Below are positions 1-64,000 of a stretch of 64,000 bases of DNA, one piece after another. Below the pieces are notes generated by a model, which was not told where the DNA came from, searched no databases, and worked only from the letters and a program-made list of their open reading frames with translations. Made by a program: the position numbers and the translations under genes. Within the stretch, counting starts at the first letter, position 1, and each line of letters starts with the position of its first letter. This DNA comes from a virus, in IMG/VR virus record IMGVR_UViG_3300036770_008729, positions 31,359 through 95,358 of that record, one strand, 5' to 3'.

Positions 1-156
1 CAATTATGATGATGAAGTTTGGATTAAGTTTGGTGAATTTCTATATCAAGATATTATGGTATCTCTTATGAAAAATAATATGAATATAGGATTGTTAGAT
101 TTTTGTAGAGGTACTAAGTCATTTATTGAAAAAAAACAAATTGATATTAAATTAAA

Positions 157-984
157 ATGAAAAATAAAATTAAAATAGATTTCTCAGATTTTTGGGGTGG
201 ATTTGATAAGACAAATAACTATTTTTATAATTTATTAAAAGACGAATTTGATGTGGAGATTTCTAATAACCCTGATTATCTTATCTTTTCGGTTTTTGGC
301 AATAATCATCAAAGATATAGTTGTAAAAAGATTTTTTATACAGGTGAAAATGTTGCACCACCACTTGGATATTGCCAATGGTCTTTTTCTTTTGACTGCT
401 TAGATGATTCAAGAAATTATAGATTACCTCACTATTTATTATATGATGGTTACTATGAATTAGCTAGACCTAAAATTATTGATGAAAGTATGGCTATTAG
501 AAAGTTTTGTAATTTTGTAGCATCAAATGGTAATTGTAAAGAAAGAAATGATTTTGTTACTAAATTATCTAAATATAAAAAGGTAGATTCTGGTGGTAGA
601 TGGATGAATAATATTGGATATGTTGTTTCTGATAAAAGAAAGTTTCAATCAGAATATAAATTCTCAATTGCTTTTGAGAATGATGCTTATAGACCTGGAT
701 ATGAATGGTATATAACTGAAAAGATAATGGATCCAATGACGGTAAATTCTATACCTATCTATAAAGGTGGTAGTAAAATTGACAAAGATTTTAATACTAA
801 TTCATTTATAAATTGTCATAATTTTTCAAGTGCTGAGGAAGTTATTGACCGTATTATTGAGTTAGATAAAGATGATAATAAATATTTATCTATGTTAAAC
901 CAACATTGGTTTAATGACTATAATATTCCTGATAATAACAAATTAGAAAATATAAAATCTTTTTTGTATAAAATTTTTAATTAA
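157..984 (+). CDS. GT10-like alpha-1,3-fucosyltransferase
   Basis: FYTGEN and KFSIAFENDAYRPGYEWYITEK resemble the FxLxFENSxxxxYxTEK fucosyltransferase motif. A paralog lies at 5952-6851. Confidence 0.5.
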   Translation: MKNKIKIDFSDFWGGFDKTNNYFYNLLKDEFDVEISNNPDYLIFSVFGNNHQRYSCKKIFYTGENVAPPLGYCQWSFSFDCLDDSRNYRLPHYLLYDGYYELARPKIIDESMAIRKFCNFVASNGNCKERNDFVTKLSKYKKVDSGGRWMNNIGYVVSDKRKFQSEYKFSIAFENDAYRPGYEWYITEKIMDPMTVNSIPIYKGGSKIDKDFNTNSFINCHNFSSAEEVIDRIIELDKDDNKYLSMLNQHWFNDYNIPDNNKLENIKSFLYKIFN

Positions 985-989
985 AACTA

Positions 990-1649
990 ATGGAAATCTT
1001 TCACCGATTTATACAAATTATCGAGTCAGTCGATAAACCTGTTATATTTGAATTTGGTACTTGTGATGGTCAACATACTAATGTAATGTGTAGTATTCTT
1101 AAACAATTAAGAAAAAACTTCACTTATCATGCCTTTGAAGCTGATTATAGAATTATACCGTCATTTAATCGAGTCAATAATAATCATCTCAATGAGATTA
1201 AACTTGTTCATGGTGCAATAGGTAATAATGACGGAACTGTTAAAATTCATTTATCTGGAGGTGAAGAAAAAAGAGAAGGCCACTTCAAACAATCTTTTTA
1301 CGGTTCATCTTCTATAAGAAAGCCTAAGAAGACATTAGAGTATTGGCCAGACATGACTTTTGAAGAGTCTGAGGTAACTTGTTATAAATTTGATACTTAC
1401 TTCAATGATAACAAAATTAAGACTATAGATTTTATATGGGCTGATATTCAGGGTGCCGAAGGAGACTTAATTGATGGTGGTCAATTAGCATTGGCTAACA
1501 CAAGATATCTTTATACTGAGTACTCTAATGATGAGTTATATGAGGGAGAAATTGGATTGAAAGAAATACTTGACAGACTTCCTGGTCAATGGTCGGTTGT
1601 AGAAGATTATGGTTCTGATGTTCTATTAAAAAATGAATCTTTTAAATAA
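990..1649 (+). CDS. FkbM-family methyltransferase-like protein
   Basis: FEFGTCDG ... FEADYR pattern typical of FkbM SAM methyltransferases. Its start follows the previous stop after 5 bp. Confidence 0.4.
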   Translation: MEIFHRFIQIIESVDKPVIFEFGTCDGQHTNVMCSILKQLRKNFTYHAFEADYRIIPSFNRVNNNHLNEIKLVHGAIGNNDGTVKIHLSGGEEKREGHFKQSFYGSSSIRKPKKTLEYWPDMTFEESEVTCYKFDTYFNDNKIKTIDFIWADIQGAEGDLIDGGQLALANTRYLYTEYSNDELYEGEIGLKEILDRLPGQWSVVEDYGSDVLLKNESFK

Positions 1650-2290
1650 TGAAACTTTATACAATTTATTCGCCTTCTCATAAAACTTTATATGAGAATC
1701 ATTTTCTAAAGAGTTTACCAAATGAATTTGAATTAAAGTCACTTGAAATAGAACAGGAATGTCCTACTGGTGAATTCTATAAAGAGGGTTGGTCTAAAAC
1801 TTGTTATAGAAAAGTAGAATACTTTGAACAAGCTTGTATAGAATCTCAAGGTGAAATCTTTGTTTTTTCTGATGTTGATATACAATTCTTCGATAACATA
1901 AAGGATGTATTAATTGAAGAACTTGGAGATGCAGATATTGCTTGTCAGAATGATACGGGTCATTACTATTGTTCTGGTTTTTTTATTTGTCGAGCAAATG
2001 AAAGAACTTTGAATATGTTTAGACAGATGAAAATTAATTATCATCTTGAAGACCAGACAACGTTAAATAAACATATTCATATGGTTAATTCAAAGTTTTT
2101 ATCAAATAAATTTTTTACTATTGGTCATTTATTGCATAGAGCTTGGAAAGGAGAATATTTTCAAATTAATTATCCGATTTTAGTTCATCATGCTAATTGG
2201 GTAGAGGGAATTGATAATAAAATAAAATTATTAGAAATAGTTAGAAAAAAAATAGAAATTAATGAATACCTATCAAATCTACCTAAATGA
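1649..2290 (+). CDS. hypothetical protein, possible DxD nucleotide-sugar transferase
   Basis: ORF coupled by ATGA overlap. SDVDIQFF DxD-like motif. No strong family signature. Confidence 0.25.
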   Translation: MKLYTIYSPSHKTLYENHFLKSLPNEFELKSLEIEQECPTGEFYKEGWSKTCYRKVEYFEQACIESQGEIFVFSDVDIQFFDNIKDVLIEELGDADIACQNDTGHYYCSGFFICRANERTLNMFRQMKINYHLEDQTTLNKHIHMVNSKFLSNKFFTIGHLLHRAWKGEYFQINYPILVHHANWVEGIDNKIKLLEIVRKKIEINEYLSNLPK

Positions 2291-3125
2291 AAAATTTTCA
2301 CAGTTTAGACCAAGTCCTAAATATCCTACTTATCCTCCATATCACGAAGGTTTTTATTTAGAAGATTATTTCTTTGATTGGTTTACAAAAAATAATATTG
2401 AAACAGAAAGATATTTGATTCCTGTTTTTTGGACAACTTGTTATGTTGATAATTGTTTTAGTGGATTACAAGAAGTGATTAATACATTGGATCCTAATCT
2501 TAAATACTTTACCGTAGCTCAGCATGATGATGCTATCAGAGAAAAATTACCACCAGATACAATTTGTTTTAATGCGGGTGGAAATGGTGGTGGTATTCCT
2601 ATACCACTTGTTTGTTCTCCTATAAAAGATGAAGTAAAACCTAAATTGAATAAAGATATATTTTGCTCTTTTGTTGGATCAGTAACTCATCCTATAAGAA
2701 ACCTAATGTATAGTAGCTTACATAAAAATTCAAAGTATATAATATATGGTAAGCAATGGACATCATCTGTTTCTGATAGTGACTTTAATAACTTTATTAC
2801 ATTAACATCTAGAAGTGTATTTTCTCTTTGTCCAAGAGGATATGGTAGAAGTTCATTTAGGCTTTATGAAGTTATGCAATTAGGATCAATACCAGTTTTC
2901 ATTTATGATTATAAATGGTGTCCATTTGAAGATGAAATAGACTGGAATGAGTTTTGTGTTTTGATTGATTCAAATAACATTCAAAATATTGATAATATTC
3001 TATCTAGTTATAGTGCTGATAAAATAAAACAAATGCAAGATAATTTGTATAATTATTGGAGTCAGAACTTCACTATGCGGTCAATATGTGAAAAAATAAT
3101 TAAAAAAATATTAAAAATATATTAA
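2262..3125 (+). CDS. exostosin-like (GT47) glycosyltransferase
   Basis: C-terminal LCPRGYGRSSFRLYEVMQLGSIPV matches the exostosin/GT47 C-terminal motif. Confidence 0.5.
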   Translation: MNTYQIYLNEKFSQFRPSPKYPTYPPYHEGFYLEDYFFDWFTKNNIETERYLIPVFWTTCYVDNCFSGLQEVINTLDPNLKYFTVAQHDDAIREKLPPDTICFNAGGNGGGIPIPLVCSPIKDEVKPKLNKDIFCSFVGSVTHPIRNLMYSSLHKNSKYIIYGKQWTSSVSDSDFNNFITLTSRSVFSLCPRGYGRSSFRLYEVMQLGSIPVFIYDYKWCPFEDEIDWNEFCVLIDSNNIQNIDNILSSYSADKIKQMQDNLYNYWSQNFTMRSICEKIIKKILKIY

Positions 3126-3131
3126 AAATTA

Positions 3132-3842
3132 ATGAACAAATTATTCAGTGAAATAGAAATAACAGAGATTTATAAAAATTATGTTTATAAAGATGATAGT
3201 TATTATAAAAAATTTGAAAGTTTACCATTTGAACTTAATAATAAAAATTGGAAATGGGAAGGTAAAGACTTTCCCAGAATATGGTGTGTATTAGATTTTC
3301 AAGAATGGATGCATAAGCATAATTTAAAACATTTTAATAAAGTTTTATCAAATCAACCAGCATCATATCTATCAACTAATTTATCTGATCCTGAACTCGA
3401 GTATATAACGTGGAATACAATAGATTTTATTCCATATAGTAATGGAAATAATGATTTTCATACACTTGACTTAGTTGAAAAAAATTATGATTTTATAATT
3501 TTTAATCAAACACTTGAGCATCTTTATAATCCTTTTCTTTCCGTTGAAAGAATATATAATCATCTTAAACCTGGTGGATTTTTATTTACTAGCGTTCCAA
3601 CTATTAATATACCACATATGACACCATTTCATTTCAATGGATTGACTCCTATGGGTTTATGTATGCTAATGAAGTCGGTGGGTTTTGAAATTGTTGAGTT
3701 GGGATTTTGGGGAAATGTTGATTATATTAAATATATTTTTGAAACTGGAAATTGGCCAGATTATAGAGATTTAATGAGAGATAATATTATAACAAATGAA
3801 AGAGATAAAAATGCTCAGTGTTGGATATTAGTAAAAAAATAA
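3132..3842 (+). CDS. class I SAM-dependent methyltransferase
   Basis: DFIIFNQTLEHLYNP ... LKPGGFLF matches Methyltransf_11/23-type motifs. Confidence 0.45.
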   Translation: MNKLFSEIEITEIYKNYVYKDDSYYKKFESLPFELNNKNWKWEGKDFPRIWCVLDFQEWMHKHNLKHFNKVLSNQPASYLSTNLSDPELEYITWNTIDFIPYSNGNNDFHTLDLVEKNYDFIIFNQTLEHLYNPFLSVERIYNHLKPGGFLFTSVPTINIPHMTPFHFNGLTPMGLCMLMKSVGFEIVELGFWGNVDYIKYIFETGNWPDYRDLMRDNIITNERDKNAQCWILVKK

Positions 3843-3848
3843 CAGATT

Positions 3849-4604
3849 ATGAAAAAGTATTTAATGGTTATTGCTAAATATAAAGATTGGAGGCAAGATT
3901 TTTTTGAAACTCACATGTCACCTAGAAATAAAGAATATTGTGAATTGCATAATTTTGAATATATTGAAATTACAGGTGATTTAGAATTATTTAGAGGAAA
4001 TCCAACTTGGTGGAAATTCACAATTGTTAGAGATATGATAAACTCTGGTAAATTAAAAGATGGTGATATTATAACACATTTAGATGCTGATATGGCTATC
4101 TATGATTTGTCAATAGATTACTCAACTAAAAAGTCATTTTCATACTCTATAGATTCGGGTAATACTCATTGTATGGGAAGCTATAGTATTAAAATCAATG
4201 ATTGGTCAAAAAAAATGATAGATTTAATTTTGGATGAAGAAAGATTTCAAATTTTCAAAAATAAAAGATCTATACATCCTGTTGTTGGTAATTGGTGTTT
4301 TTGGGATTGGTTTAGAGAACAAGCTTCTTGGTATTCTTTAGCTGGAATTAAAAATCATTCTTGGGAACCATTTTTTAATTTACCAAATTTTGGATGGAAT
4401 TCTGATGTAGATGAATATACAGTCTATAGTATTGAAGAGTTGAATGAACATGTTGAGGTATTACCAACTAGTTGGAATGTAACTGAAATGGAAGGAGAAT
4501 CCTCTTGTCAATATCTAATTAATAAAGTTGATAAACAAGATGTTTTTATTAGGCACTTTGCTGGTGGACAACCTTGGAGAAAAGAATGGTTTGAAAAAAA
4601 ATAA
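3849..4604 (+). CDS. hypothetical protein, possible DxD glycosyltransferase
   Basis: ITHLDADMAIYD DxD-like motif. Tightly spaced within the glycan cluster. Confidence 0.25.
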   Translation: MKKYLMVIAKYKDWRQDFFETHMSPRNKEYCELHNFEYIEITGDLELFRGNPTWWKFTIVRDMINSGKLKDGDIITHLDADMAIYDLSIDYSTKKSFSYSIDSGNTHCMGSYSIKINDWSKKMIDLILDEERFQIFKNKRSIHPVVGNWCFWDWFREQASWYSLAGIKNHSWEPFFNLPNFGWNSDVDEYTVYSIEELNEHVEVLPTSWNVTEMEGESSCQYLINKVDKQDVFIRHFAGGQPWRKEWFEKK

Positions 4605-4614
4605 TTTAGAAAAA

Positions 4615-5232
4615 ATGAAAAAAGTATTTATAGATGGAGGTACAAATCTTTGTCAAGGTTTAAGTCAAATAATGAAAATTCACAATATGGATGAAAGTTG
4701 GATAATATATTCATTTGAAGTTAATCCGAATACATTTAATTCTATAGATAAATCAAAATTTTCCAATGTCACTTTCATAAACAAAGGATTGTGGTCAGAA
4801 AATTGTATTAAGTTATTAACAACTGAAATTGTTCCTGGTAGACTTGATGGTATACATAGTGAATTTTTGATTGATAAAGATATGAGTGATAAGCCTGTTG
4901 GTGGAGCTTCCAATGTAATTGGTGATGAATGGATAAAACCTATGTTTGTTCCTGATGAATATATTAATACCTCATCCAATGAGGTTGAGTGTATTGATTT
5001 TTCAGAATTCATAAAAAATAATTTTGACAAATCTGACCATATAGTTCTCAAATTGGATGTTGAGGGTGCGGAATATCCTATCTTAAAAAAAATGATTCAG
5101 GATGGAACTATTGATTACATAAATGAGATGTATGTAGAATGGCATCAACGATTACTTAAAGTAGATCACAATGAATCAGAACTTAGAAAAAATATTGAGA
5201 GTAGAAATATAAAAATTAATGATTGGAATTAA
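4615..5232 (+). CDS. FkbM-family methyltransferase
   Basis: VFIDGGTNLCQG glycine-rich SAM loop and LDVEGAEYPIL motif. Start chosen at the internal ATG at 4615, just after the upstream stop at 4604. Confidence 0.5.
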   Translation: MKKVFIDGGTNLCQGLSQIMKIHNMDESWIIYSFEVNPNTFNSIDKSKFSNVTFINKGLWSENCIKLLTTEIVPGRLDGIHSEFLIDKDMSDKPVGGASNVIGDEWIKPMFVPDEYINTSSNEVECIDFSEFIKNNFDKSDHIVLKLDVEGAEYPILKKMIQDGTIDYINEMYVEWHQRLLKVDHNESELRKNIESRNIKINDWN

Positions 5233-5247
5233 AAATAATAAATAAGT

Positions 5248-5937
5248 ATGTTAAATATTAAAGATGTTTATATAATACACTATACAAAATTAGAAAATAG
5301 AAGAAATAAAATTTTTGAACAGTTTGATAATATAACTCAAAATTTAAATTTTATAAATGATTTTGACCAAGAAGAACTAAGTCAGGATATTATAAATGAC
5401 TTTTATTACCCTTCAGATGAAGAGTGGGATAAAAAAGTAACCCCATTGTGGAATCGTAATTTACACAGACCAAGAATTTTAAATATAGCAGAAATTTCTT
5501 GTACTATAAAGCATATAATTGCTATTGAAGAAGTTGCAAAAAAAGGAGATGCCTTAATAATCGAAGATGATTTAATCATAAAAGATAATTTTGTTCATGA
5601 ATTTAATAATGTAATTGAAAACCTACCAAATGATTGGGATGTCATAATGATTGGTAAGGGATGTAATATGACTGCCAAAAATATAATACCCGGAAAGACA
5701 CTTTATAAACAGAGTCATCCAGCAACAAGATGTTTGGATTCTTATTTATTAAGTCAAAATGCAGCAATTAAAATTTCAAAAACAATAAAGCCTTTCCAAT
5801 TAGTTTCTGATTGGGAATTGGCCTATCATCTTTATTTACATGATTTAAATGTATATTGGCTCGAACCATCTCCTTGTTTCCAAGGTTCTGAAAAGGGAAT
5901 TTATAAATCCACTTTAGATTTTGGAAATAATAGATAA
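5248..5937 (+). CDS. GT25-like glycosyltransferase
   Basis: N-terminus VYIIHYTKLENRRNKIFEQF resembles the GT25 family start (iyVInL..s.eRr). Confidence 0.35.
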   Translation: MLNIKDVYIIHYTKLENRRNKIFEQFDNITQNLNFINDFDQEELSQDIINDFYYPSDEEWDKKVTPLWNRNLHRPRILNIAEISCTIKHIIAIEEVAKKGDALIIEDDLIIKDNFVHEFNNVIENLPNDWDVIMIGKGCNMTAKNIIPGKTLYKQSHPATRCLDSYLLSQNAAIKISKTIKPFQLVSDWELAYHLYLHDLNVYWLEPSPCFQGSEKGIYKSTLDFGNNR

Positions 5938-5951
5938 AAAAAATAATACTT

Positions 5952-6851
5952 ATGAAAATTGGATTTTTAGATTTTTGGCATGATTTTGATGTGAATAATA
6001 ATTTCTTTTATCACATGATGAAAACATTAAAAGAAAATGTCACAGTTTCTTCTCCAGAAGATTGTGATATTTTATTTTTTTCTTGTTATGGTAGTAATAA
6101 TAATTTGCCACAATTTCAAAATAAAAAAAGGATCTTTTATACTGGTGAAAATTTAAGACCGGTTTATGATAATAATGTAATTAGAAATCCACATAATTTT
6201 ACTGGTAGATGTGACATTTCATTATCTTTTGATTTTGAAGAATACGATGGTAGAAATATTAGATTACCACTTTGGTTATTGCAAATTGATTGGTATAATA
6301 AAGTTACTTTTAGAAATCCCAAATTTATGATTCCTTATGAACAGATTTATAAAAATAAATTTTATGATAAATCAAAAGATAAATTCTGTTGTATGGTATT
6401 TAATTCAACATCACCACATAGATATGAGATATTAGAAAAGTTATCAAAATATAAAAGTGTTGACTGTTTTGGAAAACCTTTTGGTAATTGGTTTGATGGT
6501 GAAGATACTAAATTAGATATAATATCAAATTATAAATTTAATATTTGTTTTGAGAATTCAATACATCCTGGTTATTACACTGAGAAGCCAATTCATGCTA
6601 AAGTGGCTGGTTGTGTGCCGATATATTGGTCTGATAATCATATGTCAAAAGACTTTAACGAAAAGGCATTTATAAATTTATCAAACTATAATAGTTTAGA
6701 TGATTTAGTGGAATATATTATAGAAGTAGATAAGAATGAAGATAAATACAATCAGATAAGAAATGAAAAGTTATTCAATGAATATCAAGACCCACAAATT
6801 GTATTTGAACAAATAATTAATAAAATAAAAGAAAAGATAAATGAATTATAA
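5952..6851 (+). CDS. GT10 alpha-1,3-fucosyltransferase
   Basis: IFYTGEN plus KFNICFENSIHPGYYTEKPIHAKVAGCVPIYW give a near-canonical alpha-1,3-FucT motif. Confidence 0.65.
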   Translation: MKIGFLDFWHDFDVNNNFFYHMMKTLKENVTVSSPEDCDILFFSCYGSNNNLPQFQNKKRIFYTGENLRPVYDNNVIRNPHNFTGRCDISLSFDFEEYDGRNIRLPLWLLQIDWYNKVTFRNPKFMIPYEQIYKNKFYDKSKDKFCCMVFNSTSPHRYEILEKLSKYKSVDCFGKPFGNWFDGEDTKLDIISNYKFNICFENSIHPGYYTEKPIHAKVAGCVPIYWSDNHMSKDFNEKAFINLSNYNSLDDLVEYIIEVDKNEDKYNQIRNEKLFNEYQDPQIVFEQIINKIKEKINEL

Positions 6852-7461
6852 AATTTTATTTACCGGAGATAGCCATGCTGTTCACTGTTTTTCAAATGGT
6901 ATATCTGATGTATTATATTTAAGAGATATTACTTTTAACAAGATTAGAAAATTGAATTCATCATTGACTTTAAAAGATATGGGCTTTGATGATAAAGATA
7001 AATGTCATGTCTATGACATTTCAGAAAATGGTGAAGACTTTATAGATATGGTAAATAATATTGATTATGATTATATTTTGTTATCAATTGGTGAAATAGA
7101 TATTAGATTTCATAATTCAAAATTGATAGACCAAAATATATTTATTAACACTTTAGATCATTATAAGAAGTTTCTTCTAAAGATTAATAAGAAATTAATC
7201 ATAATGTCAATACTTCCACCTTCAGATAGACACAACTCAGCAATTCCTGATAGAATTAAATTGACTAAGGCAATAAACTATGAGCTTAATAAATTTTGTC
7301 AAGATAACAATTTTATTTTTTTTGATATAAACTCAGATTTTAATTTAAATGATAAGTTGAATATCAGTATGTCTGATGGTGGTGTTCATGTTAATAAAAT
7401 ATATCAAACAAACATAATAGAAAAGTTAAATAAAGTATTATATGAGAATAGCCTTTTGTAA
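6841..7461 (+). CDS. SGNH/GDSL-family hydrolase
   Basis: ILFTGDSHAV matches GDSL block I. Possibly a glycan O-acyl esterase or transferase. Confidence 0.4.
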   Translation: MNYKILFTGDSHAVHCFSNGISDVLYLRDITFNKIRKLNSSLTLKDMGFDDKDKCHVYDISENGEDFIDMVNNIDYDYILLSIGEIDIRFHNSKLIDQNIFINTLDHYKKFLLKINKKLIIMSILPPSDRHNSAIPDRIKLTKAINYELNKFCQDNNFIFFDINSDFNLNDKLNISMSDGGVHVNKIYQTNIIEKLNKVLYENSLL

Positions 7462-8500
7462 ATTTGCCGGTCTTGCTAATGGTGGTGTTGAGAAATATCT
7501 ACAAACCATTGCTATTATATTAAAAAAACAAGGACATGAAATAGATTACTATTACACTAATGCTGCGCCTATAACCAGTTCATCTTGGATACATCCAGAT
7601 AATGATTCAAATAGAGCTAAGTTAATGGAAGATAATGGTATAAATTTAATTCCACTACATGTAGAATCTAGATATCATAATGATTGGATTAATGATAATT
7701 TTTTTGAGAATTTTAACGAAGATGATTATGATTATTTAATAATTGGTGGTAATGGTGAATCCGAATATCCTTATAATAAACTTAAAAAAGTAAAAATTAT
7801 ACACACGGTACACGGCGACCACGCATTTAGTCAGGATAATATAATAAAATGTGTTTTACTTTGTAACTGGCAGGCAGATAGATGGGTAAATAATGGTGGA
7901 GATAGATCTAAATTAGAAATAATACCAACAGTTGTTTATGTTCCTGATAATCATACAAAAACATTTAGAGAAAAATACAACATACCAAATGATGCTTTTG
8001 TTTATGGATTTCATCAAAGAAATGATATAACTATATCTTCAACAATATCATTAGAGTCATATTCTAAAGTTCAAGAAGAAAATGTTTATTTTGCTTTATT
8101 AGGTGGTACTGAATTACATCAAAAATTTGTTAAAGACAATAATATTAAAAATGTAGTATTTGTTGATTATACATCAAGTGTAAATGATATACATGATTTT
8201 TTAAGTGGTATTGATGTCTACACACATTGTAGATTAGATGGAGAGGTTTGCTCCGCTTCTATTATAGAAGCTATGTATCATAGTAAACCAATAATATCAT
8301 ACCCTGGTGTTAATATGGGACATGCTGAACAGTTAGAAGGTTGTGGTGTTGTAGCTTATTCAATTCCAGAATACATAACTGAGATGAACAATCTTAAAAA
8401 TAAAGAATATTATACTGAAATGTCTAACAAGATTAAAGTTAAATATTCAAGTAAGTATAATTACAATATAATAGAAGAAAAAATAATTAATTTAATATGA
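7442..8500 (+). CDS. glycosyltransferase (GT-B/GT4-like)
   Basis: N-terminus MRIAFCKFAGLANGGVEKYLQTIAIILKKQGHEI is typical of GT4 N-domains. Sits in the glycan cluster. Confidence 0.3.
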   Translation: MRIAFCKFAGLANGGVEKYLQTIAIILKKQGHEIDYYYTNAAPITSSSWIHPDNDSNRAKLMEDNGINLIPLHVESRYHNDWINDNFFENFNEDDYDYLIIGGNGESEYPYNKLKKVKIIHTVHGDHAFSQDNIIKCVLLCNWQADRWVNNGGDRSKLEIIPTVVYVPDNHTKTFREKYNIPNDAFVYGFHQRNDITISSTISLESYSKVQEENVYFALLGGTELHQKFVKDNNIKNVVFVDYTSSVNDIHDFLSGIDVYTHCRLDGEVCSASIIEAMYHSKPIISYPGVNMGHAEQLEGCGVVAYSIPEYITEMNNLKNKEYYTEMSNKIKVKYSSKYNYNIIEEKIINLI

Positions 8501-8949
8501 GAAAAGTATTTTTAGATATGGGTGGTAATATGGGCCAAGGTTTAAGAATGTTTATCGAAAAGTACTCAATTGATGAAAGTTGGATTGTGGAAACTTTTGA
8601 GCCAGAACTATCTTGTGAATTAGAAAGTCGTATAAGTGACCTTCCATATGTTAAAATAAATAATCAGGCTATTTGGACACATACTGGTAAAGTAACTTTT
8701 TCTAGATATGAGCCAAATCTAGAAGGCTCTTCAGTTGAATGTTTAATGTCCGAAGGTTATTGTGGTGATCCAACATCTGAGGGTTATAGAAAACATGATA
8801 ATTTAGTACAAGTAGACTGTATTGATATATCTGAATTGATAAACAAATATAACGATGATGATTTTATAGGAAAAGATTGGGATGTTTATAAAGATAAGTA
8901 TTCCGCAGAAAATGTAATGAAAGATTTTGATAGAATCTTTTTATCATAA
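8497..8949 (+). CDS. small FkbM-like or methyltransferase-related protein
   Basis: VFLDMGGNMGQG resembles the SAM loop of the 4615-5232 FkbM protein. Only 150 aa. Confidence 0.25.
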   Translation: MRKVFLDMGGNMGQGLRMFIEKYSIDESWIVETFEPELSCELESRISDLPYVKINNQAIWTHTGKVTFSRYEPNLEGSSVECLMSEGYCGDPTSEGYRKHDNLVQVDCIDISELINKYNDDDFIGKDWDVYKDKYSAENVMKDFDRIFLS

Positions 8950-8969
8950 AAAAAAATAAAAATAAAAAT

Positions 8970-9608
8970 ATGGAAATAATTGAACAAAAACACGGAAAAT
9001 CAATGGATGAAGGTCATCTAGGTGGATGGGCATTAGATGGTGATGGTGGTACTTACTATCCGATTATGTGGAAATATATCGTAGACACATACAATATAAA
9101 ATCTGTTTTAGATATTGGATGTGGTAGAGGATATTCAACAAGATTTTTTAGAAGCTTAGGTTGTAGTGTTAAAGGTATTGATGGTAGTATTGCGGCTAAA
9201 GAGCTAACACTTTTAAATGAGAATGAATTTGTATCACATGATTACACAAAAGGATTTAGTAATATTCAAGAAAATTTTGATTTTGGTTGGTCTTGTGAAT
9301 TTGTTGAACACGTTGAAGAAAAATATGTCAGTAATTTTTTAAATGATTTTTCAAAATGTAAATATTTAGCTATCACTTTTGCTGAAATAGGTCAAACAGG
9401 ACATCATCATGTTAATGAAAATACTATGGAGTATTGGATTGAAAAAATAGAAAGTTCAGGATTCAAATTCTTAAATGAAGAAACTCAAATTCTAAGAAAT
9501 CAAGCCAATATAGATAAAGAAGAAAGAAATAAAATTCCAAACGTTCCCCATTTTTTTTCGCATTTTACTGTAAGAGGCTTATTTTTCATAAATAAAAATA
9601 TCCAATGA
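8970..9608 (+). CDS. class I SAM-dependent methyltransferase
   Basis: VLDIGCGRGYST motif I (GxGxG). Confidence 0.5.
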   Translation: MEIIEQKHGKSMDEGHLGGWALDGDGGTYYPIMWKYIVDTYNIKSVLDIGCGRGYSTRFFRSLGCSVKGIDGSIAAKELTLLNENEFVSHDYTKGFSNIQENFDFGWSCEFVEHVEEKYVSNFLNDFSKCKYLAITFAEIGQTGHHHVNENTMEYWIEKIESSGFKFLNEETQILRNQANIDKEERNKIPNVPHFFSHFTVRGLFFINKNIQ

Positions 9609-10558
9609 TAATAACAGCAACCTGTCCTTTAAGAATATCTTTAGTTGGAGGATCCACTGACCATCCAGACTTTTTGAAAAAGTATGGAAGCGGTATGGTT
9701 ATTAGTTTTCCCTGTGATCTAAAAACATATATCACAATACATAAAGATGTTTTTGGAATTAATTCAATTGGAAAAAGATACATATTAAACTACTCTAAAA
9801 GAGAAGAAGTAGATTCTATTGGTGATATTAAAAATGAACTAATTAAAAATTGCTTTCAAAAATTAGATGTTTCTCAGATAAATTTATTTTTAACATCTGA
9901 TGTTTATTCTAATGGGTCAGGTCTTGCGTCTTCCTCAGCTTACCTAATGTCTTTAATTAAAGCAATATACACTTTAAGAGATGAAAAGATAACAGAAAGT
10001 GAAATATGCAAGTTAGCTATGGAAATAGAAAAAACATTTAATCCACTTGTTGGTCAACAGGATTTTTATGGTAGCTTAGGTGGTTTAAAAAAGATAAAAT
10101 TTTATGATAACGATAATCCAGAAATTAAATATTTAGATACTAAAATATTTAATCAAATGGATATGTATTTAATCTATACAGGTATAACAAGAAGTTCTAC
10201 TAATATATTACAAACAATAAACATTGATAATAGCGTTCCTTTATTAGAAGATGTTGTCAATTTAGAAAAAGCGATAAATGAATTAGACATTGATTTATTT
10301 AATAAAACTATAAGAAATACTTGGATTAATAAAAAGAACACATCACCTTTGATATGTTCAAATGAGGATTTGATGAAACTAGATAATAATATTATGAATG
10401 ATGAAAATATATTATCTCATAAATTATTAGGGGCAGGTAATGGTGGTTATTTTTTAATATTTACAGATAAGAATAAAGAATCTGAAATTTATAAAAACTA
10501 TCAAAATGTTAAGAAAATAAAAATATCAGAAATTGGTATCCAATCAAATAAAATTTAA
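9605..10558 (+). CDS. GHMP-family sugar kinase (heptose-phosphate kinase or galactokinase-like)
   Basis: LFLTSDVYSNGSGLASSSAY matches the GHMP ATP-binding motif PxGSGLGSSAA. Confidence 0.65.
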   Translation: MIITATCPLRISLVGGSTDHPDFLKKYGSGMVISFPCDLKTYITIHKDVFGINSIGKRYILNYSKREEVDSIGDIKNELIKNCFQKLDVSQINLFLTSDVYSNGSGLASSSAYLMSLIKAIYTLRDEKITESEICKLAMEIEKTFNPLVGQQDFYGSLGGLKKIKFYDNDNPEIKYLDTKIFNQMDMYLIYTGITRSSTNILQTINIDNSVPLLEDVVNLEKAINELDIDLFNKTIRNTWINKKNTSPLICSNEDLMKLDNNIMNDENILSHKLLGAGNGGYFLIFTDKNKESEIYKNYQNVKKIKISEIGIQSNKI

Positions 10559-10568
10559 TATAATTAAA

Positions 10569-11063
10569 ATGAATATAGATGATTTAAAAAGATGTCTTAA
10601 TGATATTAAATATGAAGATTTAGAAAATTTAAAAGATATTATCTTATCAAAGGATAAAATAATAATTTTAGGTAATGGTGGTAGTAACGCAATATCATCT
10701 CATATCGCTCAAGACTATACAAAGGCGCTTGGTAAAAAAGCTTTATCATTCTCAGATGCGGCTAGACTAACATGTTATATAAATGATTATGGAATTGAAA
10801 AAGCTTATTGTAAATTTATAGAGCATTTTGCTGAACCTGAGACCTTAGTTATATTAATATCATCATCTGGTAATTCCGATAACATTGTAAATTCTGCTGA
10901 GTATTGTTTAGATAAACATGACATGGTTATACTTTCTGGATTTGATAGAAATAATAAGTTAAACTCATATTCAGATAAATCTTTACTAAGCTTTTGGGTT
11001 GATAGTAAAGAATATGGAGTTGTAGAATCTATACATGAAATAATATTACACTCATTAATGTAA
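10569..11063 (+). CDS. SIS-domain sugar-phosphate isomerase (GmhA-like)
   Basis: IIILGNGGSNAISSHIAQDY resembles the GmhA/SIS signature. Start set at the internal ATG at 10569. Confidence 0.55.
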   Translation: MNIDDLKRCLNDIKYEDLENLKDIILSKDKIIILGNGGSNAISSHIAQDYTKALGKKALSFSDAARLTCYINDYGIEKAYCKFIEHFAEPETLVILISSSGNSDNIVNSAEYCLDKHDMVILSGFDRNNKLNSYSDKSLLSFWVDSKEYGVVESIHEIILHSLM

Positions 11064-11069
11064 TTAAAT

Positions 11070-11804
11070 ATGAAAATATACTGTTTTGATTTAGATGAAA
11101 CACTTTGTCGTAATTCTGAAAAAGATTACGCAAAATCAACTCCTATAACCGAGATGATTGAGAAGGTTAATTACTTATATGACCAAGGTAATACAATAAA
11201 GATATTTACAGCTAGAGGAATGGGTAAATTCTCAGGTGATGTTGGTAAAGTTAATGATGCTTATTATGAACTAACTAAAAGTCAGTTAGAAAATTGGGGT
11301 GTTAAATATCACGAACTACATTTAGGAAAACAATCATTTGATTATTTCATTGATGATAAAAATCTAACAATTGAACAATTCAAATCATTAGTTAAACCTA
11401 AAGTTGGATTTATTGCTGGTGCTTTTGATGTAATACACCCAGGCTATATTGAAATGTTTCAGTTTATGAGAAAAAAATGTGACTATCTTATTGTTGGTTT
11501 ACATAAAGATCCATCATTAGAAAGAGATACTAAATTAAAACCTGTTTTAACTACAGATGAGAGAAAAGAAATACTTTTATCTTTAAAATATATTGATGAG
11601 GTTATAGAGTATCAAACAGAATTAGAACTATTAGAAATATTAAAAAATGATAGAATTGATATTAGATTTTTAGGAGATGACTATATAGATAAACACTATA
11701 CAGGTAAAGGTCTTCCAATTGAAATTAAGTTTATAGATAGAAGTCATGGTTGGTCAACTACTAAATATAAAATGGTTATAAGAGATAGTTTATTTAAAAA
11801 ATAA
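11070..11804 (+). CDS. fused HAD-like phosphatase and cytidylyltransferase-like nucleotidyltransferase
   Basis: N-terminal CFDLDETLC is the HAD DxDxT motif. C-terminal GAFDVIHPGY plus TTDERKEILLSLKYIDEVI resembles the HxGH cytidylyltransferase/HldE domain II fold. Confidence 0.55.
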   Translation: MKIYCFDLDETLCRNSEKDYAKSTPITEMIEKVNYLYDQGNTIKIFTARGMGKFSGDVGKVNDAYYELTKSQLENWGVKYHELHLGKQSFDYFIDDKNLTIEQFKSLVKPKVGFIAGAFDVIHPGYIEMFQFMRKKCDYLIVGLHKDPSLERDTKLKPVLTTDERKEILLSLKYIDEVIEYQTELELLEILKNDRIDIRFLGDDYIDKHYTGKGLPIEIKFIDRSHGWSTTKYKMVIRDSLFKK

Positions 11805-11815
11805 ATTAATAATAA

Positions 11816-12718
11816 ATGATTAGAGCAATAGTAACCGGTGGTTGTGGATTTATAGGGAGTCATATAGTTGATAGATTAATAGAATTGAATTGTCAAGTTT
11901 TAGTAATAGATGATTTATCTGCTTCAGAAAATGAAAAGTTTTATTTTAATGAAAAGGCTTTTTATCATAAGTTAGATATTTCTAATAAGAGTGACATAGA
12001 GCCAATTTTTAATAACGCTGATTATGTATTTCATTTAGCGGCTGAATCGAGAATTCAACCAGCTATTCAAAATCCAAATAGGGCATATAATGTAAATGTA
12101 CTTGGAACTCTCAATATTTTAGAACTATCTAAAAAATATAAAATAAAAAGAGTGATGTATTCATCTACATCGTCTGTCTATGGATTAACTAAAAATTTAC
12201 CAACAAACGAACTTGAAACAATAGATTGCTTGAATCCTTATGCACATTCTAAGTTTTTAGGTGAAGAACTATTTAGACAGTACTATAAAATTTATAGATT
12301 GGATAGTGTAATCTTTAGATATTTCAATGTTTTCGGTGAAAGGTCACCTGTGAAAGGTCAGTATGCTCCTGTTGTTGGTATATTTCTTAATCAACATTTT
12401 CAGAATAAACAACTCACAATAATAAGCACTGGTCAAAGAAAAAGAGATTTTATACATGTTAGTGATATAGTTGATGCTAATATTAATGCCATGTTAATTA
12501 CAGATAATTTAAAATCAACAACAATAAATATAGGTAGTGGTCAGAACATAAGTATAAAAGAAATTGCTGATATAATTTCTGAAAATCAAATTCATTTAGA
12601 AGATAGACCCGGTGAGGCGGACAATACACTCGCGGATATATCCGAAGCCGAAGGTATTCTTAATTTTAAACCTAAAACCAATGTTAGAGATTGGATAAAA
12701 AAACAAATTAGTCAATGA
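11816..12718 (+). CDS. NAD-dependent epimerase/dehydratase (extended SDR)
   Basis: VTGGCGFIGSH Rossmann motif, SSTSSVYG, and the YAHSK catalytic YxxxK. Confidence 0.7.
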   Translation: MIRAIVTGGCGFIGSHIVDRLIELNCQVLVIDDLSASENEKFYFNEKAFYHKLDISNKSDIEPIFNNADYVFHLAAESRIQPAIQNPNRAYNVNVLGTLNILELSKKYKIKRVMYSSTSSVYGLTKNLPTNELETIDCLNPYAHSKFLGEELFRQYYKIYRLDSVIFRYFNVFGERSPVKGQYAPVVGIFLNQHFQNKQLTIISTGQRKRDFIHVSDIVDANINAMLITDNLKSTTINIGSGQNISIKEIADIISENQIHLEDRPGEADNTLADISEAEGILNFKPKTNVRDWIKKQISQ

Positions 12719-13845
12719 AAATTGCTTTAGTAACTGGTTCTGCTGGTCTGATAGGATCTCAGGCTTGTGATTTTTTTCATAAAAAAGGATACAAAGTCAT
12801 AGGAATTGATAATGATATGAGAGCTTATTTCTTTGGAAAGTCATCATCTACAATTCATTCGTCAGAATCTTTGAAATCAAAATTGAACAATTATAAACAC
12901 TATAATTTAGACATCAGGAACTTTACAGATTTAGAAAAATTATTTTCCGATTATTCTTCGGATATAGATATAGTGATACATACTGCTGCTCAACCCTCTC
13001 ATGATTGGGCTGCTAAAGAACCATTAACCGACTTTAGCATTAATGCCGTAGGTACTATGAATTTACTTGAATTGACAAGATTATATTGTCCAAAAGCTAC
13101 TTTTATTTTTACTTCAACCAATAAGGTATATGGTGATAGACCTAATTTTGATTACTATTTTAAAAATGGTTTTGATGTTCCAGAAAATAGAAAAGACACT
13201 CCAATTATAATAGAATACGAAAATAGATTTGAAGGATTACATAGAGAAACTGGTGAATTAACTTCGATATCTGAGAATATGTCTATTGATAATACCAAAC
13301 ATTCGGTTTTTGGAGCCTCTAAAGTCGCTGCTGATATTATGTGTCAAGAATATGGTAAGTATTTTGGCATAAATGTTGGTATTTTTAGAGGTGGTTGCCT
13401 AACCGGACCAAATCATGCTGGTGCTGAGTTACATGGATTTCTTTCTTATTTAGTCAAGTGTGTTGTTAATGATAAACCTTATAAAATCTTTGGTTACAAA
13501 GGAAAACAAGTTAGAGATAATATTCACTCTTGTGACTTAGTTAATATGTTTTGGCATTTTCATAAAAATCCAAAACCTGGTGAAGTTTACAATGCTGGTG
13601 GTGGAAGAGAAAATTCAATTTCAATTTTAGAGGCAATCAACACTATAAATAGAATATCTGGAACAGATTGGAAAAATTACACATTATGTGATGAAAACAG
13701 AATTGGTGACCACATTTGGTATATTTCAGATTTAACAAAATTTAAATCTCACTATCCAAATTGGAAAATAGAAATTAGTCTTGAAGACACTATAAAACAA
13801 ATTATAGATTTTGAATTATGTTTGAAACAAAAAAAGGTTATTTAG
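12715..13845 (+). CDS. NAD-dependent epimerase/dehydratase family protein, atypical active site
   Basis: LVTGSAGLIGSQ Rossmann motif. TSTNKVYG. The expected YxxxK region reads FGASK. Confidence 0.55.
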   Translation: MKIALVTGSAGLIGSQACDFFHKKGYKVIGIDNDMRAYFFGKSSSTIHSSESLKSKLNNYKHYNLDIRNFTDLEKLFSDYSSDIDIVIHTAAQPSHDWAAKEPLTDFSINAVGTMNLLELTRLYCPKATFIFTSTNKVYGDRPNFDYYFKNGFDVPENRKDTPIIIEYENRFEGLHRETGELTSISENMSIDNTKHSVFGASKVAADIMCQEYGKYFGINVGIFRGGCLTGPNHAGAELHGFLSYLVKCVVNDKPYKIFGYKGKQVRDNIHSCDLVNMFWHFHKNPKPGEVYNAGGGRENSISILEAINTINRISGTDWKNYTLCDENRIGDHIWYISDLTKFKSHYPNWKIEISLEDTIKQIIDFELCLKQKKVI

Positions 13846-13855
13846 TATAAGAAAT

Positions 13856-14620
13856 ATGAACTTTGCACTTTGTTACCGGGGAATCTCTTTCAGAGATAAT
13901 TATAGAAATGAATCACACTTGAGTCCTTATAAAATAGATTTTGATTCAGTTAGTCATTTTCATTATGAAAATGTTATCAAACCTCTGAGAGAAAGAGGAG
14001 ATGTGGTGGATATATTTTTCAATACTTATGACTCGATTAAATTACAAGATTACAAAAATCAATTTCAACCTGTAGATGTTTTAGTGAAGGATTTCAACGC
14101 AGGTATTGTAAAGTATAACTTTAACCATGTTTGTGAGTTGATAATTTCAACTCTTCAACAAGTTAAGGATTATGAGAATAGAACAGGAAAAGTTTATGAT
14201 TATATTATATTGAATCGATTTGATATAGTAATCTTTTCGGATTTTACAAAATGTTTTATTATTGAAGACGGAGTTTCAGTTCCGACAATCAATGATGATT
14301 GTTTTATTGTCTATCATAAGAGTATTTTAGAAAAAGCGATCTGGATTTATAAAACTTATCAAAATCAGTTGATAACTCATCACATGGTTTTCAAATTTAT
14401 TGAACACGGTATAAAATATCATTCTATGTTTCCAAACAAACCAGGAGATGAAGTTGGATTTAATGGCCCGTTCTGGAGATTAGAAAGAGTTATGTTTAAC
14501 CCAGATGGTCATAATGTTAAAGAATATAACTTTTACGATGTCTTTAATAAAAATTCGAAGTGGTTCGGTTTCAAATATGAACCAAATAAAGAATTTTTTG
14601 ATTGTAAAAAATTAATTTAA
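13856..14620 (+). CDS. hypothetical protein
   Basis: Long ORF in the operon. No recognisable motif. Confidence 0.3.
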   Translation: MNFALCYRGISFRDNYRNESHLSPYKIDFDSVSHFHYENVIKPLRERGDVVDIFFNTYDSIKLQDYKNQFQPVDVLVKDFNAGIVKYNFNHVCELIISTLQQVKDYENRTGKVYDYIILNRFDIVIFSDFTKCFIIEDGVSVPTINDDCFIVYHKSILEKAIWIYKTYQNQLITHHMVFKFIEHGIKYHSMFPNKPGDEVGFNGPFWRLERVMFNPDGHNVKEYNFYDVFNKNSKWFGFKYEPNKEFFDCKKLI

Positions 14621-14624
14621 TTAT

Positions 14625-14981
14625 ATGAATATCAGACCTAAAACAATATTTATTGACATAGATGGTACATTAATTTCACATTCTGGTTCATTAATTGGTC
14701 AAATGAAAAAACCTGAGCTTTTACCCGGTACTTTAGAAAAATTATTGGAATGGGATAGAAATGGATACAATATAATTTTGACAACCGGTAGAAGAGAAAG
14801 TATGAGAAAAAAAACAAAAAAACAGTTAAGTAAATTGGGTATTTTCTATGATAAATTAATAATGGGTATTGGTGGTGGAACTCGAATAATAATTAATGAT
14901 AGAAAGCCAAACAGTACGGATGATACCTGTTTTGCTATAAATATTGATAGAAATCAAGGCATAGAAAATATAGAAATTTAA
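14625..14981 (+). CDS. HAD-like hydrolase (small)
   Basis: IFIDIDGTLISH contains the DxDGT motif. Confidence 0.45.
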   Translation: MNIRPKTIFIDIDGTLISHSGSLIGQMKKPELLPGTLEKLLEWDRNGYNIILTTGRRESMRKKTKKQLSKLGIFYDKLIMGIGGGTRIIINDRKPNSTDDTCFAINIDRNQGIENIEI

Positions 14982-14982
14982 T

Positions 14983-15336
14983 ATGGAAAATAAAATCACA
15001 AAAATAGAAAAACCTTGGGGTTGGGAAAAATGGATAGAAGTGAATGAACACTATGTAGTGAAGGAACTTTTTATGAAAAGTGGCAATTGTTGTAGTCTTC
15101 AGTATCATGAAAAAAAACACGAAACATTTTATGTTGTAAGTGGAAGAATGAAGTTTTATGTTGGGGAAAAAATAGAAAATTTAAATGAGTTCATTTTAGA
15201 ACCTGGTCAAAATTATGTCATTAAACCATTTATAATCCATAGAATGGAGGCGGTAGATGATTGTATTTATATTGAATGTTCAACAAATTTTCTTGATGAT
15301 GTTATAAGATTAGAAGATAAATATGGTAGAAAATAA
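14983..15336 (+). CDS. cupin-domain protein (sugar isomerase/epimerase-like)
   Basis: 117 aa. KPWGWEKW ... HRMEA fits a cupin_2 pattern. Confidence 0.4.
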   Translation: MENKITKIEKPWGWEKWIEVNEHYVVKELFMKSGNCCSLQYHEKKHETFYVVSGRMKFYVGEKIENLNEFILEPGQNYVIKPFIIHRMEAVDDCIYIECSTNFLDDVIRLEDKYGRK

Positions 15337-16882
15337 CTATAAAGTAATAATTACAACTAGTGGTATAGGTAGTCGATTAGGAGAACTTACAAATTATACT
15401 AATAAAAGTCTAATTAGAATAGGTAAAAAACCTGCTATTTCTTATATAGTTGAAAATTATTCAAATGAAATTGAAATTGTAGTTACACTTGGATATTTTG
15501 GAAGTCATGTGAAGCAGTTTCTAACTATGACTTATCCTGAAAAAAAATTCACTTTCGTTGAAATAGATAAATATTCTGGTGAGGGTTCTAGTCTTGCTTA
15601 CTCTTTGTTACAAACAAAAGAAATTGTTCAATGTCCTTTTATATTTCACGCTTCCGATACTTTAGTATTTGAAAAAATAAACAAACCAAATATGAATTGG
15701 TTGGGTTTTACTTATAAAGAGGATTCATCTCAATATAGAACTTTAGAGTTAAATAGCAATTTGAAAATTTATGATAAGGGAGATTTAAACTCTAATGCAA
15801 TTTATATAGGTCTTGCTGGTATAAATGATTATGAATTATTCTGGTCTTATTTAGAAGAAGAATATAATAAAAATCCATCAGATGCCAGTTTAAGTGACTG
15901 TCATTCTATTTCAAAAATGATTGATAATAGTTGGAAAACATTTGAATTTAAAACTTGGCAAGATATTGGTAATGTTACTTCCTTAAAAAATGCTAGAAAA
16001 CATATACAGGATAAATTTGAGATTTTAGATAAAAACGATGAATCAATATTTTTATTTGATGATTTTGTAATAAAATTCTTTCACGATAATAATACTTGTA
16101 TCAATAGAGCTAAAAGAGGATATAAATTATCTGGACTTGTTCCTAAAATTTTAGACAGTAGTGATAATTTTTACAAGTATGAATACTGCAAAGGAGACTT
16201 ATTTTCCTCAGTAGTAAATGAGAGTAACTTTGAAGAATTCTTAGATTGGTCTATTACTAATCTTTGGAAAGAAAAAAATTATTCGGAAAAATTCAAAGAT
16301 AGTTGTTATGAATTTTATTTTGATAAAACTGTAAAAAGAATAAGTAAATTTCTTAAAGATAATAATCTCAAAGATGAAGAAACTATGATAAATGGTATCT
16401 TGATTCCTCCGGTTTTTGAAATGATTGAAAAAATAAATAAGTCAGATATCTGCAATTCTATACCTTATCAATTTCATGGCGATTATATACTTGATAATAT
16501 CATTAAAACTACAAATGGATTCAAACTGATTGACTGGAGACAAGATTTTGGAGGGGATTTAGATAACGGAGACATCTATTATGATTTAGCAAAATTAAAT
16601 CATAATTTATTGTTCAATCATGAAATAGTTAACAATGGTCATTTCTATGTAAAAAAAAATGAAAAAGAAGTTATTTGTGATATTTTAAGAAGTGACAATT
16701 TAACAAATTGTCGAGAAATACTACATAATTTTATAAATAAAAATAATTTTGACTTAACAAAAGTTAAAATACTAACTTCGTTGATTTGGCTCAATATGTC
16801 ACCTTTACATGATACAAAAATTGGAAACTTTTTATTTTATTTTGGTAAATTAAATTTATATAAAATTATTCATAAAATATGA
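15323..16882 (+). CDS. bifunctional sugar nucleotidyltransferase and APH/choline-kinase-like kinase
   Basis: N-terminal VIITTSGIGSRLGELTNYTNKSLIRIGKKP matches GxGxRLxPxTxxxPKxL. C-terminal QFHGDYILDN (HGDxxxxN catalytic loop) and LIDWRQDFGG match the aminoglycoside/choline kinase fold. Confidence 0.6.
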   Translation: MVENNYKVIITTSGIGSRLGELTNYTNKSLIRIGKKPAISYIVENYSNEIEIVVTLGYFGSHVKQFLTMTYPEKKFTFVEIDKYSGEGSSLAYSLLQTKEIVQCPFIFHASDTLVFEKINKPNMNWLGFTYKEDSSQYRTLELNSNLKIYDKGDLNSNAIYIGLAGINDYELFWSYLEEEYNKNPSDASLSDCHSISKMIDNSWKTFEFKTWQDIGNVTSLKNARKHIQDKFEILDKNDESIFLFDDFVIKFFHDNNTCINRAKRGYKLSGLVPKILDSSDNFYKYEYCKGDLFSSVVNESNFEEFLDWSITNLWKEKNYSEKFKDSCYEFYFDKTVKRISKFLKDNNLKDEETMINGILIPPVFEMIEKINKSDICNSIPYQFHGDYILDNIIKTTNGFKLIDWRQDFGGDLDNGDIYYDLAKLNHNLLFNHEIVNNGHFYVKKNEKEVICDILRSDNLTNCREILHNFINKNNFDLTKVKILTSLIWLNMSPLHDTKIGNFLFYFGKLNLYKIIHKI

Positions 16883-17880
16883 AAGATATAAAATTTTATA
16901 TAGGTCCAATGAGTAAAAACATTGTTGATTCGGTTATTGAATATTCAATAAACAATAATATCAATATTGGACTTATACCGTCTAGAAGACAGATTGATAA
17001 AAATGGTGGATATGTAAATAATTGGACGACTAAAGAATTCTCCTTTTATGTCAAAAATAAATCAAAAAATATTCTACTGGTAAGAGACCATTGTGGACCA
17101 AATCAAGGACAAATTGAAGATGATGGAGTTGATTCATTTATCGAAGATTGTTCATACTTTGATGTTATACATATTGATGTTTGGAAAAAATATCCAACCT
17201 ATGAAGAAGGTTTATCGAAAACAATAGATTTTATAAATCTTGGTTATAAATTAAATTCAAATTTATACTATGAAATTGGAACAGAAGAGGCTATACGAAA
17301 GTTTGAGTCTTTTGAACTTGATAACCTTGTAAGTGATCTTAATAAAAATCTATCAAATGAGTTATTTTCTCGAATAAAATTTTTAGTTATTCAATCAGGA
17401 ACAGCTCTTAAAGAAAATACCAACATCGGTATATATGACAAAGAAAGACTAACCAAAATGCTAAAAATTTGCAAAAAGTATAATCTTATTTCAAAAGAGC
17501 ATAACGGTGACTATATATCTAATGATATATTAAAAGAGAAATTCATTTTAGGTTTAAATTCAATAAACATAGCACCTGAGTTTGGTCAAATTGAAACCAA
17601 TGTTTTACTCGAGGAAATCAATTCACTTAATAGAAACGATTTATTAGATGATTTTTTTCAAATATGTCTTAAATCTAATAAATGGAAAAAATGGGTATCA
17701 AATGATTTCGATCCTTTAAACAATAAATTGGAACTTATAAATATTTGTGGACATTATGTTTTTTCATCTGAGGAGTTTTTGATTATCAAACATCAACTTT
17801 CAAAAGACATTGATGATAAAATAAAAATTTCTATAAAACGAAGAATTGAAGAATTACAATTTTATACGTCAAAAAAATAA
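16879..17880 (+). CDS. hypothetical protein
   Basis: ORF coupled by ATGA overlap. No motif recognised. Confidence 0.3.
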   Translation: MKDIKFYIGPMSKNIVDSVIEYSINNNINIGLIPSRRQIDKNGGYVNNWTTKEFSFYVKNKSKNILLVRDHCGPNQGQIEDDGVDSFIEDCSYFDVIHIDVWKKYPTYEEGLSKTIDFINLGYKLNSNLYYEIGTEEAIRKFESFELDNLVSDLNKNLSNELFSRIKFLVIQSGTALKENTNIGIYDKERLTKMLKICKKYNLISKEHNGDYISNDILKEKFILGLNSINIAPEFGQIETNVLLEEINSLNRNDLLDDFFQICLKSNKWKKWVSNDFDPLNNKLELINICGHYVFSSEEFLIIKHQLSKDIDDKIKISIKRRIEELQFYTSKK

Positions 17881-17888
17881 ATTTAATA

Positions 17889-18788
17889 ATGAAAAATAAT
17901 ATAACTTTTTTCGGAGCAAGTATAACTCAACAAGGTGGTGGATATGTCCATCATTTTTCAAATTTAAATCCACAATTCAAAATTAGTGTTTTTGGTTATG
18001 GATCAATGCATCTAAAAGATGCTGGTGTTTGTCATATTGACACTGTTTTGACATCTGATCCAGAATGGTGTTTTATAGATTGGTTCAGTACTGCTTATGT
18101 TGATGAGGCCAAAGATGATTTTGATGGAATTACACTTTATATAGATACCATACTTCATAAATTCTATTCACGTGGTATCAAACTTGTTTTTCTTACACTA
18201 CCAGAAACAGTAAGAGATAAAACATTAATACATCAACGGTTAAATTATTATCTAGAATCAAAGGGGGTTCCAACAATTGATATATCTAAATCTTTTGAGT
18301 CAAACATAAATCAGATATTAAGAGATGGAATACACTCAACTCCTTATGGTTCTGAGCAATATGCTAAATTAATTTCTGATAAATTCTTTAACGAAATATA
18401 CAACAAGCATGAGATTCCATCTGAATTTCCGAGTGTTACAAAATATTGTGATATTAAGAGTACTCAATTAAATGTAATTGTAAATAAAAACATTACGTTT
18501 ACTGGTAAGGGAGAAGTGATAGGAATTTCACAAATGTTAGGGCCATACACTGGACTTTTAAAGATTAATAATCAATTAGTTAATAATTGGGACAGATGGT
18601 GTTATTTCGAAAGAGAAATGGTAAATCTTAAATTTGAAATAGATGGTGTAACAACCATAGAGATTTTACAAGATCCGGTAGATACTTCAAGTTGTGAATA
18701 TAGTTGTAATTGGAATGTTCCAAAATTGTTAAAACTTAAGACTTTATACTATACTGGTAATATTGAAAATATCAATTTTGATAGGTAA
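17889..18788 (+). CDS. hypothetical protein, possible SGNH-like hydrolase
   Basis: ITFFGASITQQGG is weakly GDSL-like. Last gene of the plus-strand island. Confidence 0.25.
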   Translation: MKNNITFFGASITQQGGGYVHHFSNLNPQFKISVFGYGSMHLKDAGVCHIDTVLTSDPEWCFIDWFSTAYVDEAKDDFDGITLYIDTILHKFYSRGIKLVFLTLPETVRDKTLIHQRLNYYLESKGVPTIDISKSFESNINQILRDGIHSTPYGSEQYAKLISDKFFNEIYNKHEIPSEFPSVTKYCDIKSTQLNVIVNKNITFTGKGEVIGISQMLGPYTGLLKINNQLVNNWDRWCYFEREMVNLKFEIDGVTTIEILQDPVDTSSCEYSCNWNVPKLLKLKTLYYTGNIENINFDR

Positions 18789-18789
18789 T

Positions 18790-19389
18790 CTATATTCTCT
18801 GAATAATAGTAGGTAAAGCCCCAAGCTCCAATACTTTACTTTTATTAAGTAAAAATTCAATATCATAAAAATTGAAATGAAATGTCATTGTGAAATCTTT
18901 ACTTTGAATCTTTTGTTGAGAATAGTTAAAAGTATTATCTGATAAAGACTTCAAAATTATTTCATAGAATCTGATAACATATATAGCATCTCTATGAATA
19001 TCCACACAAGTTATTGTAAATGGATTCAACCATTGATTCTCAACATCTAAATAATGTTTAGTGATTATATCAAACATCAACCAATAATTTAAATCCGAGT
19101 CAACTGACCTGAATGTAATAGTCAAATCTCTTGTTGTTGTAATATCCTGAACATTCTTTGCTGGTTTGAAGTTTCTTTCCTTACCTCTCATTGTTATCTG
19201 TCTTGGTAGATCAAAACTAATACCAGTAAAATTTACAGATTTTATAGTTGAATTTAGATAATCAATAATATTCTCATATTGAATCCAGTTCTTTTCTAAG
19301 ATTGGTGTATATGTATTTATGATTTCTGTTGGAGCAAAATCTGATGGTAAGTTAAAAACAAATTGACTGCCTTGACTGGATAATCTCAT
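18790..19389 (-). CDS. hypothetical protein, possible virion/baseplate component
   Basis: ORF downstream of the Gly-rich 669-aa protein and in the same operon. No motif. Confidence 0.3.
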   Translation of the reverse strand: MRLSSQGSQFVFNLPSDFAPTEIINTYTPILEKNWIQYENIIDYLNSTIKSVNFTGISFDLPRQITMRGKERNFKPAKNVQDITTTRDLTITFRSVDSDLNYWLMFDIITKHYLDVENQWLNPFTITCVDIHRDAIYVIRFYEIILKSLSDNTFNYSQQKIQSKDFTMTFHFNFYDIEFLLNKSKVLELGALPTIIQRI

Positions 19390-19407
19390 TTCATATTGAA
19401 TTTATTT

Positions 19408-21417
19408 TTAACCATTTCCTTGTGGTCCTGGTTTATTAACAAGTTGTCTAGTAATGACCGCTGTTTCTCTTGGTAACTGTGGATCTTTTATAATTCTTGG
19501 TACACTTCCAGCTGCTTGATTATTAAGTTCAGTAACATTTTGTCTATTATCAAATATTTTGAAAAGACCTGTATAAACCATTGTTGTTACGTTTTGACTG
19601 TAACTTGTTATATAAAATAAGTTTATTCCTGAATCGTATATTTTCTTAACTAAGTTAAATTTATTTTGAGGTATTTTAAATACTACTTGACCAACTTGTA
19701 GATTTATCTCATTTGTTTCTGTATAAAGTGGAAATTCTACATTGTCTACAGAGTTTTTTATGACTAATTTTATTTCTCCCAAATTTGACATATCTAAATA
19801 GTTAGGAGCTTCCAATTCTCCTGTTGCAATAATAAATTTAACTATATTATCAAATGGATATAGTATAATTTGCATTTTTGAAATACCGTAGAATATTTGT
19901 GCATTAAATACTGCATTATCAGATTTTCCTATTATATTATACCTGTCTATAAGAACAGGAAATGGAACTTTAATAGACTGCACTAATCCATTACTTCCTG
20001 CTGAACCAACACCAGTGCCAATTCCTCCTAATGTTCCTCCACCCAATGCTCCTCCACCGAATGTTCCATCCAATGTTCCACCTGTTATACCTCCACCTGA
20101 ACCAGATGCTAAAACATCATTATTTGAAGCACCGTTTCCTGCTAATCCACCACCAACTAAGCCATTCATAAGACCTGGTGGTTGAGCCACAGATCCTAAT
20201 CCTAATCTATTTAGTAGACCTTGTCCTTTGGTGGCTTGACCTTGTGCATTAGACATACCAAGCATCTTTGGATCTATAGCATTTTTTATAGCATAAATTT
20301 TTGGTTTAGATGCATTTTTTAAGTTAATCTTCATTAACTTCAAACTATATTTCGCAACTTCATCTTGTAACATACCATATGATGCTCTTCTTATTATATA
20401 AGATTCATCGGTTGCGTCTATTAATCTCAACTCAACATCAATTATTGCAGTGGTTGTTGATGTCTTAATAATCGGTCTATATTCTATTGTCTCATTAAAG
20501 TTATCAGTAACCGTAATGGTTAGTGTTTTCCCTCTTATATTTTGCTCATAAAGTGTTATTGAGTATTGTGCATAGTATCTACTACCTTGATTAAAAGAAT
20601 CTTCTATAAATTGATTAAATCCAGCTAATGTTTCATTATAGGTTCCATATATTTCAAAAAAGTCACCATTACTTGAGTTTTCTATTACTATACCTAATCT
20701 TTGGAATTCTGGAGTTTGTGAGAAACTTGTTGTTACTTTAGCCGCTAGTCTATAAGTTGTTATAGCGTTTATTGTTTGTATATTATCAATAAAATGAAAA
20801 TCAAGAAATATTGGAGCGGTCATACTCAGACCAGTTCCATCTGTAAGATTTGCATTGATGCTATTTTCTTTTGGTAGTCTACCTGTTATTTGTGCAGATA
20901 TTTCACTAACTGCCGGTATTTGAATCTCTATATTTTTCCCCCATAATTTTTCTTGAAATAGAAGTGGTGGTGTACTAAAGTTCATCATATACTGCTGACT
21001 CAAGTCAGTCATATCAAAATAAAAATTTGAAATCTCGTATGTTTTAAAATTTAGAGTGTCGTAAGTATATAGTCTTACATAAAGACCTAAATACTCTCCA
21101 AAAGTCCAATTAATTGGAAAATGCATTCTTAGAGTATCATGTCTTATTGGTGTTCCTGATGAGAAATTTTTTATCTGAAGAAAACTGTAATTTGAAGTAT
21201 CTATTTTTCCATATTTAGATGTAGCACTGTCGATTCTAAACAATTGATTTCCGATATCATTATTGGTTATACTTGAGTCAGATGCAATGTAAGAAGACTT
21301 TTTATCCTTTGTATTTACAAGTATATTATACCCTTCACTTATAAGATTATTATCATTATAGATATATTCGATAAGAACATTTTTATCTACCTTAACAAAT
21401 TTAGAAATTTTAGACAT
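19408..21417 (-). CDS. Gly-rich large protein, putative virion structural (tail/baseplate/fibre-like)
   Basis: 669 aa with a ~90-aa Gly/Ser/Ala/Thr-rich GxG region (GGGLAGNG...GGGTLGGIGTGVG). Has its own terminator and promoter-like box upstream. Confidence 0.3.
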   Translation of the reverse strand: MSKISKFVKVDKNVLIEYIYNDNNLISEGYNILVNTKDKKSSYIASDSSITNNDIGNQLFRIDSATSKYGKIDTSNYSFLQIKNFSSGTPIRHDTLRMHFPINWTFGEYLGLYVRLYTYDTLNFKTYEISNFYFDMTDLSQQYMMNFSTPPLLFQEKLWGKNIEIQIPAVSEISAQITGRLPKENSINANLTDGTGLSMTAPIFLDFHFIDNIQTINAITTYRLAAKVTTSFSQTPEFQRLGIVIENSSNGDFFEIYGTYNETLAGFNQFIEDSFNQGSRYYAQYSITLYEQNIRGKTLTITVTDNFNETIEYRPIIKTSTTTAIIDVELRLIDATDESYIIRRASYGMLQDEVAKYSLKLMKINLKNASKPKIYAIKNAIDPKMLGMSNAQGQATKGQGLLNRLGLGSVAQPPGLMNGLVGGGLAGNGASNNDVLASGSGGGITGGTLDGTFGGGALGGGTLGGIGTGVGSAGSNGLVQSIKVPFPVLIDRYNIIGKSDNAVFNAQIFYGISKMQIILYPFDNIVKFIIATGELEAPNYLDMSNLGEIKLVIKNSVDNVEFPLYTETNEINLQVGQVVFKIPQNKFNLVKKIYDSGINLFYITSYSQNVTTMVYTGLFKIFDNRQNVTELNNQAAGSVPRIIKDPQLPRETAVITRQLVNKPGPQGNG

Positions 21418-21446
21418 CTAATATTGATTTTGTTTTGATTATATAT

Positions 21447-21482
21447 AAAAAAAAGAACCTTTCTTATTAGGAAAGGTTCTCT
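21447..21482 (-). terminator. rho-independent terminator
   Basis: Plus strand reads aaaaaaaagaacctttcttattaggaaaggttct. On the minus strand this is a 10-bp stem (agaacctttc/gaaaggttct) followed by a T-run, after the 21467 stop. Confidence 0.55.
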
Positions 21483-21877
21483 TCTTGAAGACGATTTTTG
21501 ACAGATTCCACTATCTGATCATCTGTCAAATGTGAATTTTTTTCTTTTATTTGTCGGTAAAGTTCTTGTTCTTCTAAGGCTAGTTTTTCTACCTCATCAT
21601 TTAATGGTGATATATAACCTTCTAGTTTTTTTCCTTCTTGCTCAAGGTCCTCAATTATTTTCTTTAAATCTAAGGCAGCTCTTTCGGCTACCGATTTGTC
21701 ATGTTTATTTTTATCTTGACTAGTTTCTTCTTTTAAATTATCTAATTTTTTAAGAATTTCATCAAGACTTTCTACTATTGTGTTAACTCTTTTTGCATAG
21801 AAATCCATGCTATTATTTACTTTAAGAAATTGTCTTCTAATCTTTACAGCTCTTTGTAAAAAAACTTCATCCACCAT
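21467..21877 (-). CDS. coiled-coil protein
   Basis: Charged, heptad-rich sequence. Start moved to the internal Met (MVDEVF) to avoid a 50-bp overlap with the upstream gene. Confidence 0.35.
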   Translation of the reverse strand: MVDEVFLQRAVKIRRQFLKVNNSMDFYAKRVNTIVESLDEILKKLDNLKEETSQDKNKHDKSVAERAALDLKKIIEDLEQEGKKLEGYISPLNDEVEKLALEEQELYRQIKEKNSHLTDDQIVESVKNRLQEENLS

Positions 21878-21878
21878 A

Positions 21879-22790
21879 TTAATTTTCTTTTTTTGTTCTA
21901 GGTTTTCTTGTTGTTTTTGTTTTCTCAACTTTTACTTCACCTTTTTGATCATTGAAAGATACATCTTCTTTGTTTGAATTGATTTGAGTAACTGAATCAG
22001 TTATTTGATCACTAACAGATTTAGAATCTAACATAGATTTAATTTTATCTGAAATAATAGATTTAATTTTTCCAGGATTATTTACTATTTCTTTAGTAAA
22101 TTCATCAGATAAAAATTCTATTATAGAAGTTTCATAAGAATCTTCCATCATTTCAATAAAATCTAATCTTGGAATCTTATTATTAATGTCTATTGATATA
22201 TTAAAGTCAACATTTCTTTTTACACCTTTGAACATTTTGATAATAGGATCCTCAACTTCTACTCTTTGAACAACTGGTTCGCTATAGACTTTATTTTGAG
22301 ATTTAACTACTTGTGGTTCTGGATTATCTCTTTGAACTTCAATTTTTTGAACATCAGAATCTTCTTCACCTAAGAGTTTAGCAAAAGCCTGATTTTGTCT
22401 CTCTAAATCATTTTTATTGCTTGATACTCCATACTTTCTAGCTAACTCAGCTCTCTCATCATCTTCTGATGACATTACTATAGCACTTTCATTAGTTGCT
22501 GGTCCAAAATTTGAATTAGATGAATTAACTACTACTGGAGTAGCTCCATCTTCATCTCTGATATTTTGTGTAGGTATATTTTTTATTTTCTCAGCAAGTA
22601 TGTTATAAGCACCTTGATTGTTAAAGAAACTACCAGGATCTATTTGTTCTGTGTATTGATTTGAGTCCATAAGAGTTCTTGCATCTATTTTTTGTTTATT
22701 CTCTAAGATAGCAATATTCTCAAATGAATCAATTACTCTGACTATATCACCAGTTCTATTATTTCTAAAAGATTTGTTCGCTAAACTCAT
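21879..22790 (-). CDS. hypothetical protein with basic C-terminus
   Basis: 303-aa ORF. C-terminal KTKTTRKPRTKKEN. Confidence 0.35.
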   Translation of the reverse strand: MSLANKSFRNNRTGDIVRVIDSFENIAILENKQKIDARTLMDSNQYTEQIDPGSFFNNQGAYNILAEKIKNIPTQNIRDEDGATPVVVNSSNSNFGPATNESAIVMSSEDDERAELARKYGVSSNKNDLERQNQAFAKLLGEEDSDVQKIEVQRDNPEPQVVKSQNKVYSEPVVQRVEVEDPIIKMFKGVKRNVDFNISIDINNKIPRLDFIEMMEDSYETSIIEFLSDEFTKEIVNNPGKIKSIISDKIKSMLDSKSVSDQITDSVTQINSNKEDVSFNDQKGEVKVEKTKTTRKPRTKKEN

Positions 22791-22845
22791 TTTTATAAAT
22801 TGTTTTTATTAAAAAGAGTAGAGATTTCTCTCTACTCTTTTATTA

Positions 22846-23853
22846 TTAAAGGTCATTGAAGAAGTCATCTTCTTCAGCTGTTGCTGGTGTTGCTGAACCC
22901 TTTTTAGCTGAGAAGTTATCATCAAAATCAAAGTCATCTGACTGTGGTTTTGCTTCTGCCTTAGGTGCATTTGTATAAGAAGATGAAGCTTTACCTGTTA
23001 AGAAGTTAACAATCTCATTTATTTTAGCTTGTTGTTCTTCAGAAAGTTTTTTAGCTGCAAATTCTTCTAAATCGTGGTCTCTTTCTAATAAGAAATCTTT
23101 GATTTTAGCCTGAACACCTGAATCAATCTGACCATCTGAGTTAAGAGGAGCATTTTTGAATGCATTCTTATCTTTGAAGTAGATTGGAAGAGAAGATGTC
23201 TCTGGTTTGAACATACTCATTTTATAATCAGGATAAGTTTCATCACCAGTTTGAATTTCTTTCACAACTAATACGAAGTCTTTTCCAGATTTAAGGTCAA
23301 ATACATTACAAGGAACTCCAGAGATTTCTCCGTTTCTTTCTGCTTGAATTTTATCCTTAATAGTTTTACCATATTGGAAAATCATAATTTTACCAACTAA
23401 TTCTGGTTGTTGTTCGTCTTCAATAACTAAAACATAAGAATAGTATTTTTTAGAATACTTTAATTGTTTTGATTTTTCAATCAAAATCGCGTTCTTTGAG
23501 TTTTGCATTGTGTAATACAAATCAGTCAAAGGACATTTTTCGTTGAAATTCTTTGGTGAATCGAACCACCCTGAAAGTTCTTTTGGTTGTTTGATATCAA
23601 CATAGTGAGTAATCTTCTCAATTGCTGACTGGCCAACTTTGCCATCTTTTGTTAAGTTAGGTAAAAATCTTACTACAGATCTCCAACCTTTCTTTTTGTC
23701 TTTACATTTAGCCAAGTCTACACGGTAAATACCATCATTGCTTGTGCTTGTTTTTTGCTCGTTAAGAAAGTCCATTTTGCTGTCTAAACTGCCATTGAAT
23801 AATTCATCTAATTCTGCCATTTTGCTTTTTATTTTTTTAATTTTCAAATCCAT
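22846..23853 (-). CDS. T4 gp32-like ssDNA-binding protein
   Basis: WRSVVRFLP resembles the T4 gp32 IRFLPS region. FVLVVKE...DETYPDYK resembles the T4 FVLKVKQ...YDESK region. The acidic C-terminal tail ends EEDDFFNDL, as T4 gp32 ends ...DDLLNDL. Confidence 0.7.
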   Translation of the reverse strand: MDLKIKKIKSKMAELDELFNGSLDSKMDFLNEQKTSTSNDGIYRVDLAKCKDKKKGWRSVVRFLPNLTKDGKVGQSAIEKITHYVDIKQPKELSGWFDSPKNFNEKCPLTDLYYTMQNSKNAILIEKSKQLKYSKKYYSYVLVIEDEQQPELVGKIMIFQYGKTIKDKIQAERNGEISGVPCNVFDLKSGKDFVLVVKEIQTGDETYPDYKMSMFKPETSSLPIYFKDKNAFKNAPLNSDGQIDSGVQAKIKDFLLERDHDLEEFAAKKLSEEQQAKINEIVNFLTGKASSSYTNAPKAEAKPQSDDFDFDDNFSAKKGSATPATAEEDDFFNDL

Positions 23854-23961
23854 AAGATTTGATATTTGTTATATAGTTACTAATCAATAAAGTTTAATAA
23901 AATGTTAATTGTTTTTACTGAAAAAGTTACTAATAAATATATATCAAAAATTAAATTTGTT

Positions 23962-24924
23962 ATGGCTAAAAAATTTAAAATATTATCAATCGATGGTGGT
24001 GGTCTTAGAGGTATTGTTCCACTTCTTATTCTTAGAGAAATCGAAAATAAAACAGGTAAAAGAATTCACGAATTGTTTGACCTTATTACAGGAACATCTA
24101 CTGGTGGCATTATTGCATGTGGTTTATCTTGCACAAAAGATGGCAAATCACCAGCAATTACTGTAGAAAAATTAATTGAACTCTACACTGCTGAAAGAGA
24201 AACAATTTTTCCATATAAAAGAAACTTCTTTCAAAAAATAGGCAGCGGTATTAATTCTTTATTTAATCCTAAGTTTTCACCAGATGGACTTGATCGTTTA
24301 TTAACTGAATATTTTGATGATATGAGATTAAGTAATACATTAGTTCCAATTATTGTTACTTCTTATGATATCAAAAATAATGAAGTTGTAATGTTTAAAA
24401 GTAGAAGAAGTGGTGAGATTGGATATAACGCACTACTTAAAGATGCTTGTAGATCAACATCTGCTGCTCCTACATACTTACCTTCCTATAAATTGGCTTT
24501 TGGTGGAAAACAAAGAGTTCTTATTGATGGTGGTGTTTATATTAATAACCCTGCTCTTGGATCGGTATCTGATGCTTTAAGAAGCACTAAAGGATTAAAG
24601 ATTTCCGATATAGAAGTTCTTTCACTTGGAACTGGAACTTATCCAGCTGAGTTAGGGAAAAAAGATACTCCATCTTGGGGTTTAGTAAATTGGGCACAAC
24701 CGATAACAAATATAATGATGCAAGCCACTTCTAATGCGACTGAGTATGAATGTAATGAGTTACTGAAAAAACATTTAAGAATACAATTAAAAATAGATGA
24801 TCCTAAAATGACCGATATGTCAGATTCAAGACCTGGAACAGCTCAGTATATCATTGATAAAGTGGGTTCAGATATAATAAATAATAGTGAGATAATGAAA
24901 AAATTAGATGACTTTCTTAAATAA
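23962..24924 (+). CDS. patatin-like phospholipase
   Basis: LSIDGGGLRG oxyanion motif, GTSTGG (GxSxG nucleophile elbow), and LIDGGVYINNP (catalytic Asp DGG). Start at the internal ATG at 23962. Confidence 0.75.
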   Translation: MAKKFKILSIDGGGLRGIVPLLILREIENKTGKRIHELFDLITGTSTGGIIACGLSCTKDGKSPAITVEKLIELYTAERETIFPYKRNFFQKIGSGINSLFNPKFSPDGLDRLLTEYFDDMRLSNTLVPIIVTSYDIKNNEVVMFKSRRSGEIGYNALLKDACRSTSAAPTYLPSYKLAFGGKQRVLIDGGVYINNPALGSVSDALRSTKGLKISDIEVLSLGTGTYPAELGKKDTPSWGLVNWAQPITNIMMQATSNATEYECNELLKKHLRIQLKIDDPKMTDMSDSRPGTAQYIIDKVGSDIINNSEIMKKLDDFLK

Positions 24925-25675
24925 GATAGCTTGTAATTTCTTTAGTTATATCATTATTAGAATTGATTAAGTTTTTGTAAGTTTTATCATCTACCTTTAC
25001 AAAGATTGGATTAAATCCAATATAAGTAATCACTTCATTGCCAAATGGCAGTTCTCCTTCAATGTAATCTTCTAACCAAAATTCTTTATATGGTCTCCAA
25101 CCAGTAGCTTTATAGATTCTTATTAAAGAATCTATAACTATTTGTTTATTTTCTATAGAGAAGTTTCCACAATTAATGTTGATATAAGGAACCGCTGGTA
25201 TTTTCCCATTTTCTATATTATCGACAAAAAGTTGCAATGTTGGTTTATGTGGCAATTTATTTAATTTACTTAAGTAAATAGCTTCCTCAACCTCGTTAAA
25301 ATCAACTTCTTCTTCTATAATTTTTTTTGAATTTAATTCGTCGGGTCTTAGAAATATACTACCATATGTTTCATCATATATCAATTCACATTTTTTATTT
25401 TGCCAATCATCTGGATTAACTGACATTTCGTATGATATAGCACTTCTAATCTCTCTTTTATATGTGTGTAGAATTTCATATTTTGGATATATAAAGTATC
25501 CTGAAGAAATAAAATTTGCCTTACTTATTATATTATCATCTGATAAATCAAAAAGTAACTCTTGAAAATCTCTAAAATCAGGAAACTGACTTTTAGTTAT
25601 GGCAAAATCGGCTAAATGTCTAGTATCAGAATTATTAATTTGTTCAAATAGTTTATATGGCCTAATATGCTTCAT
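24917..25675 (-). CDS. CTS-motif family protein (putative capsid-packaged internal protein)
   Basis: N-terminus MKHIRPYKLFE|Q. Last gene of the minus-strand array. Confidence 0.5.
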   Translation of the reverse strand: MKHIRPYKLFEQINNSDTRHLADFAITKSQFPDFRDFQELLFDLSDDNIISKANFISSGYFIYPKYEILHTYKREIRSAISYEMSVNPDDWQNKKCELIYDETYGSIFLRPDELNSKKIIEEEVDFNEVEEAIYLSKLNKLPHKPTLQLFVDNIENGKIPAVPYININCGNFSIENKQIVIDSLIRIYKATGWRPYKEFWLEDYIEGELPFGNEVITYIGFNPIFVKVDDKTYKNLINSNNDITKEITSYLI

Positions 25676-26556
25676 TAATAGTTGAGTAATATTTTTATTG
25701 TATAATCATAAATATCTGTATTTGTGAATTGTCTAGTTCCCCTAGCGTGGTCAAAAATAACATCACTATAATCTAAAGTAGTGAGTATAGATGGTAAAAC
25801 TTTATCAAATTGACTTTCTAATTCTATTAAGTTCATCTTTCCTTTCATATAATTATCACCTTGACCAATTTCTATTACTATACAAGGTACATTCATTTCA
25901 ATAATCTTATCTATTGAGTAACTTCTCTTCTTATCAATATCTGAATTATGAATAACTGAATATTTACCATTTGATGTTTCAAAAGAATCACCTGATTTAA
26001 ATCCATAGTTATCAATATTAAAGTTAGCACATTGCCATTTTGGTTCTGTGACATAATAACTTTCATCACTTTGCCTCATTAAAACTGAAGGATATGAACC
26101 AATGTAAAATGTTGGAAAAGCAATATCTTTTATAATATGAATCATAGCTCTGAAATAATCTTTCTCATCTCTATTTCTAACTGTTAGAATTCCATTATAT
26201 TTATATTGAATTTCTTTGTTATAATTATCTGAATCTCCATAAGCGATACAAGTTGATACCCATTTAGATTTTTCATGTGGTAAATTATCAAATACATCCA
26301 TAAGTAATCTATCTTCTACATAATAAACATCTACTTTATTTAGAGCCGTGAATATTCTATCTACATGATTTTTTATCTTATTATAGTAACCATCCCCAAT
26401 AAAATGATTTGTCCATTTTTCTAAATCTTTAATTGGTTTTCTACCCCACTCAAAATCTTTAAGATCTTCAATCCAATCATGAATTCCGTATTTAGAATCT
26501 AATCCAATATTCATATTTTCATTTATAAAGTGATTATATTTCTTAATTATTTTCAT
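25675..26556 (-). CDS. CTS-motif family protein
   Basis: N-terminus MKIIKKYNHFINE|N. Shares a coordinate with the neighbouring gene at 25675. Confidence 0.5.
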   Translation of the reverse strand: MKIIKKYNHFINENMNIGLDSKYGIHDWIEDLKDFEWGRKPIKDLEKWTNHFIGDGYYNKIKNHVDRIFTALNKVDVYYVEDRLLMDVFDNLPHEKSKWVSTCIAYGDSDNYNKEIQYKYNGILTVRNRDEKDYFRAMIHIIKDIAFPTFYIGSYPSVLMRQSDESYYVTEPKWQCANFNIDNYGFKSGDSFETSNGKYSVIHNSDIDKKRSYSIDKIIEMNVPCIVIEIGQGDNYMKGKMNLIELESQFDKVLPSILTTLDYSDVIFDHARGTRQFTNTDIYDYTIKILLNY

Positions 26557-26833
26557 AGATTTTATTTATTAAAATTGCTAAATTAATATCTTTTTCTGTA
26601 ACAATATCACCAGAATCATGCGTTGAAAGAGTTACAATAACTTTGTCAAACATCCATTCAATTTTTGGATGATGATTTTGTGATTCTGATTCTGTTGCCA
26701 CTTGATTAATAAATTGTCTCGCTGATTCAAATGAATCAAAAGTAAACTCACTGGTTAATTTTTTACCATCATTTTTCCAACTTTTTAAATCTTCAGTTGA
26801 TTCATATATTCTATAAGATTTTAGGTGCTTCAC
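26543..26833 (-). CDS. CTS-motif protein with pterin-4a-carbinolamine dehydratase/DCoH fold
   Basis: N-terminus MKHLKSYRIYE|S. SQNHHPKIEWMFDKVIVTLSTHD...EKDINLAILINKI closely parallels PCD/DCoH ([20 protein letters not shown]...ERDINLASFIEQV). Confidence 0.55.
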   Translation of the reverse strand: MKHLKSYRIYESTEDLKSWKNDGKKLTSEFTFDSFESARQFINQVATESESQNHHPKIEWMFDKVIVTLSTHDSGDIVTEKDINLAILINKIYENN

Positions 26834-27273
26834 TTTCTAAAAATTATTTTAATGGATTGGTTTTCTGCCATCCATTGACCAACTTCTAAATCTTCAAGTT
26901 CTATTTTCTCTACATTATCTTCTGATGGATCTGAACTGTATTCATCTTGTAAAAGTATTGTATATTTCCAATCTTTCATAAACTCAATAGACCTTCTAAT
27001 ACAATCCATTAATTCTGTAGATATTTGAACTTCTCTATAATCTGATACGTATTCTTCATCATCATCAAATCCAGGATCGAAATCTCTATGATATGGTTCT
27101 TCATCTCCAAATGAAATATAAACTGTGTAGTAATTAGATATATCATCACCATCTGCCCAAGCAATCCACTCTTCATCAGGATGACTATGTTTAACATCTA
27201 AAAAGATGTCTTCTAAATCAGCTTTGATTCTATCAAAGTTCTCGAATAACTTATATGTTTTTAAATGTTTCAT
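26830..27273 (-). CDS. CTS-motif family protein, highly acidic
   Basis: N-terminus MKHLKTYKLFE|N. Rich in D/E (DFDPGFDDDEEYVSDY). Confidence 0.5.
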   Translation of the reverse strand: MKHLKTYKLFENFDRIKADLEDIFLDVKHSHPDEEWIAWADGDDISNYYTVYISFGDEEPYHRDFDPGFDDDEEYVSDYREVQISTELMDCIRRSIEFMKDWKYTILLQDEYSSDPSEDNVEKIELEDLEVGQWMAENQSIKIIFRK

Positions 27274-27521
27274 TTCTCTTCTCTTCTCTTCTTCATTAAA
27301 TCTTTAATAAATTCTTTTATCTCATCATTGCAATCTGGAGTAGGTAAGAAGCCATATCCTCTCATTCTTGATGACCATTTGATCTGACCAATAACCTGAC
27401 CATCTTTACTAACATTATAAGTATCGGTTTTAGCACCTTTCTTTTTAGTTTGTAAAGTGAACTTTAATTTAGAAACTTCTTTTTTAGTTTCAAATAATTT
27501 ATATGTCTTTAAATGTATCAT
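27270..27521 (-). CDS. CTS-motif family protein, small and basic
   Basis: N-terminus MIHLKTYKLFE|T. Body is K/R-rich and 83 aa. First gene of a 5-gene overlapping operon. Confidence 0.45.
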   Translation of the reverse strand: MIHLKTYKLFETKKEVSKLKFTLQTKKKGAKTDTYNVSKDGQVIGQIKWSSRMRGYGFLPTPDCNDEIKEFIKDLMKKRREEK

Positions 27522-27548
27522 TTGAAAAGTTTTAGATGTTTCATAAAG

Positions 27549-27559
27549 TATATATTAAA
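27549..27559 (-). promoter_or_regulatory. TTTAATATATA box (candidate phage promoter element)
   Basis: Minus strand reads TTTAATATATA about 28 nt upstream of the 27521 start. Confidence 0.3.
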
Positions 27560-27568
27560 TACACAAAA

Positions 27569-28102
27569 TTAAATACTTAATTCAACCTTTTCTCCAGATG
27601 GGGGTGAGAAAGAAACACTTTTCAAGTTATTAAACTTATATTTATCGTCTAAATTTATATAATTTTTACCAGTACCTTTATTTACATAGCAAATTGTTAT
27701 GTGTGGTTTGTAATCGGGATAAGATTCTTCATTCGGTAGTGTTTTTAACATATCATGTAGCTTCTGTAAATCAGGAGTTTTCTTAACATTAAACTTAACT
27801 ACATCATAATCTTTATTCTCGAATAAATCTATACCTTCAATTTCTATGTTTAGTGGTTTTGCAAATGAGGTCAAAATCTCTTGAACTTGTTCTGATGTTA
27901 CTTCTGGTTTTAATCCATATAATAAAGTCAAATGTGGAAAATCTTCTATACCCTGATTTTCCTCTGGATTATAAATATCTTCTTTTTTTATTTTAGAAGT
28001 TATTTCATCCCAATTTGTGAAAGGAATCTTTAACATCGCACAACCAAATTCGTGCTGACCTGATGATTCTTTAATAAACTGTATATAACTTTTTATCCTC
28101 AT
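27569..28102 (-). CDS. CTS-motif 2H phosphoesterase (LigT/2',3'-cyclic phosphodiesterase-like)
   Basis: Start set at the internal Met, MRIKSYIQFIKE|S, as an ATGA overlap with the upstream gene. Two H-x-T-x motifs (FPHLTLLYGL and KPHITICYV) about 85 aa apart. Confidence 0.55.
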   Translation of the reverse strand: MRIKSYIQFIKESSGQHEFGCAMLKIPFTNWDEITSKIKKEDIYNPEENQGIEDFPHLTLLYGLKPEVTSEQVQEILTSFAKPLNIEIEGIDLFENKDYDVVKFNVKKTPDLQKLHDMLKTLPNEESYPDYKPHITICYVNKGTGKNYINLDDKYKFNNLKSVSFSPPSGEKVELSI

Positions 28103-28638
28103 ACTGCTCCTTGTATTATTATTCTCCACTCACCACCTTTATTATTATAAGAAAATTTAAAATAAACTCCTATTTCAGATTGTATTCTTTTTACTGCTAC
28201 TAAAAAGTCATCAAATTCCTGTGTAATCTTTTTTCTTCTTTTATCTTGTTCGGCCATTTCTAACTCAGCCTCTTTTTTAGTCATTACATCTATCGATGGA
28301 TTATCTTCAAATTCCATTTCTTGAGAGTCCCAAGTTATTTCACCATCTGATGATATTCTACCAGTCATATCTACAAATTCTGTTCTTGCTCCTGATGTGA
28401 TATAAACATCTTCCTTTGGCATCATTCTACAATTAAAATTAGGAAATCCCCAAATAGAAATTGACATATCATCACCAGACCAATCGGTTCTATTTTCAAT
28501 CCAACTCCATCCATTATCTTCAAATTCTATGAAACATTCTTTAATTGTATCCAATACCTGCTGATACACTTTACGCATGTGAATTGCATATGGATGAGTT
28601 TCTTCAGTATTTTCATTAAATCTTTTTAAATGTTTCAT
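28099..28638 (-). CDS. CTS-motif family protein
   Basis: N-terminus MKHLKRFNE. Confidence 0.5.
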   Translation of the reverse strand: MKHLKRFNENTEETHPYAIHMRKVYQQVLDTIKECFIEFEDNGWSWIENRTDWSGDDMSISIWGFPNFNCRMMPKEDVYITSGARTEFVDMTGRISSDGEITWDSQEMEFEDNPSIDVMTKKEAELEMAEQDKRRKKITQEFDDFLVAVKRIQSEIGVYFKFSYNNKGGEWRIIIQGAV

Positions 28639-28654
28639 TTCATATATTTATTAA

Positions 28655-29575
28655 TTATTCTAATCCTAATTCTTGGAGTATTTCATGCAATTTATCTATT
28701 TTTATCATTATTGCTTCATCCTCAAACCATGATTCTAAACCTTCACCTTCATATTCAAAATCATCATCTAAATCAGCATATAATTTCATTGTTGAGATTA
28801 CATCACCTAATTTAAATTTATTGAATACAGGGTCTAGTATCTTATTAAGATTTCCTAAAAGTGAAAGACTATTATCCCACAATCTTCCAAAGTATTTTGT
28901 TTTGATAGCATCACTAACTTTACAGGTATCTAGATAAGTTTTTAATTTATTCCAATCAGGATTTACATAAGTTTTAGTCCAGTTTGGAGTTAGCTGGTTT
29001 CCAAGTTTATCAAATCTATCTATACGAGTTTCTATATGAGCGTAATCTCTTAAAACTCCTAAGTCACTTAATAAAGAAGATGTATATCGAAAGAGAGAAG
29101 GTCTTCTCATATCTTCTTCTCTAAATGCGGCTTTATTTGGTATTTTACCAAAACAATTCCAGAAATCACCTCTATCACCAGTGGCGACTTTTGTTGTATC
29201 AAAAGGAATGACTACATAATCGACAGATTTACCTTTTACAAATCCTGCACCATGTGTGAAAGCTCTTCTTGAAGAAGCGCAACATAAACCTTTATTTCTT
29301 CTCGGCCAACCTTTCCACGAGTCTAAGTTGGAAGTAAGTGTATTATGAACATCGTTTGATGAGTATGGGTCTATTCTAAGAGATGTTGATGACTTTGGAT
29401 CTACTAAAACAAAATCACCTCTATTTTCATCTTTTCTTAAAATAAGAACATCATCAGTATAATCATCACCCCAAGATAAAAACTTTTTGCAATTTTGTTG
29501 CAATATTTTTACTACTTCTTCTTTAGTGAGAATAGTTGATTTTAAAGTTTCATTAAATCTTCTTAAATGTTTCAT
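28655..29575 (-). CDS. CTS-motif family protein
   Basis: N-terminus MKHLRRFNE. Confidence 0.5.
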   Translation of the reverse strand: MKHLRRFNETLKSTILTKEEVVKILQQNCKKFLSWGDDYTDDVLILRKDENRGDFVLVDPKSSTSLRIDPYSSNDVHNTLTSNLDSWKGWPRRNKGLCCASSRRAFTHGAGFVKGKSVDYVVIPFDTTKVATGDRGDFWNCFGKIPNKAAFREEDMRRPSLFRYTSSLLSDLGVLRDYAHIETRIDRFDKLGNQLTPNWTKTYVNPDWNKLKTYLDTCKVSDAIKTKYFGRLWDNSLSLLGNLNKILDPVFNKFKLGDVISTMKLYADLDDDFEYEGEGLESWFEDEAIMIKIDKLHEILQELGLE

Positions 29576-30273
29576 TTTAGGTATTTATCAAAAACTTCTT
29601 CAATTTTTGGTTCTAATTTTGTATAATCTATATCAAATGTTTTGGGCATAATAGATACTATCTCATCTATGTTATATGGCTCTTTTCCAATAGTATACCA
29701 ACTTCTATTCTTTTTCATCCATAGATAAAAAAGAATATAAGCATTTGATTTTTGAATATATTCTTCAGTGTCAATTATTTTATCTAATGACCATTTCTTA
29801 ATTTTTTCAACAGTTCTTTTTTCACAATCAACTTCTATATCAATAGATGTTCTTATTTCCTCGGCAATTACATTTAGATCAACATCCTCTTTTCCAGCCA
29901 ACCATTCATCAGTTTGAACTAATCCTATATTATTAGTCCAAGTAGGATCGTTTTCTAAAAACTGATCCATGTGAGATGATTCGTGTAATAATATAAGAAG
30001 CCAATAAGATATATCTTTTCCCATAGCACAAGCTAGAAGTCTATTATCTCCATCAAAATAACCATTACAAAATATATTTGGTCCTCCTAAAGAAACACCT
30101 TTTTCAGGTGATAGAAAAAGCTTAATGTTATTTTCTTTGGCAAAGTTTTTTAAGTGGTCAATAAATAATTTAACTTTTTCAATCTCTTCTTTTGTTAATT
30201 TACCAAAGTTAAACTCACCACCGTGTGGATTATCTATTTCCTGAAAGTCTTCAAATAATTTTAAGTATCTCAT
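29572..30273 (-). CDS. CTS-motif protein with HEXXH zinc-metallopeptidase-like motif
   Basis: N-terminus MRYLKLFEDFQE. LLILLHESSHMDQ contains HExxH. Confidence 0.5.
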   Translation of the reverse strand: MRYLKLFEDFQEIDNPHGGEFNFGKLTKEEIEKVKLFIDHLKNFAKENNIKLFLSPEKGVSLGGPNIFCNGYFDGDNRLLACAMGKDISYWLLILLHESSHMDQFLENDPTWTNNIGLVQTDEWLAGKEDVDLNVIAEEIRTSIDIEVDCEKRTVEKIKKWSLDKIIDTEEYIQKSNAYILFYLWMKKNRSWYTIGKEPYNIDEIVSIMPKTFDIDYTKLEPKIEEVFDKYLK

Positions 30274-30279
30274 AAAAGC

Positions 30280-30290
30280 TATATATTAAA
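30280..30290 (-). promoter_or_regulatory. TTTAATATATA box
   Basis: Minus strand reads TTTTAATATATAGC about 7-17 nt upstream of the 30273 start, immediately after the methyltransferase terminator. Confidence 0.3.
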
Positions 30291-30320
30291 ATAAAAAAAC
30301 CATCTATAAAGATGGTTCTT
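30290..30320 (-). terminator. rho-independent terminator
   Basis: Plus strand reads aaaaaaaccatctataaagatggtt. On the minus strand this is a hairpin (aaccatct/agatggtt) followed by a T-run. It overlaps the methyltransferase stop codon. Confidence 0.5.
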
Positions 30321-31041
30321 CTAGTCTAAGATTAGCTAACTCACAATACTCTTTAGTAATGTCAAATCCGACATACCTTCTGCCTAACTTATTGGCGACT
30401 GATGTAGTTGTTCCACTGCCATTAAATGGATCAACCACAACTCCGCCAATGTAAGAGTGCATCTTAATACATCTTTTAGCCAACTCTTCCGGAAAGGGAG
30501 CTGGGTGTTTTCTTTTCTTAGCACTTTCTGGTGCGATTACCCAAAGACCATTTGTCCAGTTAATGAACTCTTCTTTAGTTAAGTCGGTTTGACCTTTCTC
30601 AACTATCTTTGGAGAACCTTTATGAAAATTAATAATCATCTCAAAGGGTGGAAGAATTCTTGGATTGCTTGGACTCATCCAACTACCCCAGGCAGTTCTT
30701 TTAGGAATCTGATTTTTATTCCAAATAATAAACTCTCTAAAAGTAAATCCAGCTTCTTGAAATAACCTTGTGAATGTTGAGTAACTTGGTTCATTCAATT
30801 GAGATTGAAAGCAACCAATTTGTAGGCAAAATCTACCACCATCTTTTAATACACGGAAGCTTTCGGAAATCCAAACTTTACACCATTCATAATAAGCCTC
30901 TAACTTCATAGAGTCATCATGGTCTTGATAACTGATATTAAGATTGTATGGTGGTGAAGTAAAGATTAAATCAACAGAATTATTTTCCATTGATTTGAAA
31001 CCTGAGATGCAATCCTGATTGTATATTTTATTAAATTCCAT
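30304..31041 (-). CDS. DNA methyltransferase (beta-class N4-cytosine or N6-adenine)
   Basis: N-terminal catalytic motif IFTSPPYN (SPPY). C-terminal VVDPFNGSGTT is the SAM-binding FxGxG motif. This permuted beta-class order suggests an orphan methyltransferase with no adjacent restriction enzyme. Confidence 0.75.
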   Translation of the reverse strand: MEFNKIYNQDCISGFKSMENNSVDLIFTSPPYNLNISYQDHDDSMKLEAYYEWCKVWISESFRVLKDGGRFCLQIGCFQSQLNEPSYSTFTRLFQEAGFTFREFIIWNKNQIPKRTAWGSWMSPSNPRILPPFEMIINFHKGSPKIVEKGQTDLTKEEFINWTNGLWVIAPESAKKRKHPAPFPEELAKRCIKMHSYIGGVVVDPFNGSGTTTSVANKLGRRYVGFDITKEYCELANLRLEEPSL

Positions 31042-31103
31042 ACTTATTTAAAAGTATATTTTTATTTTGAGAATAAGTTTTTATCTTTGTGTAAAATTAA
31101 AAT

Positions 31104-31292
31104 ATGGCAACAGAAAAAAACATAGTAAAGTTAGAAAAAGAAATCCGAGCTAAAATGATGCAAATTCGCTCCGGTAAAACAACACCCAAAGATTCTGGTA
31201 TTGGTAAGTTAATCAACTTGATGAAAAGTTTTGATGAGCCGTTACACGGACAAATTATGAATGAGTATAAACAATTAATAACTAAACAATGA
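31104..31292 (+). CDS. small hypothetical protein
   Basis: 62-aa ORF with an ATG and a plausible operon position. Confidence 0.3.
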   Translation: MATEKNIVKLEKEIRAKMMQIRSGKTTPKDSGIGKLINLMKSFDEPLHGQIMNEYKQLITKQ

Positions 31293-31298
31293 GTACAA

Positions 31299-31508
31299 AT
31301 GACAAAAACAATTAAATTTATCTTGATTACTTTCGCAGTAATCTTACTCGAAACTCTCTACTTCGAGTTCGCGGTCAGTAGAGAAATTAACCTATGGATA
31401 GGTAGTATCCTTTCCATTTTAGCGGTGTTCCTTCTATTAGGATACGGACACTATATTTACAAACTCCTAATTGATGTATTAAAAATTAAAAACAACGAAA
31501 ACCAATAA
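31299..31508 (+). CDS. small membrane protein
   Basis: 69 aa with two hydrophobic segments (ILITFAVILL and IGSILSILAVFLLLGY). Immediately upstream of the SPFH gene. Confidence 0.35.
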   Translation: MTKTIKFILITFAVILLETLYFEFAVSREINLWIGSILSILAVFLLLGYGHYIYKLLIDVLKIKNNENQ

Positions 31509-31511
31509 ACT

Positions 31512-32495
31512 ATGATTTCACTTATTATTCTTTCAGTTTCAATCCTAATCTCTTTAGGATTTCTCTATTCAACTAGAGATAATGCCTTTACTATCACACA
31601 AGATAAGTATGGCTCAACAAATAAACAATTTAAAATTACATGGTTAACAAAACCAGTTCTTATTTTAATAATTGGTATATTGACCTCTATCATTCAACCA
31701 TTCGCTTTAGAGCGAGTTGATGCTGGTCATGTTGGATTAAAAGTTCAATTATCCGGAGACAATCGAGGTATATCTGATTATCAATATAAAACAGGTTGGG
31801 TAGTTCAGAATACTTGGATTGAAAAATTATATGAGTTTCCTACATTCCAACAACATATTGAATATGGTGACCAAACTGTAATCACAAAAGGTGGTTTCTC
31901 TGCTATCATTAAACCTACATTCAACTACTCACTTAAATCAGATGCTGTTGGTGATATGTTTGAACAATTACGATTAGGAGTTAAAGAAATTGAGCAGGGT
32001 TGGCTTATGACTGCTATTGTTGGTTCAGTAAATGATGTTGCTAATAGATGGGTAGTTGATGATATCTTTAATAAAAGAGAAGAGTTTGAATCAGCCATTA
32101 TCACAGAGTGTAATAAAAGAACTTCTAAATGGTTTATTATCTCTCAATTAAGAACTAACATTGTTCCACCTGACGCACTTAAATCAGCCATCGAAGCAAA
32201 AACAAAAGCTGTTCAAGATGCTCAAGCCGCTATTCAACAAGCACTTGTTGCAGAAGCTCAGGCTAAAAAGAAAATTGCAATTGCTAGAGGTGACTCGGCT
32301 TCTGTTGTTATTAATGCTTCGGGTCAGGCGGCAGCTACTATTATCACAGCTGATGGTGAAGCTAAGGCGATGAAATTAAAACAAGCACAATTATCTCAGT
32401 TGTATATAGATTATATCAGAGCAACCAATTGGGATGGTAAGTATCCTCAAACGATGTTAGGTGGTAATACATCCACTTTGTTGAATATAAAATAA
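31512..32495 (+). CDS. SPFH/band-7 (stomatin/prohibitin-like) membrane protein
   Basis: N-terminal TM helix. HVGLKVQLSG start of the SPFH domain. C-terminal Ala/Gln-rich coiled coil typical of the family. Confidence 0.55.
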   Translation: MISLIILSVSILISLGFLYSTRDNAFTITQDKYGSTNKQFKITWLTKPVLILIIGILTSIIQPFALERVDAGHVGLKVQLSGDNRGISDYQYKTGWVVQNTWIEKLYEFPTFQQHIEYGDQTVITKGGFSAIIKPTFNYSLKSDAVGDMFEQLRLGVKEIEQGWLMTAIVGSVNDVANRWVVDDIFNKREEFESAIITECNKRTSKWFIISQLRTNIVPPDALKSAIEAKTKAVQDAQAAIQQALVAEAQAKKKIAIARGDSASVVINASGQAAATIITADGEAKAMKLKQAQLSQLYIDYIRATNWDGKYPQTMLGGNTSTLLNIK

Positions 32496-32511
32496 TCTAA
32501 ATTGTTAGAAA

Positions 32512-32542
32512 CAAAAAACCCACCATTGGTGGGTTTTTTATT
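32512..32542. terminator. bidirectional rho-independent terminator
   Basis: aaaaaaCCACCAttGGTGGGtttttta lies between convergent genes, with an A-run and a T-run flanking a GC stem. Confidence 0.6.
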
Positions 32543-33428
32543 GTAGGTTATAGGAAAACATTGTATCTGAACCTTCTTCTTTATCATCATTTTCTGAATA
32601 GAAGTTAATTCCCTGATAAACTAATTCTGACATGACTTTCTCAAACATATCATAAGTAGCTCCGTGTTGTTTCATAAAATCTTCAAACTCTCTATAAGTT
32701 ATTTTTTCACCTTTATCTTGTCTTGCTTTTAGTTTAGGAAATAAATCTTCTACAATTTCCTCTACTAATTTGAAATCAGCTTTATCTCTAAATCCAGATT
32801 CAAAGCTTTCGTGAAATCTTTTAATTTTATTTTTACGATAAGGACTTAATAATCCTTTAACATTCCAAGAAGGAATAAATTGTTTATTCTTTTTTTCAAA
32901 ATCTTCATAAGATTCAATTCCTGTATCAACTGGGTTTTGAATATATTGTATGTTAGCTCCTTGTTTATTCATATCAGAAACTCTATCACCAATATCAACA
33001 CCCTTAGTCATTTTACGTAGTTTTTTCCATTGATCAACAGTTTGTTTTCTAGGTAAAGAACCTTCATTTGTTTGTGTTATAACTTCGACTGTTCCATCTA
33101 AATTGAATTTTGCAATAAATGGTGTTTCGATAGCAACATCTCTTCCTCTTAAATCACAAATGATGATTGGTCCGAACTTTTCTTGAAATTTAAGTATTTC
33201 TGAGTTAATAAATTGATCAGGTCCAAAATCTAAAGTTCTACTTACATTACGAGCACTGACTGGTTGATTTGGTAATAAACATTGTTTTTCATCATTAGTT
33301 TCTGCTAAAAATACAAATTGAAATACATCACCTGGATTGTTTTGAATTAAAGAAACTAACTTTCTAGAACCTGTGGTGTATTCCGCACTTCCTCCAAATG
33401 GTTTTAACTGACCTCTAATAATCTTCAT
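32538..33428 (-). CDS. hypothetical protein
   Basis: 296-aa ORF at the end of the CTS sub-operon. N-terminus MKIIRGQLKPFGG lacks the clean motif. Confidence 0.4.
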   Translation of the reverse strand: MKIIRGQLKPFGGSAEYTTGSRKLVSLIQNNPGDVFQFVFLAETNDEKQCLLPNQPVSARNVSRTLDFGPDQFINSEILKFQEKFGPIIICDLRGRDVAIETPFIAKFNLDGTVEVITQTNEGSLPRKQTVDQWKKLRKMTKGVDIGDRVSDMNKQGANIQYIQNPVDTGIESYEDFEKKNKQFIPSWNVKGLLSPYRKNKIKRFHESFESGFRDKADFKLVEEIVEDLFPKLKARQDKGEKITYREFEDFMKQHGATYDMFEKVMSELVYQGINFYSENDDKEEGSDTMFSYNLQ

Positions 33429-33868
33429 TATAATTCGTTAAACTTTTTGATTTTTCCACCATCATTAGAAAGTGATTTTTCACCTTTAAGTGGTTCGTGA
33501 TTTGTCTTTGCTTTTTTAGTAGGAACATCTACTTCTTGTAAAGAATTTTCAGGCTTTAATTTCTTATCCTTTTTTCCAAACTTTATAAAGTTTTGCTTTT
33601 TCATATCTTTACTAAGCTTCTGAGATTTATTATCTATTGCATACATTTTAACAGTTGATGCAACTTCTTCTGAAAGAAACTTTTCACCATCTAATTTTTT
33701 ATTAGAAGGCTTTGTTGATTTCATAATCATTTTAGGATTACTCAATGATTTATCAGCATCTAACTTGTTATTAGTTGGATTTTTAGCTTTTACATGACCT
33801 TGCTCCTTAGCATCATCAGAAAGATTTGGTAGCTCATCATTAATAGGATGTTGTTTCAAATGTTTCAT
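33428..33868 (-). CDS. CTS-motif family protein, Lys-rich with internal repeats
   Basis: Internal Met gives MKHLKQHP. Three repeats of KLDxxKxLS(N/E). Highly basic. Confidence 0.4.
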   Translation of the reverse strand: MKHLKQHPINDELPNLSDDAKEQGHVKAKNPTNNKLDADKSLSNPKMIMKSTKPSNKKLDGEKFLSEEVASTVKMYAIDNKSQKLSKDMKKQNFIKFGKKDKKLKPENSLQEVDVPTKKAKTNHEPLKGEKSLSNDGGKIKKFNEL

Positions 33869-33895
33869 AGTTATATTTATCAATTATTTTTTTAG

Positions 33896-34342
33896 TTAGA
33901 ACTCATCATCATCTATTATAGTTGGATCATATGGATGAAAATCTCTTCTTTTCTTATAGTTAATTGTAGGTTTTTTCTCAATAAAATCTTCTATTTTATC
34001 ATACAACCTTAAACACTCATCATCTATATCTTTTAATTGTAATTCTTTACCATTGTAACTGATAGTTCTGTTGTTATCATCAAGTGTAACATTTCCATCC
34101 ATTAGATATATGATGTAAACACCGGGTTCGATTTCTACTACACCTTTTACAACTTTTATACCATCTTGAAGGCGAGCGGATTGAATAGAGTGATTGTCAA
34201 TCATTCTGTGAATTTTTTCTAATGTATCTCTGTCCTCTTTTTTATCGATGTTCAAAACTCTACGAGTTCCTCTTACAAGTCTTTGCATTAAAGGTTCCTT
34301 TTTAGGCTCTTCAAATTCTTCGAATAATTTTATATACTTCAT
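33896..34342 (-). CDS. CTS-motif family protein
   Basis: N-terminus MKYIKLFEEFEE. TATATATTAA box lies 5-14 nt upstream, plus strand 34347-34356. Confidence 0.5.
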   Translation of the reverse strand: MKYIKLFEEFEEPKKEPLMQRLVRGTRRVLNIDKKEDRDTLEKIHRMIDNHSIQSARLQDGIKVVKGVVEIEPGVYIIYLMDGNVTLDDNNRTISYNGKELQLKDIDDECLRLYDKIEDFIEKKPTINYKKRRDFHPYDPTIIDDDEF

Positions 34343-34382
34343 ATATTATATATTAATTTTTTTTTATATATTTGTAATTGAA

Positions 34383-34907
34383 ATGAATAAATGGAAATTT
34401 ATAAAAGCACTCAACTCACCACTTAAACCATTTAAGTTAAAATTTTACTTTGGTAAAATAAGTGTAGGTGTGCCTTATTTCTTCCCACGTAGAACCGTAA
34501 AAGATCCTGGTAAACCCGGATACCTTAAATTTGTAGATAAAAAATTTGGCATTGATGTAGTTTCACTTGGATGGAAAACTAAATGGAGTAGTACTGATTA
34601 TCGATTAGAATGGGAGCCAAGAATATCATTTGTTTTTTTTAAGTGGCAATTTGTTATCTTCTTCAATGCACCAGAGTCAGAACACTATTGGCCGATTTGG
34701 CTTTACTATCATAATGATACCGATAAGACTAAATCGATTAAAGAAAGAATCGAACAATGTCAACAGGAATATCCCCAGATATGGGAAAGATCTCAAAATG
34801 GAAAAAAAGAGACCATAAATTATTATGACTATGTCTTAAAAGATAAATGGAAAAAGAAACCACTTGATGAGGTTAGAGATAAAAAATTAGATAAGATATT
34901 AAAATAA
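34383..34907 (+). CDS. hypothetical protein
   Basis: ORF from the internal ATG (MNKWKF). The longer 34248 start would overlap the divergent gene. Confidence 0.35.
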   Translation: MNKWKFIKALNSPLKPFKLKFYFGKISVGVPYFFPRRTVKDPGKPGYLKFVDKKFGIDVVSLGWKTKWSSTDYRLEWEPRISFVFFKWQFVIFFNAPESEHYWPIWLYYHNDTDKTKSIKERIEQCQQEYPQIWERSQNGKKETINYYDYVLKDKWKKKPLDEVRDKKLDKILK

Positions 34908-34911
34908 GTTA

Positions 34912-37900
34912 TCAATTTATTTTGTTAACAATTTTGTTTATAACCTTAATATATTCTAAATCTATAATCTTTATTAGGTAAATTCCAGTCTTAGATTCTC
35001 CTAAATCTTGTTTTATTTTAGTAATACCTTGACTAACACTTTGCTTTTTTTGACTTATAAGTTTACCACTAATATCATAAACTTCTATCATAAGCTGTGT
35101 TTGATTTTTAGTAATATATTCTACAACAAACTCATTTTGTGTTGGATTAGGATATACTTTTGCATCCACTTCATCTAATTTAATTTGTGAAGTCTTAACA
35201 ATCAAACTATCATTATTAGGATTTGCTTGTCTTTGTGTTATACAACCAGCTTGTATTACTAAAGTTCTCCAAGTACTAGTTCCACAATTAGTTACTGATC
35301 GAACTGATAAAGTTCCTCCATTGAATCCCGATGAGAATGTAACATCGATTATTCTACTAATGGAAGAACCAGTAGTTCCATTTGGTAACATCCATTGATA
35401 ACTTGTTGCGCCATTTACTGCTACAATACTGTAAGTGGATGTTGCTCCTATGTTACCACATGTTGGTCCTGAGATTGCTCCGGGCACTGGTGGTGTTTTA
35501 CTTATTGATAATGTTCTTGCTGTACTTCTAACACCACAAGCGTTTTGTGCTTGAACTTGTATAGTACCTCCAGTAAATTGTGGACTAAACTGTACTAATA
35601 CATTTCTAGTACCTTGACCTTGAACTATTGTGGCGTTGGATGGTGCTGTCCAAAAATATGAAGTCGCTCCTGATACTGTACTGCTTGAATACAATACATT
35701 ACTTGATGTTTGATCTACATTAGTATAAGCAGAACAAACATTTGTTGTACCTGTAATTCTAGTTGGTGTTGCAGGTGCATTAGTACCCGAACTTGTGACA
35801 GTTAAGGTACTTGGTGATCCAGTACCACAACTATTGATTGATGCCACTGTTATGTTCCCACTTACAAATGAACTTGTAATAGTGACTTGGATAGTATTAG
35901 TACCTTGACCATTGTTTAATGTAATACCATTTGGTACTGTCCAAGAATAACCAATAGTGGCGTCATACATTGGTGATATTGAGTATGAAGTAGTTGTAGC
36001 ACAAGTACTTGTTGGACCACTAATCGGACCTGGTATTCCAGGTAAAGAGTTGATTGTGATAGTAGATGAAGCTGATGATATACAATTGCCTGTTGATGCA
36101 GTGTATGTCATTGTACTTGTATTTTTAGCATAAACTGTATTTCTAATATCACCAGTATAAGATTGTGTTGCTGTTGGATTTATATATAATCCAGTTAATG
36201 GTGACCAGGTTACCATTGTTGGAGCATATATACCAAACTTCATGTTTGGACGATACTTACTACTTATAAGATTGTTTGCTTCATTAAGTGGTTCACAAAC
36301 TGAAAAGTCATTATCATAACCTCCATAAACTGAGTTAAATGAAGTTTGACTAAACTCTACTGCTGAGTTTGTACCAGTACAGTTGCTACAAGAATTGTTT
36401 ACATCATTGTCGTGACAGATCTCTATTACAATATTGTAAAGTGGATTCCATGTAAATGATTGATTAAAAGAATATACTTTCCATCCAACTGTAGGTGCTT
36501 GTTCTTGTCCAGTAGTGTAAACAGTTACAAAAGGACCTACGGTAACACTTAAAAGACTACCACTTTCTGTAATATAACCATAAGATAAGTTGTCATTTAT
36601 GGTGTGAGCTATTTTAATTGTAAAGTTATTTTGGTAACCAGTACCTTGTGATAGTACTTTTAATGCTAATGAATTTATATCACCAGCAACTAAACCAAGT
36701 GCAAGTAATTCTGATGATCTAATTAGATATTGCACTCTTGAACCTTCATAGCTACTTGTATAAGGTGTAATACCTGATTGACCAGTAAGAGTTGTATTGA
36801 CTCCTAATTGACGACTGAATGTAGCTGATCCTCCTGTTGCTGTTAATGTTGTAATTGAATTACTACAAGCAGTTGTTATTGAAGGTGTAACTGATAAAGC
36901 AGATGGTGTTGGGTTTATTTGTATGTCTACAGATGAAGAAGAACTACAACCATCTAAAGTCGATGTTAAAGTATATGTTCCTTCATTATTGTATGTAGCG
37001 TTATTAATAGTTGGTGACTGTTGTGATGATGTATAGTTATTTGGTCCAACCCAACTAAATGTATTACCAATATCAGAACTTCCAATTAAACTTATAGTTG
37101 AATTTTGACATACAGAACTATTGTTTGTACTAGCATCTGTTAAAGGTATAGCTTTTATAGTCACACTAACTGGTATATTTGATGAACCACATTCTGAGGT
37201 AATAGTTAGTGAGTAGTTACCAGCATCAGCATTTGTAGTATTGTCAATTAAGAGTGATGGTGTTTCAGCACTTGGATTGATTGATGGATCAATTACTATA
37301 CTATTTTTATACCATTGGTATTGCACTTGACTACCAGTTGCTACAACTGTTAAATCTATTGGATCATTAAAACAAACAGATGATATTGTTGATGGTTGTG
37401 AAACAATTTGTAAAGTAGGTATTCCAGTTATATTAATAACATCACTAACACTACAACTTCTGTAAGTTGAAGTTAAAGTATAACTATTTAATCCTACTAA
37501 AGCAGATGGTATAGTTGCATTTAAAGTACTTGCTGAAAAACTAGGACCTGTCCAACTGATTGTTGGTGCTACTGTATTTAAAGTAATGGTAATGCTCCAG
37601 TCATTAAATGTACCTATATCACCAGTATAGTCATCAGTAATACGAAGTGTCCAAACACCATCAGCACTTCCAGTTAAGTTAGAAAAAGGTTGCTCAGGTG
37701 TGTATGTTCCTGTGAATGGAGCTGTACCTGATGTTATAGCGGTACCTGAAGTAGAGAATACTGTGTTAACATAGTTGTCACCAGTACTTCCATTATCACT
37801 TGATAAATCTATTGAAGAACCATTTGGAGCAATTAAAGTTAAATCTAAGTCCGCATCAAATGGATGTGTTATGTTTAGTAATACTGAGGTTATTTGATTA

Positions 37901-39411
37901 GCATTAGCACCAGTTCCACTAACAGTAATAGTTCTGTCTATACTTGAAACATCAGGTATTAATAATGAGGATGTATTTGAACCACTAAATGATGGATTCA
38001 TATTTGGTGAAACTCCATCTAAGTTGATTTCACTACTCTGACAAATACTAAAGTCTGTTCCGGCTTCAGCAGTTGGATAAACATTGTTTATGTTGACAGC
38101 TACATCATATACAATATTACCAGGACCAGCTCCATTTGTATTAGTACTAAATTCAAACTGCGATTCTTTAATAACATCAAACGATAAACTATTACTACCA
38201 GTTGTTGTAGGAGCAGTTACTGAAAAAGTATATGTGGTAGTTGATCCAGCAGCTAAGTTGTTAGCATCTATTTTTTGATAACTTGCTTGGTCATTCCATT
38301 TAACACCTATATTATAGTCATCTCCACCTCCATCAATCCAAGAAACAGTACCAGTATTTTTAACAGTTACAGTTATCTGACGAGTTTCTCCTGCACACCA
38401 CCAAGAGTTGCCTGTATTAGAACTTATCCAAGTTGCAAGATATGGTGTAGGTGGAGGTGTCCAAGTATAAGTTAATCCTGAGGCTGGTTTAACTGTGTTT
38501 GATAATCTTACAGTAGCACTATTAGTCCCACCTGCTGTAGTACTTGACCAACTAGTTGTAGTTGTACGATTTGCAAAATCAGCATTAGAATTTCCTCTTA
38601 ATCCAATTTCAAAACCAACTGCTGTAGTGTTTGTAGGTCCAAGTATGCTGTAGACAAAATCTATCGTATTTGTTGTCTCGTTTAATCTAATTTGAAAATC
38701 ATACAATTCACCAAAACCACCATTTGTAGTATATCTTTGAAATCCAGTCCATTGAACTACTAATGTTTGATTTGGAGCAGTTCCAATTGTTTCATAACGA
38801 ATACCAAATTTTGGATTTGAAAATCTGAAATGAAAACCAGTACCTTTTGAAGTTGCTGCGGATGATATTGTAACTGTGTTTGTTCCTATAGCAGTTACAG
38901 TTGCATTGTTTGGTATACCAGATCCTGATACCTTATCACCGATAGATATTTGACTAATATCACCACTTGTTATTGTGATTGTAGTACTACCACTTGTTCT
39001 ATTTGCTAAAAAAGAACCTCTACCAATTAAGTCTCCTCCCATAGCAGATATTACGTTGTTGGAGGTTCCCAAAGATAATGGGGACATACTGTTTATTGGT
39101 AAAGTACCTAATGAAATCCAACCATTAGTACTGATACCAAACTGAGTGTAGATTGTATTGTTATAAACAAAATTAAACCCAATTGGTAGTAACGCTGATG
39201 AGACGTTATCGTCTAAAAATCCTGCTGTAGTATTTGGTAATGTTCCAGTATATACACTGTTTGTCCAATTAGTAAAGTTGTTGTAATTGGTTCCTCCTGT
39301 AATTTCAGTATATGTTCCTGATGAGGATGAAAAGGTATAATTATTTACTTGTGATAATAAGTTGAATGAAATTAGAGTAAGAAGAAGGGTTAGTAATTTT
39401 TTCATGGTCAA
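34912..39411 (-). CDS. giant secreted multi-domain protein with T9SS C-terminal sorting domain and a proprotein-convertase P-domain
   Basis: N-terminal signal peptide MTMKKLLTLLLTLISFNLLSQ. Ser/Thr-rich Ig/PKD-like repeats. The P-domain-like block is HPFDADLDLTLIAPNGSSIDL...GVWTLRITDDYTGDIGTFNDWSITI. The C-terminus KVYPNPTQNEFVVEY...GIYLIKI is typical of Bacteroidota Por/T9SS CTDs. Confidence 0.75.
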   Translation of the reverse strand: MTMKKLLTLLLTLISFNLLSQVNNYTFSSSSGTYTEITGGTNYNNFTNWTNSVYTGTLPNTTAGFLDDNVSSALLPIGFNFVYNNTIYTQFGISTNGWISLGTLPINSMSPLSLGTSNNVISAMGGDLIGRGSFLANRTSGSTTITITSGDISQISIGDKVSGSGIPNNATVTAIGTNTVTISSAATSKGTGFHFRFSNPKFGIRYETIGTAPNQTLVVQWTGFQRYTTNGGFGELYDFQIRLNETTNTIDFVYSILGPTNTTAVGFEIGLRGNSNADFANRTTTTSWSSTTAGGTNSATVRLSNTVKPASGLTYTWTPPPTPYLATWISSNTGNSWWCAGETRQITVTVKNTGTVSWIDGGGDDYNIGVKWNDQASYQKIDANNLAAGSTTTYTFSVTAPTTTGSNSLSFDVIKESQFEFSTNTNGAGPGNIVYDVAVNINNVYPTAEAGTDFSICQSSEINLDGVSPNMNPSFSGSNTSSLLIPDVSSIDRTITVSGTGANANQITSVLLNITHPFDADLDLTLIAPNGSSIDLSSDNGSTGDNYVNTVFSTSGTAITSGTAPFTGTYTPEQPFSNLTGSADGVWTLRITDDYTGDIGTFNDWSITITLNTVAPTISWTGPSFSASTLNATIPSALVGLNSYTLTSTYRSCSVSDVINITGIPTLQIVSQPSTISSVCFNDPIDLTVVATGSQVQYQWYKNSIVIDPSINPSAETPSLLIDNTTNADAGNYSLTITSECGSSNIPVSVTIKAIPLTDASTNNSSVCQNSTISLIGSSDIGNTFSWVGPNNYTSSQQSPTINNATYNNEGTYTLTSTLDGCSSSSSVDIQINPTPSALSVTPSITTACSNSITTLTATGGSATFSRQLGVNTTLTGQSGITPYTSSYEGSRVQYLIRSSELLALGLVAGDINSLALKVLSQGTGYQNNFTIKIAHTINDNLSYGYITESGSLLSVTVGPFVTVYTTGQEQAPTVGWKVYSFNQSFTWNPLYNIVIEICHDNDVNNSCSNCTGTNSAVEFSQTSFNSVYGGYDNDFSVCEPLNEANNLISSKYRPNMKFGIYAPTMVTWSPLTGLYINPTATQSYTGDIRNTVYAKNTSTMTYTASTGNCISSASSTITINSLPGIPGPISGPTSTCATTTSYSISPMYDATIGYSWTVPNGITLNNGQGTNTIQVTITSSFVSGNITVASINSCGTGSPSTLTVTSSGTNAPATPTRITGTTNVCSAYTNVDQTSSNVLYSSSTVSGATSYFWTAPSNATIVQGQGTRNVLVQFSPQFTGGTIQVQAQNACGVRSTARTLSISKTPPVPGAISGPTCGNIGATSTYSIVAVNGATSYQWMLPNGTTGSSISRIIDVTFSSGFNGGTLSVRSVTNCGTSTWRTLVIQAGCITQRQANPNNDSLIVKTSQIKLDEVDAKVYPNPTQNEFVVEYITKNQTQLMIEVYDISGKLISQKKQSVSQGITKIKQDLGESKTGIYLIKIIDLEYIKVINKIVNKIN

Positions 39412-39780
39412 TAATTACTTTTAGTATATATTCAATAAATGTAAAAATTGATGAATGAAAAAGAAAGAATCGAAATTTATACAAATTGTCTACAGAATTT
39501 CTACAAATAATTTTACTCCGATATTTGTTATTATCATCCTGGTAGATTTATCACTCTGGATAAATTAAGAAGTGATAAGTTAAATATGTTGGGGATTTAA
39601 TTTGGTCTCCAATAGATTTTTCACTATTTTTGTATTATGACTCTAAATGAATTAGAAAAAATAGCAGACTTTTATATGATGGATTTAGAATCTATCATTG
39701 ATGATATTGATGGTGCAGTAGGCTTTTGAGGAAAAACCTAAATCAGAAATAAGAAATGATAAATTAGAAGAATTGGGAAT

Positions 39781-40062
39781 ATGATGACAATAGACGAATT
39801 AAAATCTTTAAGAAAAGGAGAATTGGTTGTTTTCACTAAGATAGATGAAAAGATTACTGAATATCATAATCACCAAGTAGGTGATGAAATGATTTTTATA
39901 GAAATTGAAGACGCATATAAGATTGGATCAAGTGGTAGAGATGTTGTTAATTTTCTAAGAAACTCATACACAATCTCACACTTCTCTTATGAGATATGCC
40001 ATTATATAGAAAGAAAATCTAAACTAGAAAGAGATAGAAAAATAAAAGACTTAGGACTATGA
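39781..40062 (+). CDS. hypothetical protein
   Basis: 93-aa ORF. First of three coupled small genes. Confidence 0.3.
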   Translation: MMTIDELKSLRKGELVVFTKIDEKITEYHNHQVGDEMIFIEIEDAYKIGSSGRDVVNFLRNSYTISHFSYEICHYIERKSKLERDRKIKDLGL

Positions 40063-40460
40063 AATTTTACTATGATAATAATATAGGATATGAATGCTCC
40101 TGGAAAAATAATCTGAAAGGTGGTTATAATTCTTGGTCCAATATGGAATTTGCTAAAATTAAAGTAAGAATACCTATTAGTCTATACAGAAAGATTCTAT
40201 TTGACTTAAAAGAATATGATGGTGACGATCCTACTTTAGAATTTAAGATTTATAAATTTAAAAATGAGGAAGTAGATTGGGGAACTTATTCAACAAACGA
40301 TGCTGAACTTTGGAAATACATTGCTATCATAGAAAGAATATCTTATTCATCGGAATTTAATGATAATACTGTTATGGCTCAAATTGAATGTTTAATTCAA
40401 TATAATGATAAGTGTAATAAGTCAGAGTTAAGAGATGTGATTTTAAGTGAGTTGATATGA
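40059..40460 (+). CDS. hypothetical protein
   Basis: ORF with ATGA overlap. Confidence 0.3.
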   Translation: MKFYYDNNIGYECSWKNNLKGGYNSWSNMEFAKIKVRIPISLYRKILFDLKEYDGDDPTLEFKIYKFKNEEVDWGTYSTNDAELWKYIAIIERISYSSEFNDNTVMAQIECLIQYNDKCNKSELRDVILSELI

Positions 40461-40681
40461 ATTTACCAGATAGTATTCCACATAGTATAGATTGTCCTTG
40501 TGGACAAATTGCTAATTTAGAATGGCAGTATCCAAGTGCTCTTCATAAATATCTATCTTATTATTGTAAGGATTGTAAAAATTCATTCACAACAACTTCA
40601 TCTGATGAGGTATCAATGTGTATTTTCAATTCTAAGAAAAGAAGTCTTAAACGAAAAAATAAAATTAAAAAAATTATATGA
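40457..40681 (+). CDS. small zinc-ribbon protein
   Basis: CPCGQ...CKDCK gives two CxxC pairs. Basic tail. Confidence 0.3.
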   Translation: MNLPDSIPHSIDCPCGQIANLEWQYPSALHKYLSYYCKDCKNSFTTTSSDEVSMCIFNSKKRSLKRKNKIKKII

Positions 40682-40693
40682 TGCTTTTAAAAG

Positions 40694-40727
40694 CGAAAAA
40701 CAGGAGTAGCGAATTCCTGTTTTTCTA
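40694..40727 (+). terminator. rho-independent terminator
   Basis: gAAAAACAGGagtagcgaattCCTGTTTTTc is a 9-bp stem ending in a T-run, directly after the 40681 stop. Confidence 0.5.
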
Positions 40728-40863
40728 TAGCCATAGCCATACCGGTCCCAAAAGGGGCATACTAGCCCACCGGTTAAAATTATATATTAAAAATTAAACT
40801 TCCGTAAAAATAAAAAGTAAAAAGAAAAGAAAGGCAAATAAATGTTTAACTTAAAACCAAACA

Positions 40864-41175
40864 ATGGTGAAGAACGAAATCAAAATTGAGTTGTCAAACT
40901 CAGAAACCTTAAAATCAATTTTTGAAAAAGCTTACTTTGAAGAAGGAATTCAGGGTAAAATTATTGGAAAAAATAACTACATTACAATCATACCAGAAGA
41001 TGATATTAATTGGACTATTTTTAAAGGTCTAAATAATGTTACTGTTAAAATTACAAACGAAATCATCGATGGTGCTGCTCGATTCTTAATCGATGATACA
41101 CATGATACTGAAATAAGATTATATCCTATTTCTATCTATTGTATCAAAGAAGAAGATAGATATATCTTTTATTAA
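40864..41175 (+). CDS. hypothetical protein
   Basis: 103-aa ORF. Confidence 0.3.
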   Translation: MVKNEIKIELSNSETLKSIFEKAYFEEGIQGKIIGKNNYITIIPEDDINWTIFKGLNNVTVKITNEIIDGAARFLIDDTHDTEIRLYPISIYCIKEEDRYIFY

Positions 41176-41190
41176 AAACAAAATTACCCT

Positions 41191-42267
41191 ATGATAAACT
41201 TTGACTTTAATGATATACTGATTACACCTGCTGTTACCTCAACAATCAGAAGTAGAAAAGAAATAAATCCCTACTATCAAACAGAGAGTAATTGGCTTCC
41301 TATTATAGTATCACCAATGGATACTGTAATTGGTCTTGATAATTGGAAATTATTTCTAGACCAAAAAATGCCAATCTGTTTTCCACGAGGTATCAGACCA
41401 GAAAATATCAAAGAAGAAGACCAACAATTACTCAACATTTTTGGTAGTTCTATTTTCTTTTCATATTCATTAGATGAAACGGCTGATTTAGTTAGATTGT
41501 TAAATGAAAATCCTAAATTAGACCTTTACCACAATATCTTAATTGATATTGCTAATGGTCACATGCAACACATGGTAGATGTTGTTAGAGATCTTAAGAA
41601 AAGAACAAAAGTCAAAGTTATGGTTGGTAACATCGCCAATCCTCTTACCTATCAAACTTTATCTGAAGCGGGTGCTGATTATGTTAGAGTTGGTATTGGA
41701 TTTGGTGGTGGTTGCCTCACTGCTATGAATACTGGTATTGGTTATTCAATGGCATCACTTATTGATAAATGTGACCAAGTAAAAAAGAACTTAAAAGGTA
41801 AAGGTAAAAGTTATGCGGCTATTGTAGGTGATGGTGGTTTTAGAGAATACTCAGATATCATCAAAGCTTTAGCTTTAGGAGCTGATTATGTTATGTTAGG
41901 ATCAATGTTGAATAAATGTTTAGAATCCAGTGGTCAGACATATTTAAATTGTAAATTTTTTAGAATACCAGTATTTGGAGAAGTTGCAAAATATCTTTAC
42001 AAAAGAAAATTCAAATTGGAAAAGAAGTTCAGAGGTATGTCTACAAAAGAAGTTCAGAAGAAGTGGGGTAAAGAAAAACTTACCACTTCGGAAGGTGTTG
42101 TTAGATTAAGAACTGTGAAATATACTCTTTCTGGATGGAGAGAAAATTTTGAAGATTATTTGAAATCTTCAATGTCTTATACCAATTCAAGAGACTTAAA
42201 AAGTTTCGTTGGTGAGGTTGAATGGACTTTAATATCTCAGAATGCATTTTTGAGATTTAATAAATAA
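41191..42267 (+). CDS. GMP reductase/IMP dehydrogenase-family enzyme (GuaC-like)
   Basis: 358 aa. VRVGIGFGGGCLTAMNTGIGY resembles the GuaC/IMPDH active-site loop V(K)VGIGPGS(I/V)CTTR. Also VMVGNIANP. TIM-barrel size is consistent with GMP reductase. Confidence 0.55.
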   Translation: MINFDFNDILITPAVTSTIRSRKEINPYYQTESNWLPIIVSPMDTVIGLDNWKLFLDQKMPICFPRGIRPENIKEEDQQLLNIFGSSIFFSYSLDETADLVRLLNENPKLDLYHNILIDIANGHMQHMVDVVRDLKKRTKVKVMVGNIANPLTYQTLSEAGADYVRVGIGFGGGCLTAMNTGIGYSMASLIDKCDQVKKNLKGKGKSYAAIVGDGGFREYSDIIKALALGADYVMLGSMLNKCLESSGQTYLNCKFFRIPVFGEVAKYLYKRKFKLEKKFRGMSTKEVQKKWGKEKLTTSEGVVRLRTVKYTLSGWRENFEDYLKSSMSYTNSRDLKSFVGEVEWTLISQNAFLRFNK

Positions 42268-42316
42268 ACTTAGTATGAATTTATTCATATAAAAAAAGTA
42301 AAAAACAAAAAAACAA

Positions 42317-42508
42317 ATGAAAAAAGGAACAGTAAAATTCTTTAACGAAACTAAAGGTTTTGGTTTTATTAAAGAAGAAAACGGGCAGGACATTTTTGTT
42401 CATGTGACCGGATTAAAAGATGAAATTCGTGAAAATGATGAAGTTGTCTTTGATGTAGAAGAAGGTAAAAAAGGATTAAACGCTATCAATGTAGCTTTAG
42501 CTAACTAA
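42317..42508 (+). CDS. cold-shock protein (CspA family)
   Basis: GTVKFFNETKGFGFI RNP1 motif and DIFVHV RNP2 motif. 63 aa. Confidence 0.85.
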   Translation: MKKGTVKFFNETKGFGFIKEENGQDIFVHVTGLKDEIRENDEVVFDVEEGKKGLNAINVALAN

Positions 42509-42525
42509 ATATATTCTTGTTACAA

Positions 42526-42558
42526 AAAGAAAAACCCACCAATTGGTGGGTTTTTTAT
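42526..42558. terminator. bidirectional rho-independent terminator
   Basis: aaaaaCCCACCAATTGGTGGGttttttatt is a perfect 16-nt palindrome between A and T runs, sitting between convergent genes. Confidence 0.65.
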
Positions 42559-42574
42559 TTATCGTGAGTATAGG

Positions 42575-43378
42575 TCACTTTTTCACCATAAAGAAGAACG
42601 AACTTGTTGATTGGCCTTTAATTTCTTCCTCCACTTCTTTAACTTCTTCTTTACCTTGCGTAACAAGATCTGCGGCCTGTATTTTCACGCCACCTGGTAA
42701 GGTAAAGTCGTACCTTCCTACCATATTTCCTAAACTTATCTTAGAATAACCTACAACATATTTAAAGAAAAGATCATCTCTAAATAGATTTTCACGTGGT
42801 ATATTAGCATAAGCCTCCATAACTACATCGTATTCAACTTTGGTCAATATATGTATTCTATGATTTAGTTGATTAAATTGATATTTAAGTGTATATTTAT
42901 TCAACTGATTCATCATATCAGACATATTATCTAATAAGGTTTTATAAACACCTAACTCACCTATGGTTGTAACATAAGAAGAAAGATAAGGTTGATTAGT
43001 AACACCTAAGTTTACTGATAAATTTGGAGTATTAATACCTAATTGAAATAAGTTAATATTTCTAACTTCATAAAGATAAACTACTGACTGAATTTCACAC
43101 GGAACATTTACATAATTCCACTTTGTAAACTCTTCAGAATAAAATGCTTCTTTTTTGATTAAAAAATACATTTTCTGAACTGCATATTGATACCATCTAT
43201 AAAAATAAGGAAGTGCTCTTGTTTCAACAATTTGTCTGATTGTAGCATCTGGTAGAGTTCTTGGTAGAGAGCAATTGACGGTTAACTCATTTTGAATAAA
43301 ATCAATTAACTCTTCGATTGTGTAACCACCTTGATAAGGAACATAATCGGCATTACCATAACCATTATAATCAGCCAT
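42575..43378 (-). CDS. hypothetical protein
   Basis: 267-aa ORF. N-terminus MADYNGYGNADYVPYQGGYTIEEL. Confidence 0.35.
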   Translation of the reverse strand: MADYNGYGNADYVPYQGGYTIEELIDFIQNELTVNCSLPRTLPDATIRQIVETRALPYFYRWYQYAVQKMYFLIKKEAFYSEEFTKWNYVNVPCEIQSVVYLYEVRNINLFQLGINTPNLSVNLGVTNQPYLSSYVTTIGELGVYKTLLDNMSDMMNQLNKYTLKYQFNQLNHRIHILTKVEYDVVMEAYANIPRENLFRDDLFFKYVVGYSKISLGNMVGRYDFTLPGGVKIQAADLVTQGKEEVKEVEEEIKGQSTSSFFFMVKK

Positions 43379-43423
43379 AAAAATATTTATATTTTAGGTA
43401 TATATTAAAAAACTTTTAGACAA

Positions 43424-43756
43424 TTATCTTAAAAGCCAATCACCACATTTAATTTGTTTGTAGTTTGATACATCGTCTTTCCACTCGTATATCCAACATT
43501 CGATGTCATTTGATGTAATTATCTTAGTTCTGATATATTCTGGTCCTTCAAAATCATCTAATTCTGGGAATATTTCTGGATTAACTAAATAAACATCACC
43601 CCATACTTTACCATTACCTTTTCTGATAAAACCGGGATAAAAATCATTTACTTGATACATTGAACCAGTGATATAAGTTTTACCGCAAAACTTGGCATCT
43701 TTAAGAAGAGTTTTTCCGATATCTCTAAATACTCCGTAAACGAATAAATGTTCCAT
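43424..43756 (-). CDS. gamma-glutamyl cyclotransferase-like (AIG2/GGCT fold) protein
   Basis: N-terminus MEHLFVYGVFRD matches the GGCT/AIG2 YGxL(R) start. 110 aa. Confidence 0.45.
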   Translation of the reverse strand: MEHLFVYGVFRDIGKTLLKDAKFCGKTYITGSMYQVNDFYPGFIRKGNGKVWGDVYLVNPEIFPELDDFEGPEYIRTKIITSNDIECWIYEWKDDVSNYKQIKCGDWLLR

Positions 43757-43767
43757 ATAGTATATAT

Positions 43768-44460
43768 TTATTTTATATATGAGCTATCTATTTCAAATCC
43801 TATAAAATTTCGATTTAATTCTTTTGCTTTGCTTGCTGTGGTTCCACTTCCCATAAATGGATCTAAAACTAAATCATCTTCTTCAGTTGTTAATTTGATA
43901 CAAAGTTCTGGTATAAGTGGATGAAAAGGTGCGGGATGACCGGATTGTTTGATTGGTGGAATATCCCAAACTTCACTCTTGAATTCTTTAGGTAGATTAT
44001 CTTTGAATACTTTAGGCTTTTCTTTTACTAGCCAGAAGATATATTCGGTGGTTGGTGTCAATATATCTTTTCTGATATTTGGTGAGTTTTTTCTATTCCA
44101 AATTATTATTTGATATAGTTTGAAATTGGTATCTCTAACTAGTTCATATGGATTGTAAGCGATATTTTTGTTTCTTCTAACTTTATGATTGTAGAACATT
44201 GAACCATCTGGCTTTAGTATTCTATGACATTCGTTTAAAATTTCTTTTTGCCAATTAGTATAATCTTCCTCATTCATATCATCACCATAAGTTGAGTAAT
44301 CGATATTAAATTTAGACCAGATTTGATTTCCTATTTTCTTTTTACCACTTAGTCCTTTTTTGTTATAAGGTGGTGATGTGATGATAGTATTAATTGAATT
44401 ATCTGAAATATTTTTCATTCCAGATAAACAATCTAAATTATGAATTTTATTAATTTCCAA
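43768..44460 (-). CDS. DNA methyltransferase (beta-class, SPPY)
   Basis: TIITSPPYNKK catalytic motif and LDPFMGSGTT SAM motif. Confidence 0.7.
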   Translation of the reverse strand: MEINKIHNLDCLSGMKNISDNSINTIITSPPYNKKGLSGKKKIGNQIWSKFNIDYSTYGDDMNEEDYTNWQKEILNECHRILKPDGSMFYNHKVRRNKNIAYNPYELVRDTNFKLYQIIIWNRKNSPNIRKDILTPTTEYIFWLVKEKPKVFKDNLPKEFKSEVWDIPPIKQSGHPAPFHPLIPELCIKLTTEEDDLVLDPFMGSGTTASKAKELNRNFIGFEIDSSYIK

Positions 44461-45537
44461 TTAAGCATTAAAGTTTTTAGAATTTTTCAATTTCTCTAAA
44501 ATTGATTTTTCTTCTAAATTAATACTTTTAGGTATAGAAATTGAAATCTTTACAAATAAGTCACCAAGTCCTAAATTGATATCGGGAACTCCTTTACCTG
44601 TTAGTCTTATTACTTTGCCGTGATGTGTTCCTGGTTCTATTGTTATTGAAACTTCTCCATGTGGAGTTTTAACTTTTAGGTTTGCTCCAATGATGGCATC
44701 AATAACTGAGATATTCTTTTCAACAATTATATTATTCTGTTCTCTGGTAAAATAAAATTCTCTAATTTCTTCAACTACAATTTGTAAATTACCTGGAACA
44801 CCATCTTTTATATGATTTCCATACCCGGTCATATTAAGTTGCATTCCATTAGAAACTCCAATTGGAATTTCTACTTCTATTGTTTCTTCTCTTAATTGTG
44901 TACCGTCACCATAACATTGACCACATTTATTTTTGACTTGTTTGCCGGCACCGCCACAATCAGGACAAGTTGTAGTTTGTCTTATTTGACCAAATGGTGT
45001 ATTTTGAACAACTGTTCTATTTCCCGATCCACCACAAGGTAAACAATCTCTAGTATCAGTTCCACCCTTTCCATTACAAGAGTTACAACTGTATTGTCTT
45101 TTATATTTTAATTTCTTCTTACAACCTTTAATAATTTCATCAATTGTAAGTGAGACTTTTATTCTTAAATCGGCACCTCTTGCTTGAGGTCTTTGTTGAT
45201 AGTTTCTATTCCTATTTCCGAAACCACCACCGAATATGTCTCCAAATTGACTGAAGATATCATCCATGTTAAATCCATGTCCTTGTCCGCCAAATGGATT
45301 ACCTCCTCCAAATGGATTACCATCAGCTGTTCCAAATCTGTCATAATTAGCTCTTTTTTGAGAGTCTGACAAAACATCATATGCTTCGGCTGCTTCTTTA
45401 AATTTAGATTCTGCATCAGGATTTCCTGGATTTCGGTCAGGATGGTATTGCATAGCCATCTTACGGTAGGCTTTCTTTATTTCATCTTCTGATGAACCTT
45501 TGTTAACTCCTAATATATTGTAGTAATCTTTACTCAT
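44461..45537 (-). CDS. dnaJ: DnaJ (Hsp40) co-chaperone
   Basis: J-domain DYYNILGV...YHPDRN. G/F-rich linker. Four CxxCxGxG zinc-finger repeats. C-terminal domain. Confidence 0.85.
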
Positions 45538-45559
45538 AATCTTTTTATTATATCAAATT

Positions 45560-45874
45560 TTATGCCAATATTTTATTTAATTTTGACTCTCTATATATTT
45601 GTTTGACTGTATCTGTGAGTTTGATAAAAACCCATTTATTATATCTAATCTTAAAATCATCATTCATTACTAATGCCTGCATAATAGGAAGTTCATCTAC
45701 TAGTTCTTTGAATATTTTATTTGCATCTTCTAACTTCCATTCAGCCATCTCACTCAATCTTTTGCAAAAATGATTCATAAATGGAGTTGCTGTATCAATT
45801 ACAGTTTTAAGATATTTATCATTTCTATAGGTATCTGGTGCCCATTCACTTATTTCAACATACCAGGTAATCAC
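45560..45874 (-). CDS. hypothetical protein
   Basis: 104-aa ORF. Confidence 0.3.
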   Translation of the reverse strand: MITWYVEISEWAPDTYRNDKYLKTVIDTATPFMNHFCKRLSEMAEWKLEDANKIFKELVDELPIMQALVMNDDFKIRYNKWVFIKLTDTVKQIYRESKLNKILA

Positions 45875-46374
45875 TTTACTATCTTAGTAATTTTTTTATC
45901 TCTTATTTCTTCCAATATATTTTGAGATTCTATACATTTTCTAATTGATTTAGCAACATAGTTATCTACAATTAGTGTTAGAGTTTCAAGAGTTCTATCT
46001 AACTCATCGAAATGAAATAATGATGTTTTAACCTTTGGTATCATAATCAATAGGTAATCTATGAATTCATCAATATCAAAAGATAATCGATATAATTCTT
46101 TTTGATAATCTGTTAATATCTCTGGAGTTTCAATGAAAAACTTTGCCCAAACTCTTCTAATAGAAGGTAAAATTAAATCTAAAAAATCATCATCACTTTC
46201 ATAGAATGAACCCTGGAATATATCATCTTCGAATAGATGCAGTTTCTTATCTAAGACATAGTTTAATATATTCTTTAGTGATTCGGAGTTTCTTACACCT
46301 GAACAAACTGAATCTATAACAATTAATCTATATTGTTCATCATCTCTGATGGCGAAGATGTTAGCGTGTTTCAT
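45871..46374 (-). CDS. hypothetical protein
   Basis: 167-aa ORF with ATGA coupling. Confidence 0.3.
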   Translation of the reverse strand: MKHANIFAIRDDEQYRLIVIDSVCSGVRNSESLKNILNYVLDKKLHLFEDDIFQGSFYESDDDFLDLILPSIRRVWAKFFIETPEILTDYQKELYRLSFDIDEFIDYLLIMIPKVKTSLFHFDELDRTLETLTLIVDNYVAKSIRKCIESQNILEEIRDKKITKIVK

Positions 46375-46847
46375 TTACCTAAAATGATTTTCGGATATCT
46401 AAATGGTTTTCCATTTAATGAATAACCTTTACCTACTACATCAATGATTTTAGATTCACCAACTTCCATAACAGAAATTACTTCATGTAAATCCTCATCA
46501 TATGTTTCTGTTTGAATTTCTTCAATACCTTGACTTTTTAAGAAACTTTGTAGTTTTGTAGATATAAGGTCTAGACCTTTTTTTGCTTCATCATTTTTAA
46601 CTGACTTTATTGCGAAAGTTAAATCGTTATCCATATCTAAAAGTGAAGTAAGCATTTTAACTTTTGTATTAGATACAAGTTCTTCTTTTTCTTTAACAAC
46701 TCTTCTTTTATAATTGTCAAAATCAGCATAAAGAAGAAGATATTTTTTCTCAGATTCGGATAATTTTTGTTCTAATTCTTTATGTTTTTCTAATAATTCA
46801 TCAAAAGGAGTTACGACTTTCTCCGTGTTTTCAGTATTTTCTTCCAT
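46371..46847 (-). CDS. grpE: GrpE-like nucleotide exchange factor
   Basis: LYADFDNYKRRVVKE matches GrpE LRxxAEFxNYRKR. C-terminal NGKPFRYPKIILGK matches the GrpE beta-sheet tail G.vLRPA.V.V. It is short at 158 aa. Confidence 0.7.
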   Translation of the reverse strand: MEENTENTEKVVTPFDELLEKHKELEQKLSESEKKYLLLYADFDNYKRRVVKEKEELVSNTKVKMLTSLLDMDNDLTFAIKSVKNDEAKKGLDLISTKLQSFLKSQGIEEIQTETYDEDLHEVISVMEVGESKIIDVVGKGYSLNGKPFRYPKIILGK

Positions 46848-46850
46848 AAA

Positions 46851-47336
46851 TTAATAATTGAATTTTAAAAGTTTTTTTACGTTATTTGAATTGTAGAATT
46901 CATAAGTTACATTCTTATCTACAATTTTATGTATATCTAATTTATCTATTTCTATTTTTATAGCATCAATATATTCAATTAACTCTTTAAGAGCTTTGGC
47001 GTAAGTTGAGCTTGGTTCCCAATAATCAGGAAACTTATCTACAAACTTCTCAACAGCAGAATCGAAAGTCCTTTTTCTAACAAGTAATAAATCTTTTTCT
47101 TTAATTGATTTGTTGGTTAAAAATTCCATGACATAAGTATTGAATCTATGAATAAGATTATCAGTTTCAATTACTTTCAAAAGACCCATAACAAGAGCAT
47201 CTCTTTCAGATATTTCTAATTCTTTATTTTCTTTTAGTATTTTTTCGGCTTCTTTTTCAGAACCAACTATGTAGTAAACATAATTGTCCCATAAGCACCT
47301 TTTAACAATGTCTTCAGCATGCAGAGTTATTTTCAT
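46851..47336 (-). CDS. hypothetical protein
   Basis: 161-aa ORF. Confidence 0.3.
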   Translation of the reverse strand: MKITLHAEDIVKRCLWDNYVYYIVGSEKEAEKILKENKELEISERDALVMGLLKVIETDNLIHRFNTYVMEFLTNKSIKEKDLLLVRKRTFDSAVEKFVDKFPDYWEPSSTYAKALKELIEYIDAIKIEIDKLDIHKIVDKNVTYEFYNSNNVKKLLKFNY

Positions 47337-47459
47337 GTATAAATTTATTTTTTTATTTTATAGGTTTTTAATAAAAAAAGTTGATTTTTTCTAAAATTTA
47401 TGAATATATAACTTACTCTAATTCTAAAGATTAGAGACAAAAAAAATAACTTATATGAA

Positions 47460-47693
47460 TTGAAGAAACTTGTAAATTCCGAAGTAGATACACCGACAGG
47501 TAAGGCTACTCTAAGCGAAATTTATGTCACTGAACTTGGTTTCATTATGGCTAAAATTTATTATCCTAAAACTAAAGCTTGGATAAATCACAAAATAGGA
47601 GATTTGGATAACCTTCTAAAAGATATAAATGTATCTACCAAGTCTGGAATTATGAGAAAAATGAAAATAGATTTTAAGAAAGAGTTGATTTAA
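47460..47693 (+). CDS. hypothetical protein
   Basis: 77-aa ORF followed by a terminator. Confidence 0.3.
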   Translation: MKKLVNSEVDTPTGKATLSEIYVTELGFIMAKIYYPKTKAWINHKIGDLDNLLKDINVSTKSGIMRKMKIDFKKELI

Positions 47694-47708
47694 TCAACTC
47701 TTTTTTTA
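47681..47708 (+). terminator. rho-independent terminator
   Basis: AGAGTTGAtttaaTCAACTCTttttttt. The stop codon lies in the loop. Confidence 0.55.
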
Positions 47709-47730
47709 TACATCGCTACTATTAGATCCT

Positions 47731-48153
47731 TTAAGCATTAAAACCTGGTGGATCTATAAACAATTCTAAATTGGTGATATACCAATACTCTTCAAAGTCT
47801 TTTAATCTCTGTATATCAACTTTAAATCTATTCAATGATTCTAGAGATGTTCCCCAATAACCATAGGCATTTCCTTTACTACCATGTTTTTCTATAACAT
47901 CTATCATTCTTAGAATAGTAGGTTTAACTTCAATCCAATAAGTAGATTTAGGGAAAATAAATTTGAATGTGTAAATTGCAATTCCATAGAATCTATCACA
48001 CTCACACTTTACCTCACCTCCAGAAATAGGTTCATCTGTAAGTTCTCTACATATATCAACTAAATCTGAAAAAAGATTATCATTTAAATCTAAAAGATCT
48101 GGTCTAGTCAAAGTTAAAGATTCAAACTGATTATAACTTTTTATTCTTTTCAT
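47731..48153 (-). CDS. CTS-motif family protein
   Basis: N-terminus MKRIKSYNQFE|S. TATATATTAA box 6-15 nt upstream, plus strand 48159-48168. Confidence 0.5.
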   Translation of the reverse strand: MKRIKSYNQFESLTLTRPDLLDLNDNLFSDLVDICRELTDEPISGGEVKCECDRFYGIAIYTFKFIFPKSTYWIEVKPTILRMIDVIEKHGSKGNAYGYWGTSLESLNRFKVDIQRLKDFEEYWYITNLELFIDPPGFNA

Positions 48154-48158
48154 ATTTT

Positions 48159-48168
48159 TATATATTAA
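48159..48168 (-). promoter_or_regulatory. TTAATATATA box
   Basis: Minus strand reads TTTATTAATATATAAAAA directly upstream of the 48153 start. Confidence 0.3.
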
Positions 48169-48190
48169 TAAAATTTATTATATTTGTGGT

Positions 48191-48607
48191 ATGATAAACG
48201 AAACAAAAATCAAACGCATACAGGATAAAATTAAGTTAGCAATCTCCAAAATTGAACAAGAAGAAAATGTTAAAATTGATTTTAATTCTGTTAGATTTAA
48301 TGTTGCTCAATACACAACTCAAATGTCGGTTAAAACATTAGATAAGACTGAAAAGGTTGATAATGTCTTTAAAGCTATGTGTTCAAGGCTTGGTTTTACT
48401 CAAAATATTATTGGAATGAAATTTGACGGACCAAATGGTATTTACGAAATTATAGATATACAAACTAAAAATAGAAAGTATCCAGTAATTGCTGTTGCAC
48501 CAAGTGGAACAAGGTATAAATACTCAGTTGCTCATATCAAAAAACTTATCGGTGGTGATAAGATTATAAATAGAAACGCAAATTTAGACAAACTAATAGA
48601 TGGATAA
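48191..48607 (+). CDS. hypothetical protein
   Basis: 138-aa ORF. Confidence 0.3.
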   Translation: MINETKIKRIQDKIKLAISKIEQEENVKIDFNSVRFNVAQYTTQMSVKTLDKTEKVDNVFKAMCSRLGFTQNIIGMKFDGPNGIYEIIDIQTKNRKYPVIAVAPSGTRYKYSVAHIKKLIGGDKIINRNANLDKLIDG

Positions 48608-48833
48608 TATATCATATAAAGTAGCAAATGGTAAACTCTATAAGCAATCTAAAGAACTAAATTTAGAATTTCTTTATGAGACTCAAGAAGATGTTTATTT
48701 TTGTTTAGAAAAAGATGATACTACTTATTATTTATCTGAGAGTTTAATCACCGGAAAGATTACTGTATCTGATGAGCATAGTAATGTATATCCTGGTGAT
48801 AGAATGTTAAACTTACTTAAATTAAAAATATGA
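48600..48833 (+). CDS. hypothetical protein
   Basis: 77-aa ORF coupled to the adenylate kinase gene. Confidence 0.25.
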   Translation: MDNISYKVANGKLYKQSKELNLEFLYETQEDVYFCLEKDDTTYYLSESLITGKITVSDEHSNVYPGDRMLNLLKLKI

Positions 48834-49417
48834 ATATAATAATACTTGGTCCTCCTGGTAGTGGTAAAGGAACCGTTTGTGAAAGACTTGTAAAAGATTT
48901 TGATTATCAACTAATCTGTGCTGGTGATATTTTAAGAAATGAAAAATCATCTGGTTCGGTTTTAGGTAACAAAATTGCCGAAATAATTGATAAAGGTAAT
49001 TTAGTTCCTGATCAATTGATAACTTCTTTAATATTCAAAGAGTTTGAAAAACCAATTCGACTCGGTAGAAGTTACTTAATTGATGGATATCCAAGAACAG
49101 AAAAACAAGCTTTAGATTTAGACTCGATGATTAATGTCCCTATTGTTATTTGGTTAGAAGTTTCAGATGAAACAACTATAAAAAGAAATTTGAAAAGAGG
49201 ATTAACATCTGGGCGACCTGATGATGCAAATGAGGAAATTATAAAACAAAGATTAGAGAATTATAAAAAACAATCCTTACCTTTGAAATCTTTCTATTCT
49301 GATATGATAGTAGAAATAGATGGAGAAGGAACAATTGAAGAGGTTTATAAAAGAGTAGTTGATACTCTTTTTGAAGATGTAAAAGAAATGAAAGATATTG
49401 AAGATATATTAGAATGA
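48830..49417 (+). CDS. adk: adenylate kinase
   Basis: IILGPPGSGKGT P-loop. AGDILRNE matches the stGD(l)LR NMP-binding motif. RGLTSGRPDD lid arginines. Confidence 0.8.
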   Translation: MNIIILGPPGSGKGTVCERLVKDFDYQLICAGDILRNEKSSGSVLGNKIAEIIDKGNLVPDQLITSLIFKEFEKPIRLGRSYLIDGYPRTEKQALDLDSMINVPIVIWLEVSDETTIKRNLKRGLTSGRPDDANEEIIKQRLENYKKQSLPLKSFYSDMIVEIDGEGTIEEVYKRVVDTLFEDVKEMKDIEDILE

Positions 49418-50682
49418 ATATTAAGAGATACATACCAACCTATGAAGAAGCTGTAGAGTTATCCTCTTTTTCTATGTCACCTTTTTATGAGACTAAATTG
49501 GTGGTTGATGGTTATAATGTGTCTTTATTTAACTATCGCTTGGCAAACTATGGTGATTTCAAAAATCCACTTCCCGGTAAAGAAGGATTTGAAATGAGAG
49601 GTCTTACTTTTGTATTCAATACTGATGGTTCTCTATACAAAAGATATATCTTATTACATAAATTTTTCAACTTAAATCAAACTGAAGATTCTCTTTATTC
49701 GGAAGTAAAAGATTTAAAAATTAAAACTATACAGAATAAAGAAGATGGTTCTATTGCTTCTTTTGTAAAACTACCTAATGGTAGAGTAGTTGGTAAAACT
49801 AAAATGGGATTTGATAATCTTCAATCTGAGGCAATCAATAGAATCTATAATTCTAACAAAGAACTAAAGAAATTTGTTAATTGGTCATTAGATAATGATA
49901 TAGTTTCAATTTTCGAATATGTGTCACCATCTAACAGAATTGTTTTAAAATATAATAAAGAAGAATTAATACTTCTTAAACTTCGTTGTAATAAAACTGG
50001 TAAGTATTTAAATATGCCTGATTATACTTTTCAGATCGGTAATTTAAAAGTGGCTGAGTTTGAAATGTCTACTACTTTAGATGACGTTTTAAAACTTAAT
50101 GAAACTGAAATTGACAAAGAAGGTAGGGTAATTCATTTTGAAGGAGACCATTTTGTTAAAGTAAAGAATAATTGGTATGTATCATTACATGGATTACTTA
50201 CTGAAGACATCTATAAAGAAAATGTTATTATTTCAAACATCTTAGATGATAAGATAGATGATATAATTGGTCAGATACCACAAGATGATACCTATACTCA
50301 TAACAGAATTAATAAAATAATCTCTATTGTGAAAAAGTCGGTCAATGACAAAGTGTCAGAAATAAATGACGCTTATCTACATTTTGTCAATTTAGGTATA
50401 TCTAAAAAAGATTATGCTATCAATTACAGAATTGATAATGATAACTTTGTTTTTGTTATGAATATGATAAAGCATAATGAATTGAAATCTCTTTCTGAAA
50501 AAGAAGTAATTGACATTTATAAAGATTATGATTCTTATGAGAAATCTTTAATAAGAACTGATGTTTGGGAAATGGCTAAAGAGTTTATTAGAGATAAAAC
50601 CAAAAGACTATTGATTGCTAGAGATTGGTTAAAGGAAAAAGACGATAATTTATTTTTTATAGATTTAGAAGGTGATAACTAA
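49414..50682 (+). CDS. T4 Rnl1-like RNA ligase
   Basis: KEDGSIASF is the nucleotidyltransferase Lys motif, as T4 Rnl1 K99 KEDGSL. KFFNLNQ, FEYVSPSNRIVLKY and HFVKVKNNWYVSLH parallel T4 Rnl1 KFFNLNE, FEFVAPTNRIVLAY and FKIKSDWYVSLH. Confidence 0.8.
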   Translation: MNIKRYIPTYEEAVELSSFSMSPFYETKLVVDGYNVSLFNYRLANYGDFKNPLPGKEGFEMRGLTFVFNTDGSLYKRYILLHKFFNLNQTEDSLYSEVKDLKIKTIQNKEDGSIASFVKLPNGRVVGKTKMGFDNLQSEAINRIYNSNKELKKFVNWSLDNDIVSIFEYVSPSNRIVLKYNKEELILLKLRCNKTGKYLNMPDYTFQIGNLKVAEFEMSTTLDDVLKLNETEIDKEGRVIHFEGDHFVKVKNNWYVSLHGLLTEDIYKENVIISNILDDKIDDIIGQIPQDDTYTHNRINKIISIVKKSVNDKVSEINDAYLHFVNLGISKKDYAINYRIDNDNFVFVMNMIKHNELKSLSEKEVIDIYKDYDSYEKSLIRTDVWEMAKEFIRDKTKRLLIARDWLKEKDDNLFFIDLEGDN

Positions 50683-50747
50683 TATATAGTTAATGAAACT
50701 ATTTAAATTAATTTTATCACCTTTTACTTATTATATCTTTAAAAGAA

Positions 50748-50933
50748 TTGAATCAAGAAAAAATTTCTAATATGAAGAAGATTAAAAGGTATAAAGATTT
50801 TAACAAAAAAAGAAAAAGAACTATCATTAAAAAAGTTAGTGATGGTCCGTATGGTTGGATTCCAAATTTTGACAGAAATTCTCCAGCACCTGAATCAAAA
50901 TATGCGGTCAATATTGTTCCAGTTAAAATTTAA
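50748..50933 (+). CDS. small basic hypothetical protein
   Basis: 61-aa K/R-rich ORF in the intergenic space. Weak call. Confidence 0.2.
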   Translation: MNQEKISNMKKIKRYKDFNKKRKRTIIKKVSDGPYGWIPNFDRNSPAPESKYAVNIVPVKI

Positions 50934-51049
50934 TTTTTTTATAAACCTTTTAATTTTCTTTTTATATAACCTTTCATCAGTAATAAAAACAGTGTTTCCA
51001 AAACTTTGGTACACTATTTGATATAACAACAATAAAAAACAAAAAAACT

Positions 51050-52915
51050 ATGAGTAAAATTATTGGTATAGACTTAGGGAGTTACAACTCCGCAGTATCA
51101 GTTTACGAAGGAACTGAAGTAAAAATCATTCCTAATTCCGAGGGTGGATTAACCACTCCTTCTTATGTAGCATTTACAAAAGATGGTATTAAAGTTGGTG
51201 AACCTGCTAAAAGACAAGCAGCCGTTAATCCAGAAAAAACAATTTTTAACATTAAGCGTTTAATGGGTAAAACTTGGGAACAAGTTAAAGACCTTAAAAG
51301 ACCTTATAAAATTGTTAATTCTAATGGAAGACCTGGAGTTAAGATTGATGATAAGACCTATTCACCCGAAGAAATCTCAGCGATGATTATTCAGAAAATG
51401 AAAAAAACTGCTGAAGACTTTTTAGGACACGAAGTTAAAAAGGCTATCATTACAGTTCCTGCTCACTTTAATTCAGAAGAAAGACAAGCAACTAAACTTG
51501 CTGGTGAAATTGCTGGTCTTGAAGTAGAGCGTGTAATTGCCGAACCAACAGCTGCTATTTTGAATGTTGATTCAAAATCAGAAAAGAAGTATGCAGTTTA
51601 TGACTTTGGTGGATGTACAATGGACTTGTCTATTGTAGATGTAGCTGATGGGGTGTTTGAAATTCTATCGACAGATGGTGATTTGGATTTAGGTGGTTCT
51701 TTGATTGATGAGAAAATCGTTAATTGGATAGCTGATGAATTCCAAAAGTCAGAGGGTCAAGATTTAAGAAAAGATCCTATGGCTCATCAAAGATTGTTTG
51801 AGGCGGCTGAAAAAGCAAAGATTGAATTATCCGGTTCGCAGACCGCGGAAATCAATTTGCCTTACATTACATCTATCGATGGAGTTCCTAAACACTTAGT
51901 AAACTCCTTATCTAGATCAAAGTTTGAGCAATTGATTGATGATATCGTTGAAAGAACAATTGACAAAGCAAAATCTGCACTTAAATCCTCTGGATTAAAA
52001 GTTGGTCAGATTGATGAAGTTTTGTTAGTTGGTGGTTCATCAAGAATTCCTTTAGCTCAAGATAAGTTAGAAAAACTTTTTGGTAAGAAACCATCTAAGT
52101 CACTTAACCCTGACACTTGTGTATCAACTGGTGCTACAATTCAAGGTGGTGTTATTACAGGTAATGTAACAGATGTTTTATTACTTGATGTTCTTCCTAT
52201 CTCATTAGGTATTGAAACAATGGGTGGAGTTCTTACTAAATTAGTTGAAGCTAACACAACGATTCCGACTCGTAAATCGGAAACATTCTCAACGGCGTCT
52301 GATAATCAACCATCAGTAGAAATTAATGTTATACAAGGTGAGCGTCCAATGGCTAAAGATAATAAGTCATTAGGAAGATTTCACTTAGATGGTATTATGC
52401 CAGCACCTCGTGGAGTTCCTCAAGTAGAAGTAACTTTTGATATCTCAGCTGATGGTATTCTTTCAGTATCAGCGAGAGATAAGGCTACCGGTAAAGAGAA
52501 TAAGATTCGAATTGAAGGTAGTTCTAAACTTTCTAAAGAGGAAATCGAAAGAATGAAGGCAGAAGCTGAAGCTAACGCTGAGGTTGACCGCCTTGAAAAA
52601 GAAAAGGTTGAAAAGCTGAATATGGCTGATAGTATGATTTTCCAAACAGAAAAACAGATTAAGGAATTTTCAGACAAATTATCTGATGAAGATAAGAACT
52701 CTATCAACACTGATCTTGCAGCTCTTAAAGAAGTCCATTCTAGTAAAGAAATTGAAAAGATTGACGAAGCTATTAAGAAGCTAAATGAAACTTGGACTGC
52801 TATAAGCACTAAAATGTATCAAGCAACTCAAGAACAACCACAACCGGAGTCAAATCCTAACTCTGGTGATGGAGGAGATAATGTCCAAGATACAACTTTC
52901 GAAGAGGTTAAGTAA
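51050..52915 (+). CDS. dnaK: Hsp70 chaperone DnaK (divergent)
   Basis: [83 protein letters not shown] and C-terminal lid. These are canonical Hsp70 blocks with unusual substitutions (GCTMD for GGTFD). Confidence 0.85.
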
Positions 52916-53029
52916 TGTCTACTTTTAGGTCGTAAGTCAGGAAAAGGAACGGAACTGAAACCTCTTAGAAATAAGGTAAGGAAACGAATGTAAAAAGCCT
53001 GATGTTTTGACCCCGTTCAGTTAAAGACA

Positions 53030-53068
53030 TGAAAGACAAAACCCAGTCAATGACTGGGTTTTTTTATT
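53030..53068 (+). terminator. rho-independent terminator
   Basis: aaaaCCCAGTCAaTGACTGGGtttttttatt after dnaK and before the convergent gene. Confidence 0.6.
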
Positions 53069-53071
53069 AAA

Positions 53072-54313
53072 TTAATCTGATGAATATTCATCGTATCCAC
53101 CACCAGTGTCTCTTAATTCTTTACCACTACCTTTTTCATAATTATAAAGACATCCATCATCATCATTAAGATAAGACATAGTATCTAAATAAGGATATTG
53201 ACTAAAATCTGAATCCTCTAAAACAACTTTTATCCTACACTTTTTAGTAGTTTTTCCATCTGTAATTGATTCATATTGATCCATATTTTGATTTCTTTTC
53301 CACCAGAATCCTTGTTTTTCAGCAAATTGTTTGAATAATTCAACATCAGAATCTTGCATAGTATAAATTCTATCCATAAACTTTGCAGGTGTTCCATCAA
53401 TTAAACAATTCCAAAGAATTGCTCTGCCTTTGATTTTTTCAGCAGTATATTTTTCACCTTCAATTTTACCATCATCTCCATAAAGTATCACTAATGAAAC
53501 ATTTGAATTTTCTGTGTAGATTTGAAAATATTCTTTTTCAACGTCAGCCATACAAGAATTAGCAAGTGTCCCACCACCTTTTACATATCTATTATTGTCA
53601 TACCAATAAGCAATATCATCACCTGTAGCTATATCAAATTGTTTAAGAATATCTTTTGCAAAGTCATAAGTCGCTTTATATTGATTTGTAAAATCTTCAA
53701 TTTCTTTATCTGAAAATGTTATTTTAGCTGATCCTAATACTGCTCTAACTAATCTACCAATTCTAATTGGATTTCTAGATGTATTCCAAAGTCTCATATC
53801 TTCAGCTTCTGTTGGTTCCATCGCTACTTTATTGATAACACCTACTCTTGGATTATCAACACCATATTCTTGAAACATAACATAAATATTACCAGAACTT
53901 TGACTAACAGTTTCACCAGTGATGATACCTATTGTTCCTGATTCGGGTGCCCAACATCCATATTTATCTTTATCATATCCTAAGGCTCTAAATAATCGAT
54001 TATTGCCTGTACTATTTGTTAAGTATCTTCCGGATTCAATAATTTTCCAAGTCTCAGGTCTATCTTTTGTAAGTTCTTGAACTTTTCTATCTGGAGTAAA
54101 ACTTACCTCTTCTTTATTGTCTGTTATATCGATATAATTTTGTGTAAGTTTATCAACTTCTTTGTGATAAAGATTAAGTAAATCATTAGCAATTTTATTT
54201 GATTTCATTCTATTCAAAAGATTAATAAATTTCTTTGAATAAATTAATTTCGATTCTAGTAATAGTTCATACAATTTACTTTCTGTAATATATTCTTGAT
54301 ATCTTTTAATCAT
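53072..54313 (-). CDS. CTS-motif family protein (413 aa)
   Basis: N-terminus MIKRYQEYITE|S. Large body of unknown function. Confidence 0.5.
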   Translation of the reverse strand: MIKRYQEYITESKLYELLLESKLIYSKKFINLLNRMKSNKIANDLLNLYHKEVDKLTQNYIDITDNKEEVSFTPDRKVQELTKDRPETWKIIESGRYLTNSTGNNRLFRALGYDKDKYGCWAPESGTIGIITGETVSQSSGNIYVMFQEYGVDNPRVGVINKVAMEPTEAEDMRLWNTSRNPIRIGRLVRAVLGSAKITFSDKEIEDFTNQYKATYDFAKDILKQFDIATGDDIAYWYDNNRYVKGGGTLANSCMADVEKEYFQIYTENSNVSLVILYGDDGKIEGEKYTAEKIKGRAILWNCLIDGTPAKFMDRIYTMQDSDVELFKQFAEKQGFWWKRNQNMDQYESITDGKTTKKCRIKVVLEDSDFSQYPYLDTMSYLNDDDGCLYNYEKGSGKELRDTGGGYDEYSSD

Positions 54314-54403
54314 AAAAATAATTTTTTTACTATTTGTATATATTATTTTATCATTTTACAATAATTGATTTTTTAATCAAAAATATTTAAAAATATATAC
54401 ATC

Positions 54404-54664
54404 ATGAAAAAATTAGTTCAGTTCGCTATGAGAGATGAAATAATAAAACTTATCAAAATTCTTGGCATTGGGCTTACCGAATTAGTAATTGAGTTTCATT
54501 TGGATTGTGGTAATTTTGAGACTATTGAATATTCATCTGAAGATGACTCCTTACTACTTCACATTTTCAAAGATGAGGATTTAGATATAACTTTTGACTT
54601 TGATGATTTAAATGAAGAAGATCAGAAAAGAGTTTACATAACTTTAGCCGTGTTATACAATTAA
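54404..54664 (+). CDS. small acidic hypothetical protein
   Basis: 86-aa ORF with AAATATATAC upstream. Confidence 0.3.
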   Translation: MKKLVQFAMRDEIIKLIKILGIGLTELVIEFHLDCGNFETIEYSSEDDSLLLHIFKDEDLDITFDFDDLNEEDQKRVYITLAVLYN

Positions 54665-55674
54665 AGTGAATTAAGCATCTGAATTAGTTCTTTCTGTGGA
54701 AATACATCAAATTTATCTTGTCTAACCTGTGTATGACTTCTTAAACCACCATTAGTGAACCATTTGCTATCAAAATTAAACCAATTTTCATCATAAATAC
54801 CTTTTTCTATTTCAATTGCCCATTTGTTTTGTAGATATTTTATCAACTTATATGTGCTGTCAATTTGAGCATCTGTATATTTCTCATAATATTTATATCC
54901 TCTGAATGGTTTATCTAATTCAACAACTTCTGAATCATTTATTGGTTTATTTACATAATTATAGAATCTAGAGTCTTTTCCTAAAGTAAGTGGACCATAA
55001 TTACAAATTTCAATTCCTATTGATTTTGAGTTTAAATCTTCATTTTTTGATGAAGATATACCCAAGTGATACGCCCAAAACTTATCATCAAATGCTCTCA
55101 GTATTTTACCATCCCATAATACATCATCTGTTGATGATGATTTTCTTCCAATAACATAAGATGTTGCTACTTTAAGAGGTTTTGGATTTCCGTTTGAATC
55201 TAAGACAGGATTTCCATTTTTATCTTTTAGAAAATCTTTTTCCCAACCACCTATACTCCAATCAGGTCTTGATCCACCAGCGGTGTGATGTAAGTAGATT
55301 GTTTCTTTTCTAGTTTCTTTCTTGATATATTCTTCATCCGTTAAAAGATGGTCATATATTCTTAGTCCTGATTCACCTATATGTGATATTTGATTTGGAA
55401 TATCCACTAACTTTATTAGCTTAGGGGTATTTTGTTCTTTTATTGTCTTCTTTTTTTCATGATATCCAATTATATTACTCCAAGTAATTGGACCTACAAC
55501 ACCATCTGGTTTAAGATTTACATCTCTTTGAAAGTTTGTAACTGACAAAAGAGTATTTTGTCCAAAAAAACCATCAACTCTGTCTTTAAAAAATCCAAAC
55601 TCTTTTAATTTTGTTTGAAGAAACCTAACATCTTCTCCTGACATTTTAAGCATTATAACTCTTTGTAGTTTCAT
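54661..55674 (-). CDS. putative endolysin: peptidoglycan-binding domain plus amidase/peptidase domain
   Basis: N-terminal SGEDVRFLQTKLKEFGFF...DGFFGQNT...LKPDGVVGPIT matches the PG_binding_1 repeat. C-terminal IYLHHTAGG is suggestive of an amidase_2-type or related cell-wall hydrolase. Confidence 0.5.
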   Translation of the reverse strand: MKLQRVIMLKMSGEDVRFLQTKLKEFGFFKDRVDGFFGQNTLLSVTNFQRDVNLKPDGVVGPITWSNIIGYHEKKKTIKEQNTPKLIKLVDIPNQISHIGESGLRIYDHLLTDEEYIKKETRKETIYLHHTAGGSRPDWSIGGWEKDFLKDKNGNPVLDSNGNPKPLKVATSYVIGRKSSSTDDVLWDGKILRAFDDKFWAYHLGISSSKNEDLNSKSIGIEICNYGPLTLGKDSRFYNYVNKPINDSEVVELDKPFRGYKYYEKYTDAQIDSTYKLIKYLQNKWAIEIEKGIYDENWFNFDSKWFTNGGLRSHTQVRQDKFDVFPQKELIQMLNSL

Positions 55675-56189
55675 AAAGATTCTTTATTTTTATATCTTTC
55701 GTTTTGTTTTTTTTCTAAGTAAGCTTTCAAATCAGCATAAGAAACGTTACCAGGATTCTTCAAAATCATATCGGCATTTCCATCTGGTTTAGGTTCTAAT
55801 TTTCTTAGTTCTTCTTTTTTCACTCTTTCTTCATACTCTTCCTCAACTCCTTTTAGAATAAATCCTAAAAATGAATCAACTCCTTTTTCTGAAACTTTTT
55901 CTTCATCCCACTGAAATAGAAACTCTTCGAAATTTGAATTATAATATGCTGCAATTGTATTATCTTTCACATAGTGGTCAGTATAAAATCTGATGTCACC
56001 TACATTACCCTGTGCATAAAGTGTAGATTTGTATGTTGAATAATAAAAATTGGCAAACTTATCCTTATCACTAATCATTCTTTTACCATTTTTGTCCATA
56101 GTAGAGGAAAGTCCTAGATTTACACGGAAGTACTTACTTTGTTTAAATTTATTGATTGTATGATATCCTGCGACAATATGTAGTGCCAT
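55671..56189 (-). CDS. hypothetical protein
   Basis: 172-aa ORF coupled to the endolysin gene. Possible lysis-cassette partner. Confidence 0.3.
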   Translation of the reverse strand: MALHIVAGYHTINKFKQSKYFRVNLGLSSTMDKNGKRMISDKDKFANFYYSTYKSTLYAQGNVGDIRFYTDHYVKDNTIAAYYNSNFEEFLFQWDEEKVSEKGVDSFLGFILKGVEEEYEERVKKEELRKLEPKPDGNADMILKNPGNVSYADLKAYLEKKQNERYKNKESL

Positions 56190-56209
56190 ACATTATTTAT
56201 TAAAATGTA

Positions 56210-56824
56210 CTACTCCTCTTTATCTTCAGTTTCTATTCCTAAATCTTCTTTATCATCAAACTTTTCATCAAGTTCTATTTTTAGTTCAATTAGAAACTCT
56301 TCTTTAATTTTCTTAATTTCTACATTTTTGGTAATTTGTCCTATGATATCAAATGTATCAATATCATATTTTTTGAACTTTATATAACACTTTTGAATAT
56401 CATCTTCACTAAAGTCCTTATTAGGATCTTTTGAGATACCTTCTTTCAAATCAATCATTATGATTAATGTGTAAGTAGCCATATCATCAGAAAATTTAAC
56501 AGTGAGTGAATCATAAAGTTTAGAATATTTAGAAATTTCAGAACTTTCTAATCTTACTCCCAAATCTTTGAAAGACATTTTTTCCTCTTCACCTTCTTCT
56601 TCGCCCTGTTCTTTTGCCTTTTTTATACTTTTTTCTTTTTTAGATTTCTTTTCCTCATCAAAGATATCATTTTGTGGATCTATAAAATCAGCAGATTCCT
56701 CATCATCCTCTTCAAACATTCTATCAATTTTTCTTTTGATCTTCATCAAAGCCATAGAAATATATGACTCAGGAGTATCATTCATACCCTCATTGATAAA
56801 CTCTGTAAACTTTATTATTTTCAT
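56210..56824 (-). CDS. CTS-motif family protein, highly acidic
   Basis: N-terminus MKIIKFTEFINE|G. Long D/E/K-rich stretch (EDDEESADFIDP...EEGEEEKMSF). TATATATTAA box 7-16 nt upstream. Confidence 0.45.
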   Translation of the reverse strand: MKIIKFTEFINEGMNDTPESYISMALMKIKRKIDRMFEEDDEESADFIDPQNDIFDEEKKSKKEKSIKKAKEQGEEEGEEEKMSFKDLGVRLESSEISKYSKLYDSLTVKFSDDMATYTLIIMIDLKEGISKDPNKDFSEDDIQKCYIKFKKYDIDTFDIIGQITKNVEIKKIKEEFLIELKIELDEKFDDKEDLGIETEDKEE

Positions 56825-56830
56825 ATAATC

Positions 56831-56840
56831 TATATATTAA
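56831..56840 (-). promoter_or_regulatory. TTTAATATATA box
   Basis: Minus strand reads GATTTTAATATATAGATTAT directly upstream of the 56824 start. Confidence 0.3.
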
Positions 56841-57141
56841 AATCACTTTTCCATTTTTGAAAAAAAGAAAAATCTATATATACCAACAAAATCAAATTAA
56901 TACTATGCCTTTGCCATATTTCTCTTTTCTTCCTATGTATAATAGGATTAGAATGAAAAAAATTAGAACAATATTCAATATCAATATGGATAATAGACTG
57001 GAGGAAAAATCTTCTGACAGTAAACTTAAAATGAGTACAAGTTTGTTTAGAAACTGAGAGTAGAAAAAAGAAAAATGTATATATACCTTATAGAACTTAT
57101 TTATTTTAACTAAATATAAAATCAAAAAATAGCCTTAAAAC

Positions 57142-59064
57142 ATGAGCTTATTATCCACCATCAAAAAGAACTTTTCACAATCTGAAAAAGATATCTCAAT
57201 CGAAGAGTATCTAAAACTATGTAAATCAGATAAAAAAACTTATCTTTCTCCTGCTGAACGAATGCTTGACGCTATCGGTGAAGCTGAACTAATCGAAACT
57301 AAATTAGACGAAAGATTAAGTAGAATATACTCAAATAGAGTAATAAAAAGATATCCAGCATTTTCTGAATTCTTTGGAATGGAAGATACAATCGAACAAA
57401 TTGTTTCTTTCTTTAAACATGCCGCACAAGGTTTAGAAGAAAAGAAACAAATTCTTTATCTTTTAGGACCTGTTGGTGGTGGTAAATCATCATTGGCTGA
57501 AAGATTAAAACAATTAATGGAAAAAAGTCACATCTATGTTTTAGTTGCGAATGACGAGGTTTCTCCTGTTTGGGAAAACCCACTTGGTTTATTTTCATCA
57601 TATAGAGAACAATTAGAAGAAGAATATGGAATTCCTAAAAGATATGTTCCGTCTTGTCCTTCACCGTGGGCTACTAAAAGATTAGCTGAGTTTGATGGTG
57701 ATATCACTAAATTCAAAGTTAGAAAACTTAAAATGTCTATTGCTTCTCAAATTGGTATTTCCAAAGTTGAACCAGGTGACGAAAATAATCAAGATATCTC
57801 TTCATTAGTAGGTAAAGTTGATATTAGAAAATTAGCCGAGTTCCCACAAAATGATGCTGACGCTTATTCATATTCAGGAGCACTCTGTAAATCTAATCAG
57901 GGTTTAATGGAATTTGTTGAGATGTTTAAGGCACCGATAAAATTATTACATCCGCTATTAACAGCAACACAAGAAGGAAATTTTAATGGCACTGAAAATT
58001 TACCAGCTATTCCTTTTCAGGGTATTTTATTAGCTCACTCTAATGAAAGTGAATGGGAAACTTTCTCAAATGATAAGAAGAATGAGGCTTTCTTAGATCG
58101 TGTTTATATTGTGAGAGTTCCTTATTGTTTAAGAGTTGATGAAGAAGTTCAGATTTATCAAAAACTCTTAAAACATTCTTCTCTTTCAGGTTCGTCTTGT
58201 GCTCCTCAAACATTAGATTTGCTTGCTGAATTCTGTGTTATGACTAGACTTAAAAATCCAGAAAACTCTCTACTATATTCTAAAATGAGAGTCTATAATG
58301 GTGAAAACTTAAAAGAGTCTGATCCAAAAGCTAAATCTTTACAAGAATATAAAGATGATGCCGGTATCACAGAAGGTATGTCTGGTATTTCAACTCGTTT
58401 TGCGTTCAAAGTTCTCTCTAAGGTATTCAATCACGATTCAGAAGAAGTGGCTGCTAATCCTGTTCATCTGTTTTATGTATTAGAGCATGAAATAATTAAA
58501 GCTCAAATGACTAAGGAAGTAGAAGATTATTACTTAAATATCTTAAAATCAACTTTAACTAGTAAATACGCTGAGTTTATCGGTGATGAAATACAAAAAG
58601 CTTATGTTGATTCTTATCAAGAATATGGTCAAAATCTATTTGAGAGATACATCACTTATGCTGACCACTGGTGCCAAGATAATGATTTCAGAGATCCTGA
58701 AACCGGACAACAATTTGATAGAGCTGCACTTAATGAAGAATTAGAAAAAATTGAAAAACCAGCTGGTATTGCTAATCCAAAAGATTTTAGAAATGATTTA
58801 GTTCAATTTTATCTAAGACACAAAGCTAAAAATGGTAAATCACCATCTTGGGACTCTTATGAGAAAATTAAGAATGTTATTGAAAAAAGAATCTTCTCTA
58901 AAACAGAAGACCTTATTCCTGTTATTTCTTTCACATCTAAGGCATCCAAAGATGAACAAAAGAAACATTCTGAATTTGTTAATAGAATGAAAGATAGAGG
59001 TTACACTAATAAACAGATTAAATTACTCACTGACTGGTATTTAAGAATTAGGAAGTCAAATTAA
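57142..59064 (+). CDS. prkA: PrkA-family AAA+ serine protein kinase (YeaG-like)
   Basis: LLGPVGGGKSSL Walker A. Size of 640 aa and architecture fit PrkA/YeaG. Confidence 0.8.
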   Translation: MSLLSTIKKNFSQSEKDISIEEYLKLCKSDKKTYLSPAERMLDAIGEAELIETKLDERLSRIYSNRVIKRYPAFSEFFGMEDTIEQIVSFFKHAAQGLEEKKQILYLLGPVGGGKSSLAERLKQLMEKSHIYVLVANDEVSPVWENPLGLFSSYREQLEEEYGIPKRYVPSCPSPWATKRLAEFDGDITKFKVRKLKMSIASQIGISKVEPGDENNQDISSLVGKVDIRKLAEFPQNDADAYSYSGALCKSNQGLMEFVEMFKAPIKLLHPLLTATQEGNFNGTENLPAIPFQGILLAHSNESEWETFSNDKKNEAFLDRVYIVRVPYCLRVDEEVQIYQKLLKHSSLSGSSCAPQTLDLLAEFCVMTRLKNPENSLLYSKMRVYNGENLKESDPKAKSLQEYKDDAGITEGMSGISTRFAFKVLSKVFNHDSEEVAANPVHLFYVLEHEIIKAQMTKEVEDYYLNILKSTLTSKYAEFIGDEIQKAYVDSYQEYGQNLFERYITYADHWCQDNDFRDPETGQQFDRAALNEELEKIEKPAGIANPKDFRNDLVQFYLRHKAKNGKSPSWDSYEKIKNVIEKRIFSKTEDLIPVISFTSKASKDEQKKHSEFVNRMKDRGYTNKQIKLLTDWYLRIRKSN

Positions 59065-59081
59065 AAAATAGACCCAATTTT

Positions 59082-60344
59082 ATGTCTATTAATATTGTAG
59101 ATAGGAGAAAAAATCCTAAGGGTAAATCCTCTGAAAACCGTCAGAGATTCCTTAAACGGATTGAAGGTCAAATAAAAAAGGCCCTGCCTGATATTGTAAA
59201 AAATACTAATGTAAAGGATATCACTGGTACCGGTGAGAAAATTAAAGTTCCTGTAAAAGGAATTGGTGAGCCTCAGTTCTCTTATGATAGAGAATCTGGT
59301 AATAAAAAATATATTCACCCCGGGAATAAAGAATATGTTGAAGGTGATAAAATTAAAAAACCAGATGGTGGTGAAGGCAGAGGAAATGGAAGACAGGGCT
59401 CAAACGATCCAACCGTAACAGAAGATGAATTTACAGTTACAATTAGTAGAGAAGAATTTTTAGATTATTTCTTTCAAGATTTGGAACTTCCAGATATGGT
59501 GAAAAAACATCTTAATTCTATTGTAGATTGGAAAAGAAAAAGAGCAGGTTACTCTTCTTATGGAAATCCAAGTAGATTAAATATCACAAGATCTTATAAA
59601 AACTCTATGGCTAGGAGAATGGCTGTTGGTATGTTCTTTGATAAGAAAATAAAAGAAATTGAAGATAAACTTAAACTCAATCCACCAGATGATGAGAGAT
59701 TAAAATTAGAAACAGAATTAGATAAACTTAAAAAAATGAAACTATCTGTCTCATTTATGGAAGAGGTAGATCTTCAATATAACAACTTTGAGAAATATCC
59801 AGTTCCAGTAACATCAGCAGTAATGTTTTGTATTATGGATATATCTGGTTCAATGGGTGAAAAAGAAAAAGATATCTCTAAACGATTTTTTATGCTTCTT
59901 TATATGTTCCTAACTAAACAATATGAGAGGATTGAAATTGTTTTTATCAGACACCACACAGAAGCAAAAGAAGTTGATGAACAAGAATTCTTCAACTCAA
60001 AGGAAAGTGGTGGTACTGTGGTTCTTCCAGCTCTCGAATTAATGAAAAAGATAATTGATGAGAGATATGCACAAAATTGGAATATCTATGCGGCACAAGC
60101 TTCTGATGGTGATGTTTGGAATAAATCAGATGCTGATAATTGTTATAAGATATTAGATGTTGATTTATTGAATAGAGTTCAATATATGGTTTATATTGAG
60201 GTTTGTAGGAGAAATGATGGAGATTTGTGGGGAAATTATAATTTGTTGGCGCAAAAGAAAAAGAATTTTCAGATAGGGAAAATATCGGAAGTTAGTGAGA
60301 TATGGAAAGTGTTTCAAGACTTCTTCAAAAAGAAAGTTGCATAG
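59082..60344 (+). CDS. YeaH/YhbH-like DUF444 protein (vWA-like)
   Basis: MDISGSMGEKEKD is the vWA MIDAS DxSGS motif. 420 aa. Immediately downstream of prkA. Confidence 0.65.
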   Translation: MSINIVDRRKNPKGKSSENRQRFLKRIEGQIKKALPDIVKNTNVKDITGTGEKIKVPVKGIGEPQFSYDRESGNKKYIHPGNKEYVEGDKIKKPDGGEGRGNGRQGSNDPTVTEDEFTVTISREEFLDYFFQDLELPDMVKKHLNSIVDWKRKRAGYSSYGNPSRLNITRSYKNSMARRMAVGMFFDKKIKEIEDKLKLNPPDDERLKLETELDKLKKMKLSVSFMEEVDLQYNNFEKYPVPVTSAVMFCIMDISGSMGEKEKDISKRFFMLLYMFLTKQYERIEIVFIRHHTEAKEVDEQEFFNSKESGGTVVLPALELMKKIIDERYAQNWNIYAAQASDGDVWNKSDADNCYKILDVDLLNRVQYMVYIEVCRRNDGDLWGNYNLLAQKKKNFQIGKISEVSEIWKVFQDFFKKKVA

Positions 60345-60345
60345 A

Positions 60346-61842
60346 ATGAAAAAATCAGAGATAAAAAAACTTCTTAGTAAATCCGATTGGAATGAACATA
60401 CAATAAGAGTGTTTATTGAAATAATTGATAGAATATCAAAAGAACACCTTAATTTAGATGTTTATCCTAATCAATTTGAGATTGTTTCATCTGAGCAACT
60501 TCTTGATGCTTACGCCTCAATAGGACTCCCTATTTCATATAACCATTGGAAGTATGGAAAAGATTTTGTTATAAATCAAAATCAATATAAAAAGGGTAGA
60601 ATGGGTCTTTCTTATGAAATGGTAATTAATTCTAATCCATGTATCTCCTATAACTTAGAAGATAATGATACTTGTTTAATGACTTTGGTTTATGCACATG
60701 TACAGGGACACAATCATTTCTTTAAGAACAATTACCTTTTCAAGCAATGGACTCAGGCAGATTCAATTATTGATTATATGTTATTTGCTAGAAACTTTAT
60801 TTCCAAATGTGAAGAGAAATATGGATATGAAGAAGTTGAAATGGTATTAGATTCTTGCCACGCTCTTATGAACTATGGTGTTGATAAATATAAAAAACCA
60901 AAAAAATTAACACCCAAAGAAGAAGCTGAAAGATTAAAGAAGAAATTAGAAGATGATAGAGTTTTAGTGGATGATATTTGGAGAACACTTCCAAAAGAAG
61001 AAGAAAAGAAAAAGAAGAAAATCAAATTCCCAGAACAACCTGAGGAAAACATTCTTTATTTTATCCAGAAAAACTCACCTATACTTAAAGAGTGGCAAAG
61101 AGAAATAATTAGAATTGTAAGAAAAACCGCACAATATTTTTATCCACAAGGTCAAACCAAAGTTATTAACGAAGGAACGGCGACTTTTACTCATGTTGAA
61201 ATCATCAATAAAATGTATGAAGAAGGTTATTTAGATGATGGATTTATGCAAGAATTTCTACACCATCATTCTAATGTTGTATATCAACCAGGATTTGATT
61301 CTAAATACTATTCTGGACTTAATCCTTATACTTTGGGTTATAATATCTTTAAGGATATAAAAAGAATGTCTATTGATCCAACGATTGAAGATTTGCATTG
61401 GTTTCCGGATATTGCTGGAAAGGGAAATTGGAAAGAAGTATTTCTTTATGCGGTTGAGAACTTTAAGGATGAAACTTTTATTTTACAATATTTGTCTCCA
61501 AGAGTGATGAGAGATATGAAATTGTTTGAGATAACGGATTATGAGGAAGCGCCAAACTATGAAGTATCTTCAATTCATAATGAAAAGGGATATAAAAGAA
61601 TAAGACAAACTTTATCTGAATTTTACAATCGTAATAGATATGTTCCAGATATACAGGTTTATAATGTTGATATAACTGGTAATAGAGGATTAACTTTGGA
61701 ATATACACCTAATGATGCAAAAGAGTTGGATGTAAAAGAGGTTGATAAGGTGTTGCCTCATATTAAGTTTCTATGGGGATTTCCGGTAAAGATAATTAAG
61801 AAGTCTTATGGAAAAATTCATACAATTTCTACAACGGATTAG
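60346..61842 (+). CDS. SpoVR/YcgB-family protein
   Basis: Size and position as the third gene of the yeaG-yeaH-ycgB triad. Start set at the ATG right after the YeaH stop. Confidence 0.6.
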   Translation: MKKSEIKKLLSKSDWNEHTIRVFIEIIDRISKEHLNLDVYPNQFEIVSSEQLLDAYASIGLPISYNHWKYGKDFVINQNQYKKGRMGLSYEMVINSNPCISYNLEDNDTCLMTLVYAHVQGHNHFFKNNYLFKQWTQADSIIDYMLFARNFISKCEEKYGYEEVEMVLDSCHALMNYGVDKYKKPKKLTPKEEAERLKKKLEDDRVLVDDIWRTLPKEEEKKKKKIKFPEQPEENILYFIQKNSPILKEWQREIIRIVRKTAQYFYPQGQTKVINEGTATFTHVEIINKMYEEGYLDDGFMQEFLHHHSNVVYQPGFDSKYYSGLNPYTLGYNIFKDIKRMSIDPTIEDLHWFPDIAGKGNWKEVFLYAVENFKDETFILQYLSPRVMRDMKLFEITDYEEAPNYEVSSIHNEKGYKRIRQTLSEFYNRNRYVPDIQVYNVDITGNRGLTLEYTPNDAKELDVKEVDKVLPHIKFLWGFPVKIIKKSYGKIHTISTTD

Positions 61843-61874
61843 TTTTTTTAGATATTTATTCATATATTTGTATT

Positions 61875-62801
61875 ATGGGTAATATAGGTTATTGTTGCAT
61901 AAACCTTTCAATAAATGAAGGTAGAAAAAAGAAAGACCACATCTCTGTTAATAGAGGTATGACTAAAAAAACATTTGAGACAAAAGGTCTTTCTTATGTC
62001 TCTGAACTAGCTATACAAAATATTAATGACTTACAAAAGATATTAGAATGGAATGTTAAGAATAAGATATTTGTTTATAGAATGTCTAGTGATATGTTTC
62101 CATGTATAGGATTTTATAAACTAGAAAACCTTCCTCGTTTCGCAGCAATTTCTCAAAAATTGAAAGCAATTGGTGATTACGCTAAAATTAATTCTATCCG
62201 ACTTTCTTTTCACCCAACTCATTTCTGTATTCCCGCTAGTGAGAATCCAATAGTTGTAACAAATGCAATTGATGAATTAGATAAACATGCTCAAATAATG
62301 GATATTATGGGTTTAGAACAAACACACTTCTATCCTATAAACATACATGTAAATACTACTAAACCGACCAGAGAAGAAGCAGCTGATAGATTTTGCAAAC
62401 AGTTTTGGAATTTAAGCGAGTCTTGTAGAAAGAGATTAGTAGTAGAAAATGATGATGGTCCTAACCAGTATTCTACAAAGATGTTATATGATTTAATTTA
62501 TACAAAAATTGGAGTTCCCATAACTCATGACTTTCATCACCATAACTATGGACCACAAGATATTTCACAGGAAGAAGCACTTAAACTTGCCCATTCTACT
62601 TGGAATGGCATTAAACCAATGACTCATATGAGTTCTCCAAAAACATTAGAAGATAATTCAGGAAAACAAACAGCACATGCAGATTACATATATGAAGAAA
62701 TTAAAACTTATGGTCTTGACTTTGATACAGAAATTGAGGCAAAAGCCAAAGACCTTGCGGTATTCAGATACAGAAAACAATTTCAGATACTCAAAGGGTG
62801 A
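61875..62801 (+). CDS. uvdE: UV-damage endonuclease (UvdE/Uve1 family)
   Basis: N-terminus MGNIGYCCINLSIN resembles the UvdE start lGyvCi.l. TIM-barrel size of 308 aa. Confidence 0.65.
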   Translation: MGNIGYCCINLSINEGRKKKDHISVNRGMTKKTFETKGLSYVSELAIQNINDLQKILEWNVKNKIFVYRMSSDMFPCIGFYKLENLPRFAAISQKLKAIGDYAKINSIRLSFHPTHFCIPASENPIVVTNAIDELDKHAQIMDIMGLEQTHFYPINIHVNTTKPTREEAADRFCKQFWNLSESCRKRLVVENDDGPNQYSTKMLYDLIYTKIGVPITHDFHHHNYGPQDISQEEALKLAHSTWNGIKPMTHMSSPKTLEDNSGKQTAHADYIYEEIKTYGLDFDTEIEAKAKDLAVFRYRKQFQILKG

Positions 62802-63099
62802 TCGCTTTATCACTAATGATGGTATCGGTTATGTTAAATTTGAAGTTGGTGAGAAAGTCATAGTTGATGAAATTATCTATGGTGAAGAAAAAGTAGGAGT
62901 TGTTATCGATATAAATGCACGATATGTAGTTCCTGAGATTGAGCAGAGTTGGAAGGTAGAATACTTAGTTATATTCAATCTAAAGACAGGTGATAATATC
63001 TACATACAGCCTACTAAAAAATGGCTTACTGATGTGGATTTAAGAAAATGGTCATTGGATGAAGAAAGAGAATGGAAATTAAATAATATACTATCATAA
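62677..63099 (+). CDS. hypothetical protein (start uncertain, overlaps uvdE 3' end)
   Basis: ORF with no in-frame ATG downstream of the uvdE stop. The true start is likely one of the ATGs at 62677, 62692 or 62710. Confidence 0.25.
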   Translation: MQITYMKKLKLMVLTLIQKLRQKPKTLRYSDTENNFRYSKGDRFITNDGIGYVKFEVGEKVIVDEIIYGEEKVGVVIDINARYVVPEIEQSWKVEYLVIFNLKTGDNIYIQPTKKWLTDVDLRKWSLDEEREWKLNNILS

Positions 63100-63368
63100 T
63101 GAGTTACAAAATTATACATTTAGGAGAAGGTCAATTTCAAGCTGTTATGGATAACGGTGAAATTAAAGAAGTTGGAAATAACATTAAAGGAATGATAAGA
63201 TACACATTCTTTGAGGATTATAGTTTCCCACCAATTGATTGGGAAATAACACAAAAAGAGCTATTAGAAACTTATCATCCAAAAGTTCTGGCTGATATAG
63301 CAAGTGGTAAAATTAAACCAAGTAAAGAAAAACCAGAAGATAATTCTGATTGGATAGAAATAATATAA
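63099..63368 (+). CDS. hypothetical protein
   Basis: 89-aa ORF with ATGA coupling. Confidence 0.3.
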   Translation: MSYKIIHLGEGQFQAVMDNGEIKEVGNNIKGMIRYTFFEDYSFPPIDWEITQKELLETYHPKVLADIASGKIKPSKEKPEDNSDWIEII

Positions 63369-63377
63369 AATATTTAA

Positions 63378-63935
63378 ATGCAAATTAAAATACATATCGT
63401 ACATTGTCAAGATTCTGATACACTTAGAATCATTCAAGACCATGAATTAAAGAAAAACAAAACTCCTAAATTAAATGATGGATACATTTTAGTAAGGGAA
63501 TGGTTTGATGATGATAGTTATGATTATAGAGAAGTTCCAGTTACAATTGAACAAACCTTTTTAGTTATTACTAAAGGTGAGTTCATAAGAAATGATAAGA
63601 ATTCATCAAAGTTAAATGCCTACTATATGTCTGGGGGTTTTGCCGAAGTCAATAGATTGGCTTATTCTTATTCTGTTAATGTTATTCTATGTGACGGAAA
63701 TTGGACTTTATATGAAAATGACTTAGTTTATTCTAAGTCTGGAATAAAGGCAACTACAGGTAGTATGTATTCATATCATTTGAATGAGCCTGAGCAAATG
63801 TATATTGAGGATCTATTAGACTATGAAGTTTGGCAAAGTTTAAATCTTACAGATATTCTAAAATCCTATTTGACTCAATCCGAAATAAGAGATAGTAAAA
63901 TTGATAAAATATTAGATAATGAGAGTGATACATAA
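63378..63935 (+). CDS. hypothetical protein
   Basis: 185-aa ORF. Confidence 0.3.
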   Translation: MQIKIHIVHCQDSDTLRIIQDHELKKNKTPKLNDGYILVREWFDDDSYDYREVPVTIEQTFLVITKGEFIRNDKNSSKLNAYYMSGGFAEVNRLAYSYSVNVILCDGNWTLYENDLVYSKSGIKATTGSMYSYHLNEPEQMYIEDLLDYEVWQSLNLTDILKSYLTQSEIRDSKIDKILDNESDT

Positions 63936-64000
63936 ATCTAATTTTGAAGACAGACCATATGTCTTAAAGACATCATTAATGTTTGTTGAGGATAATAAAA

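Follow-up and report, generated by a model that had tools for sequence, protein, structure and literature searches.

Why should dozens of unrelated proteins encoded by a single phage begin with the same few residues? The window analyzed here, a 64-kb stretch of DNA from a roughly 600-kb phage of the Mahaphage clade, raises this question because a start tag of 10–13 residues is common to dozens of unrelated proteins in this giant phage, a relative of the largest known phage genomes. Within the window, 15–16 ORFs begin M-K-[HY]-[LI]-K-x-[YF]-x(1–4)-E, nine of them consecutive (24917–30273), two at 33428–34342, and four or five elsewhere. An earlier sequence-only reading reported about 11 consecutive genes. 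The eleven N-terminal strings it quoted are all present in the ORF translations as given, and independent metagenome gene calls agree on the start codons of four tagged genes (233, 306, 179, and 177 aa), but the count was slightly wrong: the run of nine is followed by five untagged genes, namely a DNA methylase (30304–31041), three plus-strand genes (31104–32495), and one further gene (32538–33428), and then by the tagged pair. We consider it probable that the tag belongs to a capsid-targeting propeptide system of the T4 type that has undergone great expansion.

The nine-gene run lies on the minus strand. Its first gene (29572..30273, 233 aa) joins MRYLKLFEDFQE to a conserved HExxH domain, and the HEXXH motif read from the sequence proves to be HESSH at residues 97–101, invariant in 120 of 120 homologs. 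It is followed by 28655..29575 (306 aa, MKHLRRFNET, 19.2 bits with the tag HMM), whose cargo matches phrog_12810 (unknown function), and by 28099..28638 (179 aa, MKHLKRFNEN, 27.0 bits). The 2H phosphoesterase proposed for the next product (27569..28102, 177 aa, MRIKSYIQFIKES) is confirmed by Pfam (2_5_RNA_ligase2, E = 9e-13) and phrog_755, with a weak similarity to Acb1 (Pfam E = 1e-6); this protein starts at an internal ATG at 28102 (MRIKSY...), without the upstream GTG, a start with which the independent gene calls concur, and its orthologs begin MIKKYLEFMKES. Next comes a stub mini-ORF, MKHLKLFK* (27518..27544, minus strand), directly downstream of a promoter-like box; its stop overlaps the start codon (ATG) of the following tagged gene, and it seems to be what is left of a former tagged gene. 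That next gene (27270..27521, 83 aa, basic, MIHLKTYKLFET, 17.9 bits) has a 67% identical LR756502 ortholog (L004:2733-2987) beginning MKYLESYQIFES, and precedes an acidic protein (26830..27273, 147 aa, MKHLKTYKLFEN, 23.1 bits). The gene at 26543..26833 (96 aa, (M)KHLKSYRIYES, 18.4 bits) starts with GTG and encodes the PCD/DCoH cargo that had been claimed, a pterin-4a-carbinolamine dehydratase domain (Pfam Pterin_4a, E = 2.2e-22). The run ends with 25675..26556 (293 aa, MKIIKKYNHFINE, 18.8 bits), which bears the long tag form K-x-Y-x-x-F-I-x-E and has 42% identical orthologs at a syntenic locus in LR756502 and LR745206, and 24917..25675 (252 aa, MKHIRPYKLFEQ, 18.6 bits), which has no match in Pfam or PHROG. 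Translational coupling through ATGA-type overlaps had been proposed for the array; four of the eight junctions in the run are 4-nt [A/G]TGA overlaps, and the other four comprise a 1-nt overlap, a 14-nt overlap, and two gaps.

The tagged pair, also on the minus strand, consists of 33896..34342 (148 aa, MKYIKLFEEFEE, 23.0 bits) and a weak member, 33428..33868 (146 aa, MKHLKQHPINDE, 11.0 bits), which is Lys-rich and repetitive and whose MKHLKQHP start has neither an aromatic residue nor φ-x-E. A search for further members, as the earlier reading had suggested, recovered three more minus-strand genes outside the reported span. One lies at 47731..48153 (140 aa, MKRIKSYNQFES, 19.0 bits). Another, 53072..54313 (413 aa, MIKRYQEYITES), carries the most T4-like tag (T4: MKTYQEFIAE) and belongs to a highly conserved family of 741 homologs, the best 120 of which, at ≥64% identity, have N-termini of the form M-x-[IL]-L-K-Y-x-x-[YFW]-[IL]-x-E. 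The third, 56210..56824 (204 aa, MKIIKFTEFINEG (MKIIKFTEFINE), 13.0 bits), has a 62% identical LR756502 ortholog that begins MKIRKFTEFINE. A possible plus-strand member (50772..50933, 53 aa, MKKIKRYKDFNKK, MKKIKRYKDF, 17.3 bits) is uncertain; it is very basic and has Asp where the tag has Glu.

Chance is excluded as the origin of these shared starts. The strict peptide pattern occurs at 10 N-termini and one internal site among the 20,702 aa of the window, the DNA-level pattern gives six matches against 0.07 expected from 100 dinucleotide-preserving shuffles, and a six-frame scan for the tag core finds 12 sites, ten of which are gene starts and one the 8-codon stub. At least 123 of 977 ORFs (12.6%) are tagged in the 642-kb relative LR756502.1, where 123 of 977 ORF starts match the tag versus 15 of 3383 internal Met positions. 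More than 118 stretches in IMG/VR match the DNA pattern for MKHLKx[YF]NE, while the same pattern has only nine matches in 596 Gb of cellular genomes, several of them on low-GC MAG contigs; the tag occurs almost exclusively on viral contigs. It is absent from three AT-rich control phages, and no tags occur in 35–50 kb of T4, PTm1, MA9V-2, or Lak-C1. That Lak, PTm1, and MA9V-2, as T4-like Bacteroidota phages, lack the tag in the sampled regions is a point against the T4-type reading. The gene content of tagged arrays differs strongly among related phages. These occurrences are best read as an expansion of the tag system, in this phage lineage, to more than 100 proteins per genome.

In T4, the capsid-targeting sequence (CTS) is likewise an N-terminal peptide (10–19 residues) common to otherwise unrelated proteins, and on IPI, IPII, and IPIII (MKTYQEFIAE / MKTFKEF...ITE) it is removed by the prohead protease gp21. 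CTS and tag share an MK start, an aromatic pair three residues apart, and then [IL]-x-E. Mutagenesis of the T4 CTS assigned targeting to residues 4 and 7 (Y, F) and processing to residues 8 and 10 (I, E) (PMC9026906), and the long tag form equals these key residues in both identity and spacing. The cleavage rule of gp21 is L/I-X-E (PMC9026906), which is consistent with the hydrophobic P3 residue found at the first Glu of the tag in 87% of cases versus 38% in the background. When 451 candidate T4 N-termini (from AF158101) were ranked with an HMM of the tag only, IPI came fourth, IPIII sixth, and IPII seventh. The ranking is not clean: gp61.1, MobB, Arn.2, and an internal Met of nrdC.4 score level with the internal proteins or higher, and because the IPII and IPIII tags are identical, only two independent T4 sequences back this match. 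Unlike the CTS, the megaphage consensus is three residues longer in front (MK[HY][LI]K-), and its common short form ends [YF]-N-E-S, so that P3 is aromatic rather than I/L. T4 has three internal proteins, whereas tagged ORFs number more than 100 in a single megaphage genome, and the megaphage cargo, unlike the T4 internal proteins, includes recognizable enzymes. The megaphage system also differs in having a Bacteroidota host and in being known here from sequence alone. The loci of both systems vary between related phages, and a review has proposed the CTS as a general loading route for varied proteins in T4-like phages (PMC9026906). Every computational test run here agrees with the T4-type capsid-targeting reading first offered for the array, which is thus supported in part; encapsidation, cleavage, and injection, the decisive steps, are inferred.

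The machinery that such a system would use is present in relatives. The closest complete relative encodes a T4-type portal, an S77 protease, and a gp23 capsid protein, a set common to T4 and the tagged phages, and tag-bearing IMG/VR loci also match the T4 portal and S77. The search for a gp21-like protease identified a head maturation protease in LR756502.1 (phrog_207, 6e-28, with a weak S77 match), alongside matches to Portal_T4 (E = 1e-57) and Gp23 (E = 4e-28). In contrast to T4, this protease domain, residues 1–170 of the product of 225272–227371, is fused to a scaffold-like region with 11 EY[IL]AE[NSH]L repeats. No head genes occur in the 64-kb window, and only relatives, whose gp32 is 77–81% identical, yielded the protease, scaffold, and capsid protein. 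On four contigs (L042, L045, L107, and L118) portal and protease lie on either side of a gene for a tagged protein of 121–136 aa that has an acidic tail; in T4 this place belongs to the core proteins gp67 and gp68. No tagged gene occupies this interval in LR756500, a complete 462-kb relative.

A promoter-like AATATATA box accompanies many of these genes. It lies 16–30 nt upstream of portal, terminase, protease, capsid protein, tail fiber, and endolysin genes, upstream of the gp13/Ad2 neck gene in the window, and 4–8 nt upstream of many tagged genes, and it is found within 60 nt of 61 of 123 tagged genes versus 138 of 854 untagged genes. On the minus strand of the window it precedes the stub ATG by 4 nt (TTTAATATATA, 27549..27556), the ATG at 30273 by 6 nt (30280..30287), and the ATG at 34342 by 4 nt (34347..34354); it also lies 5 nt upstream of 47731..48153 (48159–48166), 23 nt upstream of 53072..54313 (54337–54344), and 6 nt upstream of 56210..56824 (56831–56838). 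Methylase and GIY-YIG genes likewise have the box at 4–8 nt, so its status as a "late" element is unproven.

In a T4-type system, the tagged genes would be transcribed together with head and tail genes from the AATATATA late-type promoter. The tag, which opens with basic residues and is hydrophobic or aromatic at positions 4, 7, and 10, would bind the scaffold core while the prohead assembles, and the gp23-type shell would thereby enclose the unrelated proteins. The gp21-type (S77) prohead protease would then cut after the Glu of the terminal φ-x-E, freeing the mature protein within the head, and the same protease would chop the scaffold at its repeated EY[IL]AE sites. The cargo, including the PCD/DCoH protein, the 2H phosphoesterase, the HExxH protein, and many proteins without a recognizable family, would leave the head with the DNA and enter the host. 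The likeness of the tag to the T4 loading signal suggests, short of proof, that a large set of proteins enters the host alongside the DNA of these phages. An anti-defense role for the tagged proteins, apart from the one weak Acb1-like match, is speculation.

Could the shared start instead be the last recognizable piece of a domain common to a single, very divergent paralogous family? A few small cargo clusters of up to five members, and tandem arrays of similar-sized ORFs (10–16 kb of LR756502) that look like duplications, would suit such an origin, but we regard it as very improbable, and it is largely refuted by the cargo itself. Products of the reported array span 83 to 306 aa and tagged proteins of LR756502.1 span 59 to 503 aa, and 113 of 138 tag-stripped cargo sequences are BLAST singletons, in keeping with the earlier argument that family expansion fails to account for the shared start. 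Pfam assigns unrelated folds to about nine of 129 tagged cargos and gives no match for the remainder; lysozyme, NUDIX, GNAT, and methyltransferase proteins in the relative, together with PCD, 2H, and HNH domains, are well-defined folds with no relation to one another. The HExxH family occurs both tagged (about 85 homologs) and untagged, the untagged homologs starting exactly at the conserved domain or bearing a different extension, so that tagged and untagged forms differ exactly at the domain boundary. AF2 models of two proteins likewise place the tag outside the confidently folded body: pLDDT is 87.8 overall for the HExxH protein, with residues 1–18 below 50 and no significant match of the model in the PDB, and 78.7 for the 413-aa protein, with residues 1–20 below 50. 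The tag is, in short, a separable module carried by unrelated proteins.

A module could be retained for its DNA or for its peptide. In the former case, a promoter box and a start region tuned for translation initiation would form a gene-start cassette behind which recombination splices new genes, the mRNAs would be leaderless or very short-leadered in a host phylum not reliant on Shine-Dalgarno pairing, and the peptide would be a by-product. If the box found 4–8 nt before many tagged ATGs is a T4-like late promoter, the transcripts would have no leader or almost none. Codon use within the tag is biased, with AAA used at codon 2 in 87% of cases, compared with 61% across the genome, and TAT used at codon 7 in 98%, compared with 78%; stubs such as that at 27518–27544, with similar ones in LR756502, suggest recombination within tags, and the divergent gene content of related arrays points the same way. 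We nevertheless find this origin quite unlikely. Half of the tagged genes are box-less and lie inside operons behind ATGA overlaps, yet keep the tag, and many boxed genes at the 4–8 nt spacing begin with unrelated peptides. Amino-acid classes are conserved (L/I, Y/F/W, K/R, Glu) while codon choice is free, with synonymous and different-family codons both in use (TTA/CTA/CTT, CAC/CAT), replacements at conserved positions are conservative (L/I, Y/F, K/R), and orthologs retain the pattern at 35–60% sequence divergence while the tag sequence drifts; selection acts mainly at the peptide level. Nor does a cassette predict the resemblance to the T4 CTS. An address or recognition peptide whose destination or partner is not the capsid, such as another phage-built compartment, the membrane, the phage's own DnaK/DnaJ/GrpE chaperones, or timed cytoplasmic proteolysis or processing, is a less remote alternative, although still an unlikely one. 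Modularity, peptide-level selection, and a position outside the fold fit any address label, and the tagged share of at least 12% of LR756502.1 ORFs, far larger and more varied than any known packaged-protein set, leaves room for another destination, being easier to explain as a general sorting or handling signal than as packaging. In its basic-hydrophobic make-up the tag seems similar to peptides bound by Hsp70 or to amphipathic peptides that bind membranes; HSP70, DnaJ, and GrpE are all phage-encoded, a protein of a relative may be ClpS-like, and eight tagged proteins have TM-like segments straight after the tag. However, the analysis identified no gene for a candidate receptor or compartment, and such a destination leaves unaccounted for the resemblance to the T4 CTS at targeting and cleavage residues, the conserved φ-x-E ending, the tagged gene found between portal and protease where T4 has its core proteins, and the promoter-like box that tagged genes share with head and tail genes.

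Capsid targeting by propeptide also has parallels beyond T4. The giant phages phiKZ, 201phi2-1, and SPN3US carry propeptides on inner-body and ejection proteins, with the protease gp175/gp245 and the motif S/A-X-E. They have many virion proteins (50–90), the propeptides are thought to direct proteins into the prohead, and a gp21-related protease cleaves after Glu (PMC5694885). Unlike the megaphage tag, most of these propeptides exceed 100 residues, they lack a common short consensus, and their sites have a small P3 (S/A/G) rather than a hydrophobic one. These phages also differ from the tagged megaphages in lineage and hosts. The Dar anti-restriction proteins of phage P1 are packaged in the head (dependent on DarA/Hdf) and injected against host defense, as proposed for the tagged cargo, but their loading depends on a hierarchy of partner proteins and not on a short cleavable N-terminal peptide that all of them share. 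The cargo-loading peptides of encapsulins resemble the tag in that a short conserved terminal peptide brings unrelated enzymes into an HK97-fold shell, but the peptide is usually C-terminal and uncleaved, and the system is cellular, without DNA or injection. Against the capsid reading, some tagged proteins would make unusual cargo, among them a PQ-loop membrane protein, an HNH endonuclease, and the eight proteins with TM-like segments.

Fifteen or sixteen ORFs in the window carry a common N-terminal tag, a peptide of 10-13 residues with the form M-K-[HY]-[LI]-K-x-[YF]-x(1-4)-E, and we refer to the remainder of each protein as its cargo. All of the N-termini quoted in the sequence-only reading are present, and what it described as 11 consecutive genes is a run of nine consecutive tagged genes (24917-30273, minus strand), followed by five untagged genes, three of them on the plus strand, and then by two tagged genes (33428-33868, a weak member, and 33896-34342, both minus strand). 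Further members, for which it had proposed a search, were found at 47731-48153, 53072-54313, 56210-56824, and possibly 50772-50933. The ATGA-type overlaps from which it read translational coupling are seen, as [A/G]TGA, at four of the eight junctions in the nine-gene run. For four of the genes, independent gene calls returned the same start codons as those used here. Tag-profile scores divide the window ORFs into two groups, fifteen at 11-27 bits and the others at or below 8.1 bits; an RNA ligase (49414-50682) whose start (MNIKRYIPTYEE) fits a loose form of the pattern was rejected as a member at 8.1 bits, with a T4 Rnl1-like homolog. A chance origin of the tag is excluded by three tests: the strict peptide pattern occurs at 10 N-termini and 1 internal site in the 20,702 residues of the window, the DNA pattern has 6 matches where shuffles predict 0.07, and of 12 matches to the tag core in a six-frame scan, 10 are gene starts and 1 is an 8-codon stub.

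The AT-rich window (25-34% G+C) corresponds by synteny to the region at about 465-500 kb in LR756502.1, and its gp32 homolog (22846-23853) is 81% identical to that of LR756502.1 (642 kb) and 77% identical to that of LR745206.1 (635 kb). Both relatives, members of the Mahaphage clade with predicted Bacteroidetes hosts, rank among the four largest complete phage genomes on record (PMC7162821). Throughout LR756502.1, the loose pattern places the tag at 123 of 977 ORF starts (12.6%), compared with 15 of 3383 internal Met positions, and the former count is an underestimate because clear variants such as MKHLKLFESF and MKYLESYQIFES are missed. These tagged genes occur all round the genome and are densest in its first 100 kb. 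A DNA pattern for MKHLKx[YF]NE identified more than 118 IMG/VR stretches among the matches listed, nearly all at ORF starts, and at the IMG/VR loci among the matches listed neighbouring ORFs are tagged too, for a total of 250 of 1529 ORFs. These loci encode T4-type portal proteins, S77 proteases, tRNA synthetases, and Por_Secre_tail proteins. Cellular genomes (596 Gb, bacterial and archaeal) gave 9 matches to the same pattern, of which four resemble true tagged ORFs and lie on MAG contigs of 21-37% G+C.

Counts of ORFs scoring at least 10 bits in samples of seven genomes, each ~40 kb around gp32 except that PTm1 and MA9V-2 were sampled over their first 50 kb, gave 14 tagged of 61 ORFs sampled in LR745206, 8 of 59 in LR756502, 3 of 44 in LR756504 (636 kb), and 3 of 47, MKTFNQFINE among them, in LR756501 (735 kb), whereas none were tagged of the 53 sampled in Lak-C1, 58 in PTm1, and 59 in MA9V-2. 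This distribution marks the tag as a viral feature specific to the lineage rather than a side effect of AT-richness, and composition as its source is also ruled out by the shuffles and by AT-rich control phages. The search for a cultured, tag-bearing relative was negative: the PTm1, MA9V-2, and Lak-C1 samples contain no tag, and the nearest relatives by portal and capsid protein are all uncultured.

The cargos are diverse. Pfam identified unrelated domains in about nine of 129 and returned no match for the others; the domains represented among tagged proteins are lysozyme, PCD, NUDIX, methyltransferase, 2H, PQ-loop, GNAT, HNH, and DUF6576. Window cargos mostly lack a Pfam or PHROG match, although the three assignments first read from their translations were borne out: the PCD/DCoH fold corresponds to Pterin_4a, the 2H phosphoesterase was recovered together with a weak Acb1 match, and the HEXXH motif of the protein encoded at 29572-30273 (minus strand, 233 aa) is invariant in 120 of 120 homologs. 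About 85 of those 120 start M[RK]YLKLFE[NDS]FQE.D.PHGGE, untagged members start exactly at the conserved domain (ME-FNFGNL..., ME-LNNINL...), and a third group has a different extension of roughly 30 residues. This family offers the clearest evidence that the tag behaves as a separable module. AlphaFold2 models of the HExxH protein (pLDDT 87.8) and of the 53072-54313 protein (pLDDT 78.7) place residues 1-18 and 1-20, respectively, below 50. Together, the HExxH family and the two models indicate that the cargo fold does not need the tag and that a protein can gain or lose it. Foldseek returned no significant PDB match for either model; the top matches to the HExxH model are zincins (IrrE/PprI, minigluzincins, and anthrax lethal factor), and because they are not significant we label it only an HExxH protein, possibly a zincin. 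The family of the tagged 413-aa protein at 53072-54313 (minus strand) is abundant and unusually well conserved, with 741 homologs, the best 120 of 741 being at least 64% identical. Pfam, PHROG, and PDB gave no match to the protein, and its only likeness is to uncharacterised proteins of marine phages; LR756502 encodes two paralogs, and synteny with HSP70 and amidase genes is kept.

The resemblance of the tag to the T4 capsid targeting sequence (CTS), proposed from the window alone, extends to individual positions. In the T4 record, IPII and IPIII begin MKTYQEFIAE/A and IPI begins MKTFKEFTSTTTPVSTITE/A (slash, cleavage site). Targeting needs no more than the first 10 residues of IPIII and depends mainly on CTS residues 4 and 7 (Tyr, Phe), while processing depends on residues 8 and 10 (Ile, Glu), and gp21 cleaves after L/I-X-E (PMC9026906). 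The long tag form K-x-Y-x-x-F-I-x-E (MKIIKKYNHFINE, MRIKSYIQFIKE, MIKRYQEYITE) matches MKTYQEFIAE both in these residues and in the distances between them, and in the common form MKHLKTYKLFE the two aromatic residues again stand three positions apart and L-F-E closes the tag. We trained a profile HMM solely on tags (332 distinct sequences from megaphages and IMG/VR) and scored it against 451 candidate starts of the 276 T4 ORFs; it ranked IPI 4th, IPIII 6th, and IPII 7th, although the likeness is short. By our own arithmetic, the chance that two independent sequences both fall in the top 7 of 451 is about 2e-4. The test is nevertheless imperfect, as scores equal to those of the internal proteins or higher were obtained for gp61.1 (MKTFKEFIKED), MobB, Arn.2, and an internal Met of nrdC.4. 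The top T4 match is gp61.1 (AF158101 18966-19130), a 54-aa hypothetical protein with the CTS-like start MKTFKEFIKE/D and an I-K-E site, which on this likeness may be an unrecognised packaged peptide.

A gp21-type site at the tag end is likewise seen at the motif level. The first Glu lies at residues 8-14, and its P3 position is hydrophobic in 87% of 134 tags versus a 38% background (I/L in 42%, F/Y in 43%); P1' is mostly Ser. Inner-body and ejection propeptides of the phiKZ type differ in being long and cut at S/A/G-X-E by a gp175-type protease, whereas the tags span 9-14 residues and have a hydrophobic P3. Peptidase_S80 matches do occur in the IMG/VR loci, alongside S77 matches.

The gp21-like protease that the sequence-only reading advised looking for was found in relatives. 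T4-type portal, protease, scaffold, and gp23 genes are present in LR756502.1 and in tag-bearing IMG/VR loci, and absent from the 64-kb window itself. LR756502.1 encodes a gp20-type portal (222545-224260), a 699-aa protease-scaffold protein (225272-227371), and a gp23-type capsid protein (227452-229167). The first ~170 residues of the 699-aa protein match a head maturation protease (phrog_207, E=6e-28; S77 weak), and its middle holds eleven 14-residue repeats of EY[IL]AE[NSH]L, at which a scaffold that destroys itself could plausibly be cut. EYIAE, the core of the repeat, is nearly the same as EFIAE of the T4 CTS, and proteases fused to long scaffold-like regions also occur at L045:7272-9749 and L157:8724-10622. 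Four IMG/VR contigs (L042, L045, L107, L118) encode a tagged protein of 121-136 residues with an acidic tail (MKHLKTYNEFNG...) between portal and protease, the position of the core proteins gp67 and gp68 in T4. This protein has no detectable similarity to T4 gp67, gp68, or gp22, and the complete 462-kb genome LR756500 has no such tagged gene between portal and protease.

Many tagged genes also share a promoter-like box, (TT)AATATATA (usually TTAATATATA), which is mostly intergenic and oriented toward the downstream gene; the T4 late promoter is TATAAATA. Boxes in the window lie at 27549-27556, 30280-30287, 34347-34354, 39425-39432, 43399-43406, 43761-43768, 48159-48166, 54337-54344, 54392-54399, and 56831-56838, and in LR756502.1 they occur genome-wide, within 60 nt of 61 of 123 tagged versus 138 of 854 untagged genes. 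Two spacing classes are apparent. The box lies 16-30 nt upstream of the portal, large terminase, protease, capsid protein, tail fibre, tail, and endolysin genes of LR756502.1, and 20 nt upstream of the gp13/Ad2 neck gene of the window (42575-43378), whereas it lies 4-8 nt upstream of many tagged or small genes, a spacing that implies leaderless or near-leaderless mRNAs. Divergent gene pairs have near-palindromic versions of the box in common. We consider the box to be probably the late promoter of this phage lineage. By analogy with T4, the element that tagged genes have in common with head, tail, and terminase genes suggests that they are late genes, some on nearly leaderless mRNAs; the suggestion is not secure, because methylase and GIY-YIG genes have the same 4-8 nt spacing. 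For a gp55-like late sigma factor there was no Pfam match, and pairwise BLAST to T4 gp55 was weak (E about 1e-3) and was given no weight.

Short ORFs consisting of a box and a shortened tag lie directly upstream of intact tagged genes in the window (MKHLKLFK*, 27518-27544, minus strand) and in LR756502.1 (MKHLKKNKIEYIE*, about 10866-10910). Such stubs suggest that deletion or recombination inside tags could be a route of gene turnover in the arrays. The Lys-rich weak member (33428-33883, minus strand) has a tag-like C-terminus, ...GGKIKKFNEL*, that overlaps the start of the next gene (MKIIRGQL...), and may be another recombination scar or a coincidence.

The best-supported model, which we regard as moderately probable, is that the tag represents a greatly expanded CTS system of the T4 type. 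The tag would bind the scaffolding core, the shell would enclose the tagged protein, the protease would cut the tag off after its Glu, and the cargo would exit with the DNA at infection, where some cargos might act against host defences. Our main reservations are that the tagged set is very large, that some of its members make odd cargo (an HNH endonuclease, for example, or proteins with TM-like segments), that the tag is missing from the sampled regions of Lak, PTm1, and MA9V-2, and that the window itself is without head genes. It is unlikely, in our estimation, that the tag is instead an address label for some other destination or partner. Among export routes, a Sec, Tat, or lipoprotein signal peptide was rejected, as it needs an h-region of at least 10 hydrophobic residues and the tag is short and charged, with a TM-like segment in just 8 of 121 tagged proteins; the share of such proteins (6.6% of tagged versus 12.9%, p=0.05) is marginal and carries no evidential weight here. 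A T9SS sorting signal was also rejected, the sole T9SS domain in the window being on an untagged protein.

Less probable still is a gene-start cassette serving translation and recombination, an idea that accommodates the leaderless-like box spacing, the stub ORFs, and the codon bias at tag positions, but sits poorly with tagged genes inside operons and with conservation that follows amino-acid class. Codons at conserved positions vary freely (CAC/CAT, TTA/CTA/CTT, AAA/AAG), with some bias such as AAA at codon 2, residue replacements are conservative, and orthologs retain the tag despite sequence drift; selection therefore acts mainly on the peptide. That the tagged proteins are simply divergent paralogs is very improbable. 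Family expansion had already been judged an inadequate explanation of the shared start, and with the first 14 residues stripped, BLAST finds no relative in the set for 113 of 138 tagged proteins. Nor does the shared start look like part of one conserved domain, given the tagged and untagged HExxH members and the tag pLDDT below 50 in two models. Returning to the CTS model, its broadest form holds that in the largest phages known, those of the Mahaphage lineage (about 460-735 kb; predicted Bacteroidota hosts), one short cleavable tag sends more than 100 proteins, approximately one gene in eight, into the capsid interior, a proposal that we advance tentatively and with somewhat less than even confidence.

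The principle of such targeting is known from the T4 CTS (PMC9026906) and from the hypervariable internal proteins of T-even phages (PMC3012670). Neither this tag nor CTS-like tagging of huge-phage proteins turned up in our literature searches, and full-text searches with tag strings matched only unrelated bacteriocin and peptide papers. Scale is what most sets the megaphage system apart from that of T4; the two also differ in host phylum, in consensus, in the short [YF]-N-E-S form, and in the fusion of protease to scaffold. Huge phages carry hundreds of uncharacterised genes, and if the tag is a capsid address, ~12% of these would become a defined class of virion-carried proteins delivered at infection. 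Virions would then carry many rapidly evolving enzymes and effectors into the cell along with the DNA, and injected proteins could be predicted straight from metagenomic sequence, since the class is recognisable by sequence alone in uncultured phages. Such an address would also provide a list of candidate early-acting effectors (e.g., the Acb1-like 2H phosphoesterase, NUDIX, GNAT, and HExxH proteins), extend the CTS principle beyond three proteins of one model phage to a lineage widespread in the environment, and supply new short peptides with which phage capsids could be filled with foreign proteins. Even with another destination, a virus-specific N-terminal label on more than 100 unrelated proteins would be an unusual phage sorting system.

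Several other features of the window deserve mention. The untagged 1499-aa protein with the T9SS domain (34912-39411, minus strand) combines a start resembling a signal peptide with PKD-like, Ig, and P-domain repeats, and its C-terminus is a Por_Secre_tail domain, which serves sorting in type IX secretion; its gene is preceded by a box at 13 nt and is missing from LR756502 and LR745206. Because the phage encodes this protein, a Bacteroidota host is supported, and the sorting domain suggests that the phage may use the T9SS of its host. An 18-kb block of about 24 genes (157-18788, plus strand) is nearly without counterpart in LR756502 or the sampled part of LR745206, with just two epimerase/dehydratase-like ORFs matching the relatives; its genes read as glycosyltransferases and sugar-nucleotide enzymes, and it looks like a strain-specific glycan biosynthesis island. 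A patatin-like phospholipase gene (23902-24924, plus strand), also missing from both relatives, lies between gp32 and the tagged array on the opposite strand. Two N6/N4 DNA methyltransferase genes are present (30304-31041 and 43768-44460, minus strand), the former untagged and directly upstream of the nine-gene tagged run. The window additionally encodes a complete DnaK/DnaJ/GrpE chaperone set (44461-45537, 46371-46847, 51050-52915), an IMPDH/GMP-reductase-like enzyme (41191-42267), an adenylate kinase (48830-49417), a PrkA-DUF444-SpoVR trio (57142-61842), and the UV endonuclease UvdE (61875-62801).

Follow-up and report, generated by a model that had tools for sequence, protein, structure and literature searches.

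What a small 2H phosphoesterase does for a huge phage, and whether it enters the host together with the viral DNA, is the question raised by a gene in the 64,000-nt stretch of DNA analyzed here (the window). The source of the window is an uncultured Mahaphage-clade huge phage of Bacteroidota. A first-pass annotation had described the gene product as a pre-packaged enzyme bearing a capsid-targeting sequence (CTS) and acting on either cyclic nucleotides or RNA ends.

The gene and its catalytic domain

The 2H gene occupies 27569..28102 on the minus strand, starts with ATG and encodes 177 amino acids including an N-terminal leader. The mechanical list of open reading frames places its start further out, at a GTG at 28129. 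Homologues bearing the leader (115 of 120) always begin at the position of the M[KRI]IK.Y motif, equivalent to the ATG at 28102, and direct reading of the sequence reveals a Shine-Dalgarno-like AAGGAG hexamer 4 nt 5′ of this codon (28107..28112, minus strand). The originally annotated coordinates, 27569-28102, are therefore correct.

Assignment of the protein to the 2H phosphoesterases is fully supported. It contains two HxT motifs, H57-L-T59-L (residues 57-60; 27923..27934, minus strand) and H134-I-T136-I (residues 134-137; 27692..27703, minus strand), and H57, T59, H134 and T136 are invariant in an alignment of 31 homologues. Both motifs match the catalytic motifs of PDB entries 2fyh and 1vdx, H57-L-T59-L corresponding to the first HxT, and their spacing measures 77 residues rather than the roughly 85 initially estimated. 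PF13563 is matched above its Pfam cutoff (48.9 versus 27 bits; E 9.2e-13), and the AlphaFold model (pLDDT 85.8) adopts the two-lobed alpha+beta fold in which the HxT strands are directed toward a central cleft. The protein is almost certainly an active phosphoesterase.

Attempts to place it in a subfamily by sequence, using a PDB profile search, hhalign to T4 Acb1 and NCBIfam, returned clan-level or partial matches only. The top NCBIfam match is TIGR02258 (RNA 2′,3′-cyclic phosphodiesterase) at 36.3 bits, short of the equivalog cutoff of 65.7 bits. The second motif, which lies inside YPDYKPHITICY, aligns with YPDYRPHITLSY / FDDYTPHITLSY of Acb1 and with the LigT-type AHITLG. In a structural comparison of the kind proposed in the first-pass annotation, the nearest neighbours are of the LigT/YjcG/CPDase type, not Acb1.

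Acb1 itself has the 2H fold, as the initial annotation had noted, and its active site is an HxT/HxT tetrad (PMC9117128). An injected, CTS-tagged 2H enzyme could act in the same manner, linearizing host cyclic-oligonucleotide signals (CBASS, type III CRISPR, possibly others) at once on infection, though this appears doubtful. Acb1 (7t26) is the sole PDB sequence match of the single 2H protein, and the similarity of YPDYKPHITICY to YPDYRPHITLSY includes the aromatic equivalent to F107, which is Y128 here and F or Y across the family. Alignment to T4 Acb1 by hhalign reaches 70% probability over residues 109-140 (32 columns), and the Pfam Acb1 family (PF23474) scores 28.7 against a cutoff of 27 bits and has been recorded in most homologues. 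In addition, the best fold matches include a 2H cGAMP phosphodiesterase from penguinpox, many aromatics are invariant in the family (W31, Y44, F94, Y131, Y165, F175), and injected 2H domains have been predicted to degrade defence nucleotides (PMC5512222).

The sequence similarity to Acb1 is confined, however, to part of the protein. The borderline PF23474 match joins residues 88-142 to profile positions 60-113 of 144 (54/144), around the second HxT. BFVD models of Acb1 yield TM scores of 0.41-0.52, whereas the nearest viral models, phage proteins with CPDase/LigT-like annotation, yield 0.71-0.80. Acb1 stacks bases on Y12, W74, F107 and W147, reads adenine with E141 and closes over them with a C-terminal lid (PMC9117128). 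Counterparts of Y12 and W74 are possible by position only (F19 and F94, respectively), the lid with W147 and E141 has no alignable equivalent, and the C-terminus here reads …YS.P.G.K.YFEI. No contextual link to signalling defence was found, and an Acb1-like anti-CBASS enzyme is not specifically supported.

A leader that resembles the T4 capsid-targeting sequence

The first 12 codons (28067..28102, minus strand) specify the leader MRIKSYIQFIKE, a propeptide of CTS-like character whose predicted cleavage point falls between E12 and S13. Residues 1-15 have a pLDDT below 50 in the predicted structure, where the leader is separable and disordered. No homologue in the alignment departs from E12, and K4, Y6 and F9 are each conserved in at least 90% of cases; the pattern K.Y..F[ILVM].E is present in 115 of 120 homologues, with S as the next residue in 105. 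The CTS of T4 IPII/IPIII consists of MKTYQEFIAE followed by A, and the leader segment KSYIQFIKE, with S next to it, has K, Y, F, I and E at the corresponding positions. In the T4 CTS, targeting depends on residues 4 and 7 and processing on residues 8 and 10 (PMC9026906), and the cleavage site of T4 gp21 is L/I-x-E (PMC5694885). With S following, MRIKSYIQFIKE agrees with the T4 CTS at all four mapped residues, Y and F for targeting and I and E for processing.

The leader is modular. Homologues P0080 and P0110 carry the other leader subtype in its place, a 2H homologue from a Maribacter phage lacks a leader altogether, and fused forms of the enzyme retain an internal [IVL]NE[SN] junction. Leader codons vary synonymously, conservative exchanges (Y/F, L/I, K/R) are retained and the upstream DNA is unconserved, so selection on the leader acts on the peptide and not on the DNA. 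A DNA-level or translation-level element was rejected as the main explanation on account of the same variation. A secretion signal was also considered and rejected, the leader being too polar. The T9SS relies on a C-terminal domain.

Leader-tagged genes and a promoter-like motif

The 2H gene closes a four-gene operon whose first gene is preceded, at a distance of 6 nt, by the promoter-like motif TTAATATATA (30280..30289, minus strand). The three upstream genes (28099..30273, minus strand) encode leader-tagged orphans beginning with MRYLKLFEDFQE (29572-30273), MKHLRRFNET (28655-29575) and MKHLKRFNEN (28099-28638), and the stop codon of the last overlaps the 2H start (ATGA). A second copy of TTAATATATA (27549..27558, minus strand) separates the stop codon of the 2H gene from the leader gene that follows. 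Five more leader-tagged genes follow in a row over 24917..27521 on the minus strand (27270-27521, 26830-27273, 26543-26833, 25675-26556 and 24917-25675), the one at 26543-26833 encoding a pterin-4a-carbinolamine dehydratase. Elsewhere on the minus strand, leader-tagged orphans are found at 33896..34342 (MKYIKLFEEFEE; promoter-like motif 4 nt upstream), 47731..48153 (MKRIKSYNQFES; motif 5 nt upstream), 53072..54313 (MIKRYQEYITES) and 56210..56824 (MKIIKFTEFINEG; motif 6 nt upstream), the last two with the leader subtype of the 2H enzyme.

Across the window, TTAATATATA has 7 matches, all on the minus strand, against 1.8 expected, and 7 were reached in none of 100 shuffles. The motif was not found before the window genes for gp32, DnaK, ADK and Rnl1. 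In the relative LR756502 its core stands before the portal, protease, major capsid protein (MCP), terminase and sheath genes. One motif core (TTAATATATA / AATATATA) hence precedes both the leader operons of the window and the structural genes of LR756502, and may constitute a late signal.

Head machinery in relatives

The window does not include the head module, whose protease and scaffold were traced in relatives with 45-50% identity to the window's 2H protein. LR756502 encodes a gp20-like portal, a gp17-like terminase and a Gp23-family MCP (99.5 bits). The portal and MCP genes flank that of a 699-aa protein with a gp21/Peptidase_S77 match at its N-terminus, whose Pfam score for Peptidase_S77 is under threshold (20.2 versus 27 bits). 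The same N-terminus matches 739 phage records, and the annotated ones among the 40 listed include, for example, ‘head maturation protease’. The protein continues with approximately 12 tandem YSEY[IL]AE[NSH]LDK repeats. The layout of portal, protease-repeat fusion and MCP is also present in LR745206, LR756501 and LR756504, and the MCP propeptide contains an I-x-E-N site that aligns with T4 IFE-N.

In LR756502, a complete relative, leaders are present on at least 108 of 943 genes (at least 11%). The leader regular expression matches 108 of 943 N-termini compared to 4 of 3419 internal Met positions. Tagged proteins with a known domain are enzymes (lysozyme, NUDIX, SET, GNAT, methyltransferase, HNH). 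The tagged proteins are acidic, with a median pI of 5.4, and the mature 2H enzyme has a pI of 5.0, whereas the T4 internal proteins range from 9.0 to 9.7.

Is the enzyme packaged?

Judged from sequence, the 2H enzyme is probably packaged by means of its leader and delivered ready-made along with the DNA. The first-pass label, CTS-tagged and pre-packaged, has several lines of support, indirect but independent of one another. The tag agrees with the T4 CTS at the mapped residues, is modular and is missing in the Maribacter phage homologue; a gp21-type protease is fused to a scaffold of same-motif repeats in relatives; and leader genes have a promoter-like motif in common with structural genes. 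The position of the head module beyond the window is unfavourable, and delivery in the virion is a prediction. Also counting against packaging are the detection of protease and scaffold in relatives only, with a sub-threshold Peptidase_S77 score, the tagging of at least 11% of genes, a pterin dehydratase among them, and the acidity of the tagged proteins, unlike T4 internal proteins. To our knowledge, no studied phage has anywhere near as much cargo as this fraction of its genes.

The leader could instead serve as a tag for the phage DnaK, DnaJ and GrpE, as another sorting or turnover signal, or as a translation aid within the coding region, in which case the 2H enzyme would be made after infection. 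Such a role is unlikely, though several observations are in keeping with it. All three chaperones are encoded by the phage, and basic-hydrophobic peptides such as KHLKTYKLF look like Hsp70-binding motifs. Only 4-9 nt separate the end of the promoter-like motif from many leader ATGs, so that some mRNAs may be nearly leaderless, and both the large share of tagged genes and their acidic products fit a function other than targeting. Yet leader codons drift synonymously while the amino acid exchanges stay conservative, and many tagged genes, that of the 2H enzyme included, are internal to operons and have overlapping stop and start codons. Moreover, the leader terminates in an invariant E with a small residue behind it, the protease-scaffold protein contains about 12 copies of its motif, and it agrees with the T4 CTS at the four mapped residues. 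The I-x-E-N site of the MCP propeptide, alignable with that of T4, also speaks for processing. Targeting to the capsid remains the preferred reading of the leader.

RNA-end healing and the Rnl1 ligase

Given packaging, the chance that RNA-end healing is the main role of the enzyme is slightly less than even. The possible sealing partner is an Rnl1-type RNA ligase at 49414..50682 on the plus strand (PF09511, 55.4 bits), which lacks a full leader. The Y..FI.E leader, a subtype found at just 13 N-termini among 943 genes, is present on the orthologues from LR756502 (MKKLHRYNSFIKES…) and from LR745206 (MKLFKYIEFINEN…). The occurrence of this common leader subtype on Rnl1 in two relatives slightly favours RNA-end healing over destruction of cyclic oligonucleotides.

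The proposal that the 2H enzyme is the healing partner of Rnl1 thereby gains some support from relatives, but in the window the two genes are 21 kb apart and Rnl1 has no leader, as is also the case in LR756504 and LR756501. In LR756501, Rnl1 is present and a search for the 2H enzyme gave no match. The P-loop gene whose stop overlaps the Rnl1 start was considered as a kinase partner and rejected; it encodes an adenylate kinase (48830..49417, plus strand; PF00406, 136.9 bits), which by family is not a polynucleotide kinase. Scans of 30 window ORFs revealed no polynucleotide kinase, phosphatase or Tpt1, and none was present among the other annotated window genes or in 16 LR756502 proteins (10 with the 2H leader subtype plus the neighbours of Rnl1). 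The earlier remark that the window has no Pnkp accordingly holds for the approximately 45 ORFs with a family checked or on record, of 87 ORFs of at least 70 aa. The product of classical 2H CPDases has a 2′-phosphate, for which the T4-type Rnl1 pathway has no use. No tRNA genes were found in the window.

An injected 2H enzyme might also have a different activity, for example as a Usb1-like 3′ RNA exonuclease or RNase, a 2′-5′ oligoadenylate phosphodiesterase, or an ADP-ribose cyclic phosphate hydrolase (Appr>p, Thoeris-type signals), but this is quite improbable. RNase or 2′-5′ phosphodiesterase roles have been favoured for virion-associated 2H domains without a ligase link (Iyer et al., PMC5512222), and in LR745206 the 2H orthologue forms one protein with an RNase_T-type DEDDh exonuclease. 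On the other hand, no evidence specific to Usb1-like, 2′-5′ or ADP-ribose substrates was found, and other orthologues are joined to an unrelated orphan domain. Since the junction is always leader-like, [IVL]NE[SN], the fusions look like deletions between neighbouring tagged genes; they seem accidents of adjacency and were discarded as a clue to function.

A proposed route and its significance

The best explanation of the whole is, tentatively, that the gene encodes a 2H precursor with a 12-residue, T4-type capsid-targeting propeptide, with RNA-end healing together with Rnl1 as the favoured function. The leader-tagged operon would be transcribed from the promoter-like motif common to head and tail genes. 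In the precursor, the leader (K-x-Y-x-x-F-I-x-E) may bind the prohead core by mimicking the 14-residue repeat of the protease-scaffold known from relatives (…Y-S-E-Y-I-A-E-N…), after which a prohead protease of the gp21 family would cleave behind E12, at I-x-E before S. Once in the cell, the enzyme would hydrolyze a 2′,3′-cyclic or related phosphodiester, the favoured substrate being 2′,3′-cyclic-phosphate RNA ends produced by host ribonucleases (anticodon nucleases, toxins). In this manner the 2H enzyme could provide the healing step and the Rnl1 ligase the seal in an RNA-repair kit independent of translation.

With similar caution, it can be suggested that Mahaphage-clade phages have expanded T4 capsid targeting until the products of more than 100 genes are injected. 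Its scaffold-mimicking tag would be carried by a repair or signal-erasing kit that includes the 2H enzyme and sometimes Rnl1, serving survival of host attacks on translation before the phage's own protein synthesis. Literature searches on the leader family, on packaged Acb1 and on head proteins of Mahaphages found no description of such a system. Should the leader function as a CTS, this would be the first stand-alone 2H phosphoesterase found to enter a phage head by means of a T4-type tag, and the largest known phages would inject a very large, fast-evolving set of enzymes and orphans with their DNA, countering cyclic-phosphate or cyclic-nucleotide chemistry ahead of phage gene expression. 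The ‘dark matter’ of huge phages could then be read anew, as candidate entry effectors, more than 100 in each genome, would be recognizable by a simple pattern at the N-terminus. The T4 CTS mechanism would be explained as scaffold mimicry, and the leader could be used as a compact tag to bring proteins into capsids.

Comparison with known systems

Among characterized 2H enzymes, LigT/ThpR, YjcG and the archaeal ‘2′-5′ RNA ligase’ (TIGR02258, PF13563, PF02834) provide the best family HMMs, and both HxT motifs align. Identity to this group is only 12-15% and the score of 36 bits compares to an equivalog cutoff of 65.7; furthermore, the phage protein has a family-specific insert (N30-W31…D42-x-Y44…G51), a G-rich basic loop (KGTGKxY) and the N-terminal leader. 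Acb1 (T4 gene 57B; PDB 7T26/7T27; PF23474) is likewise phage-encoded, of similar size and built on the 2H fold with an HxT/HxT tetrad, and its second motif is near-identical, (F/Y)xDYxPHIT(L/I)xY. The similarity is limited to about 30 residues at the second HxT, the phage protein being structurally nearer to LigT/YjcG/CPDase, and T4 Acb1 has no known packaging, unlike the route proposed here.

The fungal and plant tRNA ligase Trl1 combines a 2H CPD domain, an Rnl1-family ligase and a P-loop kinase, and the phage likewise encodes a 2H enzyme and a PF09511 ligase in one genome. In contrast to the Trl1-type pathway, the phage genes are unlinked, the search of window ORFs and LR756502 proteins gave neither a polynucleotide kinase nor Tpt1, and the P-loop gene adjacent to Rnl1 is an adenylate kinase, while one leader subtype is present on both enzymes in two relatives.

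With respect to delivery, the closest parallel is found in T4 IPI/IPII/IPIII and Alt, which have in common with the 2H enzyme a short N-terminal propeptide, aromatics three apart, I-x-E and a small residue. Both lineages have a gp20/gp21/gp23-type head module (seen in relatives on the Mahaphage side), and both have clustered, fast-varying cargo or candidate cargo genes that may encode enzymes, such as Alt in T4. The leader has two additional residues at its N-terminus compared to the T4 CTS, a 2H phosphoesterase is not known among the T4 cargo, more than 100 genes are tagged here versus a handful in T4, and the candidate cargo is mostly acidic instead of basic. In relatives the protease is also fused to a scaffold of tandem CTS-like repeats, the Mahaphage side being known from sequence alone. 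The ejection proteins of phiKZ/SPN3US are similarly numerous head-internal proteins cut by a gp21-related protease at x-x-E, but their propeptides mostly exceed 100 residues and have the motif S/A/G-x-E, whereas those described here comprise 9-13 residues and [ILFY]-x-E.

Lastly, the MuF/portal-fused ‘polyvalent proteins’ (Iyer et al., 2017, PMC5512222) offer a likeness in that a phage 2H domain is predicted to reside in the virion and act at entry. No MuF or portal fusion was found for the 2H domain described here, whose fusions involve a DEDDh exonuclease or an orphan domain only. Polyvalent proteins are large, multidomain and covalently fused to a head protein, while the Mahaphage-clade enzyme is a solo protein of 177 aa with a putatively cleavable leader.

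2H family membership and phage context

The open reading frame at 27569-28102 on the minus strand encodes a protein of 177 aa in which the first-pass annotation had noticed two motifs, HLTL and HITI. Both are confirmed on the sequence, at residues 57-60 and 134-137, respectively, although their spacing is 77 residues rather than the claimed ∼85. A mechanical ORF list runs the frame back to a GTG at 28129; the ATG at 28102 is favored as the start because the preceding gene's stop codon overlaps it, an AAGGAG stands 4 nt upstream, and essentially all homologues use it.

Judged from its sequence, the assignment of this protein to the 2H phosphoesterases, as the annotation had it, is secure. PF13563 matches with an E-value of 9.2e-13, followed by weaker Pfam matches to Acb1, AKAP7, LigT, 2H-SAK, and CPDase, and a PHROG search leads to phrog_755. 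H57, T59, H134, and T136 do not vary among 31 aligned relatives (47-84% identity), and the family profile places both HxT motifs on the catalytic ones of archaeal LigT-type structures. Homology searching returned 169 relatives, the best 120 of which are listed, and many homologues lie on contigs of 190-656 kb.

Some orthologues are extended. The one in the huge-phage genome LR745206 (L001:6001-7317; 438 aa) is fused at its C-terminus to an RNase_T-type DEDDh exonuclease, and this or an orphan domain of ∼120 aa forms the C-terminal fusion in LR745206 and in homologues P0019, P0022, P0034, P0080, and P0109. Every fused orthologue has [IVL]NE[SN] at the junction; this resembles a cleavage site that has been kept and suggests a polyprotein-like cargo.

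The window has a GC content of 29%. In the phage collection, only LR756502 (642 kb) is related to it at the DNA level, and this genome and LR745206 (635 kb) also supply the best protein matches. In size (634,780, 636,363, and 642,428 bp), the related records correspond to the genomes above 634 kb for which Al-Shayeb et al. give the Mahaphage clade and Bacteroidetes hosts (PMC7162821). Such a host fits the presence of a Por_Secre_tail domain (a T9SS sorting domain) in a 1,499-aa protein at 34912-39411 (minus strand). An identical 2H protein also occurs on Logan contigs, one of 0.2-1 Mb.

The N-terminal leader and its gene family

The predicted structure of the 2H enzyme has pLDDT values below 50 at residues 1-15, with the domain beginning around F19. 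Within this leader, E12 is invariant across the family alignment and K4, Y6, and F9 are conserved to at least 90%. The pattern K.Y..F[ILVM].E is present in 115 of the 120 listed homologues, followed by S in 105, and lies 6-7 residues ahead of a GC[VA]M strand. Two homologues carry another leader subtype (MKHLKSYKLFE and MKYLKKYKLFE), and that of the 125-kb Maribacter phages has none, beginning directly at …RRFGCLM; the leader is thus a separable module. Since codon comparison reveals synonymous variation within the leaders and no conservation of the upstream DNA, selection acts on the peptide.

At least 13 ORFs in the window begin with variants of MK[HY][LI]K.[YF]..F.E[SNT], nine of them consecutive at 24917-30273, adjoining the gp32 gene. 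Only two of ten scanned have a Pfam domain: the 2H enzyme and a pterin-4a-carbinolamine dehydratase (26543-26833, minus strand, GTG start; PF01329, 79 bits), the latter of which would be an odd capsid cargo. Tagged ORFs at 53072-54313 and 56210-56824 are orphans in the Pfam scan, and that at 33896-34342 has no family on record. A patatin-like phospholipase gene (23902-24924, plus strand) lies beside the array.

In LR756502, a conservative expression finds the leader at no fewer than 108 of 943 N-termini, with 4 hits among 3419 internal Met positions; on inspection, it missed many variants. The strict subtype Y..[FY][ILV].E[small] occurs there at 13 N-termini. Across 171,000 positions it appears 19 times internally, 11 of these being the scaffold repeats described below. 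Pfam recognizes a domain in only about 8 of the 108 (phage lysozyme, NUDIX, SAM methyltransferase, SET, GNAT, HNH, and Toprim-like) and ∼93% are orphans. This very large gene family is the larger story and deserves follow-up.

Head protease and scaffold-like repeats in related phages

The head module lies outside the window, and LR756502 was rebuilt from 14 loci for the search. Its 222545-224260 region matches T4 gp20 (E 2.5e-27), a Gp23-family capsid protein is encoded at 227452-229167 (99.5 bits), and clear homologues of T4 gp17 and gp18 are also present. Between the portal and capsid genes, a 699-aa ORF (225272-227371; L011:29272-31371) combines a protease with repeats. Its N-terminus aligns with gp21 over the H and S regions, and its Peptidase_S77 score of 20.2 bits is under threshold. 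A tblastn search gives matches in 739 phage records, and the annotated ones among the 40 listed bear names such as 'head maturation protease'. Behind the protease domain stand ∼12 tandem 14-residue repeats, NI.YSEY[IL]AE[NSH]LDK, each holding Y-x-x-Y-I-x-E (an I/L-x-E site) followed by N, S, or H, in the same register as the T4 capsid-targeting sequence (CTS) and the 2H leader. Proteins of this kind also occur in LR745206, LR756501, and LR756504 (L022:6001-8124, L023:5998-8421, and L024:5845-8139), with a degenerate form in LR756500, and the repeat region is restricted to six Mahaphage-group records of the collection. The capsid propeptide of LR756502 contains I-N-E-N, aligning with I-F-E-N of T4 gp23.

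Taken together, the leader would bring cargo into the head by imitating the protease-scaffold repeat and would then be cut off at [ILFY]-x-E. The earlier description of the 2H enzyme as CTS-tagged and pre-packaged is supported indirectly by the leader, its T4 register, and the protease-scaffold in relatives; packaging itself is well argued and rather probable.

Promoter-like motif and gene neighborhood

The motif TTAATATATA occurs seven times in the window against 1.8 expected, always on the minus strand (30280-30289, 27549-27558, 34347-34356, 40781-40790, 43399-43408, 48159-48168, and 56831-56840). Four leader genes, among them the one that opens the 2H operon, have it 4-6 nt upstream, and a weakly gp13-like gene has it 20 nt upstream. 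The core AATATATA was not found ahead of gp32, DnaK, DnaJ, adenylate kinase, the RNA ligase Rnl1, or PrkA in the window. LR756502 has the core 13-17 nt upstream of leader genes and 28-40 nt upstream of the portal, protease-scaffold, capsid, terminase, and sheath genes, as well as those of many very large proteins. Because it precedes these head and tail genes, the motif is probably a late promoter; its core resembles the T4 late promoter, TATAAATA. This arrangement indirectly suggests that leader genes are co-expressed with head genes, as packaging needs.

Elsewhere the window encodes a complete Hsp70 system of DnaK, DnaJ, and GrpE (51050-52915, 44461-45537, and 46371-46847). The ORF list further contains, on the plus strand, a putative PrkA/YeaH/SpoVR-like trio (57142-61842) and an 18-kb block of putative glycosyltransferase-like and sugar-metabolism-like ORFs (157-18788).

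Candidate substrates

The first-pass annotation offered two activities. An Acb1-like enzyme, destroying nucleotide signals as the T4 anti-CBASS nuclease does, is possible but not favored. Around the second motif, the enzyme (YPDYKPHITICY) is nearly identical to FBB1 Acb1 (YPDYRPHITLSY) and close to T4 Acb1 (FDDYTPHITLSY), and the Pfam Acb1 score slightly exceeds its cutoff. This likeness, however, spans ∼30 residues, and the lid, W147, and E141, which define the Acb1 pocket (PMC9117128), find no alignable counterpart. Structure comparison likewise scores LigT-type proteins above Acb1. Among viral models, those closest to the enzyme (TM 0.71-0.80) carry CPDase- or LigT-like annotations, whereas Acb1 models reach TM 0.41-0.52.

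Healing of RNA 2',3'-cyclic-phosphate ends for sealing by Rnl1 ranks slightly higher, though the difference is small. An Rnl1-family ligase is encoded in the window (49414-50682, plus strand), and its counterparts in LR756502 (L017:1690-2961; MKKLHRYNSFIKES-LTTQEGRH-RIPTYEEC) and LR745206 (L026:1444-2706; MKLFKYIEFINEN-SKNEYS-IPSYEEA) share a rare leader subtype with the 2H enzyme. A ready-made repair kit would be sensible if host nucleases knock out translation at entry. The window ligase, however, begins MNIKRY-IPTYEEA, as if 13 leader codons had been deleted in frame, and the LR756504 and LR756501 ligases also lack a leader. It is preceded by an adenylate kinase (48830-49417, plus strand; 137 bits), overlapping its start codon, rather than by a polynucleotide kinase, and the TIGR02258 score of the 2H enzyme is far under the equivalog cutoff. 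No polynucleotide kinase, phosphatase, or Tpt1 was found among the window ORFs and LR756502 proteins scanned.

The adenylate kinase-Rnl1 adjacency recurs in LR745206 (L026:639-1202). Two LR756502 genes within 6 kb of Rnl1 (L016:44609-45250 and L016:47163-47750), one for another RNA ligase (PF09414, 96 bits) and one for an HD_4 hydrolase, have no counterparts at this position in the window.

Comparison with known systems

In the literature searched, neither a stand-alone 2H enzyme bearing a T4-type CTS nor the leader family or the repeat scaffold was found described. MuF- or portal-fused 2H domains have been predicted to be injected, acting as RNases or degraders of nucleotide signals (Iyer et al., PMC5512222).

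T4 acb1 (gene 57B) directly adjoins ipI (L004:11592-12411; T4 73591-74410). Acb1 begins MMEFKDFSTG, which is similar to the leader of IPI, MKTFKEFTST…, but has no obvious I/L-x-E site ahead of the essential Y12; the likeness may be a relic or chance.

For CTS cargo, T4 Alt and the internal proteins are the model. The first 10 residues of IPIII are enough to direct it to the head, with positions 4 and 7 important for this targeting and 8 and 10 for processing (PMC9026906, a review of Black's work), and gp21 sites take ITE, LTE, and LIE forms (PMC5694885). Unlike the T4 internal proteins, the tagged LR756502 proteins are acidic (median pI 5.4). IPII and IPIII start MKTYQEFIAE/A in the T4 record, and the 2H leader, K4-S-Y6-I-Q-F9-I10-K-E12/S13, follows them with a two-residue shift, placing K, Y, F, I, and E over K2, Y4, F7, I8, and E10 of T4.

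Follow-up and report, generated by a model that had tools for sequence, protein, structure and literature searches.

Three neighbouring plus-strand genes at positions 57142-61842 of the analysed stretch of viral DNA (64,000 nucleotides, referred to as the window) encode full-length PrkA/YeaG, the DUF444 protein YeaH and SpoVR/YcgB. This confirms the span, the strand and the complete triad proposed by a first-pass annotation made from the sequence alone, as all three proteins score above the curated cut-offs of their families and keep the conserved residues. The motifs quoted there, Walker A in PrkA and a MIDAS-type DISGSM in YeaH, are found as well, and intergenic gaps of 17 nt (prkA-yeaH) and 1 nt (yeaH-spoVR) bear out the tight operon spacing it described. 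A loss of conserved residues, which it had named as a possible objection, is seen in none of the three proteins. The account we favour, read from sequence comparisons, is that the module was captured once, forms an operon and would serve to impose or override the growth-arrest programme of the host; taken as a whole, we hold this account to be somewhat probable. The features concerned are the following.

57142-59064, plus strand: prkA/yeaG orthologue, 640 aa; AAA+ ATPase domain, then PrkA C-terminal (kinase-like) domain
57466-57492, plus strand: Walker A/P-loop GPVGGGKSS of PrkA, aa 109-117
59082-60344, plus strand: yeaH orthologue, 420 aa; DUF444 with vWA-type MIDAS motif; begins 17 nt after the prkA stop
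59838-59855, plus strand: DISGSM of YeaH, aa 253-258; DxSxS metal-ion-dependent adhesion site motif of a vWA domain
60346-61842, plus strand: spoVR/ycgB orthologue, 498 aa; ATG 1 nt after the yeaH stop
61168-61194, plus strand: NEGTATFTH of SpoVR, aa 275-283; best-conserved SpoVR motif, intein site in two relatives
57094-57120, plus strand: promoter-like element 5' of prkA; AACTTA, 15-nt spacer, TATAAA
56861-56884 and 57064-57087, strand not given: two copies of a 24-nt direct repeat flanking an extra segment of about 203 bp in the spacer upstream of prkA
61875-62801, plus strand: uvdE (UV damage endonuclease), 32 nt 3' of spoVR; outside the triad

In PrkA the AAA+ domain (AAA_PrkA, PF08298; residues 19-376, 5.7e-168, 559 bits) is followed by the C-terminal domain PF06798 (residues 379-629, 8e-67, 226 bits), and the whole protein reaches 1120 bits against the NCBIfam model NF011999, whose cut-off is 576. 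It shares 65% identity with E. coli YeaG and retains 263 of the 275 positions which are invariant in bacteria. E. coli YeaG and the orthologues from Cytophagales and Pseudomonas have the identical Walker A motif, the blocks MEFVEMFK and AHSNE are likewise conserved, and homology extends to the solved PDB chains 9xip, 9xiq and 9xir (E 6.8e-55). B. subtilis PrkA requires the lysine equivalent to that of the Walker A motif, K108 (PMC9512850). While the PrkA family and the AAA+ domain named by the first-pass annotation stand, its designation "Ser kinase" is an annotation label on which the published biochemistry is in conflict, the protein having been described as a kinase (E. coli), as a Lon-like ATP-dependent protease (B. 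subtilis) and as neither of the two (B. anthracis). YeaH matches DUF444 (PF04285) over residues 5-418 of 420 (1.3e-147, 492.7 bits), obtains 535 bits against NF003707 (cut-off 396) and keeps 86 of 92 bacterial-invariant positions, with DISGSM falling inside the conserved core of the DUF444 alignment; a PDB search yielded no solved relative of this family. Measured against 78 bacterial orthologues, each triad protein retains 92-96% of the invariant residues, and the substitutions at such positions are all conservative.

SpoVR is recognised by PF04293 (7.3e-151, 503 bits), by SpoVR_C (PF24755; 2.4e-17, 63 bits) and by NF008737 (708.5 bits; cut-off 679), and 130 of its 141 bacterial-invariant positions are kept, the NEGxATFxH motif among what is present. 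The mechanically called reading frame begins with a GTG at 60295 and overlaps the DUF444 gene by 50 nt. This codon is unlikely to be used: the real start is probably the ATG at 60346, because it lies 1 base past the DUF444 stop and is favoured by the alignments of homologues and by the independent calls on identical public contigs, which likewise give 498 aa. In two relatives, P0055 and LR756504, the alignment reveals inteins which interrupt SpoVR exactly between NEG and (C)ATFxH. The insert of P0055 is a full LAGLIDADG intein and that of LR756504 a mini-intein, both bearing the Cys-1 ... His-Asn/Cys+1 signature; the window's own copy has no intein at NEGTATFTH. An AlphaFold2 model of SpoVR calculated from a 51-sequence alignment is poor (mean pLDDT 53.8) because the alignment held close relatives only (71-91% identity), and sequence and profile searches of the PDB with SpoVR returned no significant match. 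In metagenomes this type of SpoVR forms at least 120 distinct clusters at 90% identity.

A stretch of 21 nt with an A-rich leader separates the promoter-like element from the downstream ATG of prkA. A bipartite AACTTA-N15-17-(TG)TATAAW is found at the same position in eight of nine aligned upstream regions of the clade to which the window belongs, and we infer that it acts as a promoter. As a general promoter class of the phage it was dropped, since its enrichment away from the prkA upstream site is weak (5 occurrences against 2.0 expected in the window, 6 against 1.45 in L003). A generic sigma-70 scan gave 29 promoter-like sites compared to 40.9 in shuffled sequences, and a terminator scan gave none on the plus strand. 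The spacer upstream of prkA measures 317 bp in the window versus 91-166 bp in relatives; its extra segment of about 203 bp is identical in the independent assemblies L170 and L171 and holds a stretch of some 50 nt similar to the prkA-yeaH junction in relatives. The 24-nt direct repeat was considered as a conserved regulatory site and rejected, as it is absent from relatives and private to the genome of the window. Downstream, UvdE is recognised (Pfam 8.1e-49; TIGR00629, 163 bits), and its gene follows spoVR in most contigs of the clade (63-81% identity) but is missing from LR745206; it is possibly co-transcribed with the triad.

The order prkA-yeaH-spoVR is maintained in nearly all of the approximately 160 bacterial and viral loci examined, Price et al. 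report cofitness of r>0.7 for them in six bacteria, and the related phage genome LR756502 retains all of them, which argues for their working as one unit. That they form a single operon coding for functional orthologues of the bacterial module, and would act together, belongs to the favoured account and shares its somewhat better than even standing. For the bacterial triad, PMC4664914 describes control over the metabolic state of growth-arrested cells, and joint action and a response to starvation signals are reported by Price et al. and Figueira et al.; mutant phenotypes vary by species, so that "starvation response" is a loose label. Transferred to the phage, the module would be expressed during infection from the promoter-like element upstream of it and would constitute a self-contained unit, in which the PrkA ATPase may cooperate with YeaH as a MoxR-like ATPase does with its vWA adaptor, joined by SpoVR. 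By imposing or overriding the starvation or growth-arrest programme of the host it might allow a nutrient-limited cell to still support a long and costly infection cycle.

Alternatively, the triad might play a part intrinsic to the phage in proteostasis or assembly, for example of a very large virion or a replication factory, and not in host starvation signalling. PrkA, its vWA partner and SpoVR would in this case act next to the DnaK-DnaJ-GrpE set of the phage in remodelling or maturing proteins of phage or host. This complete chaperone set (DnaK 51050-52915, DnaJ 44461-45537, GrpE 46371-46847) is present within 11 kb upstream, DnaK is syntenic with the triad throughout the clade, the triad is found mostly in large phages, and B. 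subtilis PrkA has been reported as an ATP-dependent protease. Furthermore, AAA+/vWA pairs such as the MoxR-vWA systems are typically chaperone-like remodelling machines, a resemblance which would suit this alternative. The proximity of the chaperone genes may, however, be coincidence, work on B. anthracis did not reproduce the protease activity, and the presence of the triad in Thermus phage MN1, with a genome of 77 kb, means that the module is not confined to phages with giant virions. In addition, the conserved positions are near-identical to those of bacterial orthologues which are active in non-infected cells, and this argues for the same targets or activity instead of a new phage-specific substrate. 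We regard a proteostasis or assembly role as rather unlikely.

According to another alternative, the phage has seized the growth-arrest circuitry as a device of counter-defence or competition, blocking dormancy-type abortive responses or excluding rival phages. The role of the bacterial triad in growth-arrested cells, as described in PMC4664914, would be compatible with such a function, and the window holds further candidate host-takeover genes, namely two DNA methylases and a 2H-phosphoesterase whose similarity to Acb1 stays below the threshold. Yet no literature was found which ties the triad to phage defence, the idea is purely inferential, and the PADLOC defence models gave no family for the triad and four neighbours at E<=0.01, upon which a reading of the triad as a defence system was rejected. 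We consider a counter-defence function improbable.

The favoured account presupposes that the module resides in a phage, and the first-pass annotation had indeed placed it in a phage genome. This setting is borne out by the collinearity of 32 window ORFs (12.7-61.8 kb, about 49 kb) with positions 436.8-484.9 kb of LR745206.1, the complete 634-kb genome of an uncultured huge phage, at 26-86% amino acid identity, and by a shared neighbourhood: about ten IMG/VR contigs, assembled independently and originating from different samples, carry the block DnaK-orf413-amidase-orf172-orf204-triad-UvdE. The contigs are classed as viral in IMG/VR, the exact PrkA sequence is present on contigs of the 0.2-1 Mb class, and separate JGI and Logan assemblies contain sequence identical to the locus of the window. 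A chimeric assembly, raised beforehand as an objection, is excluded because of the collinearity with LR745206 and the recurrence on these independent viral contigs. The description of the surroundings as T4-like applies only loosely, to a gp32-like single-strand binding protein (PF08804, 3.2e-16) and a T4 RnlA-like RNA ligase (phrog_562, 2.3e-51); the genome is a relative of huge phages ("megaphages"), the other neighbours are not of T4 type, and none of the T4 capsid, tail or baseplate families is detected in the window. Judging from only the T9SS-sorted protein encoded in the window and the triad's own phylogeny, the host of the clade is probably a member of the Bacteroidota.

The same inventory has a bearing on whether the window and records like LR745206 could represent a cellular or other non-viral replicon with a chromosomal triad. 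No capsid, portal, terminase or tail gene is recognised in the 64 kb, cellular-type genes are numerous (DnaK, DnaJ and GrpE, glycosyltransferases, adenylate kinase, the T9SS-sorted protein), and the neighbours of the triad are mostly such genes or ORFans. On the other hand, the complete genomes LR745206 and LR756502 have been published as those of phages and their terminase was used for phylogeny, LR745206 being part of a published TerL tree (PMC9723777). Besides the two T4-type genes, the window contains an endolysin-like amidase; most of its ORFs are without a family match, and a tRNA scan of it found none. Relatives, moreover, carry a free-standing GIY-YIG homing endonuclease and inteins as invaders of the triad locus. 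Together with the viral classification in IMG/VR, this renders a non-viral origin very improbable.

The best bacterial matches to PrkA, YeaH and SpoVR, all from Cytophagales, are just 69, 57 and 62% identical, with no bacterial genome reaching higher values. For each protein a neighbour-joining, not maximum-likelihood, tree was built, as the first-pass annotation had suggested; every tree recovers the phage clade as monophyletic in 200/200 bootstraps and joins it to Cytophagales, its sister, in 188-200/200, the bacteria included being the 80 genomes most similar in PrkA, such that the true donor lineage may be missed. The three trees are concordant, hence the genes share one evolutionary history. 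Also the composition is that of the phage: GC is 0.30-0.32 and GC3 0.19-0.23 in the triad compared to 0.288+-0.026 and 0.182+-0.033 in 62 other window genes, which corroborates the AT-richness in common with the neighbours noted before, whereas GC3 amounts to 0.46-0.85 in bacteria. In a clade member with 47% GC the composition of the triad has moved along with its genome. Within the clade dN is 0.07-0.19 (PrkA 0.07-0.13) with dS above 1, tighter than for the flanking phage genes, and the triad is thus under strong purifying selection. Because it is monophyletic, phage-like in codon usage and strongly selected, the view of a long-resident module as opposed to recent host DNA holds. Within the clade the triad has a single origin. 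In the favoured account, an ancestor of the huge phages related to LR745206 and LR756502 acquired the complete module in one event from a donor resembling Bacteroidota, with vertical inheritance in the clade since then. That host chromosome was misassembled onto the phage, or that the triad is a very recent functionless passenger, is extremely improbable, for although the module is typically bacterial and the terminal yeaG-yeaH of the phage LAU1 record illustrates that such contamination occurs, the locus recurs in the same neighbourhood in LR745206 and on about ten independent contigs, separate assemblies contain identical sequence, bacterial identity does not exceed 69%, and monophyly, GC3 and a dN far below dS all point the other way.

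Among bacterial gene sets of contested biochemistry, YeaG/PrkA-YeaH-SpoVR is one of the most widely conserved. Its occurrence as a whole triad in several unrelated phage lineages, and its long retention in one abundant clade of huge phages under strong purifying selection, implies a benefit during infection and a portable unit. Located near DnaK, DnaJ and GrpE, it widens the stress and proteostasis toolkit which huge phages possess of their own. The triad context also corrects the reading of viral spoVR hits as "sporulation AMGs" in a virome survey that listed this gene (PMC8940887). A bolder proposal, which we put forward tentatively and regard as possible though doubtful, is that the triad is a portable, self-sufficient growth-arrest controller, captured whole at least four separate times by large phages that replicate slowly, and conserved and near-core in the largest known phage lineage, where it would sustain productivity in starving hosts. 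In that event RsoM2USA, phiYS40 and MN1, as carriers available in culture, would be tractable systems for the function of the module, and the place where the inteins insert would indicate the active centre of SpoVR.

Phage-borne copies of the triad genes are not new, being contained in the records of RsoM2USA, phiYS40, MN1 and LR756511 and in PHROG families, so that the novelty is lower than the first-pass annotation implied; no paper was found, however, which treats them as one unit. Complete triads exist in at least four distant phage lineages, i.e. the LR745206 clade, RsoM2USA, the Thermus phages and LR756511. Closest to the window are LR745206.1 (634 kb) and LR756502.1 (642 kb) from the genomes of Al-Shayeb et al. 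2020, which belong to the same clade (86/76/73% amino acid identity). LR745206 has the triad in the same genomic slot with the same flanking genes, except for the downstream uvdE. Unlike the window, LR756502 has spoVR about 245 kb away from prkA-yeaH. Both records are unannotated, and the triad is undescribed for either in the literature searched. The cultured Ralstonia jumbo phage RsoM2USA carries a complete triad in the order of the window (ORF30-29-28), but it shows just 57/40/51% identity and a distinct deep branch in the tree and hence represents a separate acquisition; its genome paper names PrkA and SpoVR in different functional categories, leaving the middle gene and the unit unrecognised. 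In the Thermus phages phiYS40/TMA (about 152 kb) and MN1 and in the huge phage LR756511 (595 kb), independent lineages with about 23-31% identity to the window, the three families are adjacent, and the Thermus phages differ from the window by the order DUF444-SpoVR-(extra gene)-PrkA. The phiYS40 record is already annotated with "SpoVR" and "serine kinase"; the triad genes are absent from the lists in the supplements of a codon-usage paper, and the supplementary tables of the marine megaphage Mar_Mega_1 do not mention these families. Two further groups of IMG/VR contigs (B and C, 61-71% identity), whose flanks give only a few matches, to PHROGs without an assigned function, were left out of the evidence for phage carriage; one of their loci adjoins EF-G. 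We would also like to mention the Enterobacter phage LAU1 record, a lambda-like genome in which yeaG-yeaH sits at the very end and looks like host flank.

The bacterial counterpart is the Gram-negative YeaG-YeaH-YcgB module, which has the same families, order and strand as the window, all proteins being full length, and which is one operon in most species. The E. coli proteins are 65/43/50% identical to those of the window, yet E. coli splits the set into yeaGH and ycgB. In contrast to the bacterial module, the triad of the window is borne by a huge phage, forms a monophyletic clade of its own and has AT-rich, phage-like codon usage; upstream it has a promoter-like element specific to the clade, while the literature on E. 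coli describes sigma-S- and NtrC-dependent control. A likeness exists to the MoxR-type AAA+/vWA-MIDAS systems, such as RavA-ViaA and CbbQ-CbbO, where, as in the window, the gene of an AAA+ ATPase lies beside that of a DxSxS vWA protein. As a working analogy this suggests that PrkA and YeaH may form an ATP-driven remodelling pair, with the differences that PrkA belongs to another AAA+ family than MoxR, possesses an added kinase-like C-terminal domain and is accompanied by SpoVR as a third, obligatory partner.

The window carries prkA (yeaG), the DUF444 gene (yeaH) and spoVR (ycgB) as an intact, co-inherited and selectively maintained phage operon. As the first-pass annotation had claimed, the three genes are consecutive on one strand; all are full-length:

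57142-59064, plus strand: PrkA; Pfam AAA_PrkA (5.7e-168) and PrkA C-terminal domain (8e-67)
59082-60344, plus strand: DUF444 protein; Pfam DUF444 (1.3e-147, residues 5-418 of 420)
60295/60346-61842, plus strand: SpoVR; Pfam SpoVR (7.3e-151) and SpoVR_C (2.4e-17)

All three proteins also exceed the cut-offs of the NCBIfam equivalogs for the Gram-negative type, with PrkA reaching 1120 bits (YeaG, cut-off 576), DUF444 535 bits (YeaH, 396) and SpoVR 708.5 bits (YcgB, 679). The motifs quoted in the annotation are located in the window proteins, the Walker A motif GPVGGGKSS at residues 109-117 of PrkA and DISGSM at residues 253-258 of DUF444, and the spacing is as tight as it had stated, 17 nt separating PrkA from DUF444 and 1 nt separating DUF444 from SpoVR. 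The longest SpoVR reading frame opens at a GTG (60295) within the DUF444 gene. An ATG at 60346, one base 3' of the DUF444 stop codon, is probably the true start: it agrees with the alignments of homologues, and a protein of 498 residues was also called independently on public contigs of identical sequence.

Measured against the alignment columns invariant across 78 bacterial orthologues, E. coli among them, the window proteins keep 263 of 275 positions in PrkA, 86 of 92 in DUF444 and 130 of 141 in SpoVR, every substitution at these columns being conservative. The Walker A motif and the adjoining AAA+ blocks are the same as in E. coli YeaG; a loss of conserved catalytic residues from PrkA, raised beforehand as an objection, is hence not observed. 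Structures exist for a PrkA homologue (9xip/9xiq/9xir, E 6.8e-55), for which we found no describing publication; no solved relatives of SpoVR or DUF444 were found. A predicted SpoVR structure was discarded as its model quality was too poor for use.

The possibility that the triad represents a chimeric join of host DNA, likewise raised in advance, is excluded by its recurrence in one and the same genomic setting. When PrkA was compared with 50,697 phage records, the best matches came from three huge phages of 634-642 kb, all uncultured. With one of them, LR745206.1 (436.8-484.9 kb), 32 window ORFs between 12.7 and 61.8 kb are collinear, the triad occupying the identical slot. Moreover, about ten IMG/VR contigs, drawn from different samples, share the block DnaK - orf413 - (amidase) - orf172 - orf204 - PrkA - DUF444 - SpoVR - UvdE, and an identical PrkA protein is encoded by five contigs in public data, of which two belong to the 0.2-1 Mb class. 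Terminase phylogeny has placed LR745206 and LR756502, huge phage genomes recovered from the subsurface in Japan and from a lake in France (PMC9723777). The largest ORFs of the 64-kb window gave no match to capsid, portal, terminase or tail families, and no tRNA was found in the window. The description of the surroundings as T4-like holds only loosely, since the gene content is mostly cellular-type or devoid of family assignment: the only T4-type genes recognised are those for a single-strand-binding protein resembling gp32 and a T4 RnlA-like RNA ligase. The window further encodes an endolysin-like amidase, an adenylate kinase, a patatin-like lipase, a GMP-reductase-like protein and a glycosyltransferase/epimerase cluster; many ORFs lack any family assignment.

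The view of the triad as a long-resident auxiliary module, not recent host DNA, is well supported. Across 185,579 species, each represented by one genome, PrkA identity to the window does not exceed 69%, while about 15 viral contigs together with LR745206 and LR756502 show 83-90% (PrkA), 66-82% (DUF444) and 69-79% (SpoVR). With SpoVR as query, at least 120 different clusters (defined at 90% identity) matched at 72-91% identity, exceeding every bacterial match, and several of these sit on contigs of 150-642 kb. The best bacterial PrkA matches stem from Cytophagales (Bacteroidota) and Gammaproteobacteria; DUF444 (52-57% versus 42-47%) and SpoVR (56-62% versus 48-54%) tell the two groups apart, with Cytophagales having the higher identities. 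In neighbour-joining (distance) trees with 200 bootstraps, calculated for the concatenate and each gene singly with the 80 bacterial genomes most similar in PrkA, all 200 replicates recover the phage clade as monophyletic throughout, and 188-200 of 200 cluster it with Cytophagales and a second small viral group. The AT-rich composition said to be shared with the neighbours is borne out, GC3 being 0.19-0.23 in the triad and 0.182±0.033 across 62 further genes of the window; in the nearest orthologues from bacteria it is 0.46-0.85. In the GC-richer clade member IMGVR_UViG_3300005662_007764, whose flanking genes are those of the clade and whose PrkA is 88% identical, PrkA GC3 reaches 0.63; the triad thus follows the composition of its genome. 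The span of GC content within this one phage clade is wide (46-47% in that contig versus 27-34% in other members). Compared with seven clade members, dN amounts to 0.07-0.13 for PrkA, 0.14-0.15 for DUF444 and 0.15-0.19 for SpoVR with saturated synonymous sites (dS>1); flanking phage genes show a dN of 0.12-0.52.

Two elements lie in the spacer upstream of prkA, which is about 200 bp longer in the window than in its relatives:

56861-57087: extra segment of about 203 bp, bracketed by the 24-nt direct repeat AAAAAAGAAAAATnTATATATACC
57094-57120: promoter-like element AACTTA - 15-17 nt - (TG)TATAAW

The promoter-like element is present in eight of nine clade members some 20-50 nt 5' of the prkA start codon and weakly over-represented elsewhere; we only infer it to be a putative operon promoter. 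The repeat is private to the window and the segment, missing from the relatives, is identical across two independent assemblies and includes about 50 nt resembling the relatives' prkA-DUF444 junction.

Further genes of the window are listed below:

1-18800, plus strand: extended cluster, all on one strand, of genes for glycosyltransferases, nucleotidyl-transferases and NAD-dependent epimerases/dehydratases
27569-28129, minus strand: protein of the 2H-phosphoesterase / 2'-5' RNA ligase superfamily
30304-31041 and 43768-44460, minus strand: two paralogous N6/N4 DNA methylases
34912-39411, minus strand: 1,499-residue protein with PKD-like, proprotein-convertase P and Ig-like domains and, C-terminally, the type IX secretion sorting domain Por_Secre_tail
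44461-45537, minus strand: DnaJ
46371-46847, minus strand: GrpE
51050-52915, plus strand: DnaK

The Por_Secre_tail protein points to a Bacteroidota host and export via the host T9SS. The cluster at 1-18800, of which the epimerase (12715-13845) alone has a match in the roughly 32 kb of LR745206 compared upstream of the collinear block, possibly constitutes a phage polysaccharide or DNA/virion glycosylation pathway. The 2H-phosphoesterase, scoring 25 bits against anti-CBASS Acb1 (cut-off 27), could be a counter-defence enzyme degrading cyclic nucleotides.

In bacteria, Price et al. proposed the triad to form a common pathway with species-dependent phenotypes, and adaptation of E. coli to sustained nitrogen starvation is reported to require YeaG (PMC4664914). 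Reports on PrkA activity conflict: the E. coli protein is described as a kinase and that of B. subtilis as a Lon-like protease dependent on Walker A (PMC9512850), and neither activity was detected in B. anthracis, where the earlier protease signal was ascribed to a contaminant. In the phage, PrkA (AAA+) and YeaH (vWA/MIDAS) may form a remodelling pair driven by ATP, joined by SpoVR as third partner, and the triad would set the growth-arrest state of the host such that starving cells support a long infection. The main rival to this reading is phage-intrinsic proteostasis, favoured by the complete DnaJ/GrpE/DnaK set which adjoins the triad at most 11 kb upstream, with DnaK-triad synteny throughout the clade. 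A counter-defence device is the weaker rival, as PADLOC gave no match for the triad and four neighbours.

Two relatives harbour inteins in SpoVR at one identical site within its most conserved motif, NEG|xATFxH, corresponding to window 61168-61194; this site is probably the functional centre of the protein. The 869-residue SpoVR P0055 contains a full LAGLIDADG intein and that of LR756504 (L166:15516-17423) a mini-intein of about 124 residues, both carrying Cys-1 ... His-Asn/Cys+1. To our knowledge, SpoVR has not been recognised as an intein host. Between DUF444 and SpoVR, clade members carry a GIY-YIG/NUMOD homing endonuclease (L017:5603-6448) or a 496-residue ORF without family on the opposite strand (L006:10290-11780, minus); in LR756504, DNA methylases of the same family as the window's two are found there (L166:13564-15248).

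Phage copies of the triad genes already sit in public data, and PHROGs v4 holds families for all three proteins, each labelled "unknown function"; in the literature searched we found no description of the phage-borne three-gene unit. New here are its clade-wide conservation, the evidence of repeated phage capture and the SpoVR inteins. In a marine virome study (PMC8940887), spoVR was the top-abundance "sporulation AMG" and was taken to control sporulation, a reading which, since spoVR occurs in triad context, is probably mistaken where the host does not sporulate. In Ralstonia jumbo phage RsoM2USA the triad follows window order (ORF30-29-28; 57/40/51% identity), with PrkA and SpoVR assigned in its description to separate functional categories and the unit unrecognised. 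Huge phage LR756511 (595 kb) shows PrkA - DUF444 - SpoVR, highly divergent at 26-31% identity to the window; Thermus phage MN1 (77 kb) shows DUF444 - SpoVR - PrkA, and LR756504 has additional genes between the triad members. In Thermus phage phiYS40 the order is DUF444 - SpoVR - gene 058 - PrkA, where gene 058 (L002:4112-5962; 616 residues, no Pfam match), missing from the MN1 cluster, could be a fourth, lineage-specific partner. As complete triads fall into four or more widely differing sequence types, these comparisons speak for phages having captured the unit as a whole repeatedly. Some contigs (200-320 kb, PrkA 63% identical, GC about 0.35), listed as viral in IMG/VR with uncertain status, carry a full-length elongation factor G gene after the triad (L054:12540-14639, L046:11958-14027). 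In Enterobacter phage LAU1, yeaG-yeaH (MN688132.1, 1-3308) open a 30.8-kb lambda-like record, adjoining tail fibre genes; located at the extreme end of the record, in contrast to the window triad, they are probably host flank carried along with a prophage. Finally, in LR756502.1 (642 kb) prkA-DUF444 at 273.8-277.1 kb lie about 245 kb apart from spoVR at about 520 kb, a split arrangement like that of E. coli in which all three genes are kept.
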